Source: an uncultured bacterium
Lineage (GTDB): Bacteria; Krumholzibacteriota; Krumholzibacteriia; JACNKJ01
Direction: 5' to 3'
Assembly: GCA_963695095.1 (NCBI GenBank)
Contig: CAVOFT010000001.1
Span: 1,216,001-1,280,000 of the forward strand
DNA: 64,000 nt
The notes below the pieces were generated by a model. It saw nothing but the letters and a program-made list of their open reading frames with translations. It was not told where the DNA came from and searched no databases. This document shows positions 1-64,000 of the stretch, in pieces. The translations under genes and the position numbers were made by a program. Within the stretch, counting starts at the first letter, position 1. The number at the start of each line of letters is the position of its first letter.

Positions 1-2
1 TG

Positions 3-260
3 GACGAGGCGGCGAGCTGGGAACTCCTCAACGGCTCGTGGAACGACCTGCAGTACAACATCCCCTTCACGCTCGTGAAGCGCATCGAGCCCGGCCGCGA
101 CGAGAGCCGCGTGATCCTGCGCAGCGGCGAGGAGCTCCGCCTGGAAGACAGCCATGACGTGACCGGCGACAACGATGGACTGCTCGTCTTCGACCGTGGG
201 CAGACCGATCCGCTCTATCTGCCGTGGCGGGAACTCGAGAGCATCGAGTTCACCGAGTAG
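3..260 (+). CDS. Hypothetical protein, C-terminal part (5' end outside window)
   Basis: Frame is open from the window edge (DEAASWELLNGSWNDLQYNIPF...) to TAG at 258-260 with GC3-rich codons. Confidence 0.7.
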   Translation, partial: DEAASWELLNGSWNDLQYNIPFTLVKRIEPGRDESRVILRSGEELRLEDSHDVTGDNDGLLVFDRGQTDPLYLPWRELESIEFTE

Positions 261-352
261 CCGGCGGGAAAGCCTCGACAGCCGGGCGGGCTCTGTGCCT
301 AAGCTCCTCGGCGCGGACGCAGCGGCCCGCGCCCCTGCGCCGAGGAGGAGCC

Positions 353-1465
353 ATGCAGTTGCGGGCCTGGAGCTGGCGGCAAGATGCCCGGCGGAGTACG
401 GCACCCGGCGCTTCGCCGGGGACCCTGGCGCCCCATGCCGACGCCCATCCGTCGCGGCTCAGCTACATGCGCTATGGTGGCGGCTTGCCGCTGTCGGAGG
501 GCGCTGCTGCGGATCTGGCCACCCTGAGCGGCCTGGTCGGCGGACCGGGCATTCTCTGGCTCGACGTCGACGGCCTGGCGGACAGCGCGCTCTTGCATGG
601 AATCGGCGAGCTCTTCGGACTGCACCCGCTGGCCCTGGCGGATGTGGTCAACGTTCCCCAGCGGTCGAAGGCCGAGGTGTACGGCGATCAGGTCTTCATC
701 GTCGCGCGCATGCCGCGCGCGGCCATGCCCCTGGACAGCGAGCAGCTCAGCCTCTTCCTCGGCCCGAACTTCGTGATCACCTTCGGCGAGAAGGAGGGCG
801 ATGTCTTCGGTCCCGTGCGCCAGCGCATCCGCGCCGGCCGGCCGGGCCTGATCGAGGGCGGTCCCGACTATCTGGCCTACGCGCTCGTCGACGCCGTCGT
901 CGATGCCTACTTCCCGCTGCTGGAGAGCTACGGCGAGTACCTCGAGGATCTCGAAGAGGAGATCCTGATCCGGCCGCGCCCGGAGCTGGTGCCGCGCCTG
1001 CACCATCTCAAGCGCGACCTGCTCAACCTGCGCCGCTATGTCTGGCCCTTGCGCGATCTGCTGGGGATGCTCTACCGCGACGAAAACCCGCGCATCGCGC
1101 CCGCCACGCGTATCTACCTGCGGGACAGCCACGATCATGCCGTGCATGTGATGGAGCTGGTCGAGAGCTACCGTGAGATGACTTCCAGCCTGATGGATCT
1201 CTACCTGTCCAGCATCAGCAATCGCATGAACGAGGTGATGAAGGTGCTGACCATCATCGCCACGCTCTTCATGCCGCTGGGCTTCGTCGCCGGCCTTTAC
1301 GGCATGAACTTCGACACCGCCTCGTCCGCGAACATGCCGGAGCTGGGCTGGCGCTACGGCTACTTCTTCGCCCTCGGCCTGATGGCCGCCATCGTGGTGG
1401 TCATGCTCGTCTACTTCCGCCGCAAGGGCTGGCTGGGCGGCAGCCGCAATGCCGACGAGGACTAG
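353..1465 (+). CDS. corA: Magnesium/cobalt transporter CorA
   Basis: GMN signature (YGMNF), MPEL loop and two C-terminal TM helices; AGGAGG RBS before ATG 353. Confidence 0.95.
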   Translation: MQLRAWSWRQDARRSTAPGASPGTLAPHADAHPSRLSYMRYGGGLPLSEGAAADLATLSGLVGGPGILWLDVDGLADSALLHGIGELFGLHPLALADVVNVPQRSKAEVYGDQVFIVARMPRAAMPLDSEQLSLFLGPNFVITFGEKEGDVFGPVRQRIRAGRPGLIEGGPDYLAYALVDAVVDAYFPLLESYGEYLEDLEEEILIRPRPELVPRLHHLKRDLLNLRRYVWPLRDLLGMLYRDENPRIAPATRIYLRDSHDHAVHVMELVESYREMTSSLMDLYLSSISNRMNEVMKVLTIIATLFMPLGFVAGLYGMNFDTASSANMPELGWRYGYFFALGLMAAIVVVMLVYFRRKGWLGGSRNADED

Positions 1466-2310
1466 CGCTCGTCGACGATGCGGACGGGGAAGGGCTGGCT
1501 GGCGCTGCCAGCGTAGAGCGAGCGGTGGGGGAAGGGGATCTCGATGCCCGCCGCGTCGAAGGCGGCCTTGATCTCCTCGGGGATGCTGTTGTGCAATTCG
1601 AGGTAGTTCTCCTTCATGGTCCAGACGGAGAACTGGAGCTCGAGGGCCGAGTCCCCGAAACCCTTGAAGATGTACATGGGCGCGGGCTCGACCAGGCAGA
1701 GTGGATTCCGCTCGGCCACGCCGGCCAGCAGTTCGCGCACCCGGGGCAGCGATTCCTTGTAGGCGACGCCGAGCATGAGGTCGAAGCGGCGAATGGGGAA
1801 GTGCGTCAGGTTGCTGACCTGGGTCTTGATGATCGTCTCATTCGGCACCCGCACGAAGGTGTTGTTGAAAGCGCGCAACTTGACCGAGAGCAGGTCGATG
1901 GAGAGCACTTCCCCGGAGATGCCCTCGACGCGGATGATGTCGCCGATGACGAAGGGCCGCTCCACGAGCAGGAACAGGCCGCTGATCAGGTTGGAGGCCG
2001 AGGTTTGCGAGGCGAAGCCGAGCGCCACCGTGAGCAGACCGGCGGCGCCCATGAGGACGCCCAGGTGGAAGCCCAGCTCGTTCAGCACGCCGAGGATCAC
2101 CAGGGCCGCCAGCGGGTAGAAGGTCAGGCGGCGGAGTACCATGACTTCCTGCCTGCCCGTGCGCTTGCGCGCCACGCGCGTGACCATGGCGGCGGCGGTG
2201 CGGGCCAGGGCGAGGCCGACGACCAGCACGATCACGGCGCGGAGCAACGCGACGAGGCGCTCGGTGGTCAGCCAGTCACTCAGACCAGTGGCGATGGTGC
2301 CTAAAGGCAT
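1462..2310 (-). CDS. mscS: Small-conductance mechanosensitive channel (MscS family)
   Basis: TM helices, GFASQ..SNLISG, PF..GD.I, VPN and GIEIPFP motifs; start at MPLGTIA chosen by me. Confidence 0.9.
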   Translation of the reverse strand: MPLGTIATGLSDWLTTERLVALLRAVIVLVVGLALARTAAAMVTRVARKRTGRQEVMVLRRLTFYPLAALVILGVLNELGFHLGVLMGAAGLLTVALGFASQTSASNLISGLFLLVERPFVIGDIIRVEGISGEVLSIDLLSVKLRAFNNTFVRVPNETIIKTQVSNLTHFPIRRFDLMLGVAYKESLPRVRELLAGVAERNPLCLVEPAPMYIFKGFGDSALELQFSVWTMKENYLELHNSIPEEIKAAFDAAGIEIPFPHRSLYAGSASQPFPVRIVDER

Positions 2311-3142
2311 CGAAACTCCCGCGGAAGAGGCCAGAGAAGGTGTGCACGACGGCCCGTCGCTCGGGCACGCTGCGCGGTCCCGCCACGAGGGCGGCCCCCG
2401 GCGCCTCGCGCGGCGCGCCGCCGCCCAGGTCGAGGGCCGCCATCTCGCCGTCCTGCTCGTGCACGAGCAGGACGGTCTCGGTCCAGAGCTGGTGGTCGGC
2501 GCCGGCGTAGAGGGACAGGTTCGGCGTGGGCAGGCGCAAGCCATCGACGGGCAGCGGCGCCTCGGCTTCATTGCGAATGTGGATGGCCGCGTGGGCGCGG
2601 AAGGGATCGACCGGCAGGTCCCCCAGGTTCAGGCGCCCGCGCAAGCGGCTGGCGTAACAGAGCTCGCCCGGCCCCGTGCGCGGGCCGAACCAGGTGTCCG
2701 ACAGGGGCTGCAGGCCCGTGTCGAGCAGGCAGTCGCCTCCCGGCACGCAGAGGCGCAGCCAGAGCGGCAGCCGCAGGTAGACGGTGACCTGCTCGCCGCG
2801 GGGGATGACGAGCGGTCCCTCCGGACGCACCACCAGGCCGCGGGGCGGCAGCGCCGGCTCGATGCGCAACCGATCTGCGGTGCGGCGGAAGGCGTAGCGG
2901 GCGCCGCGAACGCCCGCTGCCTCGAATGAGGGCTCTGGACTGCGGGCGGGCAGCTCGAGGGCCGGGGCAGCCGCCCGTTCACCGAGGCAGTGGGAGAGGC
3001 GCCATTCACTGGGAGCGCGGCCAATCCAGAGCGCGAGCGCGTCCAGGCGCACGTGCAGCTCCGTATCGGCGGGCAGCTCCCAGTCGCCCCACCAGCGTCC
3101 CGCGGCGAACAGCTCGCGCCAGTCGATATCGTGGACAGCCAT
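2276..3142 (-). CDS. Hypothetical protein, DUF432-like
   Basis: 288-aa ORF overlapping mscS; LSDTWFGP..GELCYA motif recalled from DUF432-type proteins found beside mscS. Confidence 0.6.
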   Translation of the reverse strand: MAVHDIDWRELFAAGRWWGDWELPADTELHVRLDALALWIGRAPSEWRLSHCLGERAAAPALELPARSPEPSFEAAGVRGARYAFRRTADRLRIEPALPPRGLVVRPEGPLVIPRGEQVTVYLRLPLWLRLCVPGGDCLLDTGLQPLSDTWFGPRTGPGELCYASRLRGRLNLGDLPVDPFRAHAAIHIRNEAEAPLPVDGLRLPTPNLSLYAGADHQLWTETVLLVHEQDGEMAALDLGGGAPREAPGAALVAGPRSVPERRAVVHTFSGLFRGSFDAFRHHRHWSE

Positions 3143-3256
3143 GGCGGTCAGTCTAGGCGCTCGCCGCAGTCGGCGCCACCCTGAATCGCGAATCGGAGCT
3201 TGAGCCCTCGGCCCGCCTCCCCGATGATGCGCAGAGCCCCTTCACGAGGTGAGGCA

Positions 3257-4660
3257 ATGTCCGCGAGTCTGCCCACGCGCATCGAGACCGACAGCCTCGG
3301 CGAGCTGGCCGTGCCGGCCGAGGCCTACTACGGCGCCCAGACCGCGCGCGCCGTGGCGAACTTTCCCATCGGCGAGGCGCGCTGGCCGCGGGCCATGCTC
3401 GCGGCCCTCGGCCAGGTGAAGGCTGCGGCTGCGGCGGCCAACGCCGAACTGGGCGTCCTGCCGCTGGGCCTGGCCGCGCTCATCGAGCAGGCCGCAGGCG
3501 AGGTCGCGGCCGGCGCGCTGGACGCGCACTTCCCGGTGCCGCTCTGGCAGACGGGCAGCGGCACCCAGCTCAACATGAATGCCAACGAGGTCATCGCCGG
3601 CCGGGCCAACGAGCTGGCGGGCGCCGGCCGGGGCGGCAAGCAACCCGTGCATCCCAACGACCACGTCAACTGCAGCCAGTCGAGCAACGACGCCATCCCC
3701 ACGGCGATGCACATCGCTGCGGCGGGGGAGATCCGCGGCCAGCTGCTGCCGGCGCTCGCCGGCCTCGAGGCGGCGCTGGCGGAGCGGGCAGAGGCCTTCG
3801 CCGAGCTCGTCAAGATCGGGCGCACCCACCTGATGGACGCCGTCCCGCTCACGCTCGGCCAGGAGTTCTCGGGCTGGGCCGCGCAGGTCGCGGCCGCCCG
3901 CGCCCGCGTCGAGGCGACGCTGCCGGGCCTCTGCGAGCTGGCCCTGGGCGGCACGGCCGTGGGCACGGGGCTGAGCGCGCCGGCCGGCTTCGCCGCGGCG
4001 GCCATCGCGCGCCTCGCCGCCGCCACGGGTCTGCCACTCCTGCGGGCCGCCAACGCCTTCGCGGCGCAGGGGGCCCACGATGCGATCGTGGCCGCCAGCG
4101 GCGCCCAGCGCGATCTGGCCGTCGCCTTGATCAAGATCGCGAATGACATCCGACTGCTCGGCTCGGGCCCGCGCGCGGGGCTGGGCGAGCTGATCCTGCC
4201 CGCCAACGAGCCGGGCAGCTCGATCATGCCCGGCAAGGTGAACCCCACGCAGGCCGAGGCCCTCGTCATGGTCTGCGCGCGGGCCATCGGCAACGACGCC
4301 GCGGTGGGGATCGGCGGCCTCTCCGGTCACCTGCAGCTCAACGCCTGCAAGCCCTTGCTTGCCCACTGCCTGCTCGAGTCCACCGGACTGCTGGCCGACG
4401 CGGCGCGCAGCTTCACCGAGCGCTGCGTGGCCGGCCTCGAGCCGGACCGGGCGGCGATCGCCCGCCACCTCGAGCGCTCCCTGATGCTGGTCACCGCTCT
4501 CGCGCCGGTGATCGGCTACGACCGCGCCGCGGCGGCCGCCAAGAAGGCCCACGCCGAGGGCATCAGCCTGCGCGAGGCCGTGCTCGCCCTCGGCTTCCTC
4601 GAAGCCGGCGAGCTGGACCGCCGCCTGCGGCCCGAGTCGATGACCGATGGCCGCTGGTAG
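3257..4660 (+). CDS. fumC: Class II fumarate hydratase
   Basis: QTGSGT, HPNDHVN.SQSSND, GRTHLMDA and GSSIMPGKVNP motifs; GAGG RBS before ATG 3257. Confidence 0.93.
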   Translation: MSASLPTRIETDSLGELAVPAEAYYGAQTARAVANFPIGEARWPRAMLAALGQVKAAAAAANAELGVLPLGLAALIEQAAGEVAAGALDAHFPVPLWQTGSGTQLNMNANEVIAGRANELAGAGRGGKQPVHPNDHVNCSQSSNDAIPTAMHIAAAGEIRGQLLPALAGLEAALAERAEAFAELVKIGRTHLMDAVPLTLGQEFSGWAAQVAAARARVEATLPGLCELALGGTAVGTGLSAPAGFAAAAIARLAAATGLPLLRAANAFAAQGAHDAIVAASGAQRDLAVALIKIANDIRLLGSGPRAGLGELILPANEPGSSIMPGKVNPTQAEALVMVCARAIGNDAAVGIGGLSGHLQLNACKPLLAHCLLESTGLLADAARSFTERCVAGLEPDRAAIARHLERSLMLVTALAPVIGYDRAAAAAKKAHAEGISLREAVLALGFLEAGELDRRLRPESMTDGRW

Positions 4661-4805
4661 CGCCCTTACTATACCAGCCAAAAAGACCAGAAATGTAGAT
4701 AATAGTGGAAGTCCGAAATTCGGGCCTTTACACTGATGGCCCTTGCTCGCTGGCGGGCCTGCCCAGGCCCTCAAAGCCTGCGCGGTCCAGCGCCAGGAGT
4801 TGCCC

Positions 4806-5411
4806 ATGACGCGCGCCGCTGTCGCCGGGATCCCGCTGCTCCTCCTGCTCGGCCTCGGCGCCACAGCGCCGGCGGCGAGCGCGCCGGAGCCGGCCAAGCC
4901 GAGCGCGAGCCTGCCCGCGGCGACGCAGGATTACCCCGTTCCGCCGCCGCCGCTGTCCGATGGCATCTTCCCCTGCTCGGACTGCCATGTCGACCTCGAG
5001 CCGGATCCGACCCCGCGCGAGCTGGGGATGCACGAGGAAATCGTGGCGCGCTTCCACCATGCCGAGGAGCAGCGCTGGTGCCTGGACTGCCACAATCCCG
5101 ACGACCGCGACAAGCTGCGGCTGGCCAACGGCCAGCTCATCGGCTTCGACGAATCCTACAAGCTCTGCGGACAGTGCCATGGCACGAACTACCGGGACTG
5201 GAAGGCCGGCGTGCACGGCAAGCGCACCGGCATGTGGAACGGGCCCAAGGAGTACCGGCTCTGCGTGCACTGCCACGATCCCCATCGGCCGCGCTTCGCG
5301 CCGATCGCTCCCGACCCGGCGCCCCGGCGCCCGGAGGCGATCGACCGACCTCAGCGCGCCGCGCCTGCCTCGCCCGGCCACGAGAGCCATAGCCAGCCCG
5401 GGAGCCAGTGA
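4806..5411 (+). CDS. Periplasmic tetraheme c-type cytochrome
   Basis: Signal peptide and four CxxCH motifs (CSDCH, CLDCH, CGQCH, CVHCH); AGGAG RBS. Confidence 0.88.
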
Positions 5412-6328
5412 TGGAACGCGAGCCAAATCCAGAGGGCGGCTTCGATCGCCGGCGCTTCCTCAAGCTGGCCGGCCTCGGCAGCCTGGCCATCCCGGCCGGG
5501 ACGGCCAATGCCTCGATCTGGGAATCCTTCTTCCGCAAGAGCTTCCGGGAGATGAACCGGGACGAGGTCGCCACCCTGCTCGAGCGCCTCGAGCGGAGCT
5601 ACGCCGAGGAGCGCGGCCTCCAGTTGAAGGTCAAGGCGACCGGGCCGCTGCCGGGCGTGAAGTACGGCTACGGCCTGGACCTCTCGCGCTGCGTGGGCTG
5701 CCGGCGCTGTGTCTATGGCTGCGTGAAGGAGAACAACCAGTCCCGCGATCCGCAGTTGCACTGGATCAGCGTGCTCCGCTTCGCGAAGGGCGAAAAATGG
5801 GTGAACGACCTCGAGCGGGCGGAGCCCTACTACGAGGCCGAGGCGGTGCCCGAAGCGGGCTACTTCTACATGCCCGTGCAGTGCCAGCATTGCGAGGACT
5901 CGCCCTGCGAGAAGGCCTGTCCGACCAAGGCGACCTGGAAGGCGCCCGACGGCATCGTCGTCATCGACTACGACTGGTGCATCGGCTGCCGCTTCTGCAT
6001 GGCCGCCTGCCCCTACGGCGCCCGCCGCTTCAACTGGGGCAAGCCGGGGCTGCCGGCGGCGGAGCTGAATCCGGACACCCACTACCTGGGCAACCGGCCG
6101 CGGCCCAAGGGCGTGGTGGAGAAGTGCAGCTTCTGCATCCAGCGCGTGCGCGAGGATCCGGGCCGCTATCCGGCCTGCGTCGAGGCCTGTCCGGTGGGGG
6201 CGCGCAAGTTCGGCAACCTGCTGGATCCCGCCAGCGAGATCCGCTACTGCATCGACAACAAGCGGGTCTTCCGGCTCAAGGAGGACCTGAACACGAATCC
6301 CAAGTTCTTCTACTTCTTCGCCACCTGA
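5411..6328 (+). CDS. Tat-exported 4x[4Fe-4S] protein (DsrO/NrfC-like)
   Basis: DRRRFLK Tat motif; [37 protein letters not shown] and CSFC...PACVEACP. Confidence 0.9.
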
Positions 6329-6350
6329 GGCCGGCCGCCGGGAGGGCACG

Positions 6351-7553
6351 ATGCGCAATCTCCTCGCCACGCTGAGGACGGTGCTCAGGGGCAATCGCTA
6401 CTACTATGCCTGGCTCGCCTGCCTGGCGGGCTTCATCGCGCTGGGCATCGCCGCCTACCTGCGGCAGCACGAGCAGGGCCTGATCGTCACCGCCATGCGC
6501 GACCCCGTGTCCTGGGGCTTCTACATCTCCAACTTCACCTTCCTCGTCGGCGTCGCGGCCGCGGCCGTGCTGCTGGTGGTGCCGGCCTACATCTACAACT
6601 TCAAGCCGATCAAGGAGATCGTCCTCTTCGGCGAGCTGCTGGCCGTGGCGGCCATGGTGATGTGCATGCTCTTCGTGGTGGTGGACATGGGCCACGTGGA
6701 GCGGCTCGGCCACCTGCTGCCGGTGCTGGGCACGATGAACTTTCCCGCCTCCCTGCTCGCCTGGGACATCCTGGCCCTCAGCGGCTACCTGCTGATCAAC
6801 CTGTTCATCTCCTTCTATGCCCTCTACAAGATGGCCCACAGCCGCGACTACAGCCTGAGCATCATCAAGCCGCTGATCATCCTGTCCATTCCCTGGGCCG
6901 TGAGCATCCACACCGTGACGGCCTTTCTCTACAACGGGCTCTCGGCGCGGCCCTTCTGGAACGCCTCCATCCTGGCGCCGCGCTTCCTCGCCTCCGCCTT
7001 CTGCTCCGGCCCGGCCGTGATGATCCTCATCTTCCAGATCGTGCGCCGGGTCTCGCGCATCGAGATCGACAACAAGGCGCTCTTCAAGATCGCCGAGCTG
7101 ATCGCCTACGCGATGGGTGTGAACCTCTTCCTGCTCGCGGCGGAGTTCTTCAAGGAGTTCTACTCGGGCAGCGTTCACCTGGCGCCGATGCAGTACCTCT
7201 ACTTCGGCCTGCATGGGCACAACCAGCTCGTGCCCTGGATGTGGACCGCCTTCCTCTTCAACCTCTGCGCCTTCCTCGTCTTCCTCAATCCGCGGGCGCG
7301 GCAAAACTTCCTCACGCTCAACGTGGCCTGCGTGCTGGTCATCATCGGCGTCTACATCGAGAAGGGGATGGGCCTGGTGATCCCCGGCTTCGTGCCCAGC
7401 ACTCTGGGCGAGATCTACGACTACTCGCCCACGATGGTGGAGAAGGGCGTGACGGTGGGGATCTGGGCAGTGGGCGCGCTCGTCTACACCTTGCTGCTCA
7501 AGTTCGCGATGCCGGTCTACACGGGCGTCCTGCGCTTCTACGTCAAGGGCTGA
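6351..7553 (+). CDS. nrfD: NrfD/PsrC-family quinone-interacting membrane subunit (DsrP-like)
   Basis: About 10 TM helices; WGFYISNFTFLVGVAA, VVDMGH and IHTVTAFL motifs; directly follows the Fe-S subunit. Confidence 0.88.
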   Translation: MRNLLATLRTVLRGNRYYYAWLACLAGFIALGIAAYLRQHEQGLIVTAMRDPVSWGFYISNFTFLVGVAAAAVLLVVPAYIYNFKPIKEIVLFGELLAVAAMVMCMLFVVVDMGHVERLGHLLPVLGTMNFPASLLAWDILALSGYLLINLFISFYALYKMAHSRDYSLSIIKPLIILSIPWAVSIHTVTAFLYNGLSARPFWNASILAPRFLASAFCSGPAVMILIFQIVRRVSRIEIDNKALFKIAELIAYAMGVNLFLLAAEFFKEFYSGSVHLAPMQYLYFGLHGHNQLVPWMWTAFLFNLCAFLVFLNPRARQNFLTLNVACVLVIIGVYIEKGMGLVIPGFVPSTLGEIYDYSPTMVEKGVTVGIWAVGALVYTLLLKFAMPVYTGVLRFYVKG

Positions 7554-7568
7554 GCGCGAGCGCGAGGC

Positions 7569-9344
7569 TCAGGCCGCGGGCTCGGGGGCGCCCGGCTCCG
7601 CCTCCTCGCGCCGGCGCAGGAGCCAGGGCGCGGCGATGAGGGCGCCGCCGTAGAGGCCGCAGTCCAGGACGAGGGCCGTCGCGTGGCTTTGCTTCAGCCC
7701 GAGCAGCAGCGCGAGCCCGCCGAGCGCCAGCACCGGGTAGACCAGCCAGGACATCTCCCGCAGCATCGCGCCCCGCCCGCCGCCGGCGAGCAGCACGGCG
7801 GCGACGGAGAGCACGGCGATGCGCGCGGCCACGGTGGCGGCGGCCAGGTCCGTCACCCCCCAGGCGCGGACGGCCTGCAGCAGCAGGCCGGTCGCGAGCC
7901 CGGCCAGGCAGACCAGCACGGCCAGTAGCACGACCAGGCGCGGCAGGCGCAGCATCCCCAGCGCGGCGCGGCGGCCCTGGGTGACGACGAGCGTGGCGTA
8001 GGTGAGCGCGGTGACTGCCAGCACGGCCAGGAGCGCCGCGCCGGGGCTCGCTGGGACCCGGCCCGCCGGCGCCAGGAAGGCGTCGAAGCCCAGGCGGAGC
8101 AGGCCGCCGTACCAGGCGGCGGCAAGCGTGAACAGGGCGCCGTGCACGCGCAGGGTGACCCGGTCGTAGCGGCCGCCCAGGTAGGCGGTGGCCAGGGCGA
8201 GCGCGCTCCAGATCAGGGCCAGGGCGCCGCCCTGGGCCAGCAGGCGGCTGCCGGTGACGATGAGCACGAAGGCGAGCGTGGTGTAGAAGATGAAGTTGCG
8301 TCCGCGGCCGAGCCGCCGGTCGACGAAGGCGAAGGCGACGAGATAGCAGGCGGCGGCGGCGATGAGCGTGACCACGCCCAGCGCGGCGCCGCCGGAGCCG
8401 ACCGCCTGCGCGATGCGCAGAGCGCCGCCGAAGCCGATCGCCAGCGCCGCTGCCGACTGGATGACCTCGAAGGGGGTGACGTCGCGGCGGCGCCAGAGCG
8501 TGCGCAGCGCGAAGCTGCCGAGGTAGACGATGAGCAGGCCGCCGGCCAGGAGCTGCGCGCGCGCGATCGAGAAGTTCGCGTAGCGCTCGGGGACGCCGAG
8601 CGGGCTGGAGGCGATGGAGACCATGAAGAAGACCATGAAGTTGGCCGCGGCGGCCACCCACCAGCGCAAGCCGCGCCACTTCTTCGCATAGCCCAGCCAG
8701 ACGCTGGCCAGGCCCAGGAGCAGGAGCAGGGCCACGGCGGGCTCGACCGCTCCCGCGGCGAAGACGAGGGCGATGGCCGTGAGCAGCGCTCCCGAGACGA
8801 AGATCCAGGCCAGCAGCTGCAGGCTCCGTCGCCAGGCGACGGCGAGGGCCACGGCGGCCATCAGCGCGGCGAGCAGGATGGCGAGCGCGGGCGCCAGGGC
8901 GCCGAAGCGCGTGGGCGCTTCGTAGAGAATCGGGAAGGCGATGAGCGCTGCGGTGACGCCGTTGACCTGGGCGCGCACGAGCTTGTCGCGCGCGGCGGCG
9001 CGATCGGCGAGATAGACCCAGACGAGAGCGTAAAGCAATCCGAGCAGGATGCCGCCGGCCAGGGGCAACAGGCGCATGTCGGTCAAGGCGCGCAGCAGGA
9101 AGGCGCCGGCCATCACGAGGAAGGCGCGCCCGAGATCGCCGACCGTGAGGCCAGGAAGCGCCGGGCGAATGCCGCCCACGGGCTCGGCTGCGCCCACGGC
9201 GAGTTCCGGGATCGACGGCGTCGTCGCGGCCAGCGGCGTGGCGGCGAGTCCGCCTTCCAGGCGTGCCACGCGCTGCTCGAGGCGCTCCAGCGCAGCGGTG
9301 AGCTCCGCTAGCCGATCATGGCCGGGGATCTGGTTCGCGCTCAT
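7569..9344 (-). CDS. Polytopic membrane protein (DUF2339-like)
   Basis: N-terminal coiled coil (LERLEQRVARLE) then many hydrophobic helices; GGAGG RBS. Confidence 0.75.
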   Translation of the reverse strand: MSANQIPGHDRLAELTAALERLEQRVARLEGGLAATPLAATTPSIPELAVGAAEPVGGIRPALPGLTVGDLGRAFLVMAGAFLLRALTDMRLLPLAGGILLGLLYALVWVYLADRAAARDKLVRAQVNGVTAALIAFPILYEAPTRFGALAPALAILLAALMAAVALAVAWRRSLQLLAWIFVSGALLTAIALVFAAGAVEPAVALLLLLGLASVWLGYAKKWRGLRWWVAAAANFMVFFMVSIASSPLGVPERYANFSIARAQLLAGGLLIVYLGSFALRTLWRRRDVTPFEVIQSAAALAIGFGGALRIAQAVGSGGAALGVVTLIAAAACYLVAFAFVDRRLGRGRNFIFYTTLAFVLIVTGSRLLAQGGALALIWSALALATAYLGGRYDRVTLRVHGALFTLAAAWYGGLLRLGFDAFLAPAGRVPASPGAALLAVLAVTALTYATLVVTQGRRAALGMLRLPRLVVLLAVLVCLAGLATGLLLQAVRAWGVTDLAAATVAARIAVLSVAAVLLAGGGRGAMLREMSWLVYPVLALGGLALLLGLKQSHATALVLDCGLYGGALIAAPWLLRRREEAEPGAPEPAA

Positions 9345-9589
9345 GCTGCCTCCGATCTGGTGCGGTGCCGCTCCCCCGCCCTTCCTGGTTATTCAAGTCA
9401 ATTCAGATCGTTTAGCCCTTTTTTATCGCAGCAATTCTCCTACCCTGCACTCCCTTCCTCATGTCGGCATGATATCCGATGATTTCATGCATCATTGAGC
9501 GAAAGCAAGGCGTTTATCGGGTGGGAGCGGCGGAGCGGCCGACGATTTCGAGTCCCGGCGACGCTCCAGAATGAGGGCGAGGAGGGGGC

Positions 9590-9630
9590 TTGACGAGGGG
9601 AGGGGAATCGTCAATCATACGAACGTATGA
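9590..9630 (+). promoter_or_regulatory. Promoter (-35 TTGACG) with palindromic TetR operator overlapping the start codon
   Basis: TTGACG at 9590-9595; perfect inverted repeat TCATACG-AA-CGTATGA at 9615-9630 contains ATG 9627. Confidence 0.65.
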
Positions 9631-10238
9631 ATCAAACCCAGAGCACTCGCGACACGATCCTGGACGAAGCCCGCCGGCTCTTCGCCAGCCGGGGCTTCGG
9701 CGGCGCCTCCGTGCGGGCGATCACCGGGGCCGCCGGCGTCAACCTGGGGGCGATCGGCTATCACTTCGGCTCCAAGGAGGCCCTCTACCACGCCGTCCTC
9801 GCGGGGATCTGGGCCGAGGCCGGCGAGGCCATCCAGTGCGAGGCCGGGCGCCCGGAGCCGCCCCTGGAGCGCATCGAGGGCATCCTGCGCCTCATCTTCG
9901 CCAATCTCGCCGGCCAGCCCGATCTCGCCGGCCTCGTGCTGCGCGAGCTGGCCGAGCCGCGGGGCGTCCCCGAGCCCCTGCGCGCGCAGGTGGCCCGGCT
10001 CGCCCTCACCCTGCGCGAGCTCCTCGTCGCCGGGCAGGCCGAGGGCAGCATCGTCGCCGGGGACGCCCAGCTGCTGATCCTGAGCATCGTCGCCCAGCCC
10101 TTTCACGTGCTTGCCCTGCGCAACAAGATGCGCGAGGTGCTGGGTCTGCCTGCGGACGACCCGGCCGTCTTCGCGCGGGTGGTGGACAATGCCGTGGCCT
10201 TCGTGCGCCGCGGCCTGAGCCCTGAGGGGAGGACCTGA
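9627..10238 (+). CDS. TetR/AcrR family transcriptional regulator
   Basis: N-terminal HTH (ILDEARRLFASRGF...VNLGAIGYHFGSKEAL). Confidence 0.93.
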   Translation: MNQTQSTRDTILDEARRLFASRGFGGASVRAITGAAGVNLGAIGYHFGSKEALYHAVLAGIWAEAGEAIQCEAGRPEPPLERIEGILRLIFANLAGQPDLAGLVLRELAEPRGVPEPLRAQVARLALTLRELLVAGQAEGSIVAGDAQLLILSIVAQPFHVLALRNKMREVLGLPADDPAVFARVVDNAVAFVRRGLSPEGRT

Positions 10239-11572
10239 TGACCCCGCGCCGATTCCTGCTGCCGATCGCCCTGATCCCCGCGCTGCTGCTTCCGGCAGCC
10301 GGGCAGGCGGGGGAGCCGCTTCGACTCGAGGCCGCCGTCGAGGCAGCGCTCGCCAGCCATCCCGCGCTCGCCGCCGCGCGGGCGGAGGCCGAACTCGCCC
10401 GCGCCGCCCTGCGCGAGAGCCGAGCCGCCTGGCTGCCCTCGCTCAGTTTGACCGGCTCGGCCACGCGCTTCGAGGAGCCGATGGTGGCCACGCCCATCCA
10501 CGGCTTCGCGCCGGGCAGCCTGCCCGTCTTCGATCGTACGCTGATGCAGGGCGCGGGCTCGCTCAGCTACACGCTCTTCGATGGCCCCACCCGCCCCGCC
10601 CGCATCCGCCAGGCGCGGGCCGGCGCCGCGGGGGCGGCGGCCCGCCTCGACGCGGACGGGCAAGCGCTCGCGGCCCGCAGCGTCCAGGCCTACCTGGAGG
10701 TGCTCAGCCAGGCCGAACTGCTGGATGCCCAGGCGGCCCGCCTGGCGGCCCTTGCCGCCGAGGCCGACCGCATCGGCCAGCGGCGCGCCCTCGGCAAGGC
10801 CGCCGCCGTCGAGGCGCTGCGCCTGGACGCCACCCTGGCCGCCGCTGAGGCGGAGCGCGTGCACCTGGCCGGCGCCCTCGACCTGGCCGAGCGGGAGCTG
10901 GCGCGGCTGACCGGCCGCCCCCTCGCGGATTGTCGGCGCGCGCAGCTGCTGCCGGTTGCGCGGGCTCCCGGCGGGACCCTGCCGCCCGAGAGCGAGACGA
11001 TGGGCTCGCCCGCCCTCGTCGAGGGCGTGGCGCGAGTGGCGGGCGCGGCAGCCGGCGTCAGTCTCGCCCGTGGCGCGCGCTGGCCGCAGCTCAAGCTCTC
11101 CGCCGCCCTCGTCGCTTACGACAGTCCTGAGATCGAGCCCCTCGGCGAGTGGAACGCGGGGCTGAGCGTCTCGCTGCCCCTCTTCACGGGCGGGGCCATC
11201 AAGGCGCGCGTCGCCCAGGCCGAGGCGGCGCTGACGGCGAGCCGCGAGCGCCTGGCCGCGCTGCGCCTGCAGAGCGCGGCCGAGGCCGAGCGCGCGCGGC
11301 GGGCCATGGCCGAGGCAGGTGCCCGCGCGTTCAGCTTCGAGCGCGCTGTGGCGGGTTTCGCCGAGGTCGAGCGCATCGAGCGGCTCGCGCTGGAGGTGGG
11401 CACCGGCGACAGCGCCCGCTATCTGGATGCCGAGGCCTCGCTCGCCGCCGCCCGGGCCGGCCTCATCGAAACCCGTCACCGTGAGATCGCCGCCCGCGTG
11501 GAGCTCGCCCGCGCTGTGGGCGAACTGGATGTCGCCTGGATCCTTCGCGAACTGGAGCACGCCCATGACTAA
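10238..11572 (+). CDS. TolC-family outer membrane efflux protein
   Basis: Signal peptide, duplicated OEP pattern (LP.LSL, SLPLFTGG) and efflux operon context. Confidence 0.88.
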   Translation: MTPRRFLLPIALIPALLLPAAGQAGEPLRLEAAVEAALASHPALAAARAEAELARAALRESRAAWLPSLSLTGSATRFEEPMVATPIHGFAPGSLPVFDRTLMQGAGSLSYTLFDGPTRPARIRQARAGAAGAAARLDADGQALAARSVQAYLEVLSQAELLDAQAARLAALAAEADRIGQRRALGKAAAVEALRLDATLAAAEAERVHLAGALDLAERELARLTGRPLADCRRAQLLPVARAPGGTLPPESETMGSPALVEGVARVAGAAAGVSLARGARWPQLKLSAALVAYDSPEIEPLGEWNAGLSVSLPLFTGGAIKARVAQAEAALTASRERLAALRLQSAAEAERARRAMAEAGARAFSFERAVAGFAEVERIERLALEVGTGDSARYLDAEASLAAARAGLIETRHREIAARVELARAVGELDVAWILRELEHAHD

Positions 11573-12563
11573 GCGACGCCGCCTCGCCATCGCAGTCCCC
11601 CTGCTCCTCCTGCTGGTCGCCCTCGCCGTTCTGCTCATCCGGCGCGGCGGCAAGGACGACGGGCTGCTCCTTGCCTCGGGCACCGTCGAGGCCACCGAGG
11701 CCCGACTGGGCTTCCAGGCCGTGGGCAGGCTCGAAAGCGTGGCCGTGCAGGAGGGGGAGGCCGTCCGCGCGGGCCAGGAGCTGGCCGCCCTCGATCGCCG
11801 GGAGCCGCGCGCGCGCCTGGAGGCCGCCCAGGCCCAGGCGGCTGCCGCGCGGGCGCTGCTGGCCGAGCTCGAAGCCGGCGCCCGACCGGAGGAACTGGCC
11901 CAGGCGCAGGCTGCGCTGGCCGCCGCCCGCGATCGCGAAGCGGATGCCCGCCGCGACGCCGAGCGCGTGGCCCGGCTCCATGCCGGCGGCGCGGTCAGCC
12001 AGGAGGCCGACGACAAGGCGCGCCTGGCCGTGGACCTCGCGGCGAGCCAGGCCGAACAGGCCGCGCAGCAGCTGGCCTTGCTCAGAGCCGGCGCGCGACC
12101 CGAGCGCCTGGCCGCCCAGCGCGCCCTGGTCGAGCAGGCGGAGGCGGCGGCCCGCGCCCTCGAGGCCGGCCTGGCGACGATGGCGATCCAGGCTCCCATC
12201 GCCGGGGTCGTCACGCTGCGCCACCGCGAGCCCGGCGAGATCGTCGCCCTGGGCTCGCCGGTGATCAGCCTCATGGACCCGCGCGATCGCTGGGTGCGCA
12301 TCTTCGTGCCCGAGACGCGCGTGGGCGCCCTGCGCCTGGGCCAGCGGGCCGAGATCCGCGGCGACAGCTTCCCCGACCGCCGCTACGAGGGCGAGGTGGT
12401 GATGATCGCCAGCGAGGCCGAGTTCACGCCGCGCAGCGTGCAGACCACCGAGGAGCGCGTGAAGCTGGTATACGCGGTGAAGGTGCGCATCCTGGGCGAC
12501 GAGACGGGCGACCTCAAGCCCGGCATGCCGGCCGATCTGCGCCTGGACCTGGAGCCCCGATGA
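11565..12563 (+). CDS. HlyD-family periplasmic adaptor (YbhG-like)
   Basis: TM anchor, SGTVEA, lipoyl-like half motifs, EAEFTPRSVQT and LKPGMPAD. Confidence 0.9.
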   Translation: MTKRRRLAIAVPLLLLLVALAVLLIRRGGKDDGLLLASGTVEATEARLGFQAVGRLESVAVQEGEAVRAGQELAALDRREPRARLEAAQAQAAAARALLAELEAGARPEELAQAQAALAAARDREADARRDAERVARLHAGGAVSQEADDKARLAVDLAASQAEQAAQQLALLRAGARPERLAAQRALVEQAEAAARALEAGLATMAIQAPIAGVVTLRHREPGEIVALGSPVISLMDPRDRWVRIFVPETRVGALRLGQRAEIRGDSFPDRRYEGEVVMIASEAEFTPRSVQTTEERVKLVYAVKVRILGDETGDLKPGMPADLRLDLEPR

Positions 12564-13482
12564 GCGAGTTCGCGCTCGCGGCCCGGGGCCTGGCGCGCCG
12601 CTTCGGCGATCTCATCGCCGTGGCCGGGCTCGACTTCACGGTGGGCAGGGGCGAGCTCTTCGGCATCGTCGGCCCGGACGGCGCCGGCAAGACGACGACC
12701 CTGCGCATGCTGGCCGGCGTGCTCAGGCCCAGCGCGGGCGATGCCGAGATCCTCGGTCTGTCCGTGCGCCGCGAGCCCGAGCGCCTGAAGGCCCGCATCG
12801 CCTACATGTCGCAGCGCTTCGGCCTCTACGGCGACCTCACCGTGCGCGAGAACCTGGACTTCTACGCCGACCTCTACGGCGTGCCGAGCGCCGAGCGGCC
12901 GGCGCGCCTGGCGCGGCTCTACGAGTTCTCGGGCCTCGGGCCCTTCCAGGGCCGACTGGCCGGCCAGCTCTCGGGCGGCATGAAGCAGAAGCTCGGCCTC
13001 TCCTGCGCGCTGGTGCACGAGCCGGAGCTGCTCCTGCTCGATGAGCCCACCTTCGGCGTCGATCCCGTCTCGCGGCGGGACCTCTGGCTCATCGTCCACG
13101 AGATGGTGGCCCGAGGAGTCACGGTGATCGTCAGCACGGCCTACCTCGACGAGGCCGAGCGCTGCGACCGGGTGGCCCTGCTCCACCAGGGGCGGCTGCT
13201 CGCGCTCGACACGCCGGCGGCGCTGAAGGCCGCTCTGCCCGGTGCGCTCTTCGCATTGCGTGGAGACGGGCTGCGCGAAGCGCGGCGCCTGCTCGCCGAG
13301 GAGCCGCTGGTGCGGGGCGTGGCCGTCTTCGGCGACACCCTGCACCTGAGCCTGGACTCGCCGGCGGCCGCCGGGCCGCTGGGCGCCCGCCTGGCGGCGG
13401 CCGGCCTGGCCGAGTTCAGCCTCGCGCCCCTTGCGCCCAGTCTCGAGGACGTCTTCATCGCTCGGGTCCGGGAGGTCACGCC

Positions 13483-13486
<4 letters not shown>
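12560..13486 (+). CDS. ABC transporter ATP-binding protein
   Basis: GPDGAGKTT, LSGGMKQK and LLLDEPT motifs. Confidence 0.93.
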
Positions 13487-14430
<944 letters not shown>

Positions 14431-14444
14431 GCGAGGAGTCGGTC

Positions 14445-15551
14445 ATGCAACTGCGTCGATTGATCGCCGTCGCCCGCAAGGAGGCCATCCAGCTCCGCCG
14501 CGACACGCGCAGCCTGATCCTGGCCTTCCTGCTGCCGGTGCTGCTGCTGATCCTCTTCGGCTACGCGATCACCTGGGACGTGGACGACATTCCCCTGGCC
14601 GTCGTCGATCTGGACCACAGCCAGGCGAGCCGCGGCCTCGTCGAGGCCTTCACCGCCTCCGGTCAGTTCCGCGCCGTGGCCTGGCCCGCTCGCGCTGCCG
14701 ATGCCGAGCCCCTGCTGGCCCGCGGCAAGGTGCGCATGGCCCTCGTCGTGCCGCGCGGCTTCGCGGCGGCGAGCGCCGCCGAGCGCGTGCCGCTGCAGGC
14801 CATCGTCGACGGCAGCGACGCCAACACGGCCGAGATCGCCATCAACTACGCGCAGGCGGCCGTGGCCGCCCACGCCCTGCGCGCGGCCGGCGGGCAGGCG
14901 CGGCCGCCCATCCTCGCCGTCAGCCGCGTCTGGTACAACGAGGAGCTGTCCAGCCGCAACATGATCGTGCCCGGCCTGATCGCCGTGATCATGATGATCA
15001 TCGCCGCCATGCTCACCGCGCTCACCATCGCCCGCGAGTGGGAACGCGGCACGATGGAGCAGCTGGCGGCCACGCCCGTCACCCGGGGCGAGATCGTGCT
15101 CGGCAAGCTGCTGCCCTATCTCGCCATCGGCCTCGCCGACGTGCTGGTGATCAGCCTGCTCGGCATCGCCCTCTTCGGCGTGCCCCTGCGCGGCAGCGTG
15201 CCGCTGCTGGCCATGCTGTCGACCGCGTTCCTCACCGGCGCGCTGGGGCTGGGCCTCTTCATCTCGGCGGTGACGCGCTCGCAGCTGCTCGCCACCCAGG
15301 TCTCGATGCTGACCAGCTTCCTGCCGGCGCTCTTGCTCTCCGGCTTCATGTACGCGATCAGCGTGATGCCCCTTCCCTTGCAAGCGATCTCCTTCCTCAT
15401 CCCCGCCCGCTACTTCCTCGTCGTCACGCGAGGCATCTTCCTCAAGGGCGTGGGCGTGGAGGTGCTCTACGTGCAGGGCCTCCTGATGATCGCTTTCGCC
15501 CTGCTCGGCGTGTTCGCCGCGATGCGGGCCTTCAAGAAGGAGCTGGGATGA
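14445..15551 (+). CDS. ABC-2 type permease (YbhS-like)
   Basis: AREWERGTMEQL motif; one N-terminal plus several C-terminal TM helices. Confidence 0.9.
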   Translation: MQLRRLIAVARKEAIQLRRDTRSLILAFLLPVLLLILFGYAITWDVDDIPLAVVDLDHSQASRGLVEAFTASGQFRAVAWPARAADAEPLLARGKVRMALVVPRGFAAASAAERVPLQAIVDGSDANTAEIAINYAQAAVAAHALRAAGGQARPPILAVSRVWYNEELSSRNMIVPGLIAVIMMIIAAMLTALTIAREWERGTMEQLAATPVTRGEIVLGKLLPYLAIGLADVLVISLLGIALFGVPLRGSVPLLAMLSTAFLTGALGLGLFISAVTRSQLLATQVSMLTSFLPALLLSGFMYAISVMPLPLQAISFLIPARYFLVVTRGIFLKGVGVEVLYVQGLLMIAFALLGVFAAMRAFKKELG

Positions 15552-16696
15552 GCCGCGCTTCCCTGCCGAGTCCGCGGCGAGTGCTGGAGCTGCTGCGCAA
15601 GGAGTTCATCCAGATCCGGCGCGATCCACGGCTCCTGCGCATCATCTTCGTGGCGCCGGTGATCCAGCTCGTCATCTTCGGCTACGCGGTGTCCACCGAC
15701 GTGCGCAACACCCGGCTCTTCCTCGTCGACCTGGATCAGAGCCAGGCCTCGCGCGAGCTGGTGACGGCCTTCACGGCCTCGGGCTACTTCCGCCTGAGCG
15801 GCAGCTCATCGCGGCCCGCGGACCTGGCCGCGGCTCTGGCCGCGGGCAGCGCCGTGCTCGGCCTCGAGATCCCGCGCGGCTATGGGGCGGATCTGGCGGT
15901 GGGCGAGGCCAGCGTGCAGCTTCTGCTGGACGGCACGAACTCGAACATCGCCACCATCGCCCGCGGCTACGCCGAGCGCATCGTGCAGAGCCACGGGCTG
16001 CGCGCGGCGCAGGACGGCGGGCAGGGCGCGCCGCTGGCGGCCGGCGCCGGCGCCACCGTCGAACTGCGCGAGCGCGCCTGGTACAACCCGGCGCTGGAGA
16101 GTCGCAACTACAACGTGCCGGCGGTGGTGGGGACCATCATGATGCTGATCTCGCTGCTGCTCACGTCCCTGGCCATCGTGCGCGAGCGCGAGATCGGCAC
16201 GCTCGAGCAGCTCCTGGTCAGCCCGCTGCGGCCCGGGGAGATCATCGCCGGCAAGACCCTGCCCTTCGCGATCATCGCCATGCTCGATCTCGTCGCCATC
16301 ACGGCGCTGGCCCTGCTCTGGTTCCGCGTGCCCTTCGCCGGCAGCTTCCCGCTGCTGGTGCTGGGCAGCCTGCTCTACCTGCTGGCCGCCCTCGGCCTGG
16401 GCCTGCTCGTCTCCACGGTCTCCAGCACGCAGCAGGAGGCCTTCCTCACCACCTTCCTGATCTTCATGCCGGTCATCCTGCTCTCGGGCTTCATGTTCCC
16501 GGTGAGCAGCATGCCCGCGCTCTTTCGCTGGCTCACCCTGCTCAACCCCATGCGCCACTACCTGGAGATCGTGCGGGGCATCTTCCTCAAAGGCAGCGGC
16601 CTCGGCCTGCTCTGGCCGCAGTTCCTGGCTCTGGCGGGGATGGGACTCGGTGTGCTCTGGCTGGCCGCGCGGCGCTTCCAGCGCTTGACCGGCTAG
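15548..16696 (+). CDS. ABC-2 type permease (YbhR-like)
   Basis: VREREIGTLEQL and LSGFMFP motifs; ATGA overlap with the upstream permease. Confidence 0.9.
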   Translation: MSRASLPSPRRVLELLRKEFIQIRRDPRLLRIIFVAPVIQLVIFGYAVSTDVRNTRLFLVDLDQSQASRELVTAFTASGYFRLSGSSSRPADLAAALAAGSAVLGLEIPRGYGADLAVGEASVQLLLDGTNSNIATIARGYAERIVQSHGLRAAQDGGQGAPLAAGAGATVELRERAWYNPALESRNYNVPAVVGTIMMLISLLLTSLAIVREREIGTLEQLLVSPLRPGEIIAGKTLPFAIIAMLDLVAITALALLWFRVPFAGSFPLLVLGSLLYLLAALGLGLLVSTVSSTQQEAFLTTFLIFMPVILLSGFMFPVSSMPALFRWLTLLNPMRHYLEIVRGIFLKGSGLGLLWPQFLALAGMGLGVLWLAARRFQRLTG

Positions 16697-17346
16697 CGTG
16701 TCTGCCGCGCCTGCGCGCGGCGGCGCGCCCTCCAGCCCTCGATGGCCATGGGCACGAGCGAAAGCGCGATGATGGCGAGCACGGCGATCGAGAAGTTCTC
16801 CTTCACCACCTGCAGGCCGCCGAAGTAGTAGCCGAGCAGGGTGAAGAGCAGCACCCAGAAGCAGCCGCCGCCCACGCTGAAGGCGAGGAAGCGCAGGTAG
16901 CGCATGCGGCCAATGCCGGCCACGAAGGGCGCGAAGGTGCGCACGATGGGCACGAAGCGGGCGAGCACGAGGGTCTTGCCGCCATGGCGTTCGTAGAAGG
17001 CATGCGTGCGGTCCAGGTACTCCTGCTTGAAGAAGCGGCCGCCGCCCCGGAACACGCGCGGGCCCAGGTGGCGGCCGATCGTGTAGTTCAGGTTGTCGCC
17101 GATGACCGCAGCGGCAATGAGCAGGGGAATCAGGACCCGGATCTCCAGCGCTCCCGCGCCCGCGAGGGCGCCCGCGGCAAAGAGCAGGGAGTCGCCGGGC
17201 AGGAAGGGCGTGACGACGAGGCCCGTCTCCATGAAGACGATGCCGAAGAGGATGCCGTAGACCCAGCCGCCGTAGCTCTGCACGAGCTCGAGCAGGTGCT
17301 TGTCCACGTGGAGAATGAAGGAGAAGAGATCGGTCAGCCAGTCCAT
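16693..17346 (-). CDS. dedA: DedA family membrane protein
   Basis: ETGLVVTPFLPGDSLLF and ARFVPIVRTFAPFVAG motifs. Confidence 0.93.
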   Translation of the reverse strand: MDWLTDLFSFILHVDKHLLELVQSYGGWVYGILFGIVFMETGLVVTPFLPGDSLLFAAGALAGAGALEIRVLIPLLIAAAVIGDNLNYTIGRHLGPRVFRGGGRFFKQEYLDRTHAFYERHGGKTLVLARFVPIVRTFAPFVAGIGRMRYLRFLAFSVGGGCFWVLLFTLLGYYFGGLQVVKENFSIAVLAIIALSLVPMAIEGWRARRRAQARQTR

Positions 17347-17522
17347 AGGCGGGTCAATATACAGAAGGCGTCGGTCGCGGCCAAGGGCCCGCAGGCCGGA
17401 ATCGCCTCCCGTGCCCCGCGTTCGCCGAGTCAGGGCTTGGCGGCGAGCTCGCGATCGTGCATGCTGGGTCGCTGCGGGCCCCGCCGCGCACTCCCCACCG
17501 ACCCCGCTCAGGAGATCGACCC

Positions 17523-19205
17523 ATGGCCGAGAAGTTCATCTTTCACATGTACGGCGTCAGCATGGCCTATGGGCCCAAGCAGGTGCTGAAGGAGATCAAC
17601 CTCAGCTTCTTCCCGGGCGCGAAGATCGGCATCGTCGGCGAGAACGGCTCGGGCAAGAGCACCGTGCTGCGCATCATGGCGGGCCTGGAGCCGAACTTCC
17701 AGGGCCACGCCGAGCTCACGCCCGGCTTTCGCGCCGGCATGGTGGCCCAGGAGCCCGAGCTCGACGACGCGCTCACCGTGCGCGCGACCATCGAGTCCGC
17801 CTTCGGGGCGATCAAGGCGCTGATGGCCGAGTACGACGCCGTTGCCGCCAGCATGGGCGAGGATCTCGACGAGGCCGCGATGGCCAAGGCCATGGACCGC
17901 ATGAGTGCCCTGCAAGACCGCATCGAGGCCGCTGACGGCTGGAACCTGGATCAGAAGCTGGATGTCGCCAGCGACGCCCTCTGCCTGCCCGAGGACGAGC
18001 GGCTGGTGGGCACCCTCTCGGGCGGCGAACGGCGGCGCGTGGCCCTCTGCAAGATCTTGCTCGAGCAGCCTGACTTGCTGCTGCTCGACGAGCCCACCAA
18101 TCACCTCGACGCCGAGACCGTGAACTGGCTCGAGGAGCAGCTGCGCGTCTATCCCGGCACGGTGATCGTGGTCACGCACGACCGCTACTTCCTCGACAAC
18201 GTCACCGGCTGGATCCTCGAACTGGAGGGCGGCCGCGGCATCCCCTGGCAGGGCAATTACAGCTCCTGGCTGGAGCAGAAGCTGGCCAAGCTGGCCGAAG
18301 GCGAGCGGGGGGACTCCGCGCGCGGCCGCGCCCTGCGGCGGGAGCTGGACTGGATCCGCATGAGCCGCGGCGACCGCCGGGCGCTGGCCCAGGCGCGCCT
18401 GCGCGAGTACGAGCAGCTCGTCGCCCGCGAGCGGTCCGAGCAGCGGGGCGAGGCCGAGGCGGCCATCCGCATCGCGCCGGGGCCGGAGCTGGGCGCGCAG
18501 GTGGTGGAGTTCAAGGACGTGGCCTTCGGCTACGCGGGGCGCACACTCTTCGAGCAGCTCAGCTTCAGCGTGCCGCGCGGGGCGGTGATCGGCCTGGTCG
18601 GTCCCAACGGCGCGGGCAAGACGAGCCTGTTCAAGCTGATCGCCGGCGGGCTGAAGCCGCAGGCGGGCAGCGTGAGCGTGGGCGCCTCGGTGAAACTGGT
18701 CCACGGCGACCAGGAGCGCAGCGGTCTCGACGCGAACCGCACGCTCATCGAGGACGTGGGGGGCGGCGAGGAGGAGATCGCGATCGGCAGCGAGAAGATC
18801 CCGATTCGCAAGTACCTGGCCCAGTTCGGCTTCAAGGGGGCCTCGCAGCAGAAGCGGACGGGCGAGTTCTCCGGCGGCGAGCGCAACCGCTGCCACCTGG
18901 CCAAGCTGCTCAAGGCGGGCGGGAACCTGATCCTGCTCGACGAGCCGACCAACGACCTCGATGTGAACACTCTACGCCTGCTCGAGGAGGCCATCCTCGA
19001 GTTCTCCGGCTGCGTGCTGGCGATCAGCCACGATCGCTTCTTCCTCGATCGCATCTGCACGCACACGCTCGTCTTCGAGGGCGAGGGCAAGGTGCGCTTC
19101 TACGAGGGCAACTTCTCGGCCTACGAGGAGTGGCGGCAGCGCGAACTGGGCGACCGGCTCTTCGCGAATCGCCGCAACCGCTATCGGACGCTGGTGAAGG
19201 GCTAG
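17523..19205 (+). CDS. ettA: Energy-dependent translational throttle protein (ABC-F)
   Basis: Two ABC domains and no TM helix; LSFFPGAKIG, DEPTNHLDAE and GIPWQGNYSSWLEQK; AGGAG RBS before ATG 17523. Confidence 0.9.
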   Translation: MAEKFIFHMYGVSMAYGPKQVLKEINLSFFPGAKIGIVGENGSGKSTVLRIMAGLEPNFQGHAELTPGFRAGMVAQEPELDDALTVRATIESAFGAIKALMAEYDAVAASMGEDLDEAAMAKAMDRMSALQDRIEAADGWNLDQKLDVASDALCLPEDERLVGTLSGGERRRVALCKILLEQPDLLLLDEPTNHLDAETVNWLEEQLRVYPGTVIVVTHDRYFLDNVTGWILELEGGRGIPWQGNYSSWLEQKLAKLAEGERGDSARGRALRRELDWIRMSRGDRRALAQARLREYEQLVARERSEQRGEAEAAIRIAPGPELGAQVVEFKDVAFGYAGRTLFEQLSFSVPRGAVIGLVGPNGAGKTSLFKLIAGGLKPQAGSVSVGASVKLVHGDQERSGLDANRTLIEDVGGGEEEIAIGSEKIPIRKYLAQFGFKGASQQKRTGEFSGGERNRCHLAKLLKAGGNLILLDEPTNDLDVNTLRLLEEAILEFSGCVLAISHDRFFLDRICTHTLVFEGEGKVRFYEGNFSAYEEWRQRELGDRLFANRRNRYRTLVKG

Positions 19206-19231
19206 AAGACGGCGATGGCGCTGCCGGTCCC

Positions 19232-19828
19232 TCAGCGATAGAGCGCCTTCACGGAGCCTAGATGCGCTTGCCGAACGGGTGTGGCGGGATTGAGGCAGAG
19301 GCGGTCGGCCAGATTGAAGAGCCCGTCCAAGATCTCGACGCGCGCGATGTAGTCGCCGGCGTCCAGTTGGAGCGGGCCGCTCCCGGCGGCCCAGACGAGG
19401 GGATCGGGTCAGCCCAGACCGGCGCCGTAGTAGCTGATCTCGCGGCTCTGCGCCGCGCCGCCGGCCGCGGGGCGGAGGCTGAGTTCGAGCACGTTGAGCA
19501 TGCCGAACTGGCTCTTGAAGCTGGCCGAGACCTCGTAGCTGCCCGGCTCGGGCAGCGCGATGAGGATCTCGATCCACTCGCCGAGCTGATCGAAGCCCGC
19601 GACGGCGTAGCCGCCCCCGGCGTTGTTGCACTCCGCGTAGGGATTGATGTCCGCCCCGCCGAGGTCCAGGAAGTCGTAGAGCGGCGGTCCCCACTCGAAG
19701 TAAAGCGGCAGGACCTCATCGGCCGCCGCGCCTGCGGCGCAGCATAGCAGCGCCGACACCAGCAGTACGTGGCCGAGCGCCCCGACCCGGCTCCATCCGC
19801 TCGGCAGCATTCCAGTTCGCAGTAACAT
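19232..19828 (-). CDS. Secreted CBM6/35-like protein with in-frame UGA at codon 140 (candidate selenoprotein, 198 aa)
   Basis: The 139-aa ORF continues past TGA (19409-19411) for 58 codons: PDPLVWAAGSGPLQLDAGDYIARVEILDGLFNLADRLCLNPATPVRQAHLGSVKALYR. Signal peptide present; hairpin follows the UGA. Confidence 0.7.
19374..19392 (-). promoter_or_regulatory. Putative bacterial SECIS hairpin
   Basis: mRNA GGGCCGC-CGGGA-GCGGCCC: perfect 7-bp stem starting 16 nt after the UGA, with G at loop position 2. Confidence 0.55.
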
Positions 19829-19968
19829 TTCCCACCTTCCCCCTCGACCGCGCCTTGATGCAGCCTAGCTGCGGCCCGGGGTGCGTACCCCCGAGCCGAC
19901 TGCTTCGCAGCGACGGATCTCTCCTGCGCCATGCTCTCCCTGCTGACACCGAGCGGCGGCGTTGGGAG

Positions 19969-21378
19969 CTACTTCAGCAGGAGGGCCTTCTGTGTGCGCA
20001 CGGTCCCCTCCGCTTCCAGCCGGATGACGTAGAGTCCGCTGGTTAAGGGCTGCCCTTGCGCATCCCTCGCCTCCCAGTCCAGGCGCCGCTCGCCCGCGGG
20101 CAGGCGCGCGTCCAGGACCTCGGCGACCCGCCGCCCAGCAGCGTCGTATGCCGTCACGCGGACGCGCTGCTCCTGCGCCAGGCTGAAGCGGATCTCCGCT
20201 CTTGGGTTGAAGGGATTCGGGTGAATACTCAGGTCGCCGCTCCTGGCCGGCGGGGCATCGACGCCGGTCATCAGGTTGCCGCGGCCCAGCCAAATCTCAC
20301 CGGTCGGCTCGGGATCGCCCAGCTCGAAGATCAGGGCGACGGCGCCCTCAAGGCCCAGGGCGAGGTCGTTGTGCCTGCAGATCCTCCCACCGAGAAGATC
20401 CGAGCGATCCTCCCACGCCCCACCCGGCGGTTTGACCTTGTAGTAGCTGGCATAGCTCGTCTGCGCGGCGTAGTCGAACTGCTGGAACCAGAAAGCGTGG
20501 GCGGCGCCATCCGCATCCACGGCCAGCGCCGGCCAGCGCGGCCAGTCGTCGCCGAGCCCGTTCACGGTGAGCTCCTCCGGCTCCGTCCACTGGCCCTCAC
20601 CGAGTTCCCGGCAATAGTAGAGGTGGTTGCAGAGGCAGAGGGGCTGCGGCTTCATGCCGATGAGATGGTGACCACTGGGGCCAATGGCCGTGTCGAAGTA
20701 ACCGCCGAAGTAGCCGCCCTCGGGCCAGACGGAATAGGGGATGCCATAGAGGTCGAAGTAGCCGATGCACTCCTCGACGGGATTCGCCAGGTACAGGCGG
20801 GGGAAGCACACGTCCAGCCAGCAAGCCATCTGGGCCTGGGGGTAGAGGCGCATGGCGTCCTCACCCTCCGTGCAGAACTGCCAGCCGCCGGAGAAGTCTC
20901 CACCCCAGCCTTCATAGAGGAGGGCGCAGAGATCGTCCATCTCCACCGCGAGCGCGTTCTCCGAGCCCTGCCAACCCGGCTGCCAGCTTGCCACCGCCAA
21001 GCCTCGAACGGGCCGATCCCCGGGATCATCGCGGATCTCGACAAGCTCGCCCCATTCGCCGCCGGCCAGCTCGCGCGTGAGGACCCTGTCGCCCTCCGCC
21101 CAGACCAGGCTGAAGCCCCAAGTGGTCCAGCAGACGCCCGGATCGATACCTGGCCCGTGGAAGATGGGAGCTTGCAGCGTGCCAGCGACCAGGCGACGGG
21201 TCCAGATTCCCACGCCCTCCTCCTCCCAGGCGGCCAGGATGTCGCCTGAGGAGCTCATGGTCACGGCGCAGTTCGAGTAGTCTCCCGGAACGGGGCTGAG
21301 CACGGCGAAATCGAGGGTCTGGGCGGTCGCGGTCGCAGCCAAGGCTGTCAGGCAGAGCACAGTGGTCAGCAGGCGCAT
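19969..21378 (-). CDS. Secreted protein with C-terminal FlgD-Ig/T9SS-like sorting domain
   Basis: Signal peptide MRLLTTVLCL...; C-terminal HPNPFNP...YDAAGRRV...SGLYVIRL. Confidence 0.8.
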   Translation of the reverse strand: MRLLTTVLCLTALAATATAQTLDFAVLSPVPGDYSNCAVTMSSSGDILAAWEEEGVGIWTRRLVAGTLQAPIFHGPGIDPGVCWTTWGFSLVWAEGDRVLTRELAGGEWGELVEIRDDPGDRPVRGLAVASWQPGWQGSENALAVEMDDLCALLYEGWGGDFSGGWQFCTEGEDAMRLYPQAQMACWLDVCFPRLYLANPVEECIGYFDLYGIPYSVWPEGGYFGGYFDTAIGPSGHHLIGMKPQPLCLCNHLYYCRELGEGQWTEPEELTVNGLGDDWPRWPALAVDADGAAHAFWFQQFDYAAQTSYASYYKVKPPGGAWEDRSDLLGGRICRHNDLALGLEGAVALIFELGDPEPTGEIWLGRGNLMTGVDAPPARSGDLSIHPNPFNPRAEIRFSLAQEQRVRVTAYDAAGRRVAEVLDARLPAGERRLDWEARDAQGQPLTSGLYVIRLEAEGTVRTQKALLLK

Positions 21379-21428
21379 CGGCACTACCCCCCTCACGTTC
21401 GTCGCCGTTCGGTGCACGCTCCAGCCCC

Positions 21429-21457
21429 ATTATATCTGCGAATGCGCCCAGAGTCAC
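21429..21457 (-). promoter_or_regulatory. Sigma70-type promoter of the secreted-protein gene(s)
   Basis: Minus strand GTGACT-N17-TATAAT. Confidence 0.6.
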
Positions 21458-21487
21458 GTCCCCTAGCGGCCCCGGCGGGCACACACG

Positions 21488-21523
21488 AAAACAGCCCGCC
21501 TCCAATTCCTTGGAAACGGGCTG
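21488..21523 (-). terminator. Rho-independent terminator after tRNA-fMet
   Basis: CAGCCCG...CGGGCTG stem followed by a T run on the minus strand. Confidence 0.65.
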
Positions 21524-21532
21524 CTTGCTAGG

Positions 21533-21606
<74 letters not shown>

Positions 21607-21619
21607 TCAGAGGCTGGCC

Positions 21620-21648
21620 AATATAGACCGGCCGGCCCGCCCTGTCAA
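21620..21648 (-). promoter_or_regulatory. Sigma70 promoter of tRNA-fMet
   Basis: Minus strand TTGACA-N17-TATATT just upstream of the tRNA. Confidence 0.8.
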
Positions 21649-21787
21649 GCCGCGATCACCTTGATCTTTTTCGAGTTACGACGCCTGCCGCCCTCGCGAT
21701 TCCAGCCGGCGCCCTGGGCGCGGCCGGCCTCGCCTGCTATAGTCGGCCTTGGCGGCCGGCGCGGCCGGCCACTGCGCGAGGAGTCCA

Positions 21788-24187
21788 ATGGCCGAGGCAC
21801 GCGATCCAGCTTCCCCCGCCGGCGGCGCTGGCCGCGCGCGCCTGCGCCTGGACTTCCGCGGGCGCGTGCAGGGCGTGGGCTTTCGGCCCTGGATCTATCG
21901 CCTGGCCACGGAGGAGGGCCTGGCCGGCCACGTGGGCAACGACCTGCGCGGCGCCTTCGTCGAAGTCGAGGGCGCCCCGGTGGCCATCGCCCGCTTTCTT
22001 GCGCGCGTCGAAACCGAAGCGCCGGCCCTGGTGGCCATCGTCGCGCGCGAGGAGCAGGCGCTCGCGCCCCTCGGCGAGCGCGAGTTCCGCATCCTCTCGA
22101 GCCGCAGCGGCGGCGAGCAGCGCGCGGAGATCGCGCCCGATGCCGCCACCTGCCCCGACTGCCTGCGCGAACTCTTCGATCCCGCGGATCGCCGCTACCG
22201 CTACCCCTTCATCAACTGCACGAACTGCGGGCCGCGCTACTCGATCGTGAAGTCCCTGCCCTACGACCGGCCGCGCACCACGATGGCCGCCTTCACGATG
22301 TGCCCGCGCTGCCAGGCCGAGTACGATGACCCCGCCGACCGCCGCTTCCACGCCCAGCCCAACGCCTGCGGCGACTGTGGCCCGCGCGTGGAACTCACCG
22401 ACGCCGTGGGCCGCGCGCGCGCGGGCGAGCCCATCGCCGAGAGCGTCCGCCGCCTCCTGGCCGGCGAAATCCTCGCCATCAAGGGGCTCGGCGGCTTTCA
22501 CCTCGCCTGTCGCGCGGATCGCGAAGATGTGGTCGCCCGCCTGCGCGCGCGCAAGGGCCGCGAGGCCAAGCCCCTCGCGCTCATGGTGGCCGAGCTGGCT
22601 GCTGCCCACGCGCTGGTGCAGCTCGACCCGCCCAGCGAGGCCCTGCTCGCGAGCGTCGCGCGGCCCATCGTGCTGGCGCCCGCGCATGCGGGCATCCCGA
22701 TCGCGCCCGCCGTGGCGCCCGGCAGCCACACGCTGGGCATCATGCTGCCCTACACGCCCCTGCACCACCTGCTCTTCGCCACGGCCGCCGCGGGCGAGCA
22801 GCTCGGCCCCCTGGTCATGACCTCGGGCAACCCCAGCGCGGAGCCCCTCTGCGCGGACAACGCCGAAGCCCTCGCGCGGCTCGGCTCCATCGCCGACGCC
22901 TTCCTCCTCCACGATCGCGACATCGAGCGCCGCGTGGACGACTCGGTGGCCCTCGCCCTGCGCCTTGCCGCCCCCGGGGGCGAGGCCGCGCGCACCCTGC
23001 CGCTGCGCCGCGCGCGCGGCTTCGCGCCGGCGCCGATCATCCTGAGCGAGGCGGTCGCCACGACGGTCCTCGCCCTCGGCGGCGAGCTGAAGAGCACCGT
23101 CTGCTATCTCGCCGGCGATCAGGCTCTGCTCAGCGAGCACCTGGGCGACCTGGACAACCCGGCCGCCTACCGCGCCTTCCTCGGCACCATCGAGCGCCTG
23201 GGCGAACTGGTGGGCGTGGAGCCCGCGCTCATCGCCTGCGACCTGCACCCCGACTACGCCGCCAGCCGCCACGCGCGCGGCCTCTCCCTGCCGCGCGTCG
23301 AGGTGCAGCACCACCACGCGCACATCGTCAGCTGCATGGCCGACAACGGCCTGCCGCTGGACGCCGAGGTGCTGGGCCTGGCCTGCGACGGCACGGGCTA
23401 CGGAGACGACGGCAGCATCTGGGGCTGCGAGCTGCTGCAGTGCAGCGCAGCGCGCTACGCGCGCCTGGGGTCCCTGCGCCCCTTCGTGCTGCTGGGCGGC
23501 GACGCCGCGGCCCGCGAGACCTGGCGGCCCGCGGCGGGCCTGCTCGCCGAGACCTACGGGCCCGACTGGCCCGCGGCCGCACCTGGCGCCGCGGCGCGCA
23601 TCCGGCCCGAGGCGCTGGCGCTCGCCCGCCGCTTCCTGGCCGCGCCCGCGCCGCCCGGACCGCGCACGAGCAGCCTGGGTCGGCTCTTCGACGCCGTGGC
23701 CTTCCTGCTTGGCCTCTGCGACTACAACCAGGCCGAGGCCCAGGCGGCGATGGCCCTGGAGGCGGCCGCTGCCCGCCACGGCGCCGCCGCGCCGCTGCCC
23801 TTGCCGGTGATCCCCGAGGGCGGCCTGCTGCTGCTCGACCCGCGGCCGCTCATCGCGGCCCTCGTGGGGGGCCGGGACGCCGGCCGCCCGGCGGGCGAAC
23901 TCGCCGCCGCTTTCCACGCCGGGCTGGCCCAGGGCCTGGCGGCCCTCGCGGCCGCTGCTGCCGCCCAGGGAGCGCCTCGCCGCCTGCTGCTCTCCGGGGG
24001 CTGCTTCGCCAATCGCATTCTCACGGAAGGGCTTGCGGGCCTGTTGCAGGATCATGACCTTGATGTCAGTATTCACCAGCGCGTGCCCACCGGCGACGGG
24101 GGCCTGGCCCTGGGCCAGGCCCTCATCGCCGCCGCGCAGGCCGAACGCGGCCAGCTGCCTCCCACCGGCGCGCACAGCGAGGAGTGA
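21788..24187 (+). CDS. hypF: Carbamoyltransferase HypF
   Basis: Acylphosphatase motif GRVQGVGFRP, zinc fingers, KGLGGFHL, HHHAH and DGGLALGQ. Confidence 0.96.
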   Translation: MAEARDPASPAGGAGRARLRLDFRGRVQGVGFRPWIYRLATEEGLAGHVGNDLRGAFVEVEGAPVAIARFLARVETEAPALVAIVAREEQALAPLGEREFRILSSRSGGEQRAEIAPDAATCPDCLRELFDPADRRYRYPFINCTNCGPRYSIVKSLPYDRPRTTMAAFTMCPRCQAEYDDPADRRFHAQPNACGDCGPRVELTDAVGRARAGEPIAESVRRLLAGEILAIKGLGGFHLACRADREDVVARLRARKGREAKPLALMVAELAAAHALVQLDPPSEALLASVARPIVLAPAHAGIPIAPAVAPGSHTLGIMLPYTPLHHLLFATAAAGEQLGPLVMTSGNPSAEPLCADNAEALARLGSIADAFLLHDRDIERRVDDSVALALRLAAPGGEAARTLPLRRARGFAPAPIILSEAVATTVLALGGELKSTVCYLAGDQALLSEHLGDLDNPAAYRAFLGTIERLGELVGVEPALIACDLHPDYAASRHARGLSLPRVEVQHHHAHIVSCMADNGLPLDAEVLGLACDGTGYGDDGSIWGCELLQCSAARYARLGSLRPFVLLGGDAAARETWRPAAGLLAETYGPDWPAAAPGAAARIRPEALALARRFLAAPAPPGPRTSSLGRLFDAVAFLLGLCDYNQAEAQAAMALEAAAARHGAAAPLPLPVIPEGGLLLLDPRPLIAALVGGRDAGRPAGELAAAFHAGLAQGLAALAAAAAAQGAPRRLLLSGGCFANRILTEGLAGLLQDHDLDVSIHQRVPTGDGGLALGQALIAAAQAERGQLPPTGAHSEE

Positions 24188-24190
24188 ACC

Positions 24191-24472
24191 ATGTGCTTGG
24201 CCGTTCCGGGCAAGATCCTGAGCGTCAGCGCCGTCGATGAGGGCCCCCTGGGACCGATGGCGATGGTCGACTTCCAGGGCAGCCGCCTCGAGGTCTCCCT
24301 CGCGATGACCCCCGAGGCCGGCCCCGGCGACTGGCTGCTCGTGCATGCCGGCTTCGCCCTCACCGTGCTCGACGAGGCCGAGGCCCGCGAGACCTGGGAG
24401 ACCCTGCGCCTGGCCCTGGGCGACGACTTCGAGCTGCCCGGCGCGCAGGCCGGGCCGGCAGTGGAGTCCTGA
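24191..24472 (+). CDS. hypC: Hydrogenase assembly chaperone HypC
   Basis: MCLAVPG N-terminus and LVHAGFA. Confidence 0.96.
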   Translation: MCLAVPGKILSVSAVDEGPLGPMAMVDFQGSRLEVSLAMTPEAGPGDWLLVHAGFALTVLDEAEARETWETLRLALGDDFELPGAQAGPAVES

Positions 24473-25557
24473 TGCCTGCGGCCGCCCAGCTCGCCGCGGA
24501 GATCGCCGAGCTCGTCGCCGCGCAGGCGCGGCCCGTCACCCTCATGGAGGTCTGCGGCACGCACACGGTGAGCCTCTTTCGCACGGGGGCGCGCTCGCTG
24601 CTGCCCGCCGCGCTCAAGCTGCTCAGCGGACCGGGCTGCCCGGTCTGCGTCACCAGCCAGGGCTATCTCGACGCCGCCTGCGCGCTGGCCGCCCGCCCCG
24701 GCATCATCCTCGCCACCTACGGCGACATGATGCGCGTGCCGGGCAGCACGGGCAGCCTCGAGCGCCTGCGCGGCGAGGGGGCCGAGATCGCCGTCGTCTT
24801 CTCGGCCCGCGACGCGCTGCGCCTGGCTCGCGAGCGGCCCCGCGAGCAGATCGTCTTTCTCGCCGTCGGCTTCGAGACCACGGCGCCGGCCACGGCCGCC
24901 ACCCTGCTGGCCGCGGCCGCCGAGGGGATCGACAACTTCAGCATCCTGCCGGGGCACAAGCTCGTCATCCCGGCGATGGCGGCCCTGCTCAGCGCGGGCG
25001 AGGTGCCGGTGGACGGCTTCCTCTGCCCCGGCCACGTGAGCGTGGTGATCGGCGCCGACGCCTTTTTGCCCATCGCCGAGGGCTTCGGCAAGCCCTGCGC
25101 GGTGGCCGGCTTCGAGCTGGCGGGGATGCTCGCGGGCATTCGCGCCCTGCTCGCGCAGCTCGCCGCGGGCGAGGCCAGGGTGGACAATGCCTACCCGGCC
25201 GTCGTCAGCGCCGCGGGCAACCGGCGCGCCTGGGAGCTGGTGCTCTCGGTGTTCGAGCCCGGCGACGACGCCTGGCGGGCCATGGGCGTGATTCCCGCCA
25301 GCGGGCTCGCCCTGCGCCCGGCCTTCCGGCGCTTCGACGCCCGCGCGCGCTTCGGCGTGGAGTTCGGGCCCGACGTCCATCCCCCCGGCTGCCTCTGCGG
25401 CGAGGTGATCCAGGGCAAGGCGAGCCCGGTCGACTGCGCGCTCTTCGCCGAAGGCTGCACGCCGCTGGCCCCCGTGGGTCCCTGCATGGTCAGCAGCGAG
25501 GGCACCTGCGCCGCCTGGTACCGCTACGGCCGGCTGAGCGCCGGCGCCCGCGAGTAG
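24472..25557 (+). CDS. hypD: Hydrogenase maturation protein HypD
   Basis: MEVCGTHT, GPGCPVC, GFETT, PGHVS and GPCMVSSEG.C motifs. Confidence 0.96.
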   Translation: MPAAAQLAAEIAELVAAQARPVTLMEVCGTHTVSLFRTGARSLLPAALKLLSGPGCPVCVTSQGYLDAACALAARPGIILATYGDMMRVPGSTGSLERLRGEGAEIAVVFSARDALRLARERPREQIVFLAVGFETTAPATAATLLAAAAEGIDNFSILPGHKLVIPAMAALLSAGEVPVDGFLCPGHVSVVIGADAFLPIAEGFGKPCAVAGFELAGMLAGIRALLAQLAAGEARVDNAYPAVVSAAGNRRAWELVLSVFEPGDDAWRAMGVIPASGLALRPAFRRFDARARFGVEFGPDVHPPGCLCGEVIQGKASPVDCALFAEGCTPLAPVGPCMVSSEGTCAAWYRYGRLSAGARE

Positions 25558-25564
25558 GAGCCGC

Positions 25565-26582
25565 ATGCGCGAGTCCGAACAGATCCTGATGGCCCACGGC
25601 GGCGGCGGCGAGTTGACGCAGCGCCTCGTCGCCGAGCACATCCTGCCGCGCCTGGGCAACCCCCTGCTGGCGCCGCTGGCCGACGGCGCCCTGCTCGCGC
25701 CCGTGGCCGGCAGGCTCTGCCTGACGACGGACTCCTTCGTCGTGCAGCCGCTCGAATTCCCGGGCGGCGACATCGGCCGGCTCGCCGTCTGCGGCACCGT
25801 CAACGACCTGGCGATGATGGGCGCGCGACCGCTGGCCCTCAGCCTCGGCCTCATTCTCGAGGAGGGGCTCGCCCTGGCCACCCTCGACCGCGTGCTGGAC
25901 TCCATCGCCGTCGCGGCGGCCGCGGCCGGCGTGCCCGTGGCGACGGGCGACACCAAGGTCATCGAGCGGCGGGGCGCGGGCGGGCTGCTCATCAATACCA
26001 CCGGCCTCGGCGAGCTGCGCGCCGGCGCCCTGCTCGGCGCCGAGCGCGTGGAGGCGGGCGACTTGCTGCTCGTCAGCGGCGGCATCGCCGAGCACGGCCT
26101 GGCCGTGCTCTCCATGCGCCAGCACCTGGAGTTCGCCACCGATCTCGTCAGCGACGTCGCCGCGCTGGACACGCTGGCCGCCGCTCTCATCGCGGCCTGC
26201 GGCGAGGCGCTCAAGTTCATGCGGGATCCGACGCGCGGCGGCCTGGCGGGCCTGGTCTGCGACCTCGCAGCGGCGGCGGGGCTCGGCGTGGAAGTGGACG
26301 AGGCGGCGGTGCCGATCCTGCCGGCCGCCCTGGCCACGGCGGAGTTGCTGGGGCTCGATCCCCTGGGCATCGCCAACGAAGGCAAGCTGGTGGCCGTGGT
26401 GGCCGCCGGCGGCGGCGCCGCGCGCCCTCGCCGCGCTGCGCGCGCACCCGCTGGGCGCGCGCGCAGCGCTCGTCGGCCGCTGCCTGCGCGCCGCGCCGCC
26501 CCTGGCGGAGCTGATCACGCGGGGCGGTGGCCGCCGGCTCATCGCCCGGCCCTACGGCGAAGATCTGCCGCGCATCTGCTGA
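25565..26582 (+). CDS. hypE: Carbamoyl dehydratase HypE with an apparent frameshift near 26420-26426
   Basis: HGGGG, GTVNDL, DTKV, RDPTRGG and ANEGK motifs; the conserved ...GEDLPRIC* end lies in another frame (TGA 26580-26582). Confidence 0.9.
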
Positions 26583-26591
26583 AGGAGCGCC

Positions 26592-26963
26592 GTGCACGAG
26601 CTGAGTATCGCCCTCGCCCTGCTCGAGCAACTCGAGGCGCTGGCCGCCGAGCGCGATATCGAGTGCTTCGAGAGCATCGAGCTGAGGGCCGGCGCCAGGC
26701 GGGGCATCGTACCCGAAGCGCTGGAGCTGGCCTTCCGTGAGGCGGCTCGGGGCGGCGTGGCGGCCCAGGCGCGGCTGGAGTTGACGATCGTGCCCACGCA
26801 GGCGCGCTGCCGGGGCTGCGGCCACGAGTTCGCGCCTGCAGTCGCCGACTACCTCTGCGCCCGCTGCGGTCAGGCCGATGTGGAAATTCTCAGCGGCGAC
26901 GATATCGTGCTCAGTCGCGTGACCTGCGCCCTCGCCGGCGCGGATGAGGAGGACCCCTCGTGA
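26592..26963 (+). CDS. hypA: Nickel metallochaperone HypA
   Basis: MHELSIA N-terminus and two CxxC motifs. Confidence 0.93.
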   Translation: MHELSIALALLEQLEALAAERDIECFESIELRAGARRGIVPEALELAFREAARGGVAAQARLELTIVPTQARCRGCGHEFAPAVADYLCARCGQADVEILSGDDIVLSRVTCALAGADEEDPS

Positions 26964-27628
26964 ACAAGGTGGAACGGACGATCAATGTCGTCACCAGCGT
27001 GCTCAAGGCCAACGACGCCGTGGCGCGGGCCAATCGCGCGCGCCTGGATGCGGCCGGCGTGCTGGCCCTGAACATCACCAGCGCGCCGGGCAGCGGCAAG
27101 ACGGCCCTGCTCGAGGCCACGCTGCCGGCCCTGGCGCCCCTGCGGGTGGCGGTGATCGTGGGCGACCTGCAGACCACGCGCGACGCCGAGCGCCTGCGGT
27201 CGCTGGCTGTCGCCGTCACCCAGATCAACACCGAGGGCGGCTGCCACCTGGCCGCCACCCAGGTGGCCGAGGCCCTGGACGGCCTGCCGCTGGACGCCCT
27301 GGACCTGCTCTTCATCGAGAACGTCGGCAACATGGTCTGCCCGGCCGGCTTCGACCTCGGCGAGCACCGGCGGGTGGCCATGCTCTCGGTGCCGGAGGGG
27401 GCGGACAAGGTGGCCAAGTACCCGACGCTTTTTCAGCCGGCCGACCTGATCCTGCTGAACAAGATCGATCTGGCGCCGCTCTTGGACTACGATGTGGAGC
27501 TGGTGCGGACCGACCTGGCCCAGATCAACACGCGAGCGCCGCTCGTCCTGCTCTCCGCTCGCAGCGGCGAAGGGCTGGCGGGCTGGCTGGACTGGTTGCG
27601 CGCGGAGCTGGCGGCCCGGCGGGGCTGA
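26960..27628 (+). CDS. hypB: Hydrogenase nickel incorporation GTPase HypB
   Basis: PGSGKT, GCHL, ENVGNMVCPA and NKID motifs. Confidence 0.96.
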   Translation: MNKVERTINVVTSVLKANDAVARANRARLDAAGVLALNITSAPGSGKTALLEATLPALAPLRVAVIVGDLQTTRDAERLRSLAVAVTQINTEGGCHLAATQVAEALDGLPLDALDLLFIENVGNMVCPAGFDLGEHRRVAMLSVPEGADKVAKYPTLFQPADLILLNKIDLAPLLDYDVELVRTDLAQINTRAPLVLLSARSGEGLAGWLDWLRAELAARRG

Positions 27629-27656
27629 GTCCGGGCAGCGGCTGGGAAGGAGGGGG

Positions 27657-29552
27657 ATGAGCGAACACAGCGCGCGGCGGCGCATGCGGCGACTCAGCCA
27701 GGAGCTGAGCGGCGCCAATCTGCCCCGGGTCTGGGGCCGCCGCTCTTTCTGGCAGATCCGTCTGCGCTGGTGGGTGCCGCCGCTCATCCTGGGCACGGTC
27801 CTGCTTGCCCGCTTCGTCGGCTTCGGCTTCCCCGTGCGGCCGGTGCTCTTCACCGCCCTTGGCATCCTCAGCTACAATCTGCTGCTCACGATCGGCGTCC
27901 GCCGCCTGCGCGCGGACCTCGAGCGCCAGTCGGTCCGCGATCGGGGCTGGACCATCGCCGAGGTGGCGCTGGACTACGGCGCCATGTTCCTGCTCGTCTA
28001 CTTCACGGGGGGCGTGGCTAGCCCGCTGATCTTCTTTTTTCTCTTCCACATCATCTTCGCCGCCATCCAGTTCACGGCCAGCACGGCCTACGGCTTTGCC
28101 GGCGTGAGCGTCTTCGGTCTCTGGCTGCTCGCCCTGCTGGAGCTGGAGGGCGTCGTGGCCAGCCATCCGCTGCTCTGGCGCGGCCAGGTTCTCGAGTTGC
28201 TCGACTATCCCGGGCACCTGCTGGCCCTGCTGATCGTCTTCAGCACGACGGCGATCACGACGGCGATGCTGACCACGCGCATCATGGTCCGCCTGCGCCG
28301 GCGGGTGGGGGAACTGACTGCGGCAAGCCAGCAGGTACTCACGCTCAACGAGCGCTTCCACAGCCTCTACGCAATGCTGCGCGCCATCGGTTCCGCGCAT
28401 GAGCCGCAGGCCCTGCTCGATCTCGTGTGCCGCGAGCTGGCAGGCGTGATGGAAGTGCGAGTGGTGGCCGTCAAGCTGCTCAGCGAAGACGGTTGCCGCT
28501 TGAACTTCGTCGCCGCCGAGGGGCTATCCGCGGAGTTCCTGGCCGGCCAGGTAGTACGGCTCGCCGACAGTCCGCTCAATCAGCGGGTGATCGCCGGGGA
28601 GACCCTGGTCGAGGGGGACATCGACACGGAGGCCGCCTTCCAGCAGTACGAGGAGCTGCGCCGCCAGGGCATCCGCTCGCTGGCCTTCGCGCCGCTGCGC
28701 CTCGAATCCCGCGTGATCGGCGTTCTCAGCGCCTACTGCGACCGCCCCCAGCGCTTCACCAAGGACGACACTGCTTTCCTCAGTCTCGCCGCCGAGCTGG
28801 TCGCCGTGGCGATCGAGAACGCCCGCGCTCACGCCGCGGCGGAGCGCCTGCTCGCCGAGCGGTCCCAGTTCCTGCTGCGCGTCACCCACAACATGCGCTC
28901 CCCGCTGGCGGCAGCGCTCAGCCTGCTCTCTGCGGTGCGGGAGGGCATTCTCGGCGTCATCAGTCCGCGGCAGGATGAGTTCCTGCAGCGCATCGATCTG
29001 CGCCTGCGCAACCTGAACCAGACCATCGGCGAGCTGCTCACGCTCGCCCGCGGGCGCGAGCAGGGTGAGGTGGCGCCGCCGGCGCGCCTGGAGCCATCGC
29101 GGCTGGCGGCGCGGCTGAGCGAGCTCTTCGCCGAGCGGGCAGCGGCGAAGTCGCTGGAGCTGAGCATCGCGGTCGCCGACGGCAGCCCCGCGGTCATGGG
29201 CCGAGAGGAGGCCATCGGCCAGCTGCTCGAGAACCTCGTCTCCAATGCGGTCAAGTACACGGCGCCGGGCGGCTTCGTTCGGGTCGGCTTCCAGCCATCG
29301 CCGGCCGGTGAGCTGCGCATCGAGGTGCGCGACAGCGGCATCGGCATCCCGGCCGCCGAGCAGGTGGAGCTCTTCAGCGAGTTCTTCCGCGCCAGCAACG
29401 CCAAGAAGCTGGCCGAGGAAGGCACCGGCCTCGGCCTGGCCCTGGTCAAGCAGGCGGTGGAGCGGCATGGCGGCCGCCTCCACCTGGCCAGCGAAGAGGG
29501 GGTGGGCACCACCGTGGTCGTGGACCTGCCAGCGGCGGCCGAGAGCCCCTGA
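27657..29552 (+). CDS. Membrane-bound GAF-domain sensor histidine kinase
   Basis: About 6 N-terminal TM helices, GAF region, H-box THNMRSPL, NLVSNAVKY, DSGIG and GTGLGL. Confidence 0.9.
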   Translation: MSEHSARRRMRRLSQELSGANLPRVWGRRSFWQIRLRWWVPPLILGTVLLARFVGFGFPVRPVLFTALGILSYNLLLTIGVRRLRADLERQSVRDRGWTIAEVALDYGAMFLLVYFTGGVASPLIFFFLFHIIFAAIQFTASTAYGFAGVSVFGLWLLALLELEGVVASHPLLWRGQVLELLDYPGHLLALLIVFSTTAITTAMLTTRIMVRLRRRVGELTAASQQVLTLNERFHSLYAMLRAIGSAHEPQALLDLVCRELAGVMEVRVVAVKLLSEDGCRLNFVAAEGLSAEFLAGQVVRLADSPLNQRVIAGETLVEGDIDTEAAFQQYEELRRQGIRSLAFAPLRLESRVIGVLSAYCDRPQRFTKDDTAFLSLAAELVAVAIENARAHAAAERLLAERSQFLLRVTHNMRSPLAAALSLLSAVREGILGVISPRQDEFLQRIDLRLRNLNQTIGELLTLARGREQGEVAPPARLEPSRLAARLSELFAERAAAKSLELSIAVADGSPAVMGREEAIGQLLENLVSNAVKYTAPGGFVRVGFQPSPAGELRIEVRDSGIGIPAAEQVELFSEFFRASNAKKLAEEGTGLGLALVKQAVERHGGRLHLASEEGVGTTVVVDLPAAAESP

Positions 29553-29705
29553 CCCTTCGCCATGGCGCCGAACTCGCGAGATGGCGATCCGGCCAGCGAC
29601 ATGGGACAAATCATATCTGATTCCGTATCTGAATCTAATCCAAGAAGTTAGCACTGCTATCGGGCATGTTCCGCCCACGGTGTCCCGTTTTCCTGATTTC
29701 GGATC

Positions 29706-29752
29706 TTGACGACTCTCCGGCGTCGCCTACCTTGCCGTTACAAAAATAACGG
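29706..29752 (+). promoter_or_regulatory. Promoter of the rex-hyd operon with candidate Rex operator
   Basis: TTGACG-N16-TACCTT followed by the 18-bp palindrome CCGTTA-CAAAAA-TAACGG (29735-29752). Confidence 0.6.
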
Positions 29753-29790
29753 GGCGTCCACGGGCGGCCAGGAACAGCAGGGATCCGGCG

Positions 29791-30438
29791 ATGCGCGAGC
29801 GAAGCGGGCAGTGGTTGAGCGCAAAGGCCATCGGCCGGCTCAGCCTGTATCGGCGGATGCTGCAGGTGCTCGAACTGCACGGCGTGGAGGCCGTCTTCTC
29901 CCACGAGCTGGCCACGCTGGCCGGCACCACGCCCTCGCAGGTGCGGCGGGACCTGATGAGCGTCGAGAGTCTGGGCACACCCAGCCAGGGCTACCCTGTG
30001 CTGGCGACGAGCCAGGCGATCGCATCGCTCCTGATCGGCGAGGCGAAGCAGCGCGTCATCCTCGTCGGCGTCGGCAGTCTGGGCCGCGCGGTTCTGCACT
30101 ATTTCCAGCGCAATCATCCGCACCTCGAACTGGCGGCCGTCTTCGACAGCGACCCCGCGAAGGTGGGTCGCCAGATCGACGGCACGCTCGTCCACGGCAT
30201 CGCCGAGCTGGCAAGCCTGGTGGCGGAGCTTCAGGTGCGCACGGCCATCCTCACGCTCACCGCCGAGGGCGCGCAGGAGACGGCCGATCGACTTGTCAGC
30301 TGCGGCATCGTCAGCATGCTGAATTTCACTAACGTCAGGCTGCGTGTCCGCGAGGGCGTCTACGTGGAGAACACGGACATCGGCATCGCTCTCGAGCGTG
30401 TGGCCTATTACGGGCAACGGGCGGCAGAGGAGGACTAA
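29791..30438 (+). CDS. rex: Redox-sensing transcriptional repressor Rex
   Basis: RLSLYRR and SQVRRDL winged helix, G....GY wing, Rossmann motif GVGSLG and LNF. Confidence 0.93.
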   Translation: MRERSGQWLSAKAIGRLSLYRRMLQVLELHGVEAVFSHELATLAGTTPSQVRRDLMSVESLGTPSQGYPVLATSQAIASLLIGEAKQRVILVGVGSLGRAVLHYFQRNHPHLELAAVFDSDPAKVGRQIDGTLVHGIAELASLVAELQVRTAILTLTAEGAQETADRLVSCGIVSMLNFTNVRLRVREGVYVENTDIGIALERVAYYGQRAAEED

Positions 30439-30441
30439 CGC

Positions 30442-30930
30442 ATGAGCGCCACGGTCGAGAGCATTCTGGCCCGGCACCGGGACGCAGGGCGCGAGGCCCT
30501 GATCCCGCTGCTCCAGGAGCTGCAGGAAGTGGAGGGGTTCATCTCGGAGGCGGCGGTGATGGCCATCGGCCAGCACCTGCACTTGCCGGCCAGCAAGATC
30601 TACGGGGTGGCCACCTTCTACAACCAGTTCCGCTTCCAGCCGCGCGGCCGCTACCACGTCATGGTCTGCCGGGGCACGGCTTGCCACGTGAAGAACTCCG
30701 CCCGCGTGCTGGATACCGTCCGCCGCGTGCTCAAGCTCGAGCCGGGGCAGACCTCGCGCGACCGGCTCTTCAGCCTCGAGGTCGTCGCCTGCATGGGCGC
30801 CTGCGGCCTGTCGCCGGTGATCAACATCAACGGCGAGTTCTACGCCAAGGTGACGCCGCGCAAAGTGGAGCAGATCATCGAGGAGTGCCGGTGCGAAGTG
30901 CGCGCAGACGAGGAGGCGACCCATGTCTAA
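30442..30930 (+). CDS. hydC: NuoE-like [2Fe-2S] subunit of multimeric [FeFe]-hydrogenase (HydC/HndA)
   Basis: YGVATFYNQF, CRGTAC and CMGAC.LSP motifs. Confidence 0.9.
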   Translation: MSATVESILARHRDAGREALIPLLQELQEVEGFISEAAVMAIGQHLHLPASKIYGVATFYNQFRFQPRGRYHVMVCRGTACHVKNSARVLDTVRRVLKLEPGQTSRDRLFSLEVVACMGACGLSPVININGEFYAKVTPRKVEQIIEECRCEVRADEEATHV

Positions 30931-33900
30931 GTTCCCGCAGGGCGCCGTCCCCAGCGCCACGATCGGCTGCTGGCAGCCGCCGACCGCGCCCCGTTCCGGG
31001 CTGCTGGCTGCGCTCAAGGCGGGGCCCTTTTCCCGCGTCGACGGAGGCCGGCCGGGTACGGCCGAGCTCATCGCCCGCCTGCGCCGGGAGCGCCTGGAGC
31101 GCCCGGCCATCTTCGTCGGCGCCGGCACCTGCGGCCTCGGCGCGGGCGCCGAGAAGACCATTGGCGCCATCCAGACCTGGCTGGCCGAGACGGGCCAGGC
31201 GGCGGACCTGGTCCGCGTGGGCTGTATCGGCCTCTGCTCGGAGGAGCCCATCGTCGACATCCAGCTGCCGGGGCGCGCGCGCGTCAGCTTCGGCCCCGTC
31301 ATGGCCGACGGCGTTCCCGCCCTGCTCGACGCGGTGATCGCGCAGGGCAGGATCCCGACCGCTGGCCGGCTGGGGCAGTTCGAGGCCGCAGGCCTCGCGC
31401 CCTGGGCGGAGGTGCCCCGCCTGGCCGACCACCCCTTCCTGCGCCTGCAGAAACGCTGGGTGCTGGCCGGCAGCGGCATCATCGAGCCCGACAACATCGA
31501 CGAGTACATCGCGCGCGGCGGCTACTCGGCGGCCTACACGACGCTGCGCGAGCTCGATCCGGATACGGTCTGCGACATCGTCGAGCGCAGCGGCCTGCGC
31601 GGCCGCGGTGGCGGCGGCTTTCCGACCGGCCGCAAGTGGAAGCTGGCCCGCGCCGCCGGCGGCGAGCACAAGTACCTGATCTGCAACGCGGACGAAGGCG
31701 ATCCAGGCGCTTTCATGGACCGGGCGGTCTGCGAGAGCGACCCACACCGCCTGCTCGAGGGCATTCTCATCGCGGCCTATGGGATCGGCGCCGAGGAGGC
31801 GGTCATCTACATTCGCGCCGAGTACCCTCTGGCCGTGCAGCGCCTGCGCGACGCGATCGCCCGGGCTGAGGTCTATGGCCTCCTCGGTGAGCGCATCCTC
31901 GGCAGCGACTACTCGCTCAAGGTCAAGATCAAGATGGGCGCCGGCGCCTTCGTCTGCGGCGAGGAGACAGCTCTCATCCACAGCATCGAGGGCAAGCGGG
32001 GCATGCCGCGCCCCCGCCCGCCCTATCCCGCGGCGCAGGGCCTCTTCGGCCGGCCGACGATCATCAACAACGTGGAGACGCTGGCGAACCTGTCGACGGT
32101 GATGAGCTTGGGTTGGGAGGGCTTCAGCGCCGTGGGCACCGAAGGCAGCAAGGGCACCAAGGTCTACGCGCTCTCGGGCATGGTCGCGCGCACCGGCCTG
32201 GTCGAGGTGCCGATGGGGACCCCGATCCGCGACGTCGTCTTCACGGTGGGCGGCGGCGTGCCCGGCGGCCGACGCTGCAAGGCCGTGCAGATCGGCGGGC
32301 CCTCCGGCGGCTGCATTCCCGAGGCGCACCTGGACCTGCCCACGGACTACGAAGCGCTCAAGAAGTTCGGCGCCATCATGGGTTCAGGCGGCCTGGTTGT
32401 CATGGACGAGAACACCTGCATGGTAGACCTCGCCAAGTACTTCATGGAATTCATCCAGAGCGAGAGCTGCGGCAAGTGCATCCCATGTCGCGAGGGCACG
32501 CGGCGCATGCTGGAGATCCTGCAAGCGATCACGCGGTCCTACCAGCGCGAGAGCGAGAACGAGGCTCTGCTGCGCTTCCAGGGCATCATGCAGCTGCAGC
32601 AGCTCGCCCGCGTGATCAAGGATGCGTCGCTGTGCGGACTCGGCCAGACGGCGCCCAACCCCGTGCTCAGTACCCTGCGCTGGTTCCGCGACGAGTACGA
32701 GGCGCACATCTACGAGCGGCGCTGCCCGGCCGGCTCATGCCGCGATCTCGTCGGTGCCCCCTGCCAGACAGGCTGCCCGGTGGGCACGGAGGTCTGGCGC
32801 TACGTGGCGCACGTCGCCCGCGGCGAGAACGAGGAGGCCTACCGCGTCATCCGGCGGGCGAACCCTTTCCCCTCGGTCTGCGCGCGGGTCTGCCACCATC
32901 CCTGCGAGGCGGTCTGCCGCGCGGGGACCACGGGCGGCGACCCCGTCGCCGTGCGGACGCTGAAGCGCTACGTCGTCGAGCGCGTCGATCCGCGCGCCTA
33001 CACGGCGTCGGTCAAGCCGGCCGCCACGGACGCGCCGCACATCGCCGTGATCGGTGCCGGGCCGGCGGGCCTGACGGCGGCCCACCTGCTCAGCGCCCAG
33101 GGGATGCGGGTGACGATATTCGAGCAGGAGAAGCGGCTAGGCGGCATGCTGACCAGCGCCATCCCGGCCTACCGCCTGCCGCGGGACATCCTGGACCGCG
33201 AAATCGAGGCGCTCCTCAACGAGAACATCGCGCTGCGCCTGGACAGCGCCCTCGGCCGTGACTTCACGGTCGACGGCCTGCTGGCGGAGGGATTCAAGGC
33301 GGTCTACCTGGCCATTGGCGCCCACCAGAGCCTCAGCCTGGGTGTGCCCGGCGAGGACGTGGCGGGCGTGGTGCCCGGCATCCGCTTTCTGAAGGCCTAC
33401 AACCTGGACGGGATGTGCATGGCCAAGGGGCGGGTGGGAGTGATCGGCGGCGGCAATTCCGCCATCGACGCCGCTCGCGCCGCGCGGCGCATGCCCGAGG
33501 TCACTGCGGTGACCGTCTTCTACCGCCGCAGCCGCGAGGAGATGCCCGCCTACGCCGAGGAGATCGAGGCGGCGCTGGCCGAGGGCGTGGCCATCGAGCC
33601 GCTGACGGCGCCGGAGTCGGTGCTGTCCGCCGAGGGGCAGCTGACCGGCATGCGCTTTCTGCACACGGTGCTCGGCGAGCCGGATGCCAGCGGCCGCCGG
33701 CGCCCGGAGCCGGTGCTCGGCTCGGAGTTCGACGTGGCCCTCGACACCGTCATCGTCGCGATCAGCGAGCGGCCGGCCGTGGCCGCGCTCGCCGGTCTCG
33801 AGATGACGCGCTGGGGGGCGCCGCACATCAACGAGGAGTCCGGTGCCACCAGCCGCGCGGGCGTCTTCGCCGGCGGCGACGTGACCACGGGGCCAGGCAC

Positions 33901-34192
33901 GGTGATCGGCGCCATCGCTGCCGGCAAGCGCGCGGCCTTGATGATCGGCCGCTACGTGCAGGGCAAGCAGCTGCGCGTACTGCCGCGCATCGCGCTGCCC
34001 GACGTCTACCTGGCGCCGGTCGGCGAGGGCGATGAGACCGAGAGCGGCGAGCGCGTGCACGCGCCGCTGGCGCCGGTCGCCGCGCGCGTCTGCGGATTCG
34101 GCGAGGTCGAGCTGTGCATCGACGACGCCCAGGCCCATCGCGAAGCCAGGCGCTGCCTGCGTTGCGATCTCGAATTCACCCAGCCCAAGTGA
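30923..34192 (+). CDS. hydB: NuoF-like flavoprotein (HydB/HndC) fused to a C-terminal GltD-like FAD/NAD(P)H domain
   Basis: Thioredoxin-like 2Fe-2S N-terminus, GLRGRGGGGF, NADEGDPGAFMDR, GEETAL and ESCGKCIPCREG; then CQTGCP, CARVCHHPCE, GAGPAG, GGGNSAID, YRRS and RCLRC. Confidence 0.9.
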   Translation: MSKFPQGAVPSATIGCWQPPTAPRSGLLAALKAGPFSRVDGGRPGTAELIARLRRERLERPAIFVGAGTCGLGAGAEKTIGAIQTWLAETGQAADLVRVGCIGLCSEEPIVDIQLPGRARVSFGPVMADGVPALLDAVIAQGRIPTAGRLGQFEAAGLAPWAEVPRLADHPFLRLQKRWVLAGSGIIEPDNIDEYIARGGYSAAYTTLRELDPDTVCDIVERSGLRGRGGGGFPTGRKWKLARAAGGEHKYLICNADEGDPGAFMDRAVCESDPHRLLEGILIAAYGIGAEEAVIYIRAEYPLAVQRLRDAIARAEVYGLLGERILGSDYSLKVKIKMGAGAFVCGEETALIHSIEGKRGMPRPRPPYPAAQGLFGRPTIINNVETLANLSTVMSLGWEGFSAVGTEGSKGTKVYALSGMVARTGLVEVPMGTPIRDVVFTVGGGVPGGRRCKAVQIGGPSGGCIPEAHLDLPTDYEALKKFGAIMGSGGLVVMDENTCMVDLAKYFMEFIQSESCGKCIPCREGTRRMLEILQAITRSYQRESENEALLRFQGIMQLQQLARVIKDASLCGLGQTAPNPVLSTLRWFRDEYEAHIYERRCPAGSCRDLVGAPCQTGCPVGTEVWRYVAHVARGENEEAYRVIRRANPFPSVCARVCHHPCEAVCRAGTTGGDPVAVRTLKRYVVERVDPRAYTASVKPAATDAPHIAVIGAGPAGLTAAHLLSAQGMRVTIFEQEKRLGGMLTSAIPAYRLPRDILDREIEALLNENIALRLDSALGRDFTVDGLLAEGFKAVYLAIGAHQSLSLGVPGEDVAGVVPGIRFLKAYNLDGMCMAKGRVGVIGGGNSAIDAARAARRMPEVTAVTVFYRRSREEMPAYAEEIEAALAEGVAIEPLTAPESVLSAEGQLTGMRFLHTVLGEPDASGRRRPEPVLGSEFDVALDTVIVAISERPAVAALAGLEMTRWGAPHINEESGATSRAGVFAGGDVTTGPGTVIGAIAAGKRAALMIGRYVQGKQLRVLPRIALPDVYLAPVGEGDETESGERVHAPLAPVAARVCGFGEVELCIDDAQAHREARRCLRCDLEFTQPK

Positions 34193-34223
34193 GCCAAGGC
34201 CCGATCTTCTGCGAGGTGTGATC

Positions 34224-35948
34224 ATGGTGACGATCGAAGTGAATGGCGACAGGATGGAGGCCACCCCGGGCGAGACCATCCTCTCGGCCCTGGCGCGGGC
34301 TGGCGTCTCGGTGCCGACGCTCTGCCACGTCGAGGGACTCAGCCCCACGGGGGCTTGTCGGGTGTGCGTCGTCGAAGTGGAGGGCATGGCTGGCCTGGTG
34401 CCGTCCTGCTCCTACCCCGTGGCCGAGGGCATGCGCATCAAGACGCATTCCTCGCGGGCTCTGGAGGCGCGGCGGACGATCATGCAGCTCCTGCTCGCCA
34501 ACCACCCTGACGATTGTCTCTACTGCGTGCGCGGCGGCAACTGCGAGCTGCAGCAGCTCGCCCGCGAGCTGGGGGTGGATCAGCGCCTCTATCGCGGGCA
34601 GCGTTCGCACCACGAAGCGGACGTCTCCGGGCCCAGCATCATCCGGGACCCGGACAAGTGCATCCTCTGCGGCAAATGCATCCGGATCTGCGAGGAGGTG
34701 CAGGGCGTCTCGGCAATCGATTTTCTGCGCCGCGGCAGCAGCACTTTCGTTGGCACCGCCTTCGACCGCGGCCTCGCCAACTCGGTCTGCGTCAACTGCG
34801 GCCAGTGCATCAACGTCTGCCCAACCGGGGCGCTGCGCGAGTACTCCTACATCGCCGAGGTCGAGGCGGCCCTGCGCGATCCCCAGCGGCTGGTGGTCGT
34901 GCAGCATGCGCCGGCGGTCTCGGTAAGCCTGGCGGAGGAGTTCGGCATGAAGCCCGGTACCGACGTCGACGGCGTCATGGTCGCCGCCCTGCGCCGGATC
35001 GGCTTCGACCGCGTCTTCGACACCTCCTTCACGGCCGACCTCACCATCATGGAGGAGGCTTCCGAACTCGCGCATCGCGTTGCCGCGGGCGGCGTGCTGC
35101 CGATGTTCACGAGCTGCTCGCCTGGCTGGATCTCCTTCCTCGAGGAGTTCTATCCGGAGTTCATACCCAATCTCTCGAGCTGCAAGAGCCCGCAGCAGAT
35201 GATGGGAGCTCTCGTCAAGTCGTTCTACGCCGAGCGGATGGCGGTGGAGGCAGCCTCGATCACGAGCGTCTCGATCATGCCTTGCACGGCCAAGAAGTAC
35301 GAGGCCAAGCGCGAGGAGATGAGTCGCGACTTCCTGCCCGACGTGGACTACGTCCTCACCACCCGCGAGCTGGGCCGGCTCATCCGCCGGCACGGCATCG
35401 ATCTGCACGCTCTCAAGCCCGAGGAGGCGGACACTCCCTTCGGCGAGCGCACAGGCGCCGGCAAGATCTTCGGCGCCAGTGGCGGCGTCATGGAGGCCGC
35501 CGTGCGCACGGCCCACTGGCTGCTGACCGGCAAGGACATGAAGGATCCCGTCGTCTGGCCCCTGCGCGGATTGGAAGGCGCGAAATCCCTGCACGTCAAG
35601 GTCGGCGACCTGGACGTGGGGGCGGCGGTCGTCAACGGGCTGGGCAATGCGCGCAAGCTGCTCGACGAGCTGAAGGCGGGCAAGCACCCGGACCTGCACT
35701 TCATCGAGTTCATGTGCTGCCCGGGTGGCTGCATCGGTGGCGGCGGGCAGCCCCTAGGCACCGATCGGGCGCGGTTGACCGCGCGCATGCAGTCACTCTA
35801 TCAGATCGACTCCGACGAGTCCAAGCGCGCTAGCCACTACAATGCGCAGGTGCAGCGGCTGTACGACGAGTATCTGGGTAAGCCGCTGGGTGAGAAGAGC
35901 CATCAGCTCCTCCACACCAAGTATCGCCGTCGCGAGATCCTGCTCTAG
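34224..35948 (+). CDS. hydA: [FeFe]-hydrogenase catalytic subunit, group A multimeric type
   Basis: 2Fe-2S, His-ligated 4Fe-4S (HPDDCLYC) and 2x4Fe-4S; H-cluster motifs TSCSPGW, MPCTAKKYE and EFMCCPGGCIGGGGQP. Confidence 0.95.
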   Translation: MVTIEVNGDRMEATPGETILSALARAGVSVPTLCHVEGLSPTGACRVCVVEVEGMAGLVPSCSYPVAEGMRIKTHSSRALEARRTIMQLLLANHPDDCLYCVRGGNCELQQLARELGVDQRLYRGQRSHHEADVSGPSIIRDPDKCILCGKCIRICEEVQGVSAIDFLRRGSSTFVGTAFDRGLANSVCVNCGQCINVCPTGALREYSYIAEVEAALRDPQRLVVVQHAPAVSVSLAEEFGMKPGTDVDGVMVAALRRIGFDRVFDTSFTADLTIMEEASELAHRVAAGGVLPMFTSCSPGWISFLEEFYPEFIPNLSSCKSPQQMMGALVKSFYAERMAVEAASITSVSIMPCTAKKYEAKREEMSRDFLPDVDYVLTTRELGRLIRRHGIDLHALKPEEADTPFGERTGAGKIFGASGGVMEAAVRTAHWLLTGKDMKDPVVWPLRGLEGAKSLHVKVGDLDVGAAVVNGLGNARKLLDELKAGKHPDLHFIEFMCCPGGCIGGGGQPLGTDRARLTARMQSLYQIDSDESKRASHYNAQVQRLYDEYLGKPLGEKSHQLLHTKYRRREILL

Positions 35949-35957
35949 GAGGTCGGC

Positions 35958-37985
35958 ATGCGCGCATCGGTGCTGCTGCCCCTGGTGACCACGAACGCGG
36001 ACCGCTGCCGGCTTTGCTACACCTGTGTACGCGAGTGTCCTTCACACGCCATCCGCATCAGCAACGGACGGGCCGAGGTGCTCCGGGAGCGCTGCATCGG
36101 CTGCGGCAATTGCGTGCGTGTCTGCAGCCAGGGCGCCAAGCAGGTGCGAGACGACATCCCGAAGGTGCAGGCCCTGCTGGACAGTCCCGTGCCCGTGGCG
36201 GCCTTGGTCGCACCCAGCTTCGCGGCCGAATTCGCCGAGCTGGATCTGGCCTATTTCATCGGCATGCTGCGGGCGATCGGCTTCCGGTGGGTGGTGGAAG
36301 TGGCGTTCGGCGCCGATCTCGTCGCCGATCGCTACCGGCGCCTGCGGGATGCCGAGCCCGGCAGCCGCAACATCGCGACCACCTGCCCCGCGCTGGTCTC
36401 CTATGTCGAGAAGTACCACCCGGAGCTGATCGGCAACCTGGCGCCGATCGTCTCACCGATGGTGGCCACCGCCCGCGCGCTCTCGCGCATCTACGAAGAA
36501 CCGCTGCGCAAGGTCTTCATCGGCCCCTGCATCGCCAAGAAGCGCGAAATCGAAACACCCGCGCTGGCGAAAGATGTAGATGCCGTGCTCACTTTCAGCG
36601 AACTCCGCGACATGTTCCACTACGCGGGCGTGAAGCCGGAATCCGCCCTGCCCATGCGATTCGACCCGCCCTATGCGGGCCTCGGCGCCCTATTCGCGAT
36701 CAGCCGTGGCTTGCTCAAGGCGGCTGACCTGGAGGAGGACTTGCTCGCCGGGGACATCGTCGTCGCCGACGGCAAGCAGAGCTTCCCGGAAGCCCTGCGC
36801 GAGTTCGAACTGGGGTCGCTCGACTCGCAGCTCCTGGAGATCCTCTGCTGCAACGGCTGCATCATGGGCTCCGGCATGACCAGCAACGCCCCGCTCTTCC
36901 GCCGGCGGGCCGCCGTCAGCCGCTACGCGCGCGAGCGTCTGGGCGAACTGAACATCGGCCGCTGGCAGTTGGCAATGCGCGAGATGGAGGGCCTGCCGCT
37001 TGCCCGAGAATATACCGAAGACGACCTGCGCGTGCCGATGCCGTCGGAGAGCACGCTCAAAGTGCTGCTCGAGGAGATGGGCAAGCCGACGCCGGCGGAT
37101 GAACTCAATTGCGGCGCCTGCGGCTACAACACCTGCCGGGAGCATGCCACCGCGGTCTTCCTGGGGTTGGCCGAATCGGCAATGTGCCTACCGCACACCA
37201 TCGAGCGGCTGCGGGTAACCGTGCACGAGCTGGCGGAATCGCACCAGCAGCTCACGGACGCCCAGCAGGCGCTGATGCAATCGGAGCGGCTGGCCAGCAT
37301 GGGCCAGCTTGCCGCCGGCATCGCCCACGAGGTCAACAACCCGCTCGGGGTCGTGCTGCTCTATGCGCACATGCTGATGGACTCCCTGGATCCGGCCTCT
37401 GAGCTGCACGCCGACATGCAGACGATCGTCGAGGAGGCGGATCGCTGCAAGACGATCGTCTCCGGGCTGCTCAACTTCGCGCGCAAGAATCGCGTCACGC
37501 TGCGCTCCTGCGATCTCACCCAGCTCGTGGACCACTTCCTCAGCGTCGTGCAGCCGCCGCCGGGGATGAACCTGCGCTGCCAGCACGCTGTGCGACCCTT
37601 GCCGGCGGAGGTCGATGCCGACCAGCTCACGCAGGTGCTCACGAATCTCGTCAACAACGCGATCGCCGCCATGCCGGATGGCGGCACGCTTACCGTGGGC
37701 ACGCACGGGGACGCCGACGAGGTTTGCCTGGTCGTCGCCGACAGCGGCACCGGCATTCCCGAGGAGCACCGCAGCAAGATCTTCGAGCCCTTCTTCACGA
37801 CGAAACAGATGGGCATGGGCACCGGCCTCGGCCTGGCGGTGACCTACGGCATCATCAAGATGCACCGCGGCCGCATCGACGTGCGCTCGAACACGGATGC
37901 CGCCGCGGGCCCGACCGGAAGCATCTTCACCATCAGTCTGCCCCGGCGGGGGCAGGACGAGGAAACCATGAGCGAGGCAATATGA
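35958..37985 (+). CDS. Putative sensory [FeFe]-hydrogenase (group C-like) fused to a histidine kinase
   Basis: 2x4Fe-4S; divergent H-cluster motifs [14 protein letters not shown] and [22 protein letters not shown]e-S domain; [14 protein letters not shown] and GTGLGL kinase motifs. Confidence 0.88.
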
Positions 37986-38380
37986 TGAGCGCATCGCGAC
38001 GAATCCTGGTTGCGGACGACGACCCCGACGCCCTGCAGCAGGTGCAGGCCATGCTGGACAGCGAGGGTTACGAGCTGGTGCTGGCCCAGGGGCAGAACGA
38101 GGCCGAGGAGGCCCTGATGGGCGCCCGACCGGATCTGGCGATCTTCGACCTCATGATGGAGCGCAAGGACTCGGGTTTCGTGCTCTGCCACGAGACCAAG
38201 CGACTCTACCCGGAAACACCGGTGATCCTGCTGACAGCGGTCACGGCGGCCACGGGCCTTGATTTCGACCTCGCCGAGCCGGAGGCGCAGGCCTGGACCA
38301 AAGCCGACCTGCTGCTGGACAAGCCGGTGCGGGCCGAGCGGCTGCGCGCAGAAGTGCGGCGGCTGCTCGTGCAGGCCTAG
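37982..38380 (+). CDS. Single-domain response regulator receiver
   Basis: ILVADDD, DLMME phospho-Asp and KP motifs. Confidence 0.88.
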   Translation: MMSASRRILVADDDPDALQQVQAMLDSEGYELVLAQGQNEAEEALMGARPDLAIFDLMMERKDSGFVLCHETKRLYPETPVILLTAVTAATGLDFDLAEPEAQAWTKADLLLDKPVRAERLRAEVRRLLVQA

Positions 38381-38383
38381 GCC

Positions 38384-39553
38384 ATGGAACACCTGCGGGT
38401 GCTGGTCGTCGACGATGAACCGCGGATGCGCATGGGCATCCTGCGTGCGCTGCGCGGTCACGTCAGCGTCATGCCCGATCTGGACGGCGAGGTCGACTAC
38501 GTGGTCGTCGAAGCGGATTCCGGTGAAGCGGCGCTGGCCTGCATCGGCGAAGCCGAGCCGGACATCATGCTTCTGGACCACAAGCTGCCTGGCATCCAGG
38601 GCCTCGAGCTGCTTGACAAGCTGACCCGCGAGGGCCCTCGCCTGCTGACGGTGATGATCACCGCCTATGCGTCGATCGAGACGGCGGTGACGGCCACGAA
38701 GCGCGGCGCCTACGATTTTCTCGCCAAGCCCTTCACGCCGGCCGAGCTCGGCGCCACGATCGACAAGGCGGCCCGCCACGTGCTGCTCGACCGCCGGGCC
38801 CGCAAGCTGGCGCTGGAGCGCCGCCAGGCCCGCTTCCAGCTGATCTCGGTGGTGGCGCACGAACTCAAGTCTCCCCTGGCCGCCATCGAGGGTTACCTGC
38901 AGCTCCTGCAGGACCCCGCCACCGGCGAGAACGCCGAAACACGCGGGCACATGCTCGATCGCAGCGTGTTGCGCCTGCAGGGGATGCGCAAGCTCATCTT
39001 CGATCTGCTGGATCTGACCCGCATCGAATCCGGGCAGAAGAAGCGCGAGCTGGCTCCCATCGATCTCGGCGAGCTGGCGGCGCAGGCGCTGGCCGGCGTG
39101 CGCAGCGAAGCCGAGCCGCGGCGCATCGCGCTGCGCCTGGCGACCACGGGGGATCTGCAGATGCAGGGCGACCGCGGCGAGCTGGAGATTATCCTGAACA
39201 ACCTCGTCTCGAATGCGGTCAAGTACAACCGCGACGGTGGCGAGGTGGAGGTCACGCTGCAGGGGGATGCCGAGCGGCTCACGATTGCCGTACGCGACAC
39301 GGGCATTGGCATCAGCGAAGACGAGCAGGCCAAGCTCTTCGGCGAGTTCAGCCGCATCAAGAACGCGCAGACGCGCAATATCCTGGGCAGCGGTCTGGGG
39401 CTCAGCATCGTGCGCCGGCTGGCGCGCCTCAGTGGAGGTGACGCGGGTGTGGTCAGTGCGCCTGGCGTCGGCAGCACGTTCACGGTGACGCTCGCCCGCT
39501 GCGGCAGCGACGAGATGCCGCCGGCCGCGGTCGACGTGGGGTTCGAGACATGA
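38384..39553 (+). CDS. Hybrid receiver-histidine kinase
   Basis: VLVVDDE...LLDHKLP...KPF receiver; AHELKSPL, NAVKY, DTGIG and GSGLGL. Confidence 0.9.
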   Translation: MEHLRVLVVDDEPRMRMGILRALRGHVSVMPDLDGEVDYVVVEADSGEAALACIGEAEPDIMLLDHKLPGIQGLELLDKLTREGPRLLTVMITAYASIETAVTATKRGAYDFLAKPFTPAELGATIDKAARHVLLDRRARKLALERRQARFQLISVVAHELKSPLAAIEGYLQLLQDPATGENAETRGHMLDRSVLRLQGMRKLIFDLLDLTRIESGQKKRELAPIDLGELAAQALAGVRSEAEPRRIALRLATTGDLQMQGDRGELEIILNNLVSNAVKYNRDGGEVEVTLQGDAERLTIAVRDTGIGISEDEQAKLFGEFSRIKNAQTRNILGSGLGLSIVRRLARLSGGDAGVVSAPGVGSTFTVTLARCGSDEMPPAAVDVGFET

Positions 39554-40653
39554 CGACCGCGGCCGGCCGCCGCCCCAGCCGCGGCGAGATCCTGGACTGG
39601 CTGCACGAAACGGATCACGAGCGCTTGAAGGGGCTCTGGCAGGCCGCCGACAGCCTGCGCCGCCGCCAGGTGGGGGAGGCGATCTGGCTGCGCGGGCTGA
39701 TCGAGATCGCCAATCGCTGCGTGCGCAACTGCGCCTACTGCGGCATCCGAGCCGGCAACCACGCGCTCAGGCGCTATCGCATGACCGGGGCGGAGATCCT
39801 GGCCTGCGCGCGACTGGCCCAGGCTCAGGAGCTGGGTACCGTCGTCCTCCAGTCCGGGGAGGATCCCGGGCTGTCGGCGCCGTGGCTGGCCTCCGTGGTG
39901 CGGGCGATCCGGGCCGAGACCGGGCTCGTCGTCACCCTCAGTCTCGGCGATCGGGACGACGCGGCCTTCGCGCTCTGGCGCGAGGCAGGCGCGGCGCGTT
40001 ATCTCCTCCGCTTCGAGACGGCCAATCCCGAGCTCTACGCCCAGCTCCACCCCGGAGCGCCGCCGCTCGCGGATCGACTCTCGCGGCTGGAGCGCTTGCG
40101 GGCCCTCGGCTACCAGATGGGCACGGGTTTCCTGGTCGGCGTACCTGGGCAAACCTACGCCGATCTGGCCGACGATCTCGAGCTGCTGGCGGACCTCGCC
40201 CCCGACATGATCGGCCTCGGCCCCTGGCTGCCCCACCCGGCAACGCCTCTGGGGCAGGCCGCCGACGCCGCGCGGGGCGCGGTGCCGCGGGCCGAGCAAG
40301 TGCCGGGAACAGCCCTGATGGCCTGCAAGGCCCTGGCGCTGGCGCGGCTGCTCTGCCCGGGGACGAACATCCCCAGCACCACGGCCCTGTCGGTGGCCGA
40401 CCCGGCGGCAGGACGCAGCGATGGGTTGACGCGCGGCGCCAACGTCGTCATGCCCAACCTGACGCCGCGGCGTTACCGGCGGCTCTACGAGATCTATCCG
40501 GGCAAGGGGCTGCCGGGTCCCGAGTCCGGCGAGCAACTGGCGCGATTGCGGCGACAACTCGTCGCCCTCGATCGCGCGATCGGCAGCGGGCCGGGCGATC
40601 CCCCGATCTGCGCCGAGCGGCAGCGGCCTGGCCGGCCGAGGAGCGAATCATGA
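39550..40653 (+). CDS. hydE: [FeFe]-hydrogenase H-cluster radical SAM maturase HydE
   Basis: CVRNCAYC, LQSGED and GANVVMPNLTP...YEIYPGK. Confidence 0.93.
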   Translation: MTTAAGRRPSRGEILDWLHETDHERLKGLWQAADSLRRRQVGEAIWLRGLIEIANRCVRNCAYCGIRAGNHALRRYRMTGAEILACARLAQAQELGTVVLQSGEDPGLSAPWLASVVRAIRAETGLVVTLSLGDRDDAAFALWREAGAARYLLRFETANPELYAQLHPGAPPLADRLSRLERLRALGYQMGTGFLVGVPGQTYADLADDLELLADLAPDMIGLGPWLPHPATPLGQAADAARGAVPRAEQVPGTALMACKALALARLLCPGTNIPSTTALSVADPAAGRSDGLTRGANVVMPNLTPRRYRRLYEIYPGKGLPGPESGEQLARLRRQLVALDRAIGSGPGDPPICAERQRPGRPRSES

Positions 40654-42047
40654 TCCGACCCGACAGCAGCTTGGTCGACGAGGAACGCATCTGGGCAACC
40701 CTGGCCGCAGCGGGGCCGGCCGACGCCCGCCGGATCCGCGAGGTGCTGGCACGCGCGCGCGAACTGGCCGGCCTGGCCGCCGCCGATGTGGCCGCCCTGG
40801 CCGGGATCAGCGATCCGGAACTGCTGGGCGAGTTGTTCGAGACGGCCCGAGCCGTGAAGGAGGAGATCTACGGCCGCCGGCTGGTGCTCTTCGCGCCCCT
40901 GTACGTCTCCAATCTCTGCGGCAACGATTGCGCCTACTGCGCCTTCCGGGCCAGCAACCGCGAGATCCAGCGGCGGGCGCTGACCCAGATGGAGATCGCG
41001 CAGGAGACGCGCGTCCTCGTGGAGCAGGGCCACAAGCGGGTGCTGCTGGTGGCCGGCGAGTCCTACCCGCGCGAGGGCTTCGATTACATCCTGCGGGCCA
41101 TCGACACGGTCTATGCCACGAAGTGCGGCGGGGGCGAGATCCGCCGCATCAACGTCAATGTGGCCCCCCTGAGCGAGCTGGAGTTCCGCCGGCTGGGGGA
41201 GCGCCGCATCGGCACCTACCAGCTATTCCAGGAGACTTACCACCACGAGACCTACCGGACCGTGCACCCGCGCGGGCGCAAGGCCGACTACGACTGGCGC
41301 CTCAGCGCCATCGACCGCGCCTTCGCCGCCGGCATCGACGATGTCGGCATCGGCGTGCTCTTCGGGCTCTTCGACTGGCGCTTCGAGCTGCTCGCGCTGC
41401 TGCAGCACATCAGCTACCTGGAAGCGCGCTTCGGCGTGGGTCCGCACACGATCAGCGTGCCGCGTCTGGAGCCGGCCACGGGCTCCGACATGGCCAGCCA
41501 CCCGCCGCGCCCCGTCTCCGACCTCGATTTCCGCAAGCTGGTCGCCATCCTCCGCCTGGCCGTGCCCTACACGGGGATCATCCTGTCCACGCGCGAGTCG
41601 GCGGCGCTGCGCCGGGAGACCTTTGCGCTCGGCGTCTCCCAGATCTCGGCCGGCAGCCGCACGAACCCGGGCGGCTACGCCGATGGCGCCGACGAGGAGG
41701 GCGCCGGCCAGTTCTGCCTGGGCGATCACCGGTCTCTGGACGAGGTGATCCGCGACCTTGCCCAGCTCGGCTACGTGCCCTCCTTCTGCACGGCCTGCTA
41801 TCGGCTGGGGCGGACGGGGGCAGACTTCATGGATCTGGCCAAGCCGGGGGCGATCAAGGAACACTGCGCGCCCAACGCTCTCGCCACCTTCCAGGAGTAC
41901 CTGGCTGATTACGCCTCGCCCGCGACGCGCATCCTCGGCGAGGTCTGCGTTCACGAACATCTGGCCGACATGGGTCCGGCCTCCCGCCAGCGGGCGGAAT
42001 CCATGCTCGCCCGCGTGCGCGGGGGCGAGCGCGACGTCTACTGCTGA
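40650..42047 (+). CDS. hydG: [FeFe]-hydrogenase H-cluster radical SAM maturase HydG
   Basis: FAPLYVSNLCGNDCAYC, FQETYH and C-terminal SFCTACYR...HC auxiliary cluster motif. Confidence 0.95.
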   Translation: MIRPDSSLVDEERIWATLAAAGPADARRIREVLARARELAGLAAADVAALAGISDPELLGELFETARAVKEEIYGRRLVLFAPLYVSNLCGNDCAYCAFRASNREIQRRALTQMEIAQETRVLVEQGHKRVLLVAGESYPREGFDYILRAIDTVYATKCGGGEIRRINVNVAPLSELEFRRLGERRIGTYQLFQETYHHETYRTVHPRGRKADYDWRLSAIDRAFAAGIDDVGIGVLFGLFDWRFELLALLQHISYLEARFGVGPHTISVPRLEPATGSDMASHPPRPVSDLDFRKLVAILRLAVPYTGIILSTRESAALRRETFALGVSQISAGSRTNPGGYADGADEEGAGQFCLGDHRSLDEVIRDLAQLGYVPSFCTACYRLGRTGADFMDLAKPGAIKEHCAPNALATFQEYLADYASPATRILGEVCVHEHLADMGPASRQRAESMLARVRGGERDVYC

Positions 42048-42056
42048 GGTGGGGCC

Positions 42057-43469
42057 GTGAACGAACGCCGAGAACGGGACGCCCTGGGCGAACTTGCCGG
42101 CCCGGCCGCTGACCTCGCGGGCGTCCACACCTGGCGGGCGGAGGCGAACTTCGACGTCGCCGGTCGCCCCGTGCGGCCCGCCCTCGTCGAGGCCTACGGA
42201 CTCGTCAAGCAGGCGGCGATCCGCACGCTGCGCGAGCTGGGCCACTGGGCCGAGGCACCGGCCAAGGCCGCGGCGATGGAGCAGGCCTGCGCCGAGATGG
42301 CCGTGGGCACGCTTACCGTCCACGTTCGCGTGGACGCCCTGCAGGGCGGCGCCGGCACCAGCACCAACATGAACGTCAACGAGGTGCTGGCCAATCGCGC
42401 CCTGCAGTTGCTCGGCGCCGTGCCCGGGGATCATGTCCAGGTGTCGCCGCTGAGGGATCTCAACCGGCAGCAGTCCACCAACGACACCTATCCCACCGCA
42501 CTGCGCGTGGCCGCCTTGCGCGGTTTGATCGCGCTTGAGCAGGCGGTGCTCGCGCTCCAGGAGGCCTTCCAGGTCAAGGAGCGCGAACTGGCCGATGTGG
42601 TCAAGGTCGGCCGGACCCAGCTTCAGGACGCCGTGCTCGTCACCTTGGGCCGCGAGATGGGCGCCTACGCCGAGGCGATCGGGCGGGACCGCTGGCGCCT
42701 CTACAAGGCCCGGGAGCGGTTGCGCATCATCAACCTGGGCGGTACAGCGGTGGGTACGGGTCTGGGTGCCGAACGTGAATACATCTTTCGCGTCGTCGAC
42801 ACCCTGCGTGCGCTTTCCGGCCTGCCCCTCGCCCGGGCGGAGAACCTGATCGACGCTACGCAGAACGCCGATCTCTTCGCCGAGGTGAGTGGCCTGCTCA
42901 AGTGCCTGGCCGTCAACCTGATCAAGATTGGCAACGACCTGCGCCTCCTGGCCTCGGGCCCCGAGGCGGGCCTGGGCGAACTGCGCCTGCCCGCGCGGCA
43001 GGAGGGCTCGACGATCATGCCCGGCAAGGTGAACCCCGTGATCCCCGAGGCGGCCGTGCAGGCCGGCCTGCGCTGTCTGGGCGCCGACCTCGCGATCACC
43101 CAGGCCTGTGCGCTGGGCAGCCTCGAGCTCAATCCCTTCCTGCCCCTGGTGGCGGACGAGCTGCTGGGCACGATCGGGGAGCTGACCCGCGCCTGCACAC
43201 TGCTGCGCCTGCACTGCATCGAGGGTCTGAGCGCGGACCGCGAGCGCTGCCGGATGCAGGTGGAAGGTAGCACGGCGGCGGCGACCGCGATCGCCGCCCG
43301 GCTCGGCCACGCCGAGGCGGCTCGCCTGGCGGCGCAGGCGACGGCGGCGGGCCGTCCCCTGCGGGCACTCGTCGTCGAGGCGGGCCTGCTCAGCGATGCC
43401 GAGTTCAGTGCGCTGATCGCGCCTGCGGCCGTCACGCGCCTCGGCCAGCCGGACGGGGAGGGGCCATGA
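42057..43469 (+). CDS. aspA: Aspartate ammonia-lyase
   Basis: QGGAGTSTNMN, QSTNDTYPTA, GRTQLQDA (aspartase type) and GSTIMPGKVNP. Confidence 0.88.
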   Translation: MNERRERDALGELAGPAADLAGVHTWRAEANFDVAGRPVRPALVEAYGLVKQAAIRTLRELGHWAEAPAKAAAMEQACAEMAVGTLTVHVRVDALQGGAGTSTNMNVNEVLANRALQLLGAVPGDHVQVSPLRDLNRQQSTNDTYPTALRVAALRGLIALEQAVLALQEAFQVKERELADVVKVGRTQLQDAVLVTLGREMGAYAEAIGRDRWRLYKARERLRIINLGGTAVGTGLGAEREYIFRVVDTLRALSGLPLARAENLIDATQNADLFAEVSGLLKCLAVNLIKIGNDLRLLASGPEAGLGELRLPARQEGSTIMPGKVNPVIPEAAVQAGLRCLGADLAITQACALGSLELNPFLPLVADELLGTIGELTRACTLLRLHCIEGLSADRERCRMQVEGSTAAATAIAARLGHAEAARLAAQATAAGRPLRALVVEAGLLSDAEFSALIAPAAVTRLGQPDGEGP

Positions 43470-44719
43470 GTCGCGTCCGCTCCGCGAGCAAGGCCTTCCG
43501 CCTGCACGTCGGCATCTTCGGCCGCCGCAACGCGGGCAAATCCAGCCTACTGAACGCGCTCGCCCGCCAGGACGTGGCCATCGTGTCGGCCGAGCCGGGC
43601 ACGACCACGGACCCGGTGGAGAAGGCGATGGAGCTGCAGCCGATCGGCCCTGTTTTGCTCATCGACACGGCGGGGCTGGATGACGAGGGCAGCCTGGGCG
43701 AGCAGCGCGTCGCGCGCAGTCGGCGTGTGCTCGAACGCACGGACCTCGGGCTGCTGGTGGCCGCGGGGAGCACCTGGGGCGAGCCCGAGGAAACGTTGCT
43801 CGCCGAGCTCGCCGCACGCGGCGTGCCGGCCGCGGTTGCCTTCAATCGGGCGGACGAAGCGGCGCCCGCGGCGGCGACCCTGGCGCGCCTGGCTGCGGCC
43901 GGCATCCCCTGGGTGGCGACGACGGCGACCACCAGCGCCGGCCTGGAGGCCCTGCGGGCGCTGATCATCCTGCAGACGCCCGCCGAGTTCCTCGAGGAGC
44001 CAGCCCTCGTCAGCGACCTCGTCGGTCCCGGCGAACTGGCCCTGCTCGTGGTGCCCATCGACAAGGAGGCGCCCAAAGGGCGCCTGATCATGCCTCAGGT
44101 GCAGGCCATCCGCGATCTCCTCGATGGCGACGCGCTCTGTTTGGTGGTCAAGGAGCGCGAGCTGGCCGAAGCGCTGGCCCTGCTGAAGAAGCCGCCGCGC
44201 CTGGTCGTCACGGACTCGCAGGCCTTCCTGAAGGTGGCCGCCGACGTGCCGCCCGCGATCCCGCTCACCAGCTTCTCGATCCTGCTCGCCCGCTACCGCG
44301 GCGATCTCCTCGCGCAGACGGAAGGCGCGCTCGCCATCGCGCGCTTGCGCCCGGACGACCGCGTGCTGATCGCCGAGGCCTGCAGCCACCATCCGGTGGG
44401 CGAGGACATCGGGCGCGTCAAGATCCCGCGCTGGCTGACGCAGGTGGTGGGCGGCGCGCTGCGCATCGACACCGTGCAGGGTCTCGACTTCCCGGAGGAC
44501 TTGGGCGACTACCAGCTGGTGATCCACTGCGGAGCCTGCACCATCACCCGCCGCACCGTGCTCGGTCGGCTCTCGCGTTGCCGCGAGGCGGGCGTGCCGA
44601 TGACCAACTACGGACTTGCCATCGCCGCCAGCCTGGGCATCCTCGAGCGGGCGCTCTCTCCCTTCCCCGCTGCGCAGGCCGTCCTCGCACGCTCCAGGCC
44701 ACCGCAGCACAGCCGCTGA
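43466..44719 (+). CDS. hydF: [FeFe]-hydrogenase maturation GTPase HydF
   Basis: GRRNAGKS, GTTTDPV, DTAG, APKGRLI, EACSHH and HCGAC motifs. Confidence 0.96.
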   Translation: MSRVRSASKAFRLHVGIFGRRNAGKSSLLNALARQDVAIVSAEPGTTTDPVEKAMELQPIGPVLLIDTAGLDDEGSLGEQRVARSRRVLERTDLGLLVAAGSTWGEPEETLLAELAARGVPAAVAFNRADEAAPAAATLARLAAAGIPWVATTATTSAGLEALRALIILQTPAEFLEEPALVSDLVGPGELALLVVPIDKEAPKGRLIMPQVQAIRDLLDGDALCLVVKERELAEALALLKKPPRLVVTDSQAFLKVAADVPPAIPLTSFSILLARYRGDLLAQTEGALAIARLRPDDRVLIAEACSHHPVGEDIGRVKIPRWLTQVVGGALRIDTVQGLDFPEDLGDYQLVIHCGACTITRRTVLGRLSRCREAGVPMTNYGLAIAASLGILERALSPFPAAQAVLARSRPPQHSR

Positions 44720-44753
44720 AAGCAGCCGCCGCGCGCGGTCATCGCCAAGCGAA

Positions 44754-44779
44754 ACGCCCGCCCCGGCCGGGACGGGCGT
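44754..44779. terminator. Hairpin between the convergent hyd and hox operons (possible bidirectional terminator)
   Basis: ACGCCCG...CGGGCGT inverted repeat. Confidence 0.45.
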
Positions 44780-44802
44780 CTGCGCAGAGGCCGCTGGCGT
44801 GC

Positions 44803-45177
44803 CTAGCCCAGCTTGGCCTTGATCAGGGAAATCAGGCGGTCCTTGCTGACGGGCTTCTGCAGCACGCCGGCCAGGCCGAGCGTGGAGACGTCCACGGCCA
44901 TCGCCAGGTTGTCGCCCGTGGAGCTGAGCATGAGAATGGGGGCCTTGTTGCCCAGCACCCGCAGCTCGCGAACGAAATTGGTCCCCGCATCCACCTCTTC
45001 CATCATCAGATCGACGATGATGAGGTCGGGCTGCTTCTCCTTGTAGGCCCGCAGCCCCTCCTCGGCGCTGGGCGCCTCCACCATCTGAAAGCCCTCGCTC
45101 TCCAGGACGATGCGCAGATAGGAGAGGATGTCGGGATCGTCGTCAATGCACAGGATCACGGTCTTGCCATCTTTCAT
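44803..45177 (-). CDS. Single-domain response regulator receiver
   Basis: ILCIDDD, DLMMEE and KP motifs; last gene of the hox operon. Confidence 0.9.
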   Translation of the reverse strand: MKDGKTVILCIDDDPDILSYLRIVLESEGFQMVEAPSAEEGLRAYKEKQPDLIIVDLMMEEVDAGTNFVRELRVLGNKAPILMLSSTGDNLAMAVDVSTLGLAGVLQKPVSKDRLISLIKAKLG

Positions 45178-45694
45178 GCGTCACCCTCTTCAATCGCGGC
45201 GGCCGGGCCGGGCGCCGCATCAGGGACCGCTGTCCAGCGGCGCGCAGGCAGCACGCGCTGGGCCCAGTCCAAGGCCGCGGCGAGATTGGTCGCGGCCCGT
45301 ACGGACAGACCCTCGCCGAACTCGTTGAACTCATAGCCCCGAATCCCCAGCAACCAGGTTTCGGGTTCGGCTCCGAAGAGATCCTTGGCCAGCGCCAGCA
45401 CCGCCTCCGGCTGCACGCTGTGCGTGCTGAAGCTCGCCGTCTTCGCCGCCGGGGCCAGCCGGCGCACCGAGAAGGGCTCCGGCCGGCGCTGTCGGCGTCG
45501 ACGAAGACCACCACGCTCGCTGGCCGCGGCGACGGCGGCGTCCTCCACGCGTCAGCTGGTAGTTCGATCTCGACCTGCACGCCGGGCAGCGCCAGCTCCG
45601 CGATGGCGCCGGCGAAGGCCGGGCCCAGGCCGTCGTCCCGGCGGCCCGGGTTGCCGTAGCCGATCACCAGGAGCTCGGCGCCGGCCGGGCTCAT
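45174..45694 (-). pseudogene. hoxW: Hydrogenase maturation protease, frameshifted as sequenced
   Basis: LVIGYGNPGRRDDGLG N-terminus; VFVDA and STH..FGEGLS lie in other frames. Confidence 0.8.
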
Positions 45695-47150
45695 GTCGTC
45701 CGCTGCCGGTCGATGCAGGCCGCCTCGGCGTCGCGCAGCTCGACCTCCAGCGGCATCTGGCCCAGGGCGTGCGTCGCGCAGGACAGGCAGGGATCGTAGG
45801 CGCGGATGCGCCACCTCGACGTGGTTGAGCAGGCCCTCGGTGATCTCCGGCTTGCCGGCGAGGTAGTCCTCGGCGACCTGCTGCACCGCCCGGTTCATCG
45901 GCTCGTTGTTGTTGGTCGTCGAGACGATCAGGTTGGCCATCGTCGACCTGGTCGTTCTCGTCCACCCGGTAGTGGTGGAAGAGCGTGCCGCGCGGCGCCT
46001 CGAGCGATGGCCGACCGCCTCGCCGCGGCGCTCGCCCTTGACGACGAGGTCCGTGCCCTGCAGGTCGGGGTCGTCCAGCAGCTCCCGGATCTTCTCGACC
46101 GCGTGCAGCAGCTCGATCATCCGCGCCCAGTGGTAGGCCATGGTGACGTTGTTCGGCTTGCCGCCGGTGACGCGCCATGAACTCCTTGCGCGCCGCCTCG
46201 GCCTCCGGCGTGTCGATGAAGTCGCAGGCGTTGACCCGCGCCAGCGGGCCCGACCCGGTACCAGCCGTCCTCCGGGCCGATGCGACTTGATGAAGGGGAA
46301 CTTCATGTAGGACCAGGGCCGGACCTCCTCGGCGATGTACGTCGAGGTAGTCCTGGTAGTCGACCTGGTCGAAGATCGTGCTTGCCCTCGGCGTCGATGG
46401 CCCGCAGGCCGCCGTCGTAGAGGTCCATGGCGCCGTCCGCGCGCACGAGCGAGAGGTGGTTCGAGTCGAAGGAGCCGAAGTCGCGCCAGCTCTCGAGGTG
46501 CTCGACCGTGTAGTCCTTGGCGATCTTCAGCGGCGCCGCGGCACCACTCGACCATCTGGTCGATGTCCTCGAGGAAGCCGTCGCGCTCCGCGATCGAGAG
46601 GTTCTTGTTGACGCCGCCGGGGATCGCGCCGGTGCCGTGGATCTTCTTGCCGGCCGTGGCCTTGATGATCTCCTGGCCGTACTTGCGCATCATGACGCCC
46701 TGCACGGCCAGCTCCGGGTACTCGGCCGCCACGCCGATGACGTTGCGCATGGCCACGGGTCGGCGTCGAAGCCGAAGAGCAGGTCCGGGCGAGCGAGGTG
46801 GAAGAAGTGCAGCGCGTGCGACTGGAAGATCTGCCCGTAGTGCATCAGCCGGCGCATCTTCTCGGCCGTCGGCGTGAGCTTCTCGCCGCCGACGATGCCG
46901 TCCATCGCCTTGGCCGCGCGCCAGGTGGTGGCTGACCGGGCAGATGCCGCAGAGCCGCTGCACGAGCACCGGCACCTCCCAGTAGGGCCGGCCCTGGATG
47001 AAGCGCTCGAAGCCGCGGAACTCGACGATGTGCAGCCGCGCCTGCTCGACCTCGCTCTGCTTCGTCCAGCAGGATGGTGACCTTGCCGTGCCCCTCGACG
47101 CGGGTCACCGGCTCGATGACGATCTTCGTTCGTGTCGTTGCGGTCGCCAT
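45691..47150 (-). pseudogene. hoxH: Group 3d [NiFe]-hydrogenase large subunit, multiple frameshifts (possibly artefactual)
   Basis: [23 protein letters not shown] (L1), EAPRGTLFHHY and [12 protein letters not shown] (L2) spread over several frames. Confidence 0.88.
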
Positions 47151-47163
47151 GGTCGTCTCCTCC

Positions 47164-47718
47164 TCAGTCGTACTTGATCAGCTCGTAGGGCAGCTCGACC
47201 GGCTTGTCCGTCGAGCAGCGCCACCAGCGCCTGCCCAGATCGTGTCCGCCGGCGGCGGGCAGCCCGGGCAGGTGGTAGTCGATCTTCACCACCTCGTGGC
47301 ACGGGTAGACCTTGTTCGAGCAGCAGCGGGATCTCCGGGTCGTCGGGGATCTTGCCGCTCGGGTTGTGCACCGTCGGGCCGTTCAGGTAGGCCTCGTCGA
47401 GGCACTCCTCGCAGCGGGATCGTGTTGCGCATCGCCGGGATGCCGCCCGCTGATCGCGCAGTCGCCGACCGAGACGAGGACGTCGCAGTGCTTGCGGAAG
47501 TCCTGCAGCACGTGGACGTTCTCCTCGTTGCAGCAGCCGCCCTCGATCGAGGCCGACCGCGCAGCGGCCGGTGAACGTCCTTGATGTCGTTGATCGGGCG
47601 ACTTGTCGAAGTCGACCAGCTCGGCGAGCTCGAGGATGCGCTCGTCGATGTCGAGGAGCGACATGTGGCAGCCGAAGCAGCCGGCCAGCGACGTCGTTGC
47701 GACTTCGGGTTTCGCCAT
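47164..47718 (-). pseudogene. hoxY: Group 3d [NiFe]-hydrogenase small subunit, frameshifted
   Basis: SLAGCFGCHMS, EGGCCNEEN, GDCA and LPGCPP motifs. Confidence 0.85.
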
Positions 47719-47730
47719 GGTCGTCTCTCC

Positions 47731-48459
47731 TCAGTCGCTCGGCCGGTGCGCCGTGCTTCGATGTCCGAGCCGATCGGCTCGTGGTCGTACAGGCGCTGGC
47801 CGACCGGCACGCGCGTAGCCGACCCGCTTGCGCAGCAGGGCGCCGACCGGGCAGACGTCGACGCGCCTGGTCGGTGACGTCGGCGTCGGTGTCGCCGAGA
47901 GCGCGGCCCGGCGTTGACCGCGAGCCGCTTGTGCGGCGCCGCGGCCGACGAACTCGAAGACGTGCTTGCCGTCGAGGTCCCGCGAGGCGCGCACGCAGCG
48001 GGCGCAGAGGATGCAGCGGTTGCGGTCGATGAAGATGTCGGGGTGCGACGCGTCGACGTCGCGCTCCGGGAACAGGTAGCGGGAAGCGCGGCGCCGTGAT
48101 GCCGAAGCCGGTAGGCCAGCGCCTGCAGCTCGCAGTTGCCGCTCTTCTCGCAGAACATGCAGAAGTGGTTGCCCTCGACGAAGAGCATGTCGACGATGTC
48201 CCGCGCGAATGGCGTTGAGCTGCCTCCGTGTCGTTCTCGACGACCATGCCCTCCGCGACCGGCTGCGTGCAGGCCGCCTGCGGCCGGCCGTTGACGCAGC
48301 ACCGTGCAGACGCGGCAGCTGCCGAAGGGGGCGAGGTCCTTGTAGGCGCACAGGCGCGGGATGTAGACGCCCGCCGCGTCCGGCGGCCTCCAGGATCGTC
48401 TGCCCGGCGTGGGCCGTGATCGCCTTGCCGTCGATGGTGAGGGTGACCGTGTCGCTCAT
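47731..48459 (-). pseudogene. hoxU: Diaphorase Fe-S subunit, frameshifted
   Basis: TIDG...GQTILEAA, EGNHFCMFCEKSGNCEL, NRCILCARCVR and CPVGAL across frames. Confidence 0.85.
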
Positions 48460-48472
48460 CGTGGCTGCCCTC

Positions 48473-50314
48473 CTAGCTCTTGAAGTGCACCGACTCGCGA
48501 CCGGTCAGGGCCTCGGCCTGGCTGAGTTCGCGGCTGGATGTCGAAGCCCGGCTGGCGGCCCTCGGCGGGCTGCCGGACGCGGGCCGTCGTAGGCATCGCG
48601 GAAGTTCTCCAGCGCTGCGTCAGGACCGGATTCGGCGAGGTCTGCCCGAGGCCGCAGCGGCTGGCGGTCTTCACGCTCCTGGCCAGGCTCTCGCAGGTAG
48701 TCGAGGTCGGCCGGCTCGCCGCGGCCGCGCGACGATGCGGTCGAGCCGCTCCTTGCAGCAGCACGTTGCCGACGCGGCAGGGCGTGCAGTAGCCGCAGCT
48801 CTCCTCGACGAAGAACTCCATGAACTCGCGCGACGATCTCGAGCAGGTCGCGCTCCGGGCCGAAGACCATGATCGAGCCGCCGGTGGCCAGGTCGTCGTA
48901 GCAGATCGTGCGGTCGAAGTCCGCCGGGCCGACCATCTGGCCGCTCGGGCCGCCGACCTGGACGCGCCATGGCGTCGTCGCGCGCCGGCACAGTCTCGAG
49001 CACCTCGCGCAGCGGTGATGCCGAAGGGCACCTCGTAGACGCCGGGCCGGCTGCAGTCGCCGGAGATGCTGAGCAGCTTCGTGCCCGGTGCTGCCGCGTC
49101 GAGCCGAGCTCGGCGAACCAGCCCGGGCCCTTCTCCAGGATCCGCGTCGACGCAGCAGAGCGTCTCGACGTTGTTGACGATGGTCGGGCGGCCGAGGTAG
49201 CCCTTCTGGGCCGGGAACGGCGGCCGGTTCTTCGGGTCGCCGCGCAGGCCCTCGCAGGAGCTGATCAGCGCGGTCTCCTCGCCGCAGACGTAGGCGCCGG
49301 CGCCCATCTGGATGCGGATGTCGAAGTCGAAGCCCTGCTTGCCGCATGACGTTCTTGCCCAGCAGCCCGTCGCTCGCGCCGCTCGCTCGAGCACGTCCTC
49401 GAGGAAGCCGCGCAGGTAGGCGTACTCGCCGCGCAGGTAGAGGATGCCCGTGCTCGGCGCCGATGGCGTAGCCGGCGATCGTCATGCCCTCGAAGAGCAG
49501 GTCGGCGCGCTCGGTGAGGAGCACGCGGTCCTTGAAGGTGCCCGGCTCGCCCTCGTCGGCGTTGCAGATCACGTACCTTGTCGCTCGCCGGCGGCGCCGC
49601 GCGTGAACTCCCACTTCATGCCGGTCGGGAAGCCGGCGCCGCCGCGGCCGCGCAGGCGCGCCGTCTTGACGTGCGCGGATCACCTCGGCCGGGCTCATCG
49701 CCAGCGCCTTGCGCAGGCCTCGCCCGGGCTCGATCTCGGCGAAGAGCACCGGGCCGCGGCTGGCGGATGTTGTTGTGGACCATCGGCGCGCACGAGGTCG
49801 TGGGCGTTGTTGCCGTCGCCGAGCGTCGCACCAGGCTGCTGCGGATCCATGTGCTCCCTGCAGCTTCGCGCGACGACCTCGCGCGCCATGTCGGCGCTGA
49901 GGTCGGTGACGACGACGTCGTTGACCAGCGCGGCCGGCGCCTGGTCGCACATGCCGATGCAGGGCGTCCGCTCCAGCGTGATCTCGCCGTCCGGCGTCGT
50001 CTCGCCGAAGTCGATGCCGAGCTCCTCGCGCAGGGCATCGGCCACGCGCTCGCTGCCGCGCATCTCGTCGATGATGTCGTCGCAGAGCCGGATGACGACC
50101 TTGCCCTGCGGCTCGTCGGAGAGGAAGCGTAGAAGGAGACGAGGCTCTCGACCTCGACCCGCGTGCAGCGCAGAGCCTCGGCGATGAGCTGCTGAGCCTC
50201 GGGCGTGACGCAGCCCTGGCTCGCCTGCACGGCGCGCACGATGTCCATCAGCCGCGTGCGGTCGTTGCCATGAGCCTGGCAGCATTCCTTGACCACCGTC
50301 TTGAGTGTGCTCAT
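48473..50314 (-). pseudogene. hoxF: Diaphorase flavoprotein (fused NuoE+NuoF, Cupriavidus-type HoxF), frameshifted
   Basis: [46 protein letters not shown] and ESCGYCTPCR across frames; TAG at 48473-48475. Confidence 0.85.
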
Positions 50315-50410
50315 CGATCACCTCTTCGCAGGTCCGTGGTCCGGGCGCGCCGCGCAGGCGCAGCGCGCGCACTCGCGCCGGCTCCCGGTGCCGCCTGCGC
50401 GAGCGATTGC

Positions 50411-50500
50411 TCGTTCATTCGCGCACAACTTACACGGGAGCGGGGCTATTTCAAGACATGCGGGCCCTGGATTTCTCCATATTCGGGAATTATTTCACAT
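50411..50500 (-). promoter_or_regulatory. hox promoter region with candidate Rex box
   Basis: Minus strand TTGAAA-N16-TAAGTT (50454-50427); TCGGGAATTATTTCACAT (50483-50500) matches 11 of 14 positions of TTGTGAA-N4-TTCACAA. Confidence 0.5.
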
Positions 50501-50537
50501 GGACTGCGCAAACCGGAATTCGTCCAAGATGGCGCGG

Positions 50538-52339
<1,802 letters not shown>

Positions 52340-53107
52340 TCAGCGCCAGGGCTGCCAGAGGCGTCGCGCTGAGGGCAGTTCCAGGGGCCGATTCTCCTCC
52401 GGCTGGCCCGGCGGCACGAGATCCAGGCCATGGGGACGCAGCGCCTCCCGGAGGGTGAGGGCGGCTTGCAGGGGCAGCAGGCCACCGAGGCCGACCAGCA
52501 GGCCGACGCCGCTGATGCCGAGCAACGCGGCGATCCCCTGTCTGACCGCGAAGCCAGGCAGCAGGATACGGGGACGCTGCAGGAGCAGGAGCAGCGCCAG
52601 GCTCGCGGTGGGGCGCAGCTCGCGCTGGCGCACGGCCAGGAGGGGGAGGAAGACGAAGCCCCAGAGCCGGGACAGCGCCCAGAGCCACAGACCCGCCGCG
52701 AGACCGAACCAGGCGAGCAGGCCGTGACCGGCGAGGGGCCAGGGCAAGAGCACCTGGAGCAGCAAGAGCGCAAGCAGGGCCTGCAGCAGGGCCCAGGCGA
52801 GCAGGGGTCGATAGTGGCGGCCCGGCCTCGCCAGCTCCGCCCGCAAGGACGCGGATTCGCCGCGGGCCAGCGCTGCCGCGAAGCGCTGGCCCGCGGCGCT
52901 CAGCCAGGGGGCGCAGAGCAGCCCGACGAGAACGAGCAGTCCGGCCACGACCACCCACTGCGCGGGGGCGAGGCTCGCAGCGGGTAGGAAGGTGAGCAGG
53001 GCCGCCAGGGCGATCCAGGGCAGCGCGCGCAATAGAGAGAGAAGGGCCAGCGGGCCAAGGTGCTCGAAGCCCAGCAGGAAAAAGCTTCGCGCCAACGAAT
53101 CGCGCAC
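52340..53107 (-). CDS. Hypothetical membrane protein
   Basis: 255-aa hydrophobic ORF filling the gap between eno and the sigma factor gene. Confidence 0.6.
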   Translation of the reverse strand: MRDSLARSFFLLGFEHLGPLALLSLLRALPWIALAALLTFLPAASLAPAQWVVVAGLLVLVGLLCAPWLSAAGQRFAAALARGESASLRAELARPGRHYRPLLAWALLQALLALLLLQVLLPWPLAGHGLLAWFGLAAGLWLWALSRLWGFVFLPLLAVRQRELRPTASLALLLLLQRPRILLPGFAVRQGIAALLGISGVGLLVGLGGLLPLQAALTLREALRPHGLDLVPPGQPEENRPLELPSARRLWQPWR

Positions 53108-53143
53108 TTAGACTGCTCCTTTGACCCGCTGCGGGGCCCGCCG

Positions 53144-53171
53144 GGAAACGCAGGGTTGGCAGCCCCCGTAA
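53144..53171 (+). promoter_or_regulatory. ECF sigma-type autoregulatory promoter
   Basis: GGAAAC-N17-CGTAA, similar to the SigW-type TGAAAC/CGTA consensus, immediately upstream of the ECF gene. Confidence 0.55.
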
Positions 53172-53176
53172 GGAGT

Positions 53177-53758
53177 GTGCCGCAGGTGAGCGTCGAGGAC
53201 CGCGAGCTGATTCGCAGCTGCCTCCGCGGCGATCGACAAGCCTACCGGGCCCTGCTCGCGCGCTACCAGGATCCGATCTTCGGCTATTGCGTGCGCATGA
53301 TCAAGGACTCCGGACAGGCGGAGGACATCGCCCAGGAGGCCTTGGTCCGCACCCTGACGCGGCTGGAGAACTATGACGAGCGCTACAGCTTCTCGGCGTG
53401 GGTGTTCAAGATCGCGACGAACCTCTGCATCGACCATCTGCGCAAGGCCAAGCGCATCGCCTACTCCCTGGACCAGGAACTGGAGGGCAAAGACGGCAGC
53501 TTCCGCCGGGAAATCGCCGCCGACACCCCGGATCCCTCGGAGCGGCTGCTGGCCGAGGAGCGGATGCGGATGCTCGATGCTGCGGTGGCCGAACTGCCCG
53601 AGCACTATCGAGCGATCCTGCTGCTTCGCCACCGGGAGAACTTGAGCTACGACGAGATCGCGCGGATCTTGGAGCTCCCGATCGGCACGGTGAAGATCCG
53701 GATTCACCGGGCGCGGGAGCGGATCAAGCGGAGGTTGGACCGTGATGAGCTGCTCTGA
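53177..53758 (+). CDS. ECF RNA polymerase sigma factor (SigW/RpoE-like)
   Basis: Region 2 (AEDIAQE, FSAWVFKIATNLCIDHLRK) and region 4 (LSYDEIA..L..PIGTVK); start is GTG 53177 or 53186. Confidence 0.92.
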   Translation: MPQVSVEDRELIRSCLRGDRQAYRALLARYQDPIFGYCVRMIKDSGQAEDIAQEALVRTLTRLENYDERYSFSAWVFKIATNLCIDHLRKAKRIAYSLDQELEGKDGSFRREIAADTPDPSERLLAEERMRMLDAAVAELPEHYRAILLLRHRENLSYDEIARILELPIGTVKIRIHRARERIKRRLDRDELL

Positions 53759-54851
53759 GACACCATGGCGATGGGCTGCGCTGGGACTGGCGTGCTTGCT
53801 CATGATCCCGGGCGGCGTCGCGCTGGCTGCCGAGGCCAGGCGCAGCGAGGAGCGCCGGCTGCCGGCGCGCAACCTGGCCCAGCTCATCGTCGAGAACCCG
53901 GCGGGCAGCATCGAGCTGCAGGGGGAAGCGCGGGAGGACCTCGAGCTGGCGGTGCACTACCGGGTTTGGGGCGGCAGTGCCGATGCCGTGCGCGACATCA
54001 TCAGCAATCTGCGCATCGACGTCTTCGAACAGGATGGCCGGCTGCGGCTGCGCCCGATGCATGCCGCGCGCAGCATCGACGGCCCACGGGCGAGTGATCT
54101 GGACGGAGCCCGCCTCAGCATCGACCTGCGTCTGCGCATGCCCGCGGCACTGCCCGTTGCCGCCAGCGTGACGCGCGATCGGCTTGTCGCCGTGGGGTTG
54201 GCGGGGGACCTGGTGCTCGCCGCCACGAGCGGAGACGTGGAAGCCCGCCAGATCGGCGGCAGCCTCTCGGCGGGCGTGACGGGCGGCACCCTGCGCCTCA
54301 GCGACGTCGCCGGCGATGTGGCGGTAACGGCAACCAGCGGCGACCTCGATCTTCGCCGTGTAGGCGGGAAGGCCGCGCTCCGCACCGTCACTGGTGGCAT
54401 GCGCATCGAGCAGGTAGCGGGGGACGCCAAGATCGAGACCGCTAGCGGCAAGCTGGTGGTCATTGATATCCGAGGCCGCTTGGAGTTGATCAGCGGCAGC
54501 GGCGACGTCGCCATCCGCAAGCCCGGCGGCGACCTCAAGGTGAATTGCGCCAGCGGCGACCTCAGCCTGCTGGATCTGGGCCCCTTGCCCGGCGGCCGAT
54601 CGCGCGAGGTGTTCCTGGCCAGTTCCAGCGGGGATATCGACGTGCTCTTGCTCCCTGGAGCGGGGTTCTGGCTGGACGCGGCGACCGATCTCGGCGCGAT
54701 GCAGTTGCGATTGCCGCTGCAGGTCGAGGACCTGAGCCGCCGCCACGTCAGCGGGCAGACCGGCGACGGCAGGGGCAGGTTGCGGGTTGTAACCGCCACC
54801 GGGGACATCCGTATCAAGCTCGCCCACGAGCCCCAAAGGACCACGCCCTGA
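53745..54851 (+). CDS. DUF4097/adhesin-like beta-strand repeat protein
   Basis: Signal peptide and repeated (T/S)SGD(V/L/I) units. Confidence 0.82.
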   Translation: MSCSETPWRWAALGLACLLMIPGGVALAAEARRSEERRLPARNLAQLIVENPAGSIELQGEAREDLELAVHYRVWGGSADAVRDIISNLRIDVFEQDGRLRLRPMHAARSIDGPRASDLDGARLSIDLRLRMPAALPVAASVTRDRLVAVGLAGDLVLAATSGDVEARQIGGSLSAGVTGGTLRLSDVAGDVAVTATSGDLDLRRVGGKAALRTVTGGMRIEQVAGDAKIETASGKLVVIDIRGRLELISGSGDVAIRKPGGDLKVNCASGDLSLLDLGPLPGGRSREVFLASSSGDIDVLLLPGAGFWLDAATDLGAMQLRLPLQVEDLSRRHVSGQTGDGRGRLRVVTATGDIRIKLAHEPQRTTP

Positions 54852-54853
54852 CC

Positions 54854-55537
54854 ATGGATACGCGCCCCGAGTTCGATCGCCAGGAAGGCAGAAGCCGCTG
54901 CGAATCGGTACAGAGCTCCCTTCCCGACTACTTTGAGGGACGCCTCTCCGCAGCACTCCGCGGTCCCCTGCGCGCCCACCTGCAGCGCTGCCCGCTCTGC
55001 TCCCGGGAGCATGCGCGCGAGCGCGAACTCCGGGCCCTGCTGGCCGAGCTCCGACCGCAGCCGGCCCCACGGGGCTTCGCCGATGCCGTCCTGGCAGAGG
55101 TTTTTGCCCAGGTACCCCTGCGCGAGCGCGTCACGCCGGCTCCGGCTCGCGGCGCCCTGCGGCGGCAGTGGGCGCCGCTCCCCCTCGGACTGCTCCTGCT
55201 GGCGCTGGTCCTTGGCCAATGGTGGCCGGCGGCCAAGCCGGAGCAGCTTCGTGACAGCGCGGCCGGAGTGCTCTTCGAGAGTAGCCGCGAACTCACGGGC
55301 GTGCTCTCCCTGATCGAGAGCGCCCGCAAGACAGGGGATCTCGTGACCCGACCGGCGCTGGACAAGGCCGCCTCCCTGATCCGTGTCGAGCGCACCTTGC
55401 GCAGCGTGCTCCCTCCGCAACTGCCGGCCCTGATTCTACTTGTTGCGTTGGGTCCCGTCGTGCTTGTCTTTGCTGTCTACCGCACACGGCTCAAGGGAGT
55501 GCTGTCCCATGCGCTCATGCATCCTACGCTGCGCTAG
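54854..55537 (+). CDS. Zinc-finger (zf-HC2) anti-sigma factor
   Basis: HLQRCPLC (HxxxCxxC) ZAS motif followed by TM segments. Confidence 0.85.
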   Translation: MDTRPEFDRQEGRSRCESVQSSLPDYFEGRLSAALRGPLRAHLQRCPLCSREHARERELRALLAELRPQPAPRGFADAVLAEVFAQVPLRERVTPAPARGALRRQWAPLPLGLLLLALVLGQWWPAAKPEQLRDSAAGVLFESSRELTGVLSLIESARKTGDLVTRPALDKAASLIRVERTLRSVLPPQLPALILLVALGPVVLVFAVYRTRLKGVLSHALMHPTLR

Positions 55538-56618
55538 CTGGCGCTTGACGGGCCGGGGCCTGCTTGCCCTGGCTGCGGTCCTGCTGCCGGCGGCGGCTCC
55601 CGCCGCCGGCACGGCGACGACCGACAGCAGCCGCAGCGCGAAAGGCATCGCCCACGAGATCATCATCGACGACTCTGGAATCATCGTGAAGGAGGGAGAC
55701 AGCGAGGTTTCGATCACGGCGGAGGATGAGGAGGGTCGGCTCCGGGTGCGCGTCGACACTGGCGACCCCGCGGACAAGAGCCGATACGGGGATCAGGACG
55801 AACAGGTCAGCTTTGGCCGCGATGTCACGGTCGAGAGCGACGAGATCGTGCACAATGACCTGGTCATCCTCTTCGGCGACCTCGAGGTCTACGGCGAGGT
55901 GGTGGGCAACATCGTCGTCATCATGGGCGATGTCTACGTGCGGGAGGATGCAGTCATCACGGGCGACGTACTGGTCGTCGGCGGGGAGGTCGAGCGCGAG
56001 GAGGGCGCCCGGATCGTCGGCGAGGTGACCCGTACGAGTAGCCACCTGGGGGGGCTGTTCAAGAACGGCTGGCGCGCCGCCGACTTCCGATTGATGGACC
56101 GCGAGCGTTTCGGCACCGACGATGCGCTGCTGAAGCTCCTGGAGTTCCTCGCGCTGGCGATGGCCGGGAGCATCCTGCTGGCGGCCCGCATCCCACGCTT
56201 CACGGCGGGACTGCGTTGCCGGCCCTGGTGGAGCCTGCTCGTCGGCTTTCTGACGCTCCTGGCCGCGGCGCTGCTGGCAATCCCGGTGGCCCTGATCCTT
56301 TTCCTGCTTCTGCTCACCCTGGTCGGCATTCCGGTCGTGGTCTTGACCATCCTTGCTCTCATCGGGCTTGGCTTCGCGGCCTGGCTGATCCCGCTCTACA
56401 CCTTCTCCAGGTACACGCTCGAAGTCCGAGGCATGAATCGCTATGCCGCCGTGGCGATCTGGGCCGCGGTCTTCTGGCTGTTCCACCTGCTCGGTCACCT
56501 CGGTGGCCCGATGAAGGGGCTCGTGCTCTTCGTGGAGATCGTGGCCTGGTGCGCCGGCTTGGGGATCCTCGTCATCACACGCCTGGGCTCCCGGCATCCC
56601 ATCGCCGACCGCGCTTGA
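55509..56618 (+). CDS. Membrane protein with bactofilin-like beta-helix region
   Basis: Signal peptide, G.V.G.(I/V)VV..G repeats and a C-terminal multi-TM region; start uncertain. Confidence 0.7.
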   Translation: MRSCILRCASWRLTGRGLLALAAVLLPAAAPAAGTATTDSSRSAKGIAHEIIIDDSGIIVKEGDSEVSITAEDEEGRLRVRVDTGDPADKSRYGDQDEQVSFGRDVTVESDEIVHNDLVILFGDLEVYGEVVGNIVVIMGDVYVREDAVITGDVLVVGGEVEREEGARIVGEVTRTSSHLGGLFKNGWRAADFRLMDRERFGTDDALLKLLEFLALAMAGSILLAARIPRFTAGLRCRPWWSLLVGFLTLLAAALLAIPVALILFLLLLTLVGIPVVVLTILALIGLGFAAWLIPLYTFSRYTLEVRGMNRYAAVAIWAAVFWLFHLLGHLGGPMKGLVLFVEIVAWCAGLGILVITRLGSRHPIADRA

Positions 56619-56659
56619 TTCCTCTGGCCAGGACCGGGACTCATCGCTAGGTTGACCGG

Positions 56660-58087
56660 GTGTGCCGAGCCCAAGCATTTGCGGCGCCCCGCGCCCCCGC
56701 CGACCGCCGTCGCCGGCGCGCGATCTCCTTCCTGCTTGTCCTCGCCTGCCTGGCCGGAGTCGCCGGGAAGGCCGCGGCTGCCAAGCGCAGCAAGCTCGAC
56801 CTGCCGGGTGCCGGCTTCCAGGCCGCGGATGCGGAGGTGTTTCGCGGCTGGCCGCTGCAAGAGATCATCCTCCAGGGCAATCAGCGCACCCGGGACGAGG
56901 CGATCCTGCGCGAACTCTACCTCCAGCCCGGAGATGCCTTCGACCCCGAGCTTCTGGAGCGCGATCTGCGCTTTCTGGACGGCCTCAGTATCTTCGCCGC
57001 GGTCGGGGTGGCGATCGCGCCTGACGGCGGCAGTCTCCGTGTGACCTACTACTTCATGGAGCGGGGCGATACGCGCTGGGGGCTGGTCTATCCGGTGGCC
57101 GACTATCGGGATGGCGAATTCCGCCTGGGTGCTGTCTACCGCCATCGCAGCCTTCGGGGCGCACGGGAGGATCTCTGGCTGGAGTACTCGGCGGGCTGGG
57201 AGGAGCGCGCCCGCGTCAGCCTCGGGCGTCCGTGGCTGGGCAGCTATCCCATCGATCAGCGCCTGGACTATCGGCTCGTCGATCGCGACGACGAGGATGA
57301 GCTGCACACCGAGCGCGTGGCGATCAGCTTCTGGCTCTCGCTGCTGCGCCGGCGACCGCTCGAGCACCGCTTTCTGTTCAGCGTGGCCTGGGGTGAACGC
57401 TCTTTCTTGGCAACGCCCATCACTGCACAGGCTCCCGACCGCGAGCGTCATTATGAGCAATTCAGCTCCGTGAGTTTCGGCTACGCCCGCGACACCCGGG
57501 ACAGCTTTCTGCGACCCCAACAGGGCGGGCAGCTCGCGCTGACGAGCAGTCTCTACGATCCCATCCTGGGCAGCACGGTCTACTTGCGGCAGCTGTCGCT
57601 GTTCGTGACGCACTATCGGATGCTTCCCCTGGGCTGGGTGGGCGCGGTGGGGCTGGATGCCGTCAACCGCTGGGGCGAGCTGTTCTACAAGGGCACCTCC
57701 TCGCTGGGTGGATTGGATTCCGTGCGCGGCTATGGCGGCGGCAGCATCGATGGCTGGCAGGGCGCTGCGACGGCGGCGGGGCCCAGGGGTCGGAACCATC
57801 TGGTGCTGCGCGGTGAACTTCGCCACGATCTCCTGCCTCGCTTCACCTTCAAGCTCCCTATCCTCGGCGTCGTGGACGTGCAACTCGAGGCCGCGCTCTT
57901 CGCCGACGCGGGCTTCCTCTGGAGCCGAAATCGCTTCCTCCTGCCCGATGGCGCTCGCGCTCGGATTCACGGCGCCGGCGGCGGTCTGCGCGCCTACACG
58001 CCGATCGGCGATGTCCTGCGCTGCGAACTCGGCCTCGGGGAAGGAGGCCGCTACGAGATCCATCTAGGCAGCGGCATGCGTTTCTAG
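56660..58087 (+). CDS. BamA/TamA-family outer membrane protein (POTRA plus barrel)
   Basis: POTRA motif GNQRTRDEAILREL, SVRGY motif, FADAG and C-terminal Phe. Confidence 0.85.
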   Translation: MCRAQAFAAPRAPADRRRRRAISFLLVLACLAGVAGKAAAAKRSKLDLPGAGFQAADAEVFRGWPLQEIILQGNQRTRDEAILRELYLQPGDAFDPELLERDLRFLDGLSIFAAVGVAIAPDGGSLRVTYYFMERGDTRWGLVYPVADYRDGEFRLGAVYRHRSLRGAREDLWLEYSAGWEERARVSLGRPWLGSYPIDQRLDYRLVDRDDEDELHTERVAISFWLSLLRRRPLEHRFLFSVAWGERSFLATPITAQAPDRERHYEQFSSVSFGYARDTRDSFLRPQQGGQLALTSSLYDPILGSTVYLRQLSLFVTHYRMLPLGWVGAVGLDAVNRWGELFYKGTSSLGGLDSVRGYGGGSIDGWQGAATAAGPRGRNHLVLRGELRHDLLPRFTFKLPILGVVDVQLEAALFADAGFLWSRNRFLLPDGARARIHGAGGGLRAYTPIGDVLRCELGLGEGGRYEIHLGSGMRF

Positions 58088-58431
58088 GCACCGCCGCACC
58101 ATTGGGGGAAATGCCCCAAGCACCCAAGACGCGGACGAATCTTCCAACTACTGCGATTGCAGGGGGATGGAGCCCGGTGCAGACTCCGCGCTGGGGGAAA
58201 GCCCCCAGAGCGGCGCAGCGAGAAGGGGGAGGGGAGGGCGCCGCCCTGGGCGCGAGGAATTGTCAGGGCCGCCATCCCCACTCGCTGCCGGACGGCTGGC
58301 CAGGCTGGGCCTGCTCTTAGGCCTCCGCATCTCCGTGCCGCCTCTGTTTCGGGCGGGCCGGCCCATCTTGAGCCGGGAAGCGGGGAACGCCGGTTGCGGA
58401 AAGAGGGCTGGACGCCAGAGTGGGAGCCCAG

Positions 58432-59502
58432 ATGCGCGAAATGACCCCCCGGATCCAGACCCAGCCAGCCAGCAGCCGGACCTCCCGCCGGCTCCTCGCC
58501 TTTGCGCTGCTGCTCCAGGCGTCCACCTTCTTTGCAGCGGCCCCCAGCGTCGCCGCCGGGGCCGTGCTCGAACTCGACCTCCATCGGGGCGTCCAGGCCC
58601 GGATCTTCTCGGCGGACTATGTCGAGGAGCACTGGGTGCGCGAGAGCGCCGGGCGCGCCTGGCTCGAGATCCCCGGCTACGGCAGCACCGAACTCATCCT
58701 GCCCGAGTCCGGTGATCCCAGCTCCGCTTACCATCCCCATGCGGCCCTGGATGTCTACGATGCCCTGGCCGCGGTCGTGCATACCGCGCTGCCGGAGACG
58801 CTCAGCGTCTTCTGCCTGCCCTATCCGCGCAAGGGATTGACCAGCAGTTCCACGGCCGGCGCGCGCATCTTCCTGAGCCCTGGCGCGCTGCCGATCCCGC
58901 GCGAAGTCACGCACATGGTCGCCACCCATGAACTCGGCCACGCGATGCACAATCGCCACCTACCGGAGAGCGATACGGCCGGCTGGCAAGCCTATCGCAA
59001 GCTCCGGGATATCGAGGACACGAGCGTCTACTGCGCCGATGCGCTGCACCGGAATCGGCCGCGCGAGATCTTCGCGGAGGACTTCCGCTACCTCTGCGGA
59101 GGGGCGCTGGCCAACTACAGCGGCACGATCGAGAATGGCGCGCTGCCGGCGCCGGATGCGGTGCCTGGGCTTCACGGTTTCCTGCTCGCGCTGGGGCAGG
59201 GCCAGGTGGTGGCCGCGGGTCCGCTGGTGGCGAGCAACTACCCGAATCCCTTCAATCCGCAGACTCGCCTCGCCCTGGCCGCCGCCCGCGAGCAGCTCGG
59301 GCTGCCCCTGACCATCGAGGTCTTCGATGCAGCCGGCCGCCGGGTGCGCACGCTCTATCTGGGCACCCTGGAGCGCCTGTTCCTGGAAGTCGAATGGGAC
59401 GGACGTGACGAACGCGGCGGGGCTCTGGCCTCCGGCGTCTATTTCGCGCGTATCCGGCTGGGCGAGCAGCGCCTGAGCCACAAGATGCTCCTGATCGGCT
59501 GA
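58432..59502 (+). CDS. Secreted zincin-like metallopeptidase with FlgD-Ig/T9SS-like C-terminal domain
   Basis: Signal peptide, HELGH, downstream E.FAE and NYPNPFNP...SGVYFAR. Confidence 0.75.
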   Translation: MREMTPRIQTQPASSRTSRRLLAFALLLQASTFFAAAPSVAAGAVLELDLHRGVQARIFSADYVEEHWVRESAGRAWLEIPGYGSTELILPESGDPSSAYHPHAALDVYDALAAVVHTALPETLSVFCLPYPRKGLTSSSTAGARIFLSPGALPIPREVTHMVATHELGHAMHNRHLPESDTAGWQAYRKLRDIEDTSVYCADALHRNRPREIFAEDFRYLCGGALANYSGTIENGALPAPDAVPGLHGFLLALGQGQVVAAGPLVASNYPNPFNPQTRLALAAAREQLGLPLTIEVFDAAGRRVRTLYLGTLERLFLEVEWDGRDERGGALASGVYFARIRLGEQRLSHKMLLIG

Positions 59503-59526
59503 TTCCTCCTCCTGACGGTCCCCCCT

Positions 59527-59583
59527 CGCGGCGCCGCCCCCCCCAGCGGCGCCGCGGGCTTTTGGGAGCCAAGGCTCCTTTTT
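59527..59583 (+). terminator. Tandem rho-independent terminator hairpins
   Basis: CGCGGCGCCGC...GCGGCGCCGCG followed by TTTT, then GGAGC-CAAG-GCTCC-TTTTT. Confidence 0.65.
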
Positions 59584-59590
59584 CATCGCG

Positions 59591-59619
59591 TTGACAGCGG
59601 CAGCCCGGCTCTCTAGCTT
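59591..59619 (+). promoter_or_regulatory. Sigma70 promoter of ispH
   Basis: TTGACA-N17-TAGCTT. Confidence 0.7.
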
Positions 59620-59643
59620 GCAGGAACAATCCGGGAGGTCGCC

Positions 59644-60495
59644 TTGCCCCGAGAGATCATCCTCGCCCGCAGCGCCGGGCAGTGCTTCGGCGTCAAGCGC
59701 GCCTTCAACATCGCCATGGAGGCGGCCCGCAGCGAGGACGCCGTCGTCATGCTGGGCGACATCGTGCACAACGAGCACGTCGTCCAGAAGATCGACGAGG
59801 CCGGCGTGAAGGTCGTGCGCGAGATCGATGAGGCCGGCGCGAGCGGCACCCTGCTGGTCCGCGCGCACGGCGCCGCGCCCGAAGTCTACGCGAAGGCCCG
59901 AGCGCAGGGGCTCAAGATCCTCGATGCCACCTGCCCCCTCGTCCATGAGATCCACCAGGTGGCCCGCGAGATGGAGAGCGAGGGCTACCAGCTCATCGTG
60001 ATCGGCGACCATGGCCACGACGAAGTCGTCGGCATCACCGGGCAGGTCAAGGACGCCATCGTCCTGGCCGGACCCGCCGAGGTGGCCTTGCGCATTCCGG
60101 GCCGCCTGCGCAAGGCCGGCGTGGTGGTCCAGTCCACCCAGAACATCGAGAACGTGCAGAGGATCCTCGTCGAATTGCTGCCGCGCGTGCGCGAGCTGCG
60201 CTACGTGGACACCATCTGCGGCCCGACCAAGACGCACCAGCGGGACATCCGCGACCTGCCCGGCCATTGCGACGTGATGGTCATCGTCGGCTCCTTCACG
60301 AGCGCCAACACCTGCCGGCTGACCGAGATCTCCCGGATCAGCAACCCGCGCAGCCATCAGGTCGAGGATGCCTCCGGGCTGGATCCTGCCTGGTTCGCGG
60401 GCGCGGCCAGAATCGGGGTGAGCGCCGGCGCCTCGACGCCGGACTGGATCATCGACGAGGTCGTCAGCGTGCTTCAGTCCCTGCCGGAGACCTGA
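59644..60495 (+). CDS. ispH: 4-hydroxy-3-methylbut-2-enyl diphosphate reductase
   Basis: CFGVKRA, IVHN, RAHG, DATCP, TIC, SAN and AGASTP motifs; GGAGG RBS before TTG. Confidence 0.95.
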   Translation: MPREIILARSAGQCFGVKRAFNIAMEAARSEDAVVMLGDIVHNEHVVQKIDEAGVKVVREIDEAGASGTLLVRAHGAAPEVYAKARAQGLKILDATCPLVHEIHQVAREMESEGYQLIVIGDHGHDEVVGITGQVKDAIVLAGPAEVALRIPGRLRKAGVVVQSTQNIENVQRILVELLPRVRELRYVDTICGPTKTHQRDIRDLPGHCDVMVIVGSFTSANTCRLTEISRISNPRSHQVEDASGLDPAWFAGAARIGVSAGASTPDWIIDEVVSVLQSLPET

Positions 60496-60608
60496 GGTCC
60501 GGCCGCCCGCGAGTCCGCCCTTGGCTGTTCTGCCCTGCCTGTGTTATCATTGGGGTTAGCGCCGATTATCGGGCGCTTTCCCTGGCCCTCAGCAGAGGAT
60601 GGATGTCG

Positions 60609-62426
60609 ATGGGTGCGATCTCCAAGCGCCGCATGGCGGCGAGCGGGTTCCTGCTTTGTCTACTCTGGCTCGGGTTCGGGCCCGCAGCGCTGGTCGCGAG
60701 CGCCGCCCCGCCGCTGGATGAACGCGGCCTGCCCCTCTGGGAGCCCGCCGTCTGGCGGGATCTGCCCATCGAGCTCATGCTACCGGACGGCGATGCCCTG
60801 ACGGCCTTGCTGGCCCGCGTGCCCATCGCCGCCTTCCAGCGCGAGGACGTCCGCCCGGCCGCGCGCACGCCCTTCGGCCGTGCGCTGCGCCTGCGCACCC
60901 GCGTCACCGAGACGGAACTCGCCGCCCTCGAGGCGGCGGGCTACCAGCCCCTGCGCGTGCCCGACCTCGAGCGCAGCCTGCAGACCGCCATCGAGGAGCG
61001 CTGGGCCGCCCAGGTCGAGCGCGGCGGCGAGGATGAGCGCGTGGGCGAGCGGGGGGTCTATCACACCTATGCCCAGCTGGGGCAGATCCTGCTCGACACC
61101 GAGACCGCCCATCCGGCCATCGCCAAGCGCGGCAGCCTGGGCACCTCCGTGCAGGGTCGCGAGCTGTGGACGCTGACGATCAGCGACAACGTGAACGGCG
61201 CCGAGGAGGCCGAGCCCGAGCTGCGCATCTCGGCCAACATCCACGGCAACGAGAAGATCAGCATGGAGATGAGCCTCTACCTGATCGACTACCTGGCCGC
61301 CAACTACGGTGTCGCCGGCCACGAGGACGTCACCAACCTCGTGGACAACTACCACCTGCTCTTTCTGCCCCTGCACAACCCTGACGGTCATGTCGCCAAC
61401 ACTCGCAGCAACGCCAACGGCGTGGACCTGAATCGGAACTTCCCCGTGCCGGACGGCTCGGTCGGCGAGGACGGCACCTACACCGAGCAGATCGAGACCC
61501 AGCTCATGAAAGCCTGGGGCCTTGCCACGCATTGCGTGATCAGCCAGGACGGCCACAGCGGCGCCTTGGTGGTCAATTACCCCTGGGACTACACCTACAC
61601 GCTCGCTCCGGACGACGCCGCCCTGATCCAGCTCGCCGAGGAGTACAGCTACTACAACTCGCCGATGTGGAACGGCGACTTCTACCACGGCATCACGAAC
61701 GGCGCGCAGTGGTACGTCACCAAGGGCAGTCTGCAAGACTGGGCCTACCACGAGACCGGTAGCCTGCACGTGATCGTGGAGTTCAGCGACAGCTACGCGC
61801 CGCCCGCCTCCCAGCTCGACACCTACTGGGCGAACAACCGCGAGAGCTTCATGCACTGGATCAAGGCCGCGCGCTACGGCGTCAACGGGCGCGTCACCGA
61901 TGCGGCCACCGGCGCGCCCCTGGCCGCCACGGTGACGGTGATCGGCAATGCGAAATCCGTCCAGACCGACCCCGACCGGGGCGACTACTACAAGCTTCTC
62001 GACACGGGCAGCTACACGCTGCGCTTCGAAGCGCCGGGCTACGTCACGCAGACGATCAGCGGCGTCAGCACCAGCTGGGGCACGCCGACCGTCCTCGACG
62101 TGGCCCTGGTGGACCAGACCACGGACGCGCCCCTGCTGCCGGCCGTCGCCGCGCGCCTGGAGGGCAACTTCCCGAATCCCTTCAATCCGACCACGACGCT
62201 GCGCTATCGGCTGGCTCGCGAGGGAAGCGTGGACCTGGACATCCTCGATGCGCGGGGCCGCCACGTCTGCAGTCTGCTTGCGGGCGCCATGCAGACCGCG
62301 GGCGCGCATGAAGTGCTCTGGAACGGCCGCGACGCAGCGGGCCAGGCCCTGCCCAGTGGCCTCTATCAGGCCCGCCTCAGGGCAGGCGGCATCGAGGACG
62401 GCCTGAAGCTGCTTCTGCTCAAGTAA
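60609..62426 (+). CDS. Secreted M14 zinc carboxypeptidase with regulatory-like and FlgD-Ig domains
   Basis: Signal peptide, IHGNE, DLNRNF, HSG and C-terminal FPNPFNP; start approximate. Confidence 0.88.
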   Translation: MGAISKRRMAASGFLLCLLWLGFGPAALVASAAPPLDERGLPLWEPAVWRDLPIELMLPDGDALTALLARVPIAAFQREDVRPAARTPFGRALRLRTRVTETELAALEAAGYQPLRVPDLERSLQTAIEERWAAQVERGGEDERVGERGVYHTYAQLGQILLDTETAHPAIAKRGSLGTSVQGRELWTLTISDNVNGAEEAEPELRISANIHGNEKISMEMSLYLIDYLAANYGVAGHEDVTNLVDNYHLLFLPLHNPDGHVANTRSNANGVDLNRNFPVPDGSVGEDGTYTEQIETQLMKAWGLATHCVISQDGHSGALVVNYPWDYTYTLAPDDAALIQLAEEYSYYNSPMWNGDFYHGITNGAQWYVTKGSLQDWAYHETGSLHVIVEFSDSYAPPASQLDTYWANNRESFMHWIKAARYGVNGRVTDAATGAPLAATVTVIGNAKSVQTDPDRGDYYKLLDTGSYTLRFEAPGYVTQTISGVSTSWGTPTVLDVALVDQTTDAPLLPAVAARLEGNFPNPFNPTTTLRYRLAREGSVDLDILDARGRHVCSLLAGAMQTAGAHEVLWNGRDAAGQALPSGLYQARLRAGGIEDGLKLLLLK

Positions 62427-62449
62427 TCCGCGCCCAGGGAGGACAGCGC

Positions 62450-64000
62450 ATGCGGCCACCCCTCACAGCGCTCCTGTGCCTGTTCGCCGCCGCCATCGCT
62501 CCCACCGGACAGGCGGCGGCTGCGGCTGCGATTGCGCCCGCCCTCGAGGCCCTGCTGGCGCCCGGGATGGCGCCGCGCCCGGTCTGGGTCTTCTTCACGG
62601 ACAAGGGCGCCGCGGCGCCAGAGCCCGCCGACCTGCGTGCGGCCGAGGCCGGCCTCAGCGCCCGGACCCTGGCTCGCCGTGCCCGCGTCGCTGCGCCCGG
62701 TGCGGCCTGGCGCGATCTGCCCAACGCAGCCGCCTATCGCGAGTGGCTGCGCGCGCGCGGGTTCGCCATCCGCGCCGAGAGTCGCTGGTTGGCTGCGGTG
62801 AGCGTGGTCGCCGGCCCCGGCGACCTGGCCCTGCTCGCCGAGGCTCCCTTCATCGCCCGACTGGCGCCCGTCGCCGCCGCGGCGCCGCGCGAGCCGCTGC
62901 TGGCGGTGGCCGGCCCGCCTCACTTCGCATCGAGTCGCGAGGATCCCCTGGACTACGGCGGCAGTCAGCCCGAGCTGGCGCAGATCAACGTGCCCGCCCT
63001 GCACCAGCTCGGCATCCACGGGGAAGGCGTCGTGGTGGGCATGCTGGATTCGGGCTTCGACACCACGCATGAGGCCTTCGCGAGCCTGGACGTGCTCGGC
63101 GCCTGGGACTTCATCAACGGGGATCCCGTCGTCGCCGACGAGCCCGGCGACCCGGACAACCAGGATCGCCACGGCACGATGACCCTGTCCACGATCGCCG
63201 GCTACAAGCCGGGCTCCCTGATCGGCCCTGCTTTCGCGGCAAGCTTCTACCTCGCCAAGACCGAGGACAACGGCCAGGAAGTCCCCATCGAGGAGGACTA
63301 CTGGGTGGCGGGGATCGAGTGGCTGGAGGCGCAGGGTTGCGATCTCGTCAGCTCGAGCCTGGCCTATGATGACTGGTACGCCTTCGCGGATTTCGACGGG
63401 AACACCTGCGTCACCACCATCGCCGCCGACCAGGCCGTGGCCCTCGGCATGGCCGTCTTCAACAGCGCGGGTAACTACCGGCTGAGCACGGGCACGATCG
63501 CGGCCCCGGCGGACGGCGACAGCGTGATCGCCGTCGGCGCGGTGGAGATCACCGGCGAGATCGCGAGCTTCAGCTCGCCGGGGCCGACGGCCGACGGACG
63601 CATCAAGCCGGATCTCTGCGCCCTCGGCGTCGCCAACAACGTGGTCAAGCCGGGTACCCTGGACGAGTACCAGGGCGCCTCGGGGACCAGCTTCGCCTGC
63701 CCGCTCACGGCCGGCGCGGCCGCGCTCCTGCTCAGCGCGCATCCCGGCGTCAGCCCCTGGTCCCTGCGCGAGGCCCTGCGCACTACGGCGAGCCAGGCGG
63801 AGGCGCCCGATAACGACTACGGCTGGGGCATCCTGGACGCCCTCGCCGCCCTTGGCTATCTCGACGCGCTCACCGCCGCTCCGGCCGGGGGCGCGCCGGC
63901 CCTGTCCATCGCCGGCAGCTGGCCCAATCCCTTCAATCCGTCCACGCAGATCGCGTTCAGCCTGGATCGCGAACTCAGCGTGTCGCTGAGCATCCACGAC
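62450..64000 (+). CDS. Secreted S8 subtilisin-like serine peptidase with FlgD-Ig domain (runs off window)
   Basis: GGAGG RBS before ATG 62450; MLDSG, RHGT, NSAGN and GTSFACP catalytic motifs; WPNPFNP near the edge. Absent from the ORF track because no stop lies in the window. Confidence 0.88.
   Translation, partial: MRPPLTALLCLFAAAIAPTGQAAAAAAIAPALEALLAPGMAPRPVWVFFTDKGAAAPEPADLRAAEAGLSARTLARRARVAAPGAAWRDLPNAAAYREWLRARGFAIRAESRWLAAVSVVAGPGDLALLAEAPFIARLAPVAAAAPREPLLAVAGPPHFASSREDPLDYGGSQPELAQINVPALHQLGIHGEGVVVGMLDSGFDTTHEAFASLDVLGAWDFINGDPVVADEPGDPDNQDRHGTMTLSTIAGYKPGSLIGPAFAASFYLAKTEDNGQEVPIEEDYWVAGIEWLEAQGCDLVSSSLAYDDWYAFADFDGNTCVTTIAADQAVALGMAVFNSAGNYRLSTGTIAAPADGDSVIAVGAVEITGEIASFSSPGPTADGRIKPDLCALGVANNVVKPGTLDEYQGASGTSFACPLTAGAAALLLSAHPGVSPWSLREALRTTASQAEAPDNDYGWGILDALAALGYLDALTAAPAGGAPALSIAGSWPNPFNPSTQIAFSLDRELSVSLSIHD

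What the first reader, a model, noticed from the sequence alone, without database searches (positions are those of the whole stretch)
30923..34192. HydB whose ferredoxin-type C-terminus is replaced by a GltD/NfnB-like NADPH flavoprotein domain
Seen: the 1089-aa subunit has the NuoF core with GDPGAFMDR (HoxF here has GEPGTFKDR) and the C..G.C site. In place of the usual C-terminal 2x[4Fe-4S] ferredoxin domain it has a full GltD-like module (Cys cluster motifs, GAGPAG, GGGNSAID, YRR). Known: in HydABC the C-terminal clusters of HydB pass electrons to ferredoxin, and YRR-type motifs favour NADP(H) in GltD proteins. Inference: a two-flavin hydrogenase coupling H2, NADH and NADPH rather than ferredoxin.
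Basis: partly seen in the sequence, partly recalled or inferred. Interest (0 to 1): 0.7.

Follow-up and report, generated by a model that had tools for sequence, protein, structure and literature searches.

The report
Hydrogenase flavoprotein fused to NADPH module
This three-subunit iron-only hydrogenase has a flavoprotein subunit that carries an NADPH/FAD module where relatives have their ferredoxin-binding end; the design is real and common in uncultured anaerobes, was noted in a 2024 genomics paper, and has never been tested at the bench.

Summary
ORF 30923-34192 (+) encodes a 1089-aa protein with a complete HydB/NuoF core. After the conserved H..CPxxC hinge motif comes a GltD/NfnB-type module (two [4Fe-4S] sites, FAD, NAD(P)H site with YRR) instead of the 2x[4Fe-4S] ferredoxin domain. 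It lies in a rex-hydC-hydB-hydA-hydS(kinase) operon.

It is not an assembly join: the two halves share one reading frame in 79 of 80 related genomes, and a full hydA follows in 62 of 67.

The architecture is already in print as "sub-type I BfuB" (Zheng & Huang 2024, PMC11406978). This scan has also met it on other DNA. I found no biochemistry for it.

It is not the glutamate-liganded bifurcating NfnB type. It starts 8 residues after the hinge, where the ferredoxin-reducing clusters normally sit.

The most likely function is an H2 : NAD(H) + NADP(H) enzyme, with NADP(H) taking ferredoxin's place (confidence about 0.5). Continued use of ferredoxin cannot be excluded. It is a new member of a known but uncharacterised kind.

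The parts
29791..30438 (+). rex (redox-sensing repressor), first gene of the cluster
   Evidence: Pfam Put_DNA-bind_N + CoA_binding. A Rex homologue lies directly upstream on the same strand in 48 of 66 related loci with room.
30442..30930 (+). hydC (NuoE/BfuC-like, [2Fe-2S] C1 cluster)
   Evidence: Pfam 2Fe-2S_thioredx 1.1e-48, profile 2-144/145. The CxxxxC...CxxxC cysteines (C76, C81, C117, C121) and an FRFQP linker are visible in the translation. It overlaps the hydB start by 8 nt.
30923..34192 (+). hydB-gltD fusion gene, 1089 aa (P0001)
   Evidence: The NuoF and GltD halves share one stop-to-stop frame in 79 of 80 related loci.
31100..31342 (+). N-terminal thioredoxin-like domain of HydB (B5 site), aa 60-140
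   Evidence: Aligns to the N-termini of Tsi NfnB, A. mobile HydB and StnB. C70, C101 and C105 are invariant in 107 of 107.
31580..32092 (+). FMN/NAD(H)-binding domain, aa 220-390
   Evidence: Pfam Complex1_51K. GRGGxGF and NADEGDPGAFMDR are conserved; the GDPGA core is invariant in 107 of 107. The motif is identical in NAD-binding NfnB, HydB and StnB.
32426..32707 (+). four-helix bundle with the B1 (N3-type) [4Fe-4S] site, aa 502-595
   Evidence: Pfam NADH_4Fe-4S. C516, C519, C522 and C571 are invariant.
32705..32740 (+). hinge motif H595...C601-P-A-G-S-C606 (B2/zinc-site position in solved Bfu enzymes)
   Evidence: Aligned to AHI..RCPAKxC of NfnB, HydB and StnB. H595, C601 and C606 are invariant in 107 of 107. 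The zinc assignment comes from PMC11829005 and was not tested here.
32735..32983 (+). GltD/DPD-II type Fe-S domain (two [4Fe-4S] sites), aa 605-687, with K681
   Evidence: Pfam Fer4_20. C614, C618, C653, C657, C661 and C665 are invariant. K681 is invariant in 107 of 107 and aligns with the Lys ligand K170 of StnC.
33038..33925 (+). FAD and NAD(P)H Rossmann domains, aa 706-1001
   Evidence: Pfam Pyr_redox_2. The glycines of GxGxxG at 711-716 are conserved in at least 106 of 107, and G842-G-G-N, Y867-R-R and R751 are invariant.
34142..34168 (+). C-terminal tail EARRCLRCD, which supplies the CxxC pair found at the N-terminus of classical GltD/NfnB (circular permutation)
   Evidence: It aligns with the end of the GltD insert of Csac NfnA and StnC, and with residues 17-43 of T. 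maritima NfnB. C1078 and C1081 are invariant in 107 of 107.
34224..35948 (+). hydA, [FeFe]-hydrogenase catalytic subunit, 574 aa
   Evidence: Pfam Fer2_4, NADH-G_4Fe-4S_3, Fer4, Fe_hyd_lg_C (2.3e-92) and Fe_hyd_SSU. The ATG at 34224 follows a gaggtg site. The H-cluster motifs TSCSPGW, MPCTAKK and CPGGCIGGGGQ are present. Best solved relatives are T. kivui HydA1 (607.5 bits) and A. woodii HydA1 (592.3 bits).
35958..37985 (+). hydS-like sensory hydrogenase fused to a histidine kinase
   Evidence: Pfam Fer4, Fe_hyd_lg_C (3.9e-43), FeS, HisKA and HATPase_c. A homologue follows hydA in 44 of 58 related loci with room.
38384..39553 (+). hybrid receiver-histidine kinase
   Evidence: Pfam Response_reg, HisKA and HATPase_c.
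39550..40653 (+). radical-SAM maturase (HydE-like; assignment inferred from context)
   Evidence: Pfam Radical_SAM 4.7e-17.
40650..42047 (+). probable hydG (start not determined)
   Evidence: A BATS domain hit lies at genome C1:1257454-1257774, which is window 41454-41774, in the frame of ORF 39882-42047.
43466..44719 (+). hydF maturase GTPase
   Evidence: Pfam HydF_tetramer, HydF_dimer and MMR_HSR1.

Best explanation
This is a HydABC-type (group A3, 'sub-type I BfuABC') [FeFe] hydrogenase. The flavoprotein subunit keeps the NAD(H)/FMN site, the B1 cluster, the hinge (B2) motif and the N-terminal domain. HydC keeps the C1 [2Fe-2S] cluster. The small ferredoxin-reducing C-terminal domain (clusters B3/B4) has been exchanged for a 480-residue NADP(H)/FAD module with two [4Fe-4S] clusters of its own. 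That module is of the Stn/NfnABC kind, which acts as a simple, non-bifurcating NADPH port. Proposed path: H-cluster, then the HydA clusters, then B1/FMN, where NAD+ is reduced by hydride transfer. The second branch leaves through the mobile C1 cluster of HydC, enters the two GltD clusters that occupy the B3/B4 position, and reaches FAD, where NADP+ is reduced. The net reaction is 2 H2 + NAD+ + NADP+ = NADH + NADPH + 2 H+, reversible, with NADP(H) (about -380 mV in cells) playing the low-potential role that ferredoxin plays in canonical enzymes. Shown: domain anatomy, cofactor motifs and their invariance, the type of the module, operon context and breadth. Inferred: NADP(H) specificity, the C1-to-GltD-cluster link, obligatory coupling, and direction in vivo.
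For: The module starts at C614, 8 residues after hinge Cys606, where the B3/B4 domain of solved HydB/NfnB/StnB begins.

For residues 598-1089 the best solved matches are the NADPH-port inserts of Bfu-type A subunits: Csac NfnA 9bov_A 319.5 bits, Tsi NfnA 9n5u_A 312.9, S. ovata StnC 8oh5_C 287.8. These rank ahead of bifurcating T. maritima NfnB at 257.1 and P. furiosus NfnL at 230.6.

The module shares their circular permutation. Its CxxC pair is at the C-terminal end (C1078/C1081) and the Pfam Fer4_20 match lacks profile positions 1-22. The genome's other GltD homologue matches positions 1-111.

K681 aligns with StnC K170 (Tsi NfnA K165), the lysine ligand of the FAD-proximal cluster that is conserved in all NfnABC enzymes. 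Bifurcating NfnB has glutamate there (papers read; alignment). K681 is invariant in 107 of 107.

GGGN and YRR of the GGGNSA...YRR site are invariant in 107 of 107 (S846 in 105), and the site matches four NADPH-dependent solved relatives.

The FMN-site motif is identical to NAD-binding NfnB, HydB and StnB. HydC has the four C1 cysteines and an FRFQP linker like the FRFEP linker mutated in Tsi NfnC.

[quoted passage not shown] The canonical ferredoxin site is therefore gone here.

Thermodynamics are workable. With the cellular potentials listed in PMC9304861 Table 1 (NAD -280, NADP -380, H2 -414 mV), my Nernst estimate puts equilibrium near 150 Pa H2, against about 3 Pa for NADH alone.

The genome also holds PntB, Rnf and 2-oxoacid:ferredoxin oxidoreductases, so ferredoxin can be recycled without the hydrogenase.
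Against: There is no biochemical or structural datum for any member of this family (searches found none).

The GltD Fe-S domain has two clusters, just as NfnB does, and in NfnB the distal one reduces ferredoxin. Ferredoxin could therefore still dock.

Unlike StnC and NfnA, this family keeps the full four-Cys motif CxxxCxxxCxxxC (C653 is extra), as NfnB and GltD do. The lysine signature is therefore not the whole picture.

The conserved Arg751 (equivalent to NfnB R201 and StnC R239) could support either flavin chemistry; only geometry decides.

This is the genome's only catalytic [FeFe] hydrogenase, in an organism that makes reduced ferredoxin, which would fit a ferredoxin-using enzyme.

The 100 mV gap between the NAD and NADP couples is small for a bifurcating machine.

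The AF2 monomer has pTM 0.62, and I could not read distances between domains from it.
Confidence: 0.5

Rival explanations
1. Ferredoxin is still a substrate. Either the FAD of the GltD module is a second, Nfn-type bifurcating centre (NADPH splits to ferredoxin and to the FMN/H-cluster side), or the module's distal [4Fe-4S] cluster simply replaces B4 as the ferredoxin docking site. The enzyme would then link four pools: H2, NAD, NADP and ferredoxin.
For: Zheng & Huang postulate a second FAD bifurcation centre for exactly this architecture (PMC11406978 section 7). Greening et al. place a 'likely ferredoxin' acceptor at the glutamate-synthase-like domain of an archaeal HydB (PMC11216029). The family keeps the four-Cys motif and Arg751, as NfnB does. 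The genome makes reduced ferredoxin and has no other catalytic [FeFe] hydrogenase.
Against: The proximal-cluster ligand is Lys (K681, 107 of 107), as in the non-bifurcating Stn/NfnABC modules, not Glu as in NfnB. In Tsi NfnA a K165E change nearly abolishes coupled activity. The module is permuted like the non-bifurcating ones. No NfnA/NfnS-type partner, which would provide the high-potential branch of Nfn, appears among the genes scanned by Pfam in 27492-52327. Rnf can oxidise ferredoxin instead.
Confidence: 0.3
2. The hydrogenase is uncoupled and has two entry ports. NADH at FMN and NAD(P)H at FAD each exchange electrons with the H-cluster independently, or the module serves a different partner or uses NADH. 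There is no energetic coupling between the two nucleotides.
For: Non-bifurcating NADH-dependent HydAB-type enzymes lack B2-B5 (PMC9304861), so loss of B3/B4 is a known route to non-bifurcating enzymes. Both couples have E0' of -320 mV. NADP(H) specificity rests on motif homology only.
Against: Unlike the non-bifurcating HydB proteins, this family keeps the N-terminal domain, the hinge motif and HydC with its linker, all invariant. The module begins 8 residues after the hinge, not near B1 or the HydA chain. An acidic residue after the second Rossmann strand, typical of NADH sites (recalled), is absent; the sequence is YRR.
Confidence: 0.15
3. The fusion is an artefact: an assembly join, or a frameshift that merges two genes.
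For: This genome has several genes split across frames: HoxF, HoxE, a POR and an Rnf subunit. Indel errors are therefore plausible.
Against: The same fusion sits in one frame in 79 of 80 related loci from more than ten phyla. Of the 120 best database relatives, 107 are 1040-1130 aa with both halves.
Confidence: 0.01

Closest known systems
'Sub-type I' BfuABC group A3 [FeFe] hydrogenase (Zheng & Huang 2024, mSystems, PMC11406978; sections 7-9 read as passages, section 7 part 1 in full)
   Same: The architecture is identical: the B3/B4 domain of BfuB is replaced by a DPD_II domain (two [4Fe-4S]) plus a C-terminal FAD/NAD(P)-binding domain. HydA is M3-type with Ser at the fifth position of motif P1. 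The cluster is associated with a sensory group C hydrogenase. Homologues were reported in Planctomycetota, Spirochaetota, Pseudomonadota, Verrucomicrobiota and Kiritimatiellota.
   Different: There is nothing structural to separate them; this window is another member. That paper gives no biochemistry and proposes a second bifurcating FAD. The lysine ligand and the permutation found here point instead to a non-bifurcating NADPH port.
StnABC / NfnABC (Nfn-Bfu) transhydrogenases: S. ovata 8oh5, C. saccharolyticus 9bov/9bp5, T. sibiricus 9n5u
   Same: They share the BC core. Tsi NfnB scores 622.2 bits and StnB 603.4 bits against residues 60-621 and 63-658. They have the same permuted, Lys-liganded, YRR-bearing GltD module (288-320 bits) and the same gene order: NuoE-like, NuoF-like, then the A subunit.
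   Different: There the module is inserted in the A subunit, after its N-terminal [2Fe-2S] domain, and feeds the mid-potential chain. The B subunit keeps B3/B4 and reduces ferredoxin, and the A subunit has no H-cluster. Here the module is on B in place of B3/B4, and A is a true hydrogenase. StnC and NfnA have three Cys where this family has four (C653).
Canonical electron-bifurcating HydABC (T. kivui 8a6t, A. woodii 7q4v, T. maritima 7p5h)
   Same: HydA is 607.5 and 592.3 bits to the T. kivui and A. woodii HydA1. HydB aligns up to the hinge. HydC is present. The TSCSPGW variant is shared with A. woodii.
   Different: It lacks the C-terminal 2x[4Fe-4S] ferredoxin domain that reduces ferredoxin, and it carries FAD and a second nucleotide site.
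NfnAB / NfnSL (T. maritima 4ylf, P. furiosus 5jca)
   Same: The GltD fold, two [4Fe-4S] clusters, FAD, the NADPH site and a conserved Arg next to the flavin are shared (257.1 and 230.6 bits).
   Different: NfnB has Glu rather than Lys as the cluster ligand, an N-terminal rather than C-terminal CxxC pair, and needs the NfnA/S partner. No such partner is in this operon.
Archaeal hybrid (group F) hydrogenase HydB with a glutamate-synthase-like domain (Greening et al. 2024, Cell, PMC11216029; passages read)
   Same: It is a NuoF-like HydB fused to a glutamate-synthase small-subunit-like domain in a hydrogenase complex.
   Different: It is an archaeal complex with both [NiFe] and [FeFe] modules. 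I did not compare sequences. The authors suggest ferredoxin as the acceptor at that domain.
HydDB group A2 'glutamate synthase-linked' [FeFe] hydrogenases (PMC5037454)
   Same: A GltD-type protein is encoded beside hydA.
   Different: The A2 rule requires GltD without NuoF in the neighbouring protein. Here NuoF is present, so the locus falls under A3.

Membership tests
Bfu (HydABC-type) family as defined by Schut et al. 2022 (PMC9304861) | BfuC with the C1 [2Fe-2S] cluster | tested here: met
   Pfam 2Fe-2S_thioredx 1.1e-48. C76, C81, C117 and C121 are present.
Bfu (HydABC-type) family as defined by Schut et al. 2022 (PMC9304861) | BfuB with the FMN/NAD(H) site and the B1 [4Fe-4S] cluster | tested here: met
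   Complex1_51K and NADH_4Fe-4S. GDPGAFMDR is conserved (F264 in 102 and D266 in 102 of 107, the rest invariant), and C516, C519, C522 and C571 are invariant in 107 of 107.
Bfu (HydABC-type) family as defined by Schut et al. 2022 (PMC9304861) | B2 site (3 Cys + 1 His; zinc in most structures) and the B5 N-terminal thioredoxin-like domain | tested here: inconclusive
   H595, C601, C606 and C70, C101, C105 are invariant and aligned with NfnB, HydB and StnB. The third B2 cysteine and the fourth B5 ligand were not assigned, and the metal cannot be known from sequence.
Bfu (HydABC-type) family as defined by Schut et al. 2022 (PMC9304861) | C-terminal ferredoxin-type domain with clusters B3 and B4 (the ferredoxin site) | tested here: not met
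   There is no Fer4 dicluster domain. Alignments to solved B subunits end at 610-621, and a Fer4_20/Pyr_redox_2 module follows.
Bfu (HydABC-type) family as defined by Schut et al. 2022 (PMC9304861) | BfuA carrying the third-substrate site (here the H-cluster) | tested here: met
   Fe_hyd_lg_C 2.3e-92 with motifs P1-P3.
Sub-type I BfuABC (Zheng & Huang 2024) | BfuB with DPD_II plus an FAD/NAD(P) domain in place of B3/B4 | tested here: met
   Fer4_20 at 605-687 and Pyr_redox_2 at 706-1001. The paper's description was read.
Sub-type I BfuABC (Zheng & Huang 2024) | M3a-type HydA with Ser at P1 position 5 | tested here: met
   The domains are Fer2_4, NADH-G_4Fe-4S_3, two Fer4, the H-domain and SSU. 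The motif is TSCSPGW. Placement in their phylogenetic cluster was not tested.
Stn/NfnABC-type NADPH-port module | Lys ligand to the FAD-proximal [4Fe-4S] cluster (StnC K170, Tsi NfnA K165) | tested here: met
   K681 aligns with StnC K170 (residue numbering checked against C114/Y117 of the paper). It is invariant in 107 of 107.
Stn/NfnABC-type NADPH-port module | [quoted passage not shown] | tested here: met
   The tail at 1074-1082 aligns with the end of the Csac NfnA and StnC inserts and with the N-terminus of T. maritima NfnB.
Stn/NfnABC-type NADPH-port module | Inserted in the A subunit, feeding the mid-potential chain | tested here: not met
   The module is at the C-terminus of the B subunit.
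NfnB/NfnL (bifurcating FAD subunit) | Glu ligand on the proximal cluster and an NfnA/NfnS partner | tested here: not met
   Lys stands at the aligned position. No NfnA-type protein is among the operon products scanned. The rest of the genome was not searched for NfnA.
NADP(H)-specific GltD-type nucleotide site | GxGxxA followed by YRR at the end of the second strand | tested here: met
   GGGNSA at 842-847 and YRR at 867-869; GGGN, A847 and YRR are invariant and S846 is in 105 of 107. The site is shared with four NADPH-dependent solved relatives. That the arginines bind the 2'-phosphate is recalled, not tested; actual specificity cannot be tested with these tools.
HydDB [FeFe] group A2 (glutamate synthase-linked) | Neighbouring protein has a GltD domain but not NuoF | tested here: not met
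   NuoF domains are present in the same protein. The rule was read.

The most novel reading that the evidence does not exclude
This family would be a ferredoxin-independent member of the Bfu class. The [B1-FMN-C1] bifurcation site would split electrons from H2 between the two pyridine-nucleotide pools, with NAD+ as the high-potential acceptor and NADP+ as the low-potential one, through a hard-wired FAD port. In reverse, NADPH would pull NADH oxidation to H2. It would be the first bifurcating enzyme whose low-potential partner is a two-electron hydride carrier rather than ferredoxin or flavodoxin. It would also mean that hundreds of sediment and soil anaerobes set their NADPH/NADH balance directly against ambient H2, with equilibrium near 100-150 Pa.
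Probability: 0.35. Interest if true: 0.75.

Novelty: new member of a known kind. Interest (0 to 1): 0.4.

Why it matters
The HydB-GltD design is not a curiosity. At least 558 species-level genomes from Planctomycetota, Acidobacteriota, Myxococcota, Lentisphaerota, Elusimicrobiota, Spirochaetota and other phyla carry a relative. In this genome it is the only catalytic [FeFe] hydrogenase.

Genome-based H2 budgets currently file such loci as ordinary ferredoxin/NAD bifurcating hydrogenases (group A3). If NADP(H) replaces ferredoxin, the H2 threshold, the direction of flux and the link to biosynthetic reductant in these organisms would differ from what those budgets assume.

The family is also a natural experiment on the disputed Bfu mechanism. 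The whole ferredoxin-reducing arm has been replaced by a flavin port, while the proposed flavobicluster and the mobile C1 subunit are kept.

For this scan the value is modest. The architecture has been in print since 2024 and was met before on other DNA.

Tried and rejected
1. Assembly join or frameshift fusion: rejected. The halves are in one frame in 79 of 80 relatives.

2. HydDB group A2 (glutamate synthase-linked): rejected. That rule excludes NuoF-containing neighbours.

3. The Ser in the H-cluster motif (TSCSPGW, 61 of 62 related HydA) as a special feature: rejected. The well-studied A. woodii HydA1 has the same motif, and Zheng & Huang note Ser as common.

4. An earlier description of the fusion in the Bfu classification paper (PMC9304861), the non-bifurcating HydB paper (PMC7311640) and the Nfn review (PMC6405883): term searches of the main texts found none. 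Their supplements were not opened.

5. One literature search gave 0 papers.

6. AF2 model of the monomer (mean pLDDT 84.0, pTM 0.62; the junction at 600-620 has pLDDT about 58-63). It shows both halves fold with confidence, but the tool gives no coordinates. I could not measure cluster-to-cluster distances and do not use it for the electron path. No fold search was run on it.

7. HydC + HydB-GltD + HydA is 1825 residues, above the 1000-residue limit of the complex tool. A cut-down HydC/GltD pair would model a transient state and would not have moved my odds.

8. Taxonomic placement of the window's genome: not pursued. The closest named relatives of the protein (65-72% identity) come from several phyla.

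Full report
**Observation**

ORF 30923-34192 (+) is open for 1089 codons from an ATG that overlaps the stop of the upstream gene by 8 nt. Pfam places these domains on it:
- Complex1_51K at 220-390
- SLBB at 415-462
- NADH_4Fe-4S at 502-595
- Fer4_20 (the two-cluster domain of GltD/DPD) at 605-687
- Pyr_redox_2 at 706-1001

No ferredoxin-type Fer4 dicluster domain is found. So is the GEPGTFKDR of a Hox-type NuoF on the minus strand at 49525-49551.

**Surroundings**

The gene sits in a co-directional cluster:
- a GAF histidine kinase (27492-29552)
- rex (29791-30438)
- hydC (30442-30930)
- hydB-gltD
- hydA (start 34224 behind a gaggtg site, 574 aa, H-cluster motifs present)
- a HydS-like sensory hydrogenase fused to a histidine kinase (35958-37985)
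- a receiver-kinase (38384-39553)
- a radical-SAM maturase
- a probable hydG
- an aspartase-like gene
- hydF

The genome is 3.64 Mb in 2 contigs and 93.5% complete. It has only two H-cluster domains, hydA and hydS.

**Anatomy of the fusion**

Against the sequences of solved structures, residues 60-621 match the B subunits of Bfu-type enzymes:
- T. sibiricus NfnB: 622.2 bits
- A. mobile HydB: 616.7 bits
- S. ovata StnB: 603.4 bits

The match includes the N-terminal thioredoxin-like domain (C70, C101, C105), the FMN motif ADEGDPGAFMDR (identical in all three) and the B1 cysteines. It also includes the hinge motif EAHIyeRRCPAGSC, which in the structures holds the B2 zinc (PMC11829005). The alignments stop where those proteins begin their B3/B4 ferredoxin domain.

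From C614, eight residues after hinge Cys606, the protein instead matches GltD-type modules.

**Type of module**

For residues 598-1089 the best solved matches are the NADPH-binding inserts of Bfu A subunits. They score above the bifurcating NfnB/NfnL and above true GltD:

| Solved chain | Bits |
|---|---|
| C. saccharolyticus NfnA (9bov_A) | 319.5 |
| T. sibiricus NfnA (9n5u_A) | 312.9 |
| S. ovata StnC (8oh5_C) | 287.8 |
| T. maritima NfnB | 257.1 |
| P. furiosus NfnL | 230.6 |
| GltD (2vdc_G) | 195.3 |

Two features tie the module to the Stn/NfnABC type.

First, it is circularly permuted. The EAxRCLxC segment that opens classical NfnB (residues 17-43 of 4ylf_B) is the last segment here (1074-1082). 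It aligns with the end of the StnC and Csac NfnA inserts. The Pfam Fer4_20 hit accordingly lacks profile positions 1-22, whereas the genome's other GltD homologue covers 1-111.

Second, K681 aligns with StnC K170. This is the lysine that ligates the FAD-proximal cluster. It is conserved in all NfnABC enzymes and is needed for coupled activity, and bifurcating NfnB has glutamate at the position (PMC10482914 sections 9 and 11; PMC12018979 passages).

One difference from StnC and NfnA is that this family keeps four cysteines in CxxxCxxxCxxxC (C653 is extra), as NfnB does.

**Conservation**

Identity to the query is 58-89%.

Invariant in 107 of 107:
- cysteines C70, C101, C105, C254, C345, C464, C499, C516, C519, C522, C571, C601, C606, C614, C618, C653, C657, C661, C665, C1078 and C1081
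- H595, K681 and R751
- G842-G-G-N, Y867-R-R and the GDPGA core of the FMN-site motif

Nearly invariant: the GxGxxG glycines (G716 in 106), S846 (105), F264 (102) and D266 (102).

That accounts for eight cysteines plus a lysine for the two module clusters.

**Breadth and synteny**

Of these, 558 were confirmed by tblastn and the best 80 were kept. They come from Planctomycetota, Acidobacteriota (Holophagaceae), Myxococcota and other 'delta' groups, Lentisphaerota/Victivallales, Elusimicrobia, Spirochaetales, Latescibacterota, Zixibacteria, Gemmatimonadota, Eisenbacteria, WOR-3 and Methylomirabilales.

In these 80 loci:
- The NuoF and GltD halves lie in one stop-to-stop frame in 79. L067 is the exception.
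- Of 67 loci with at least 1.8 kb downstream, 62 have a full hydA directly after. The other 5 have only a NuoG-like Fe-S protein without an H-domain.
- hydC is directly upstream in 66 of 68 by the script. The two misses, L008 and L027, have it overlapping the long open frame.
- rex is upstream in 48 of 66.
- The hydS-kinase follows hydA in 44 of 58.

The fusion is therefore a conserved gene, not an assembly artefact.

**What is known**

Zheng & Huang (2024, PMC11406978) describe exactly this B subunit as 'sub-type I BfuB' of group A3 hydrogenases in Hydrogenedentota. They note relatives in five other phyla and postulate a second, FAD-based bifurcation centre. They give no experiments.

Greening et al. 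(2024, PMC11216029) describe an archaeal hybrid hydrogenase whose HydB has a glutamate-synthase-like domain. They suggest ferredoxin as its acceptor.

The HydDB rule would file the locus under A3, not A2.

I found no mention of the fusion in main-text term searches of Schut 2022, Losey 2020 or Liang 2019. Six library searches found no biochemical study.

Earlier notes of this scan report the same architecture, and the same paper, on two other genomes.

**Mechanism**

In solved Bfu enzymes the bifurcation site is [B1-FMN-C1]. The C1 domain of the small subunit swings to B3/B4 in the C-terminal domain of B. Ferredoxin binds between those two C-terminal domains, and a B4 mutant loses coupling.

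Here everything up to the hinge is kept, and HydC keeps its cluster and an FRFQP linker. The B3/B4 domain is replaced by a module whose first cluster ligands follow the hinge by 8-12 residues. In its closest relatives that module is a plain NADPH-to-cluster wire.

The simplest reading is that the low-potential branch ends in FAD and NADP+ instead of ferredoxin: 2 H2 + NAD+ + NADP+ = NADH + NADPH + 2 H+.

I used the cellular potentials tabulated in PMC9304861 (NAD -280, NADP -380, H2 -414 mV) and about 30 mV per decade of H2. By my own estimate the reaction balances near 150 Pa H2, against about 3 Pa for NADH alone. NADPH could therefore pull NADH-driven H2 release at sediment H2 levels. In reverse, H2 could charge both pools.

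Rex control fits a redox-valve role. The genome also has Rnf, PntB and 2-oxoacid:ferredoxin oxidoreductases. Ferredoxin could therefore be drained through Rnf, and NADPH kept reduced by PntAB, without the hydrogenase touching ferredoxin. That routing is inference.

**What argues against this reading**

- Nothing has been measured for any member of the family.
- The module still has a surface-proximal distal cluster like NfnB, and it has the four-Cys motif.
- Arg751 is compatible with either flavin chemistry.
- This is the only catalytic [FeFe] hydrogenase in an organism that makes reduced ferredoxin.
- The AF2 monomer (pLDDT 84.0, pTM 0.62) does not fix the arrangement between domains.

I therefore put the ferredoxin-free NAD/NADP reading at about 0.5, a ferredoxin-using variant at 0.3, an uncoupled or other-partner variant at 0.15 and an artefact at 0.01.

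**Verdict**

The finding is real, correctly described and widespread, and it has been in print since 2024. It is a new member of a known but biochemically uncharacterised kind.

Noticed in passing
window 47731-50372, minus strand: A Hox-type diaphorase cluster is split across reading frames. The pieces are HoxE-like 2Fe-2S_thioredx, HoxF-like Complex1_51K/NADH_4Fe-4S carrying GEPGTFKDR at 49525-49551, and HoxU-like Fer2_4/Fer4_Nqo3. HoxF is in three pieces and HoxE in two. The ORFs checked downstream (45143-46975 and 47105-48247) gave no Pfam hit. The cause is either gene decay or indel errors; a POR and an Rnf subunit elsewhere in the genome are split in the same way.
   Followed up: partly
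window 35958-37985 and 38384-39553 (+); also 27492-29552 (+): A HydS-like sensory hydrogenase (Fer4, Fe_hyd_lg_C, FeS domain) is fused to HisKA/HATPase_c and followed by a receiver-histidine kinase hybrid. A GAF histidine kinase lies upstream of rex. No output domain was seen among the genes scanned. The sensor-kinase follows hydA in 44 of 58 related loci.
   Followed up: partly
L007, L021, L042, L046, L075 (about 8650-9230 in the first four, 4021-4560 in L075): In 5 of 67 related loci the NuoF-GltD fusion is followed by a protein that matches only the N-terminal Fe-S part of HydA (query residues 9-213/232), with no H-cluster domain. In these loci the NuoF half is 45-49% identical to the query. 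This is a non-hydrogenase sister family, from Gemmatimonadota, Latescibacterota, Zixibacteria and Methylomirabilales. Earlier scan notes describe such operons with a GltB-like partner.
   Followed up: no
window 42057-43469 (+): An aspartate ammonia-lyase/fumarase-class gene (Lyase_1, FumaraseC_C) sits between the probable hydG and hydF inside the maturase block.
   Followed up: no
window 34224-35948 (HydA residue in TSCSPGW); the 62 related loci with a full hydA: The cysteine usually found next to the H-cluster in motif P1 (TSCCP) is serine here and in 61 of 62 related HydA. The same holds for A. woodii HydA1 (7q4v_A), while T. kivui HydA1 has TSCCP.
   Followed up: yes
L067, L039, L019: In these relatives the open frame holding the GltD half is short (815, 889 and 752 codons), and the NuoF half is missing or only partly inside it. 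This suggests frameshifts or contig problems in those records.
   Followed up: no
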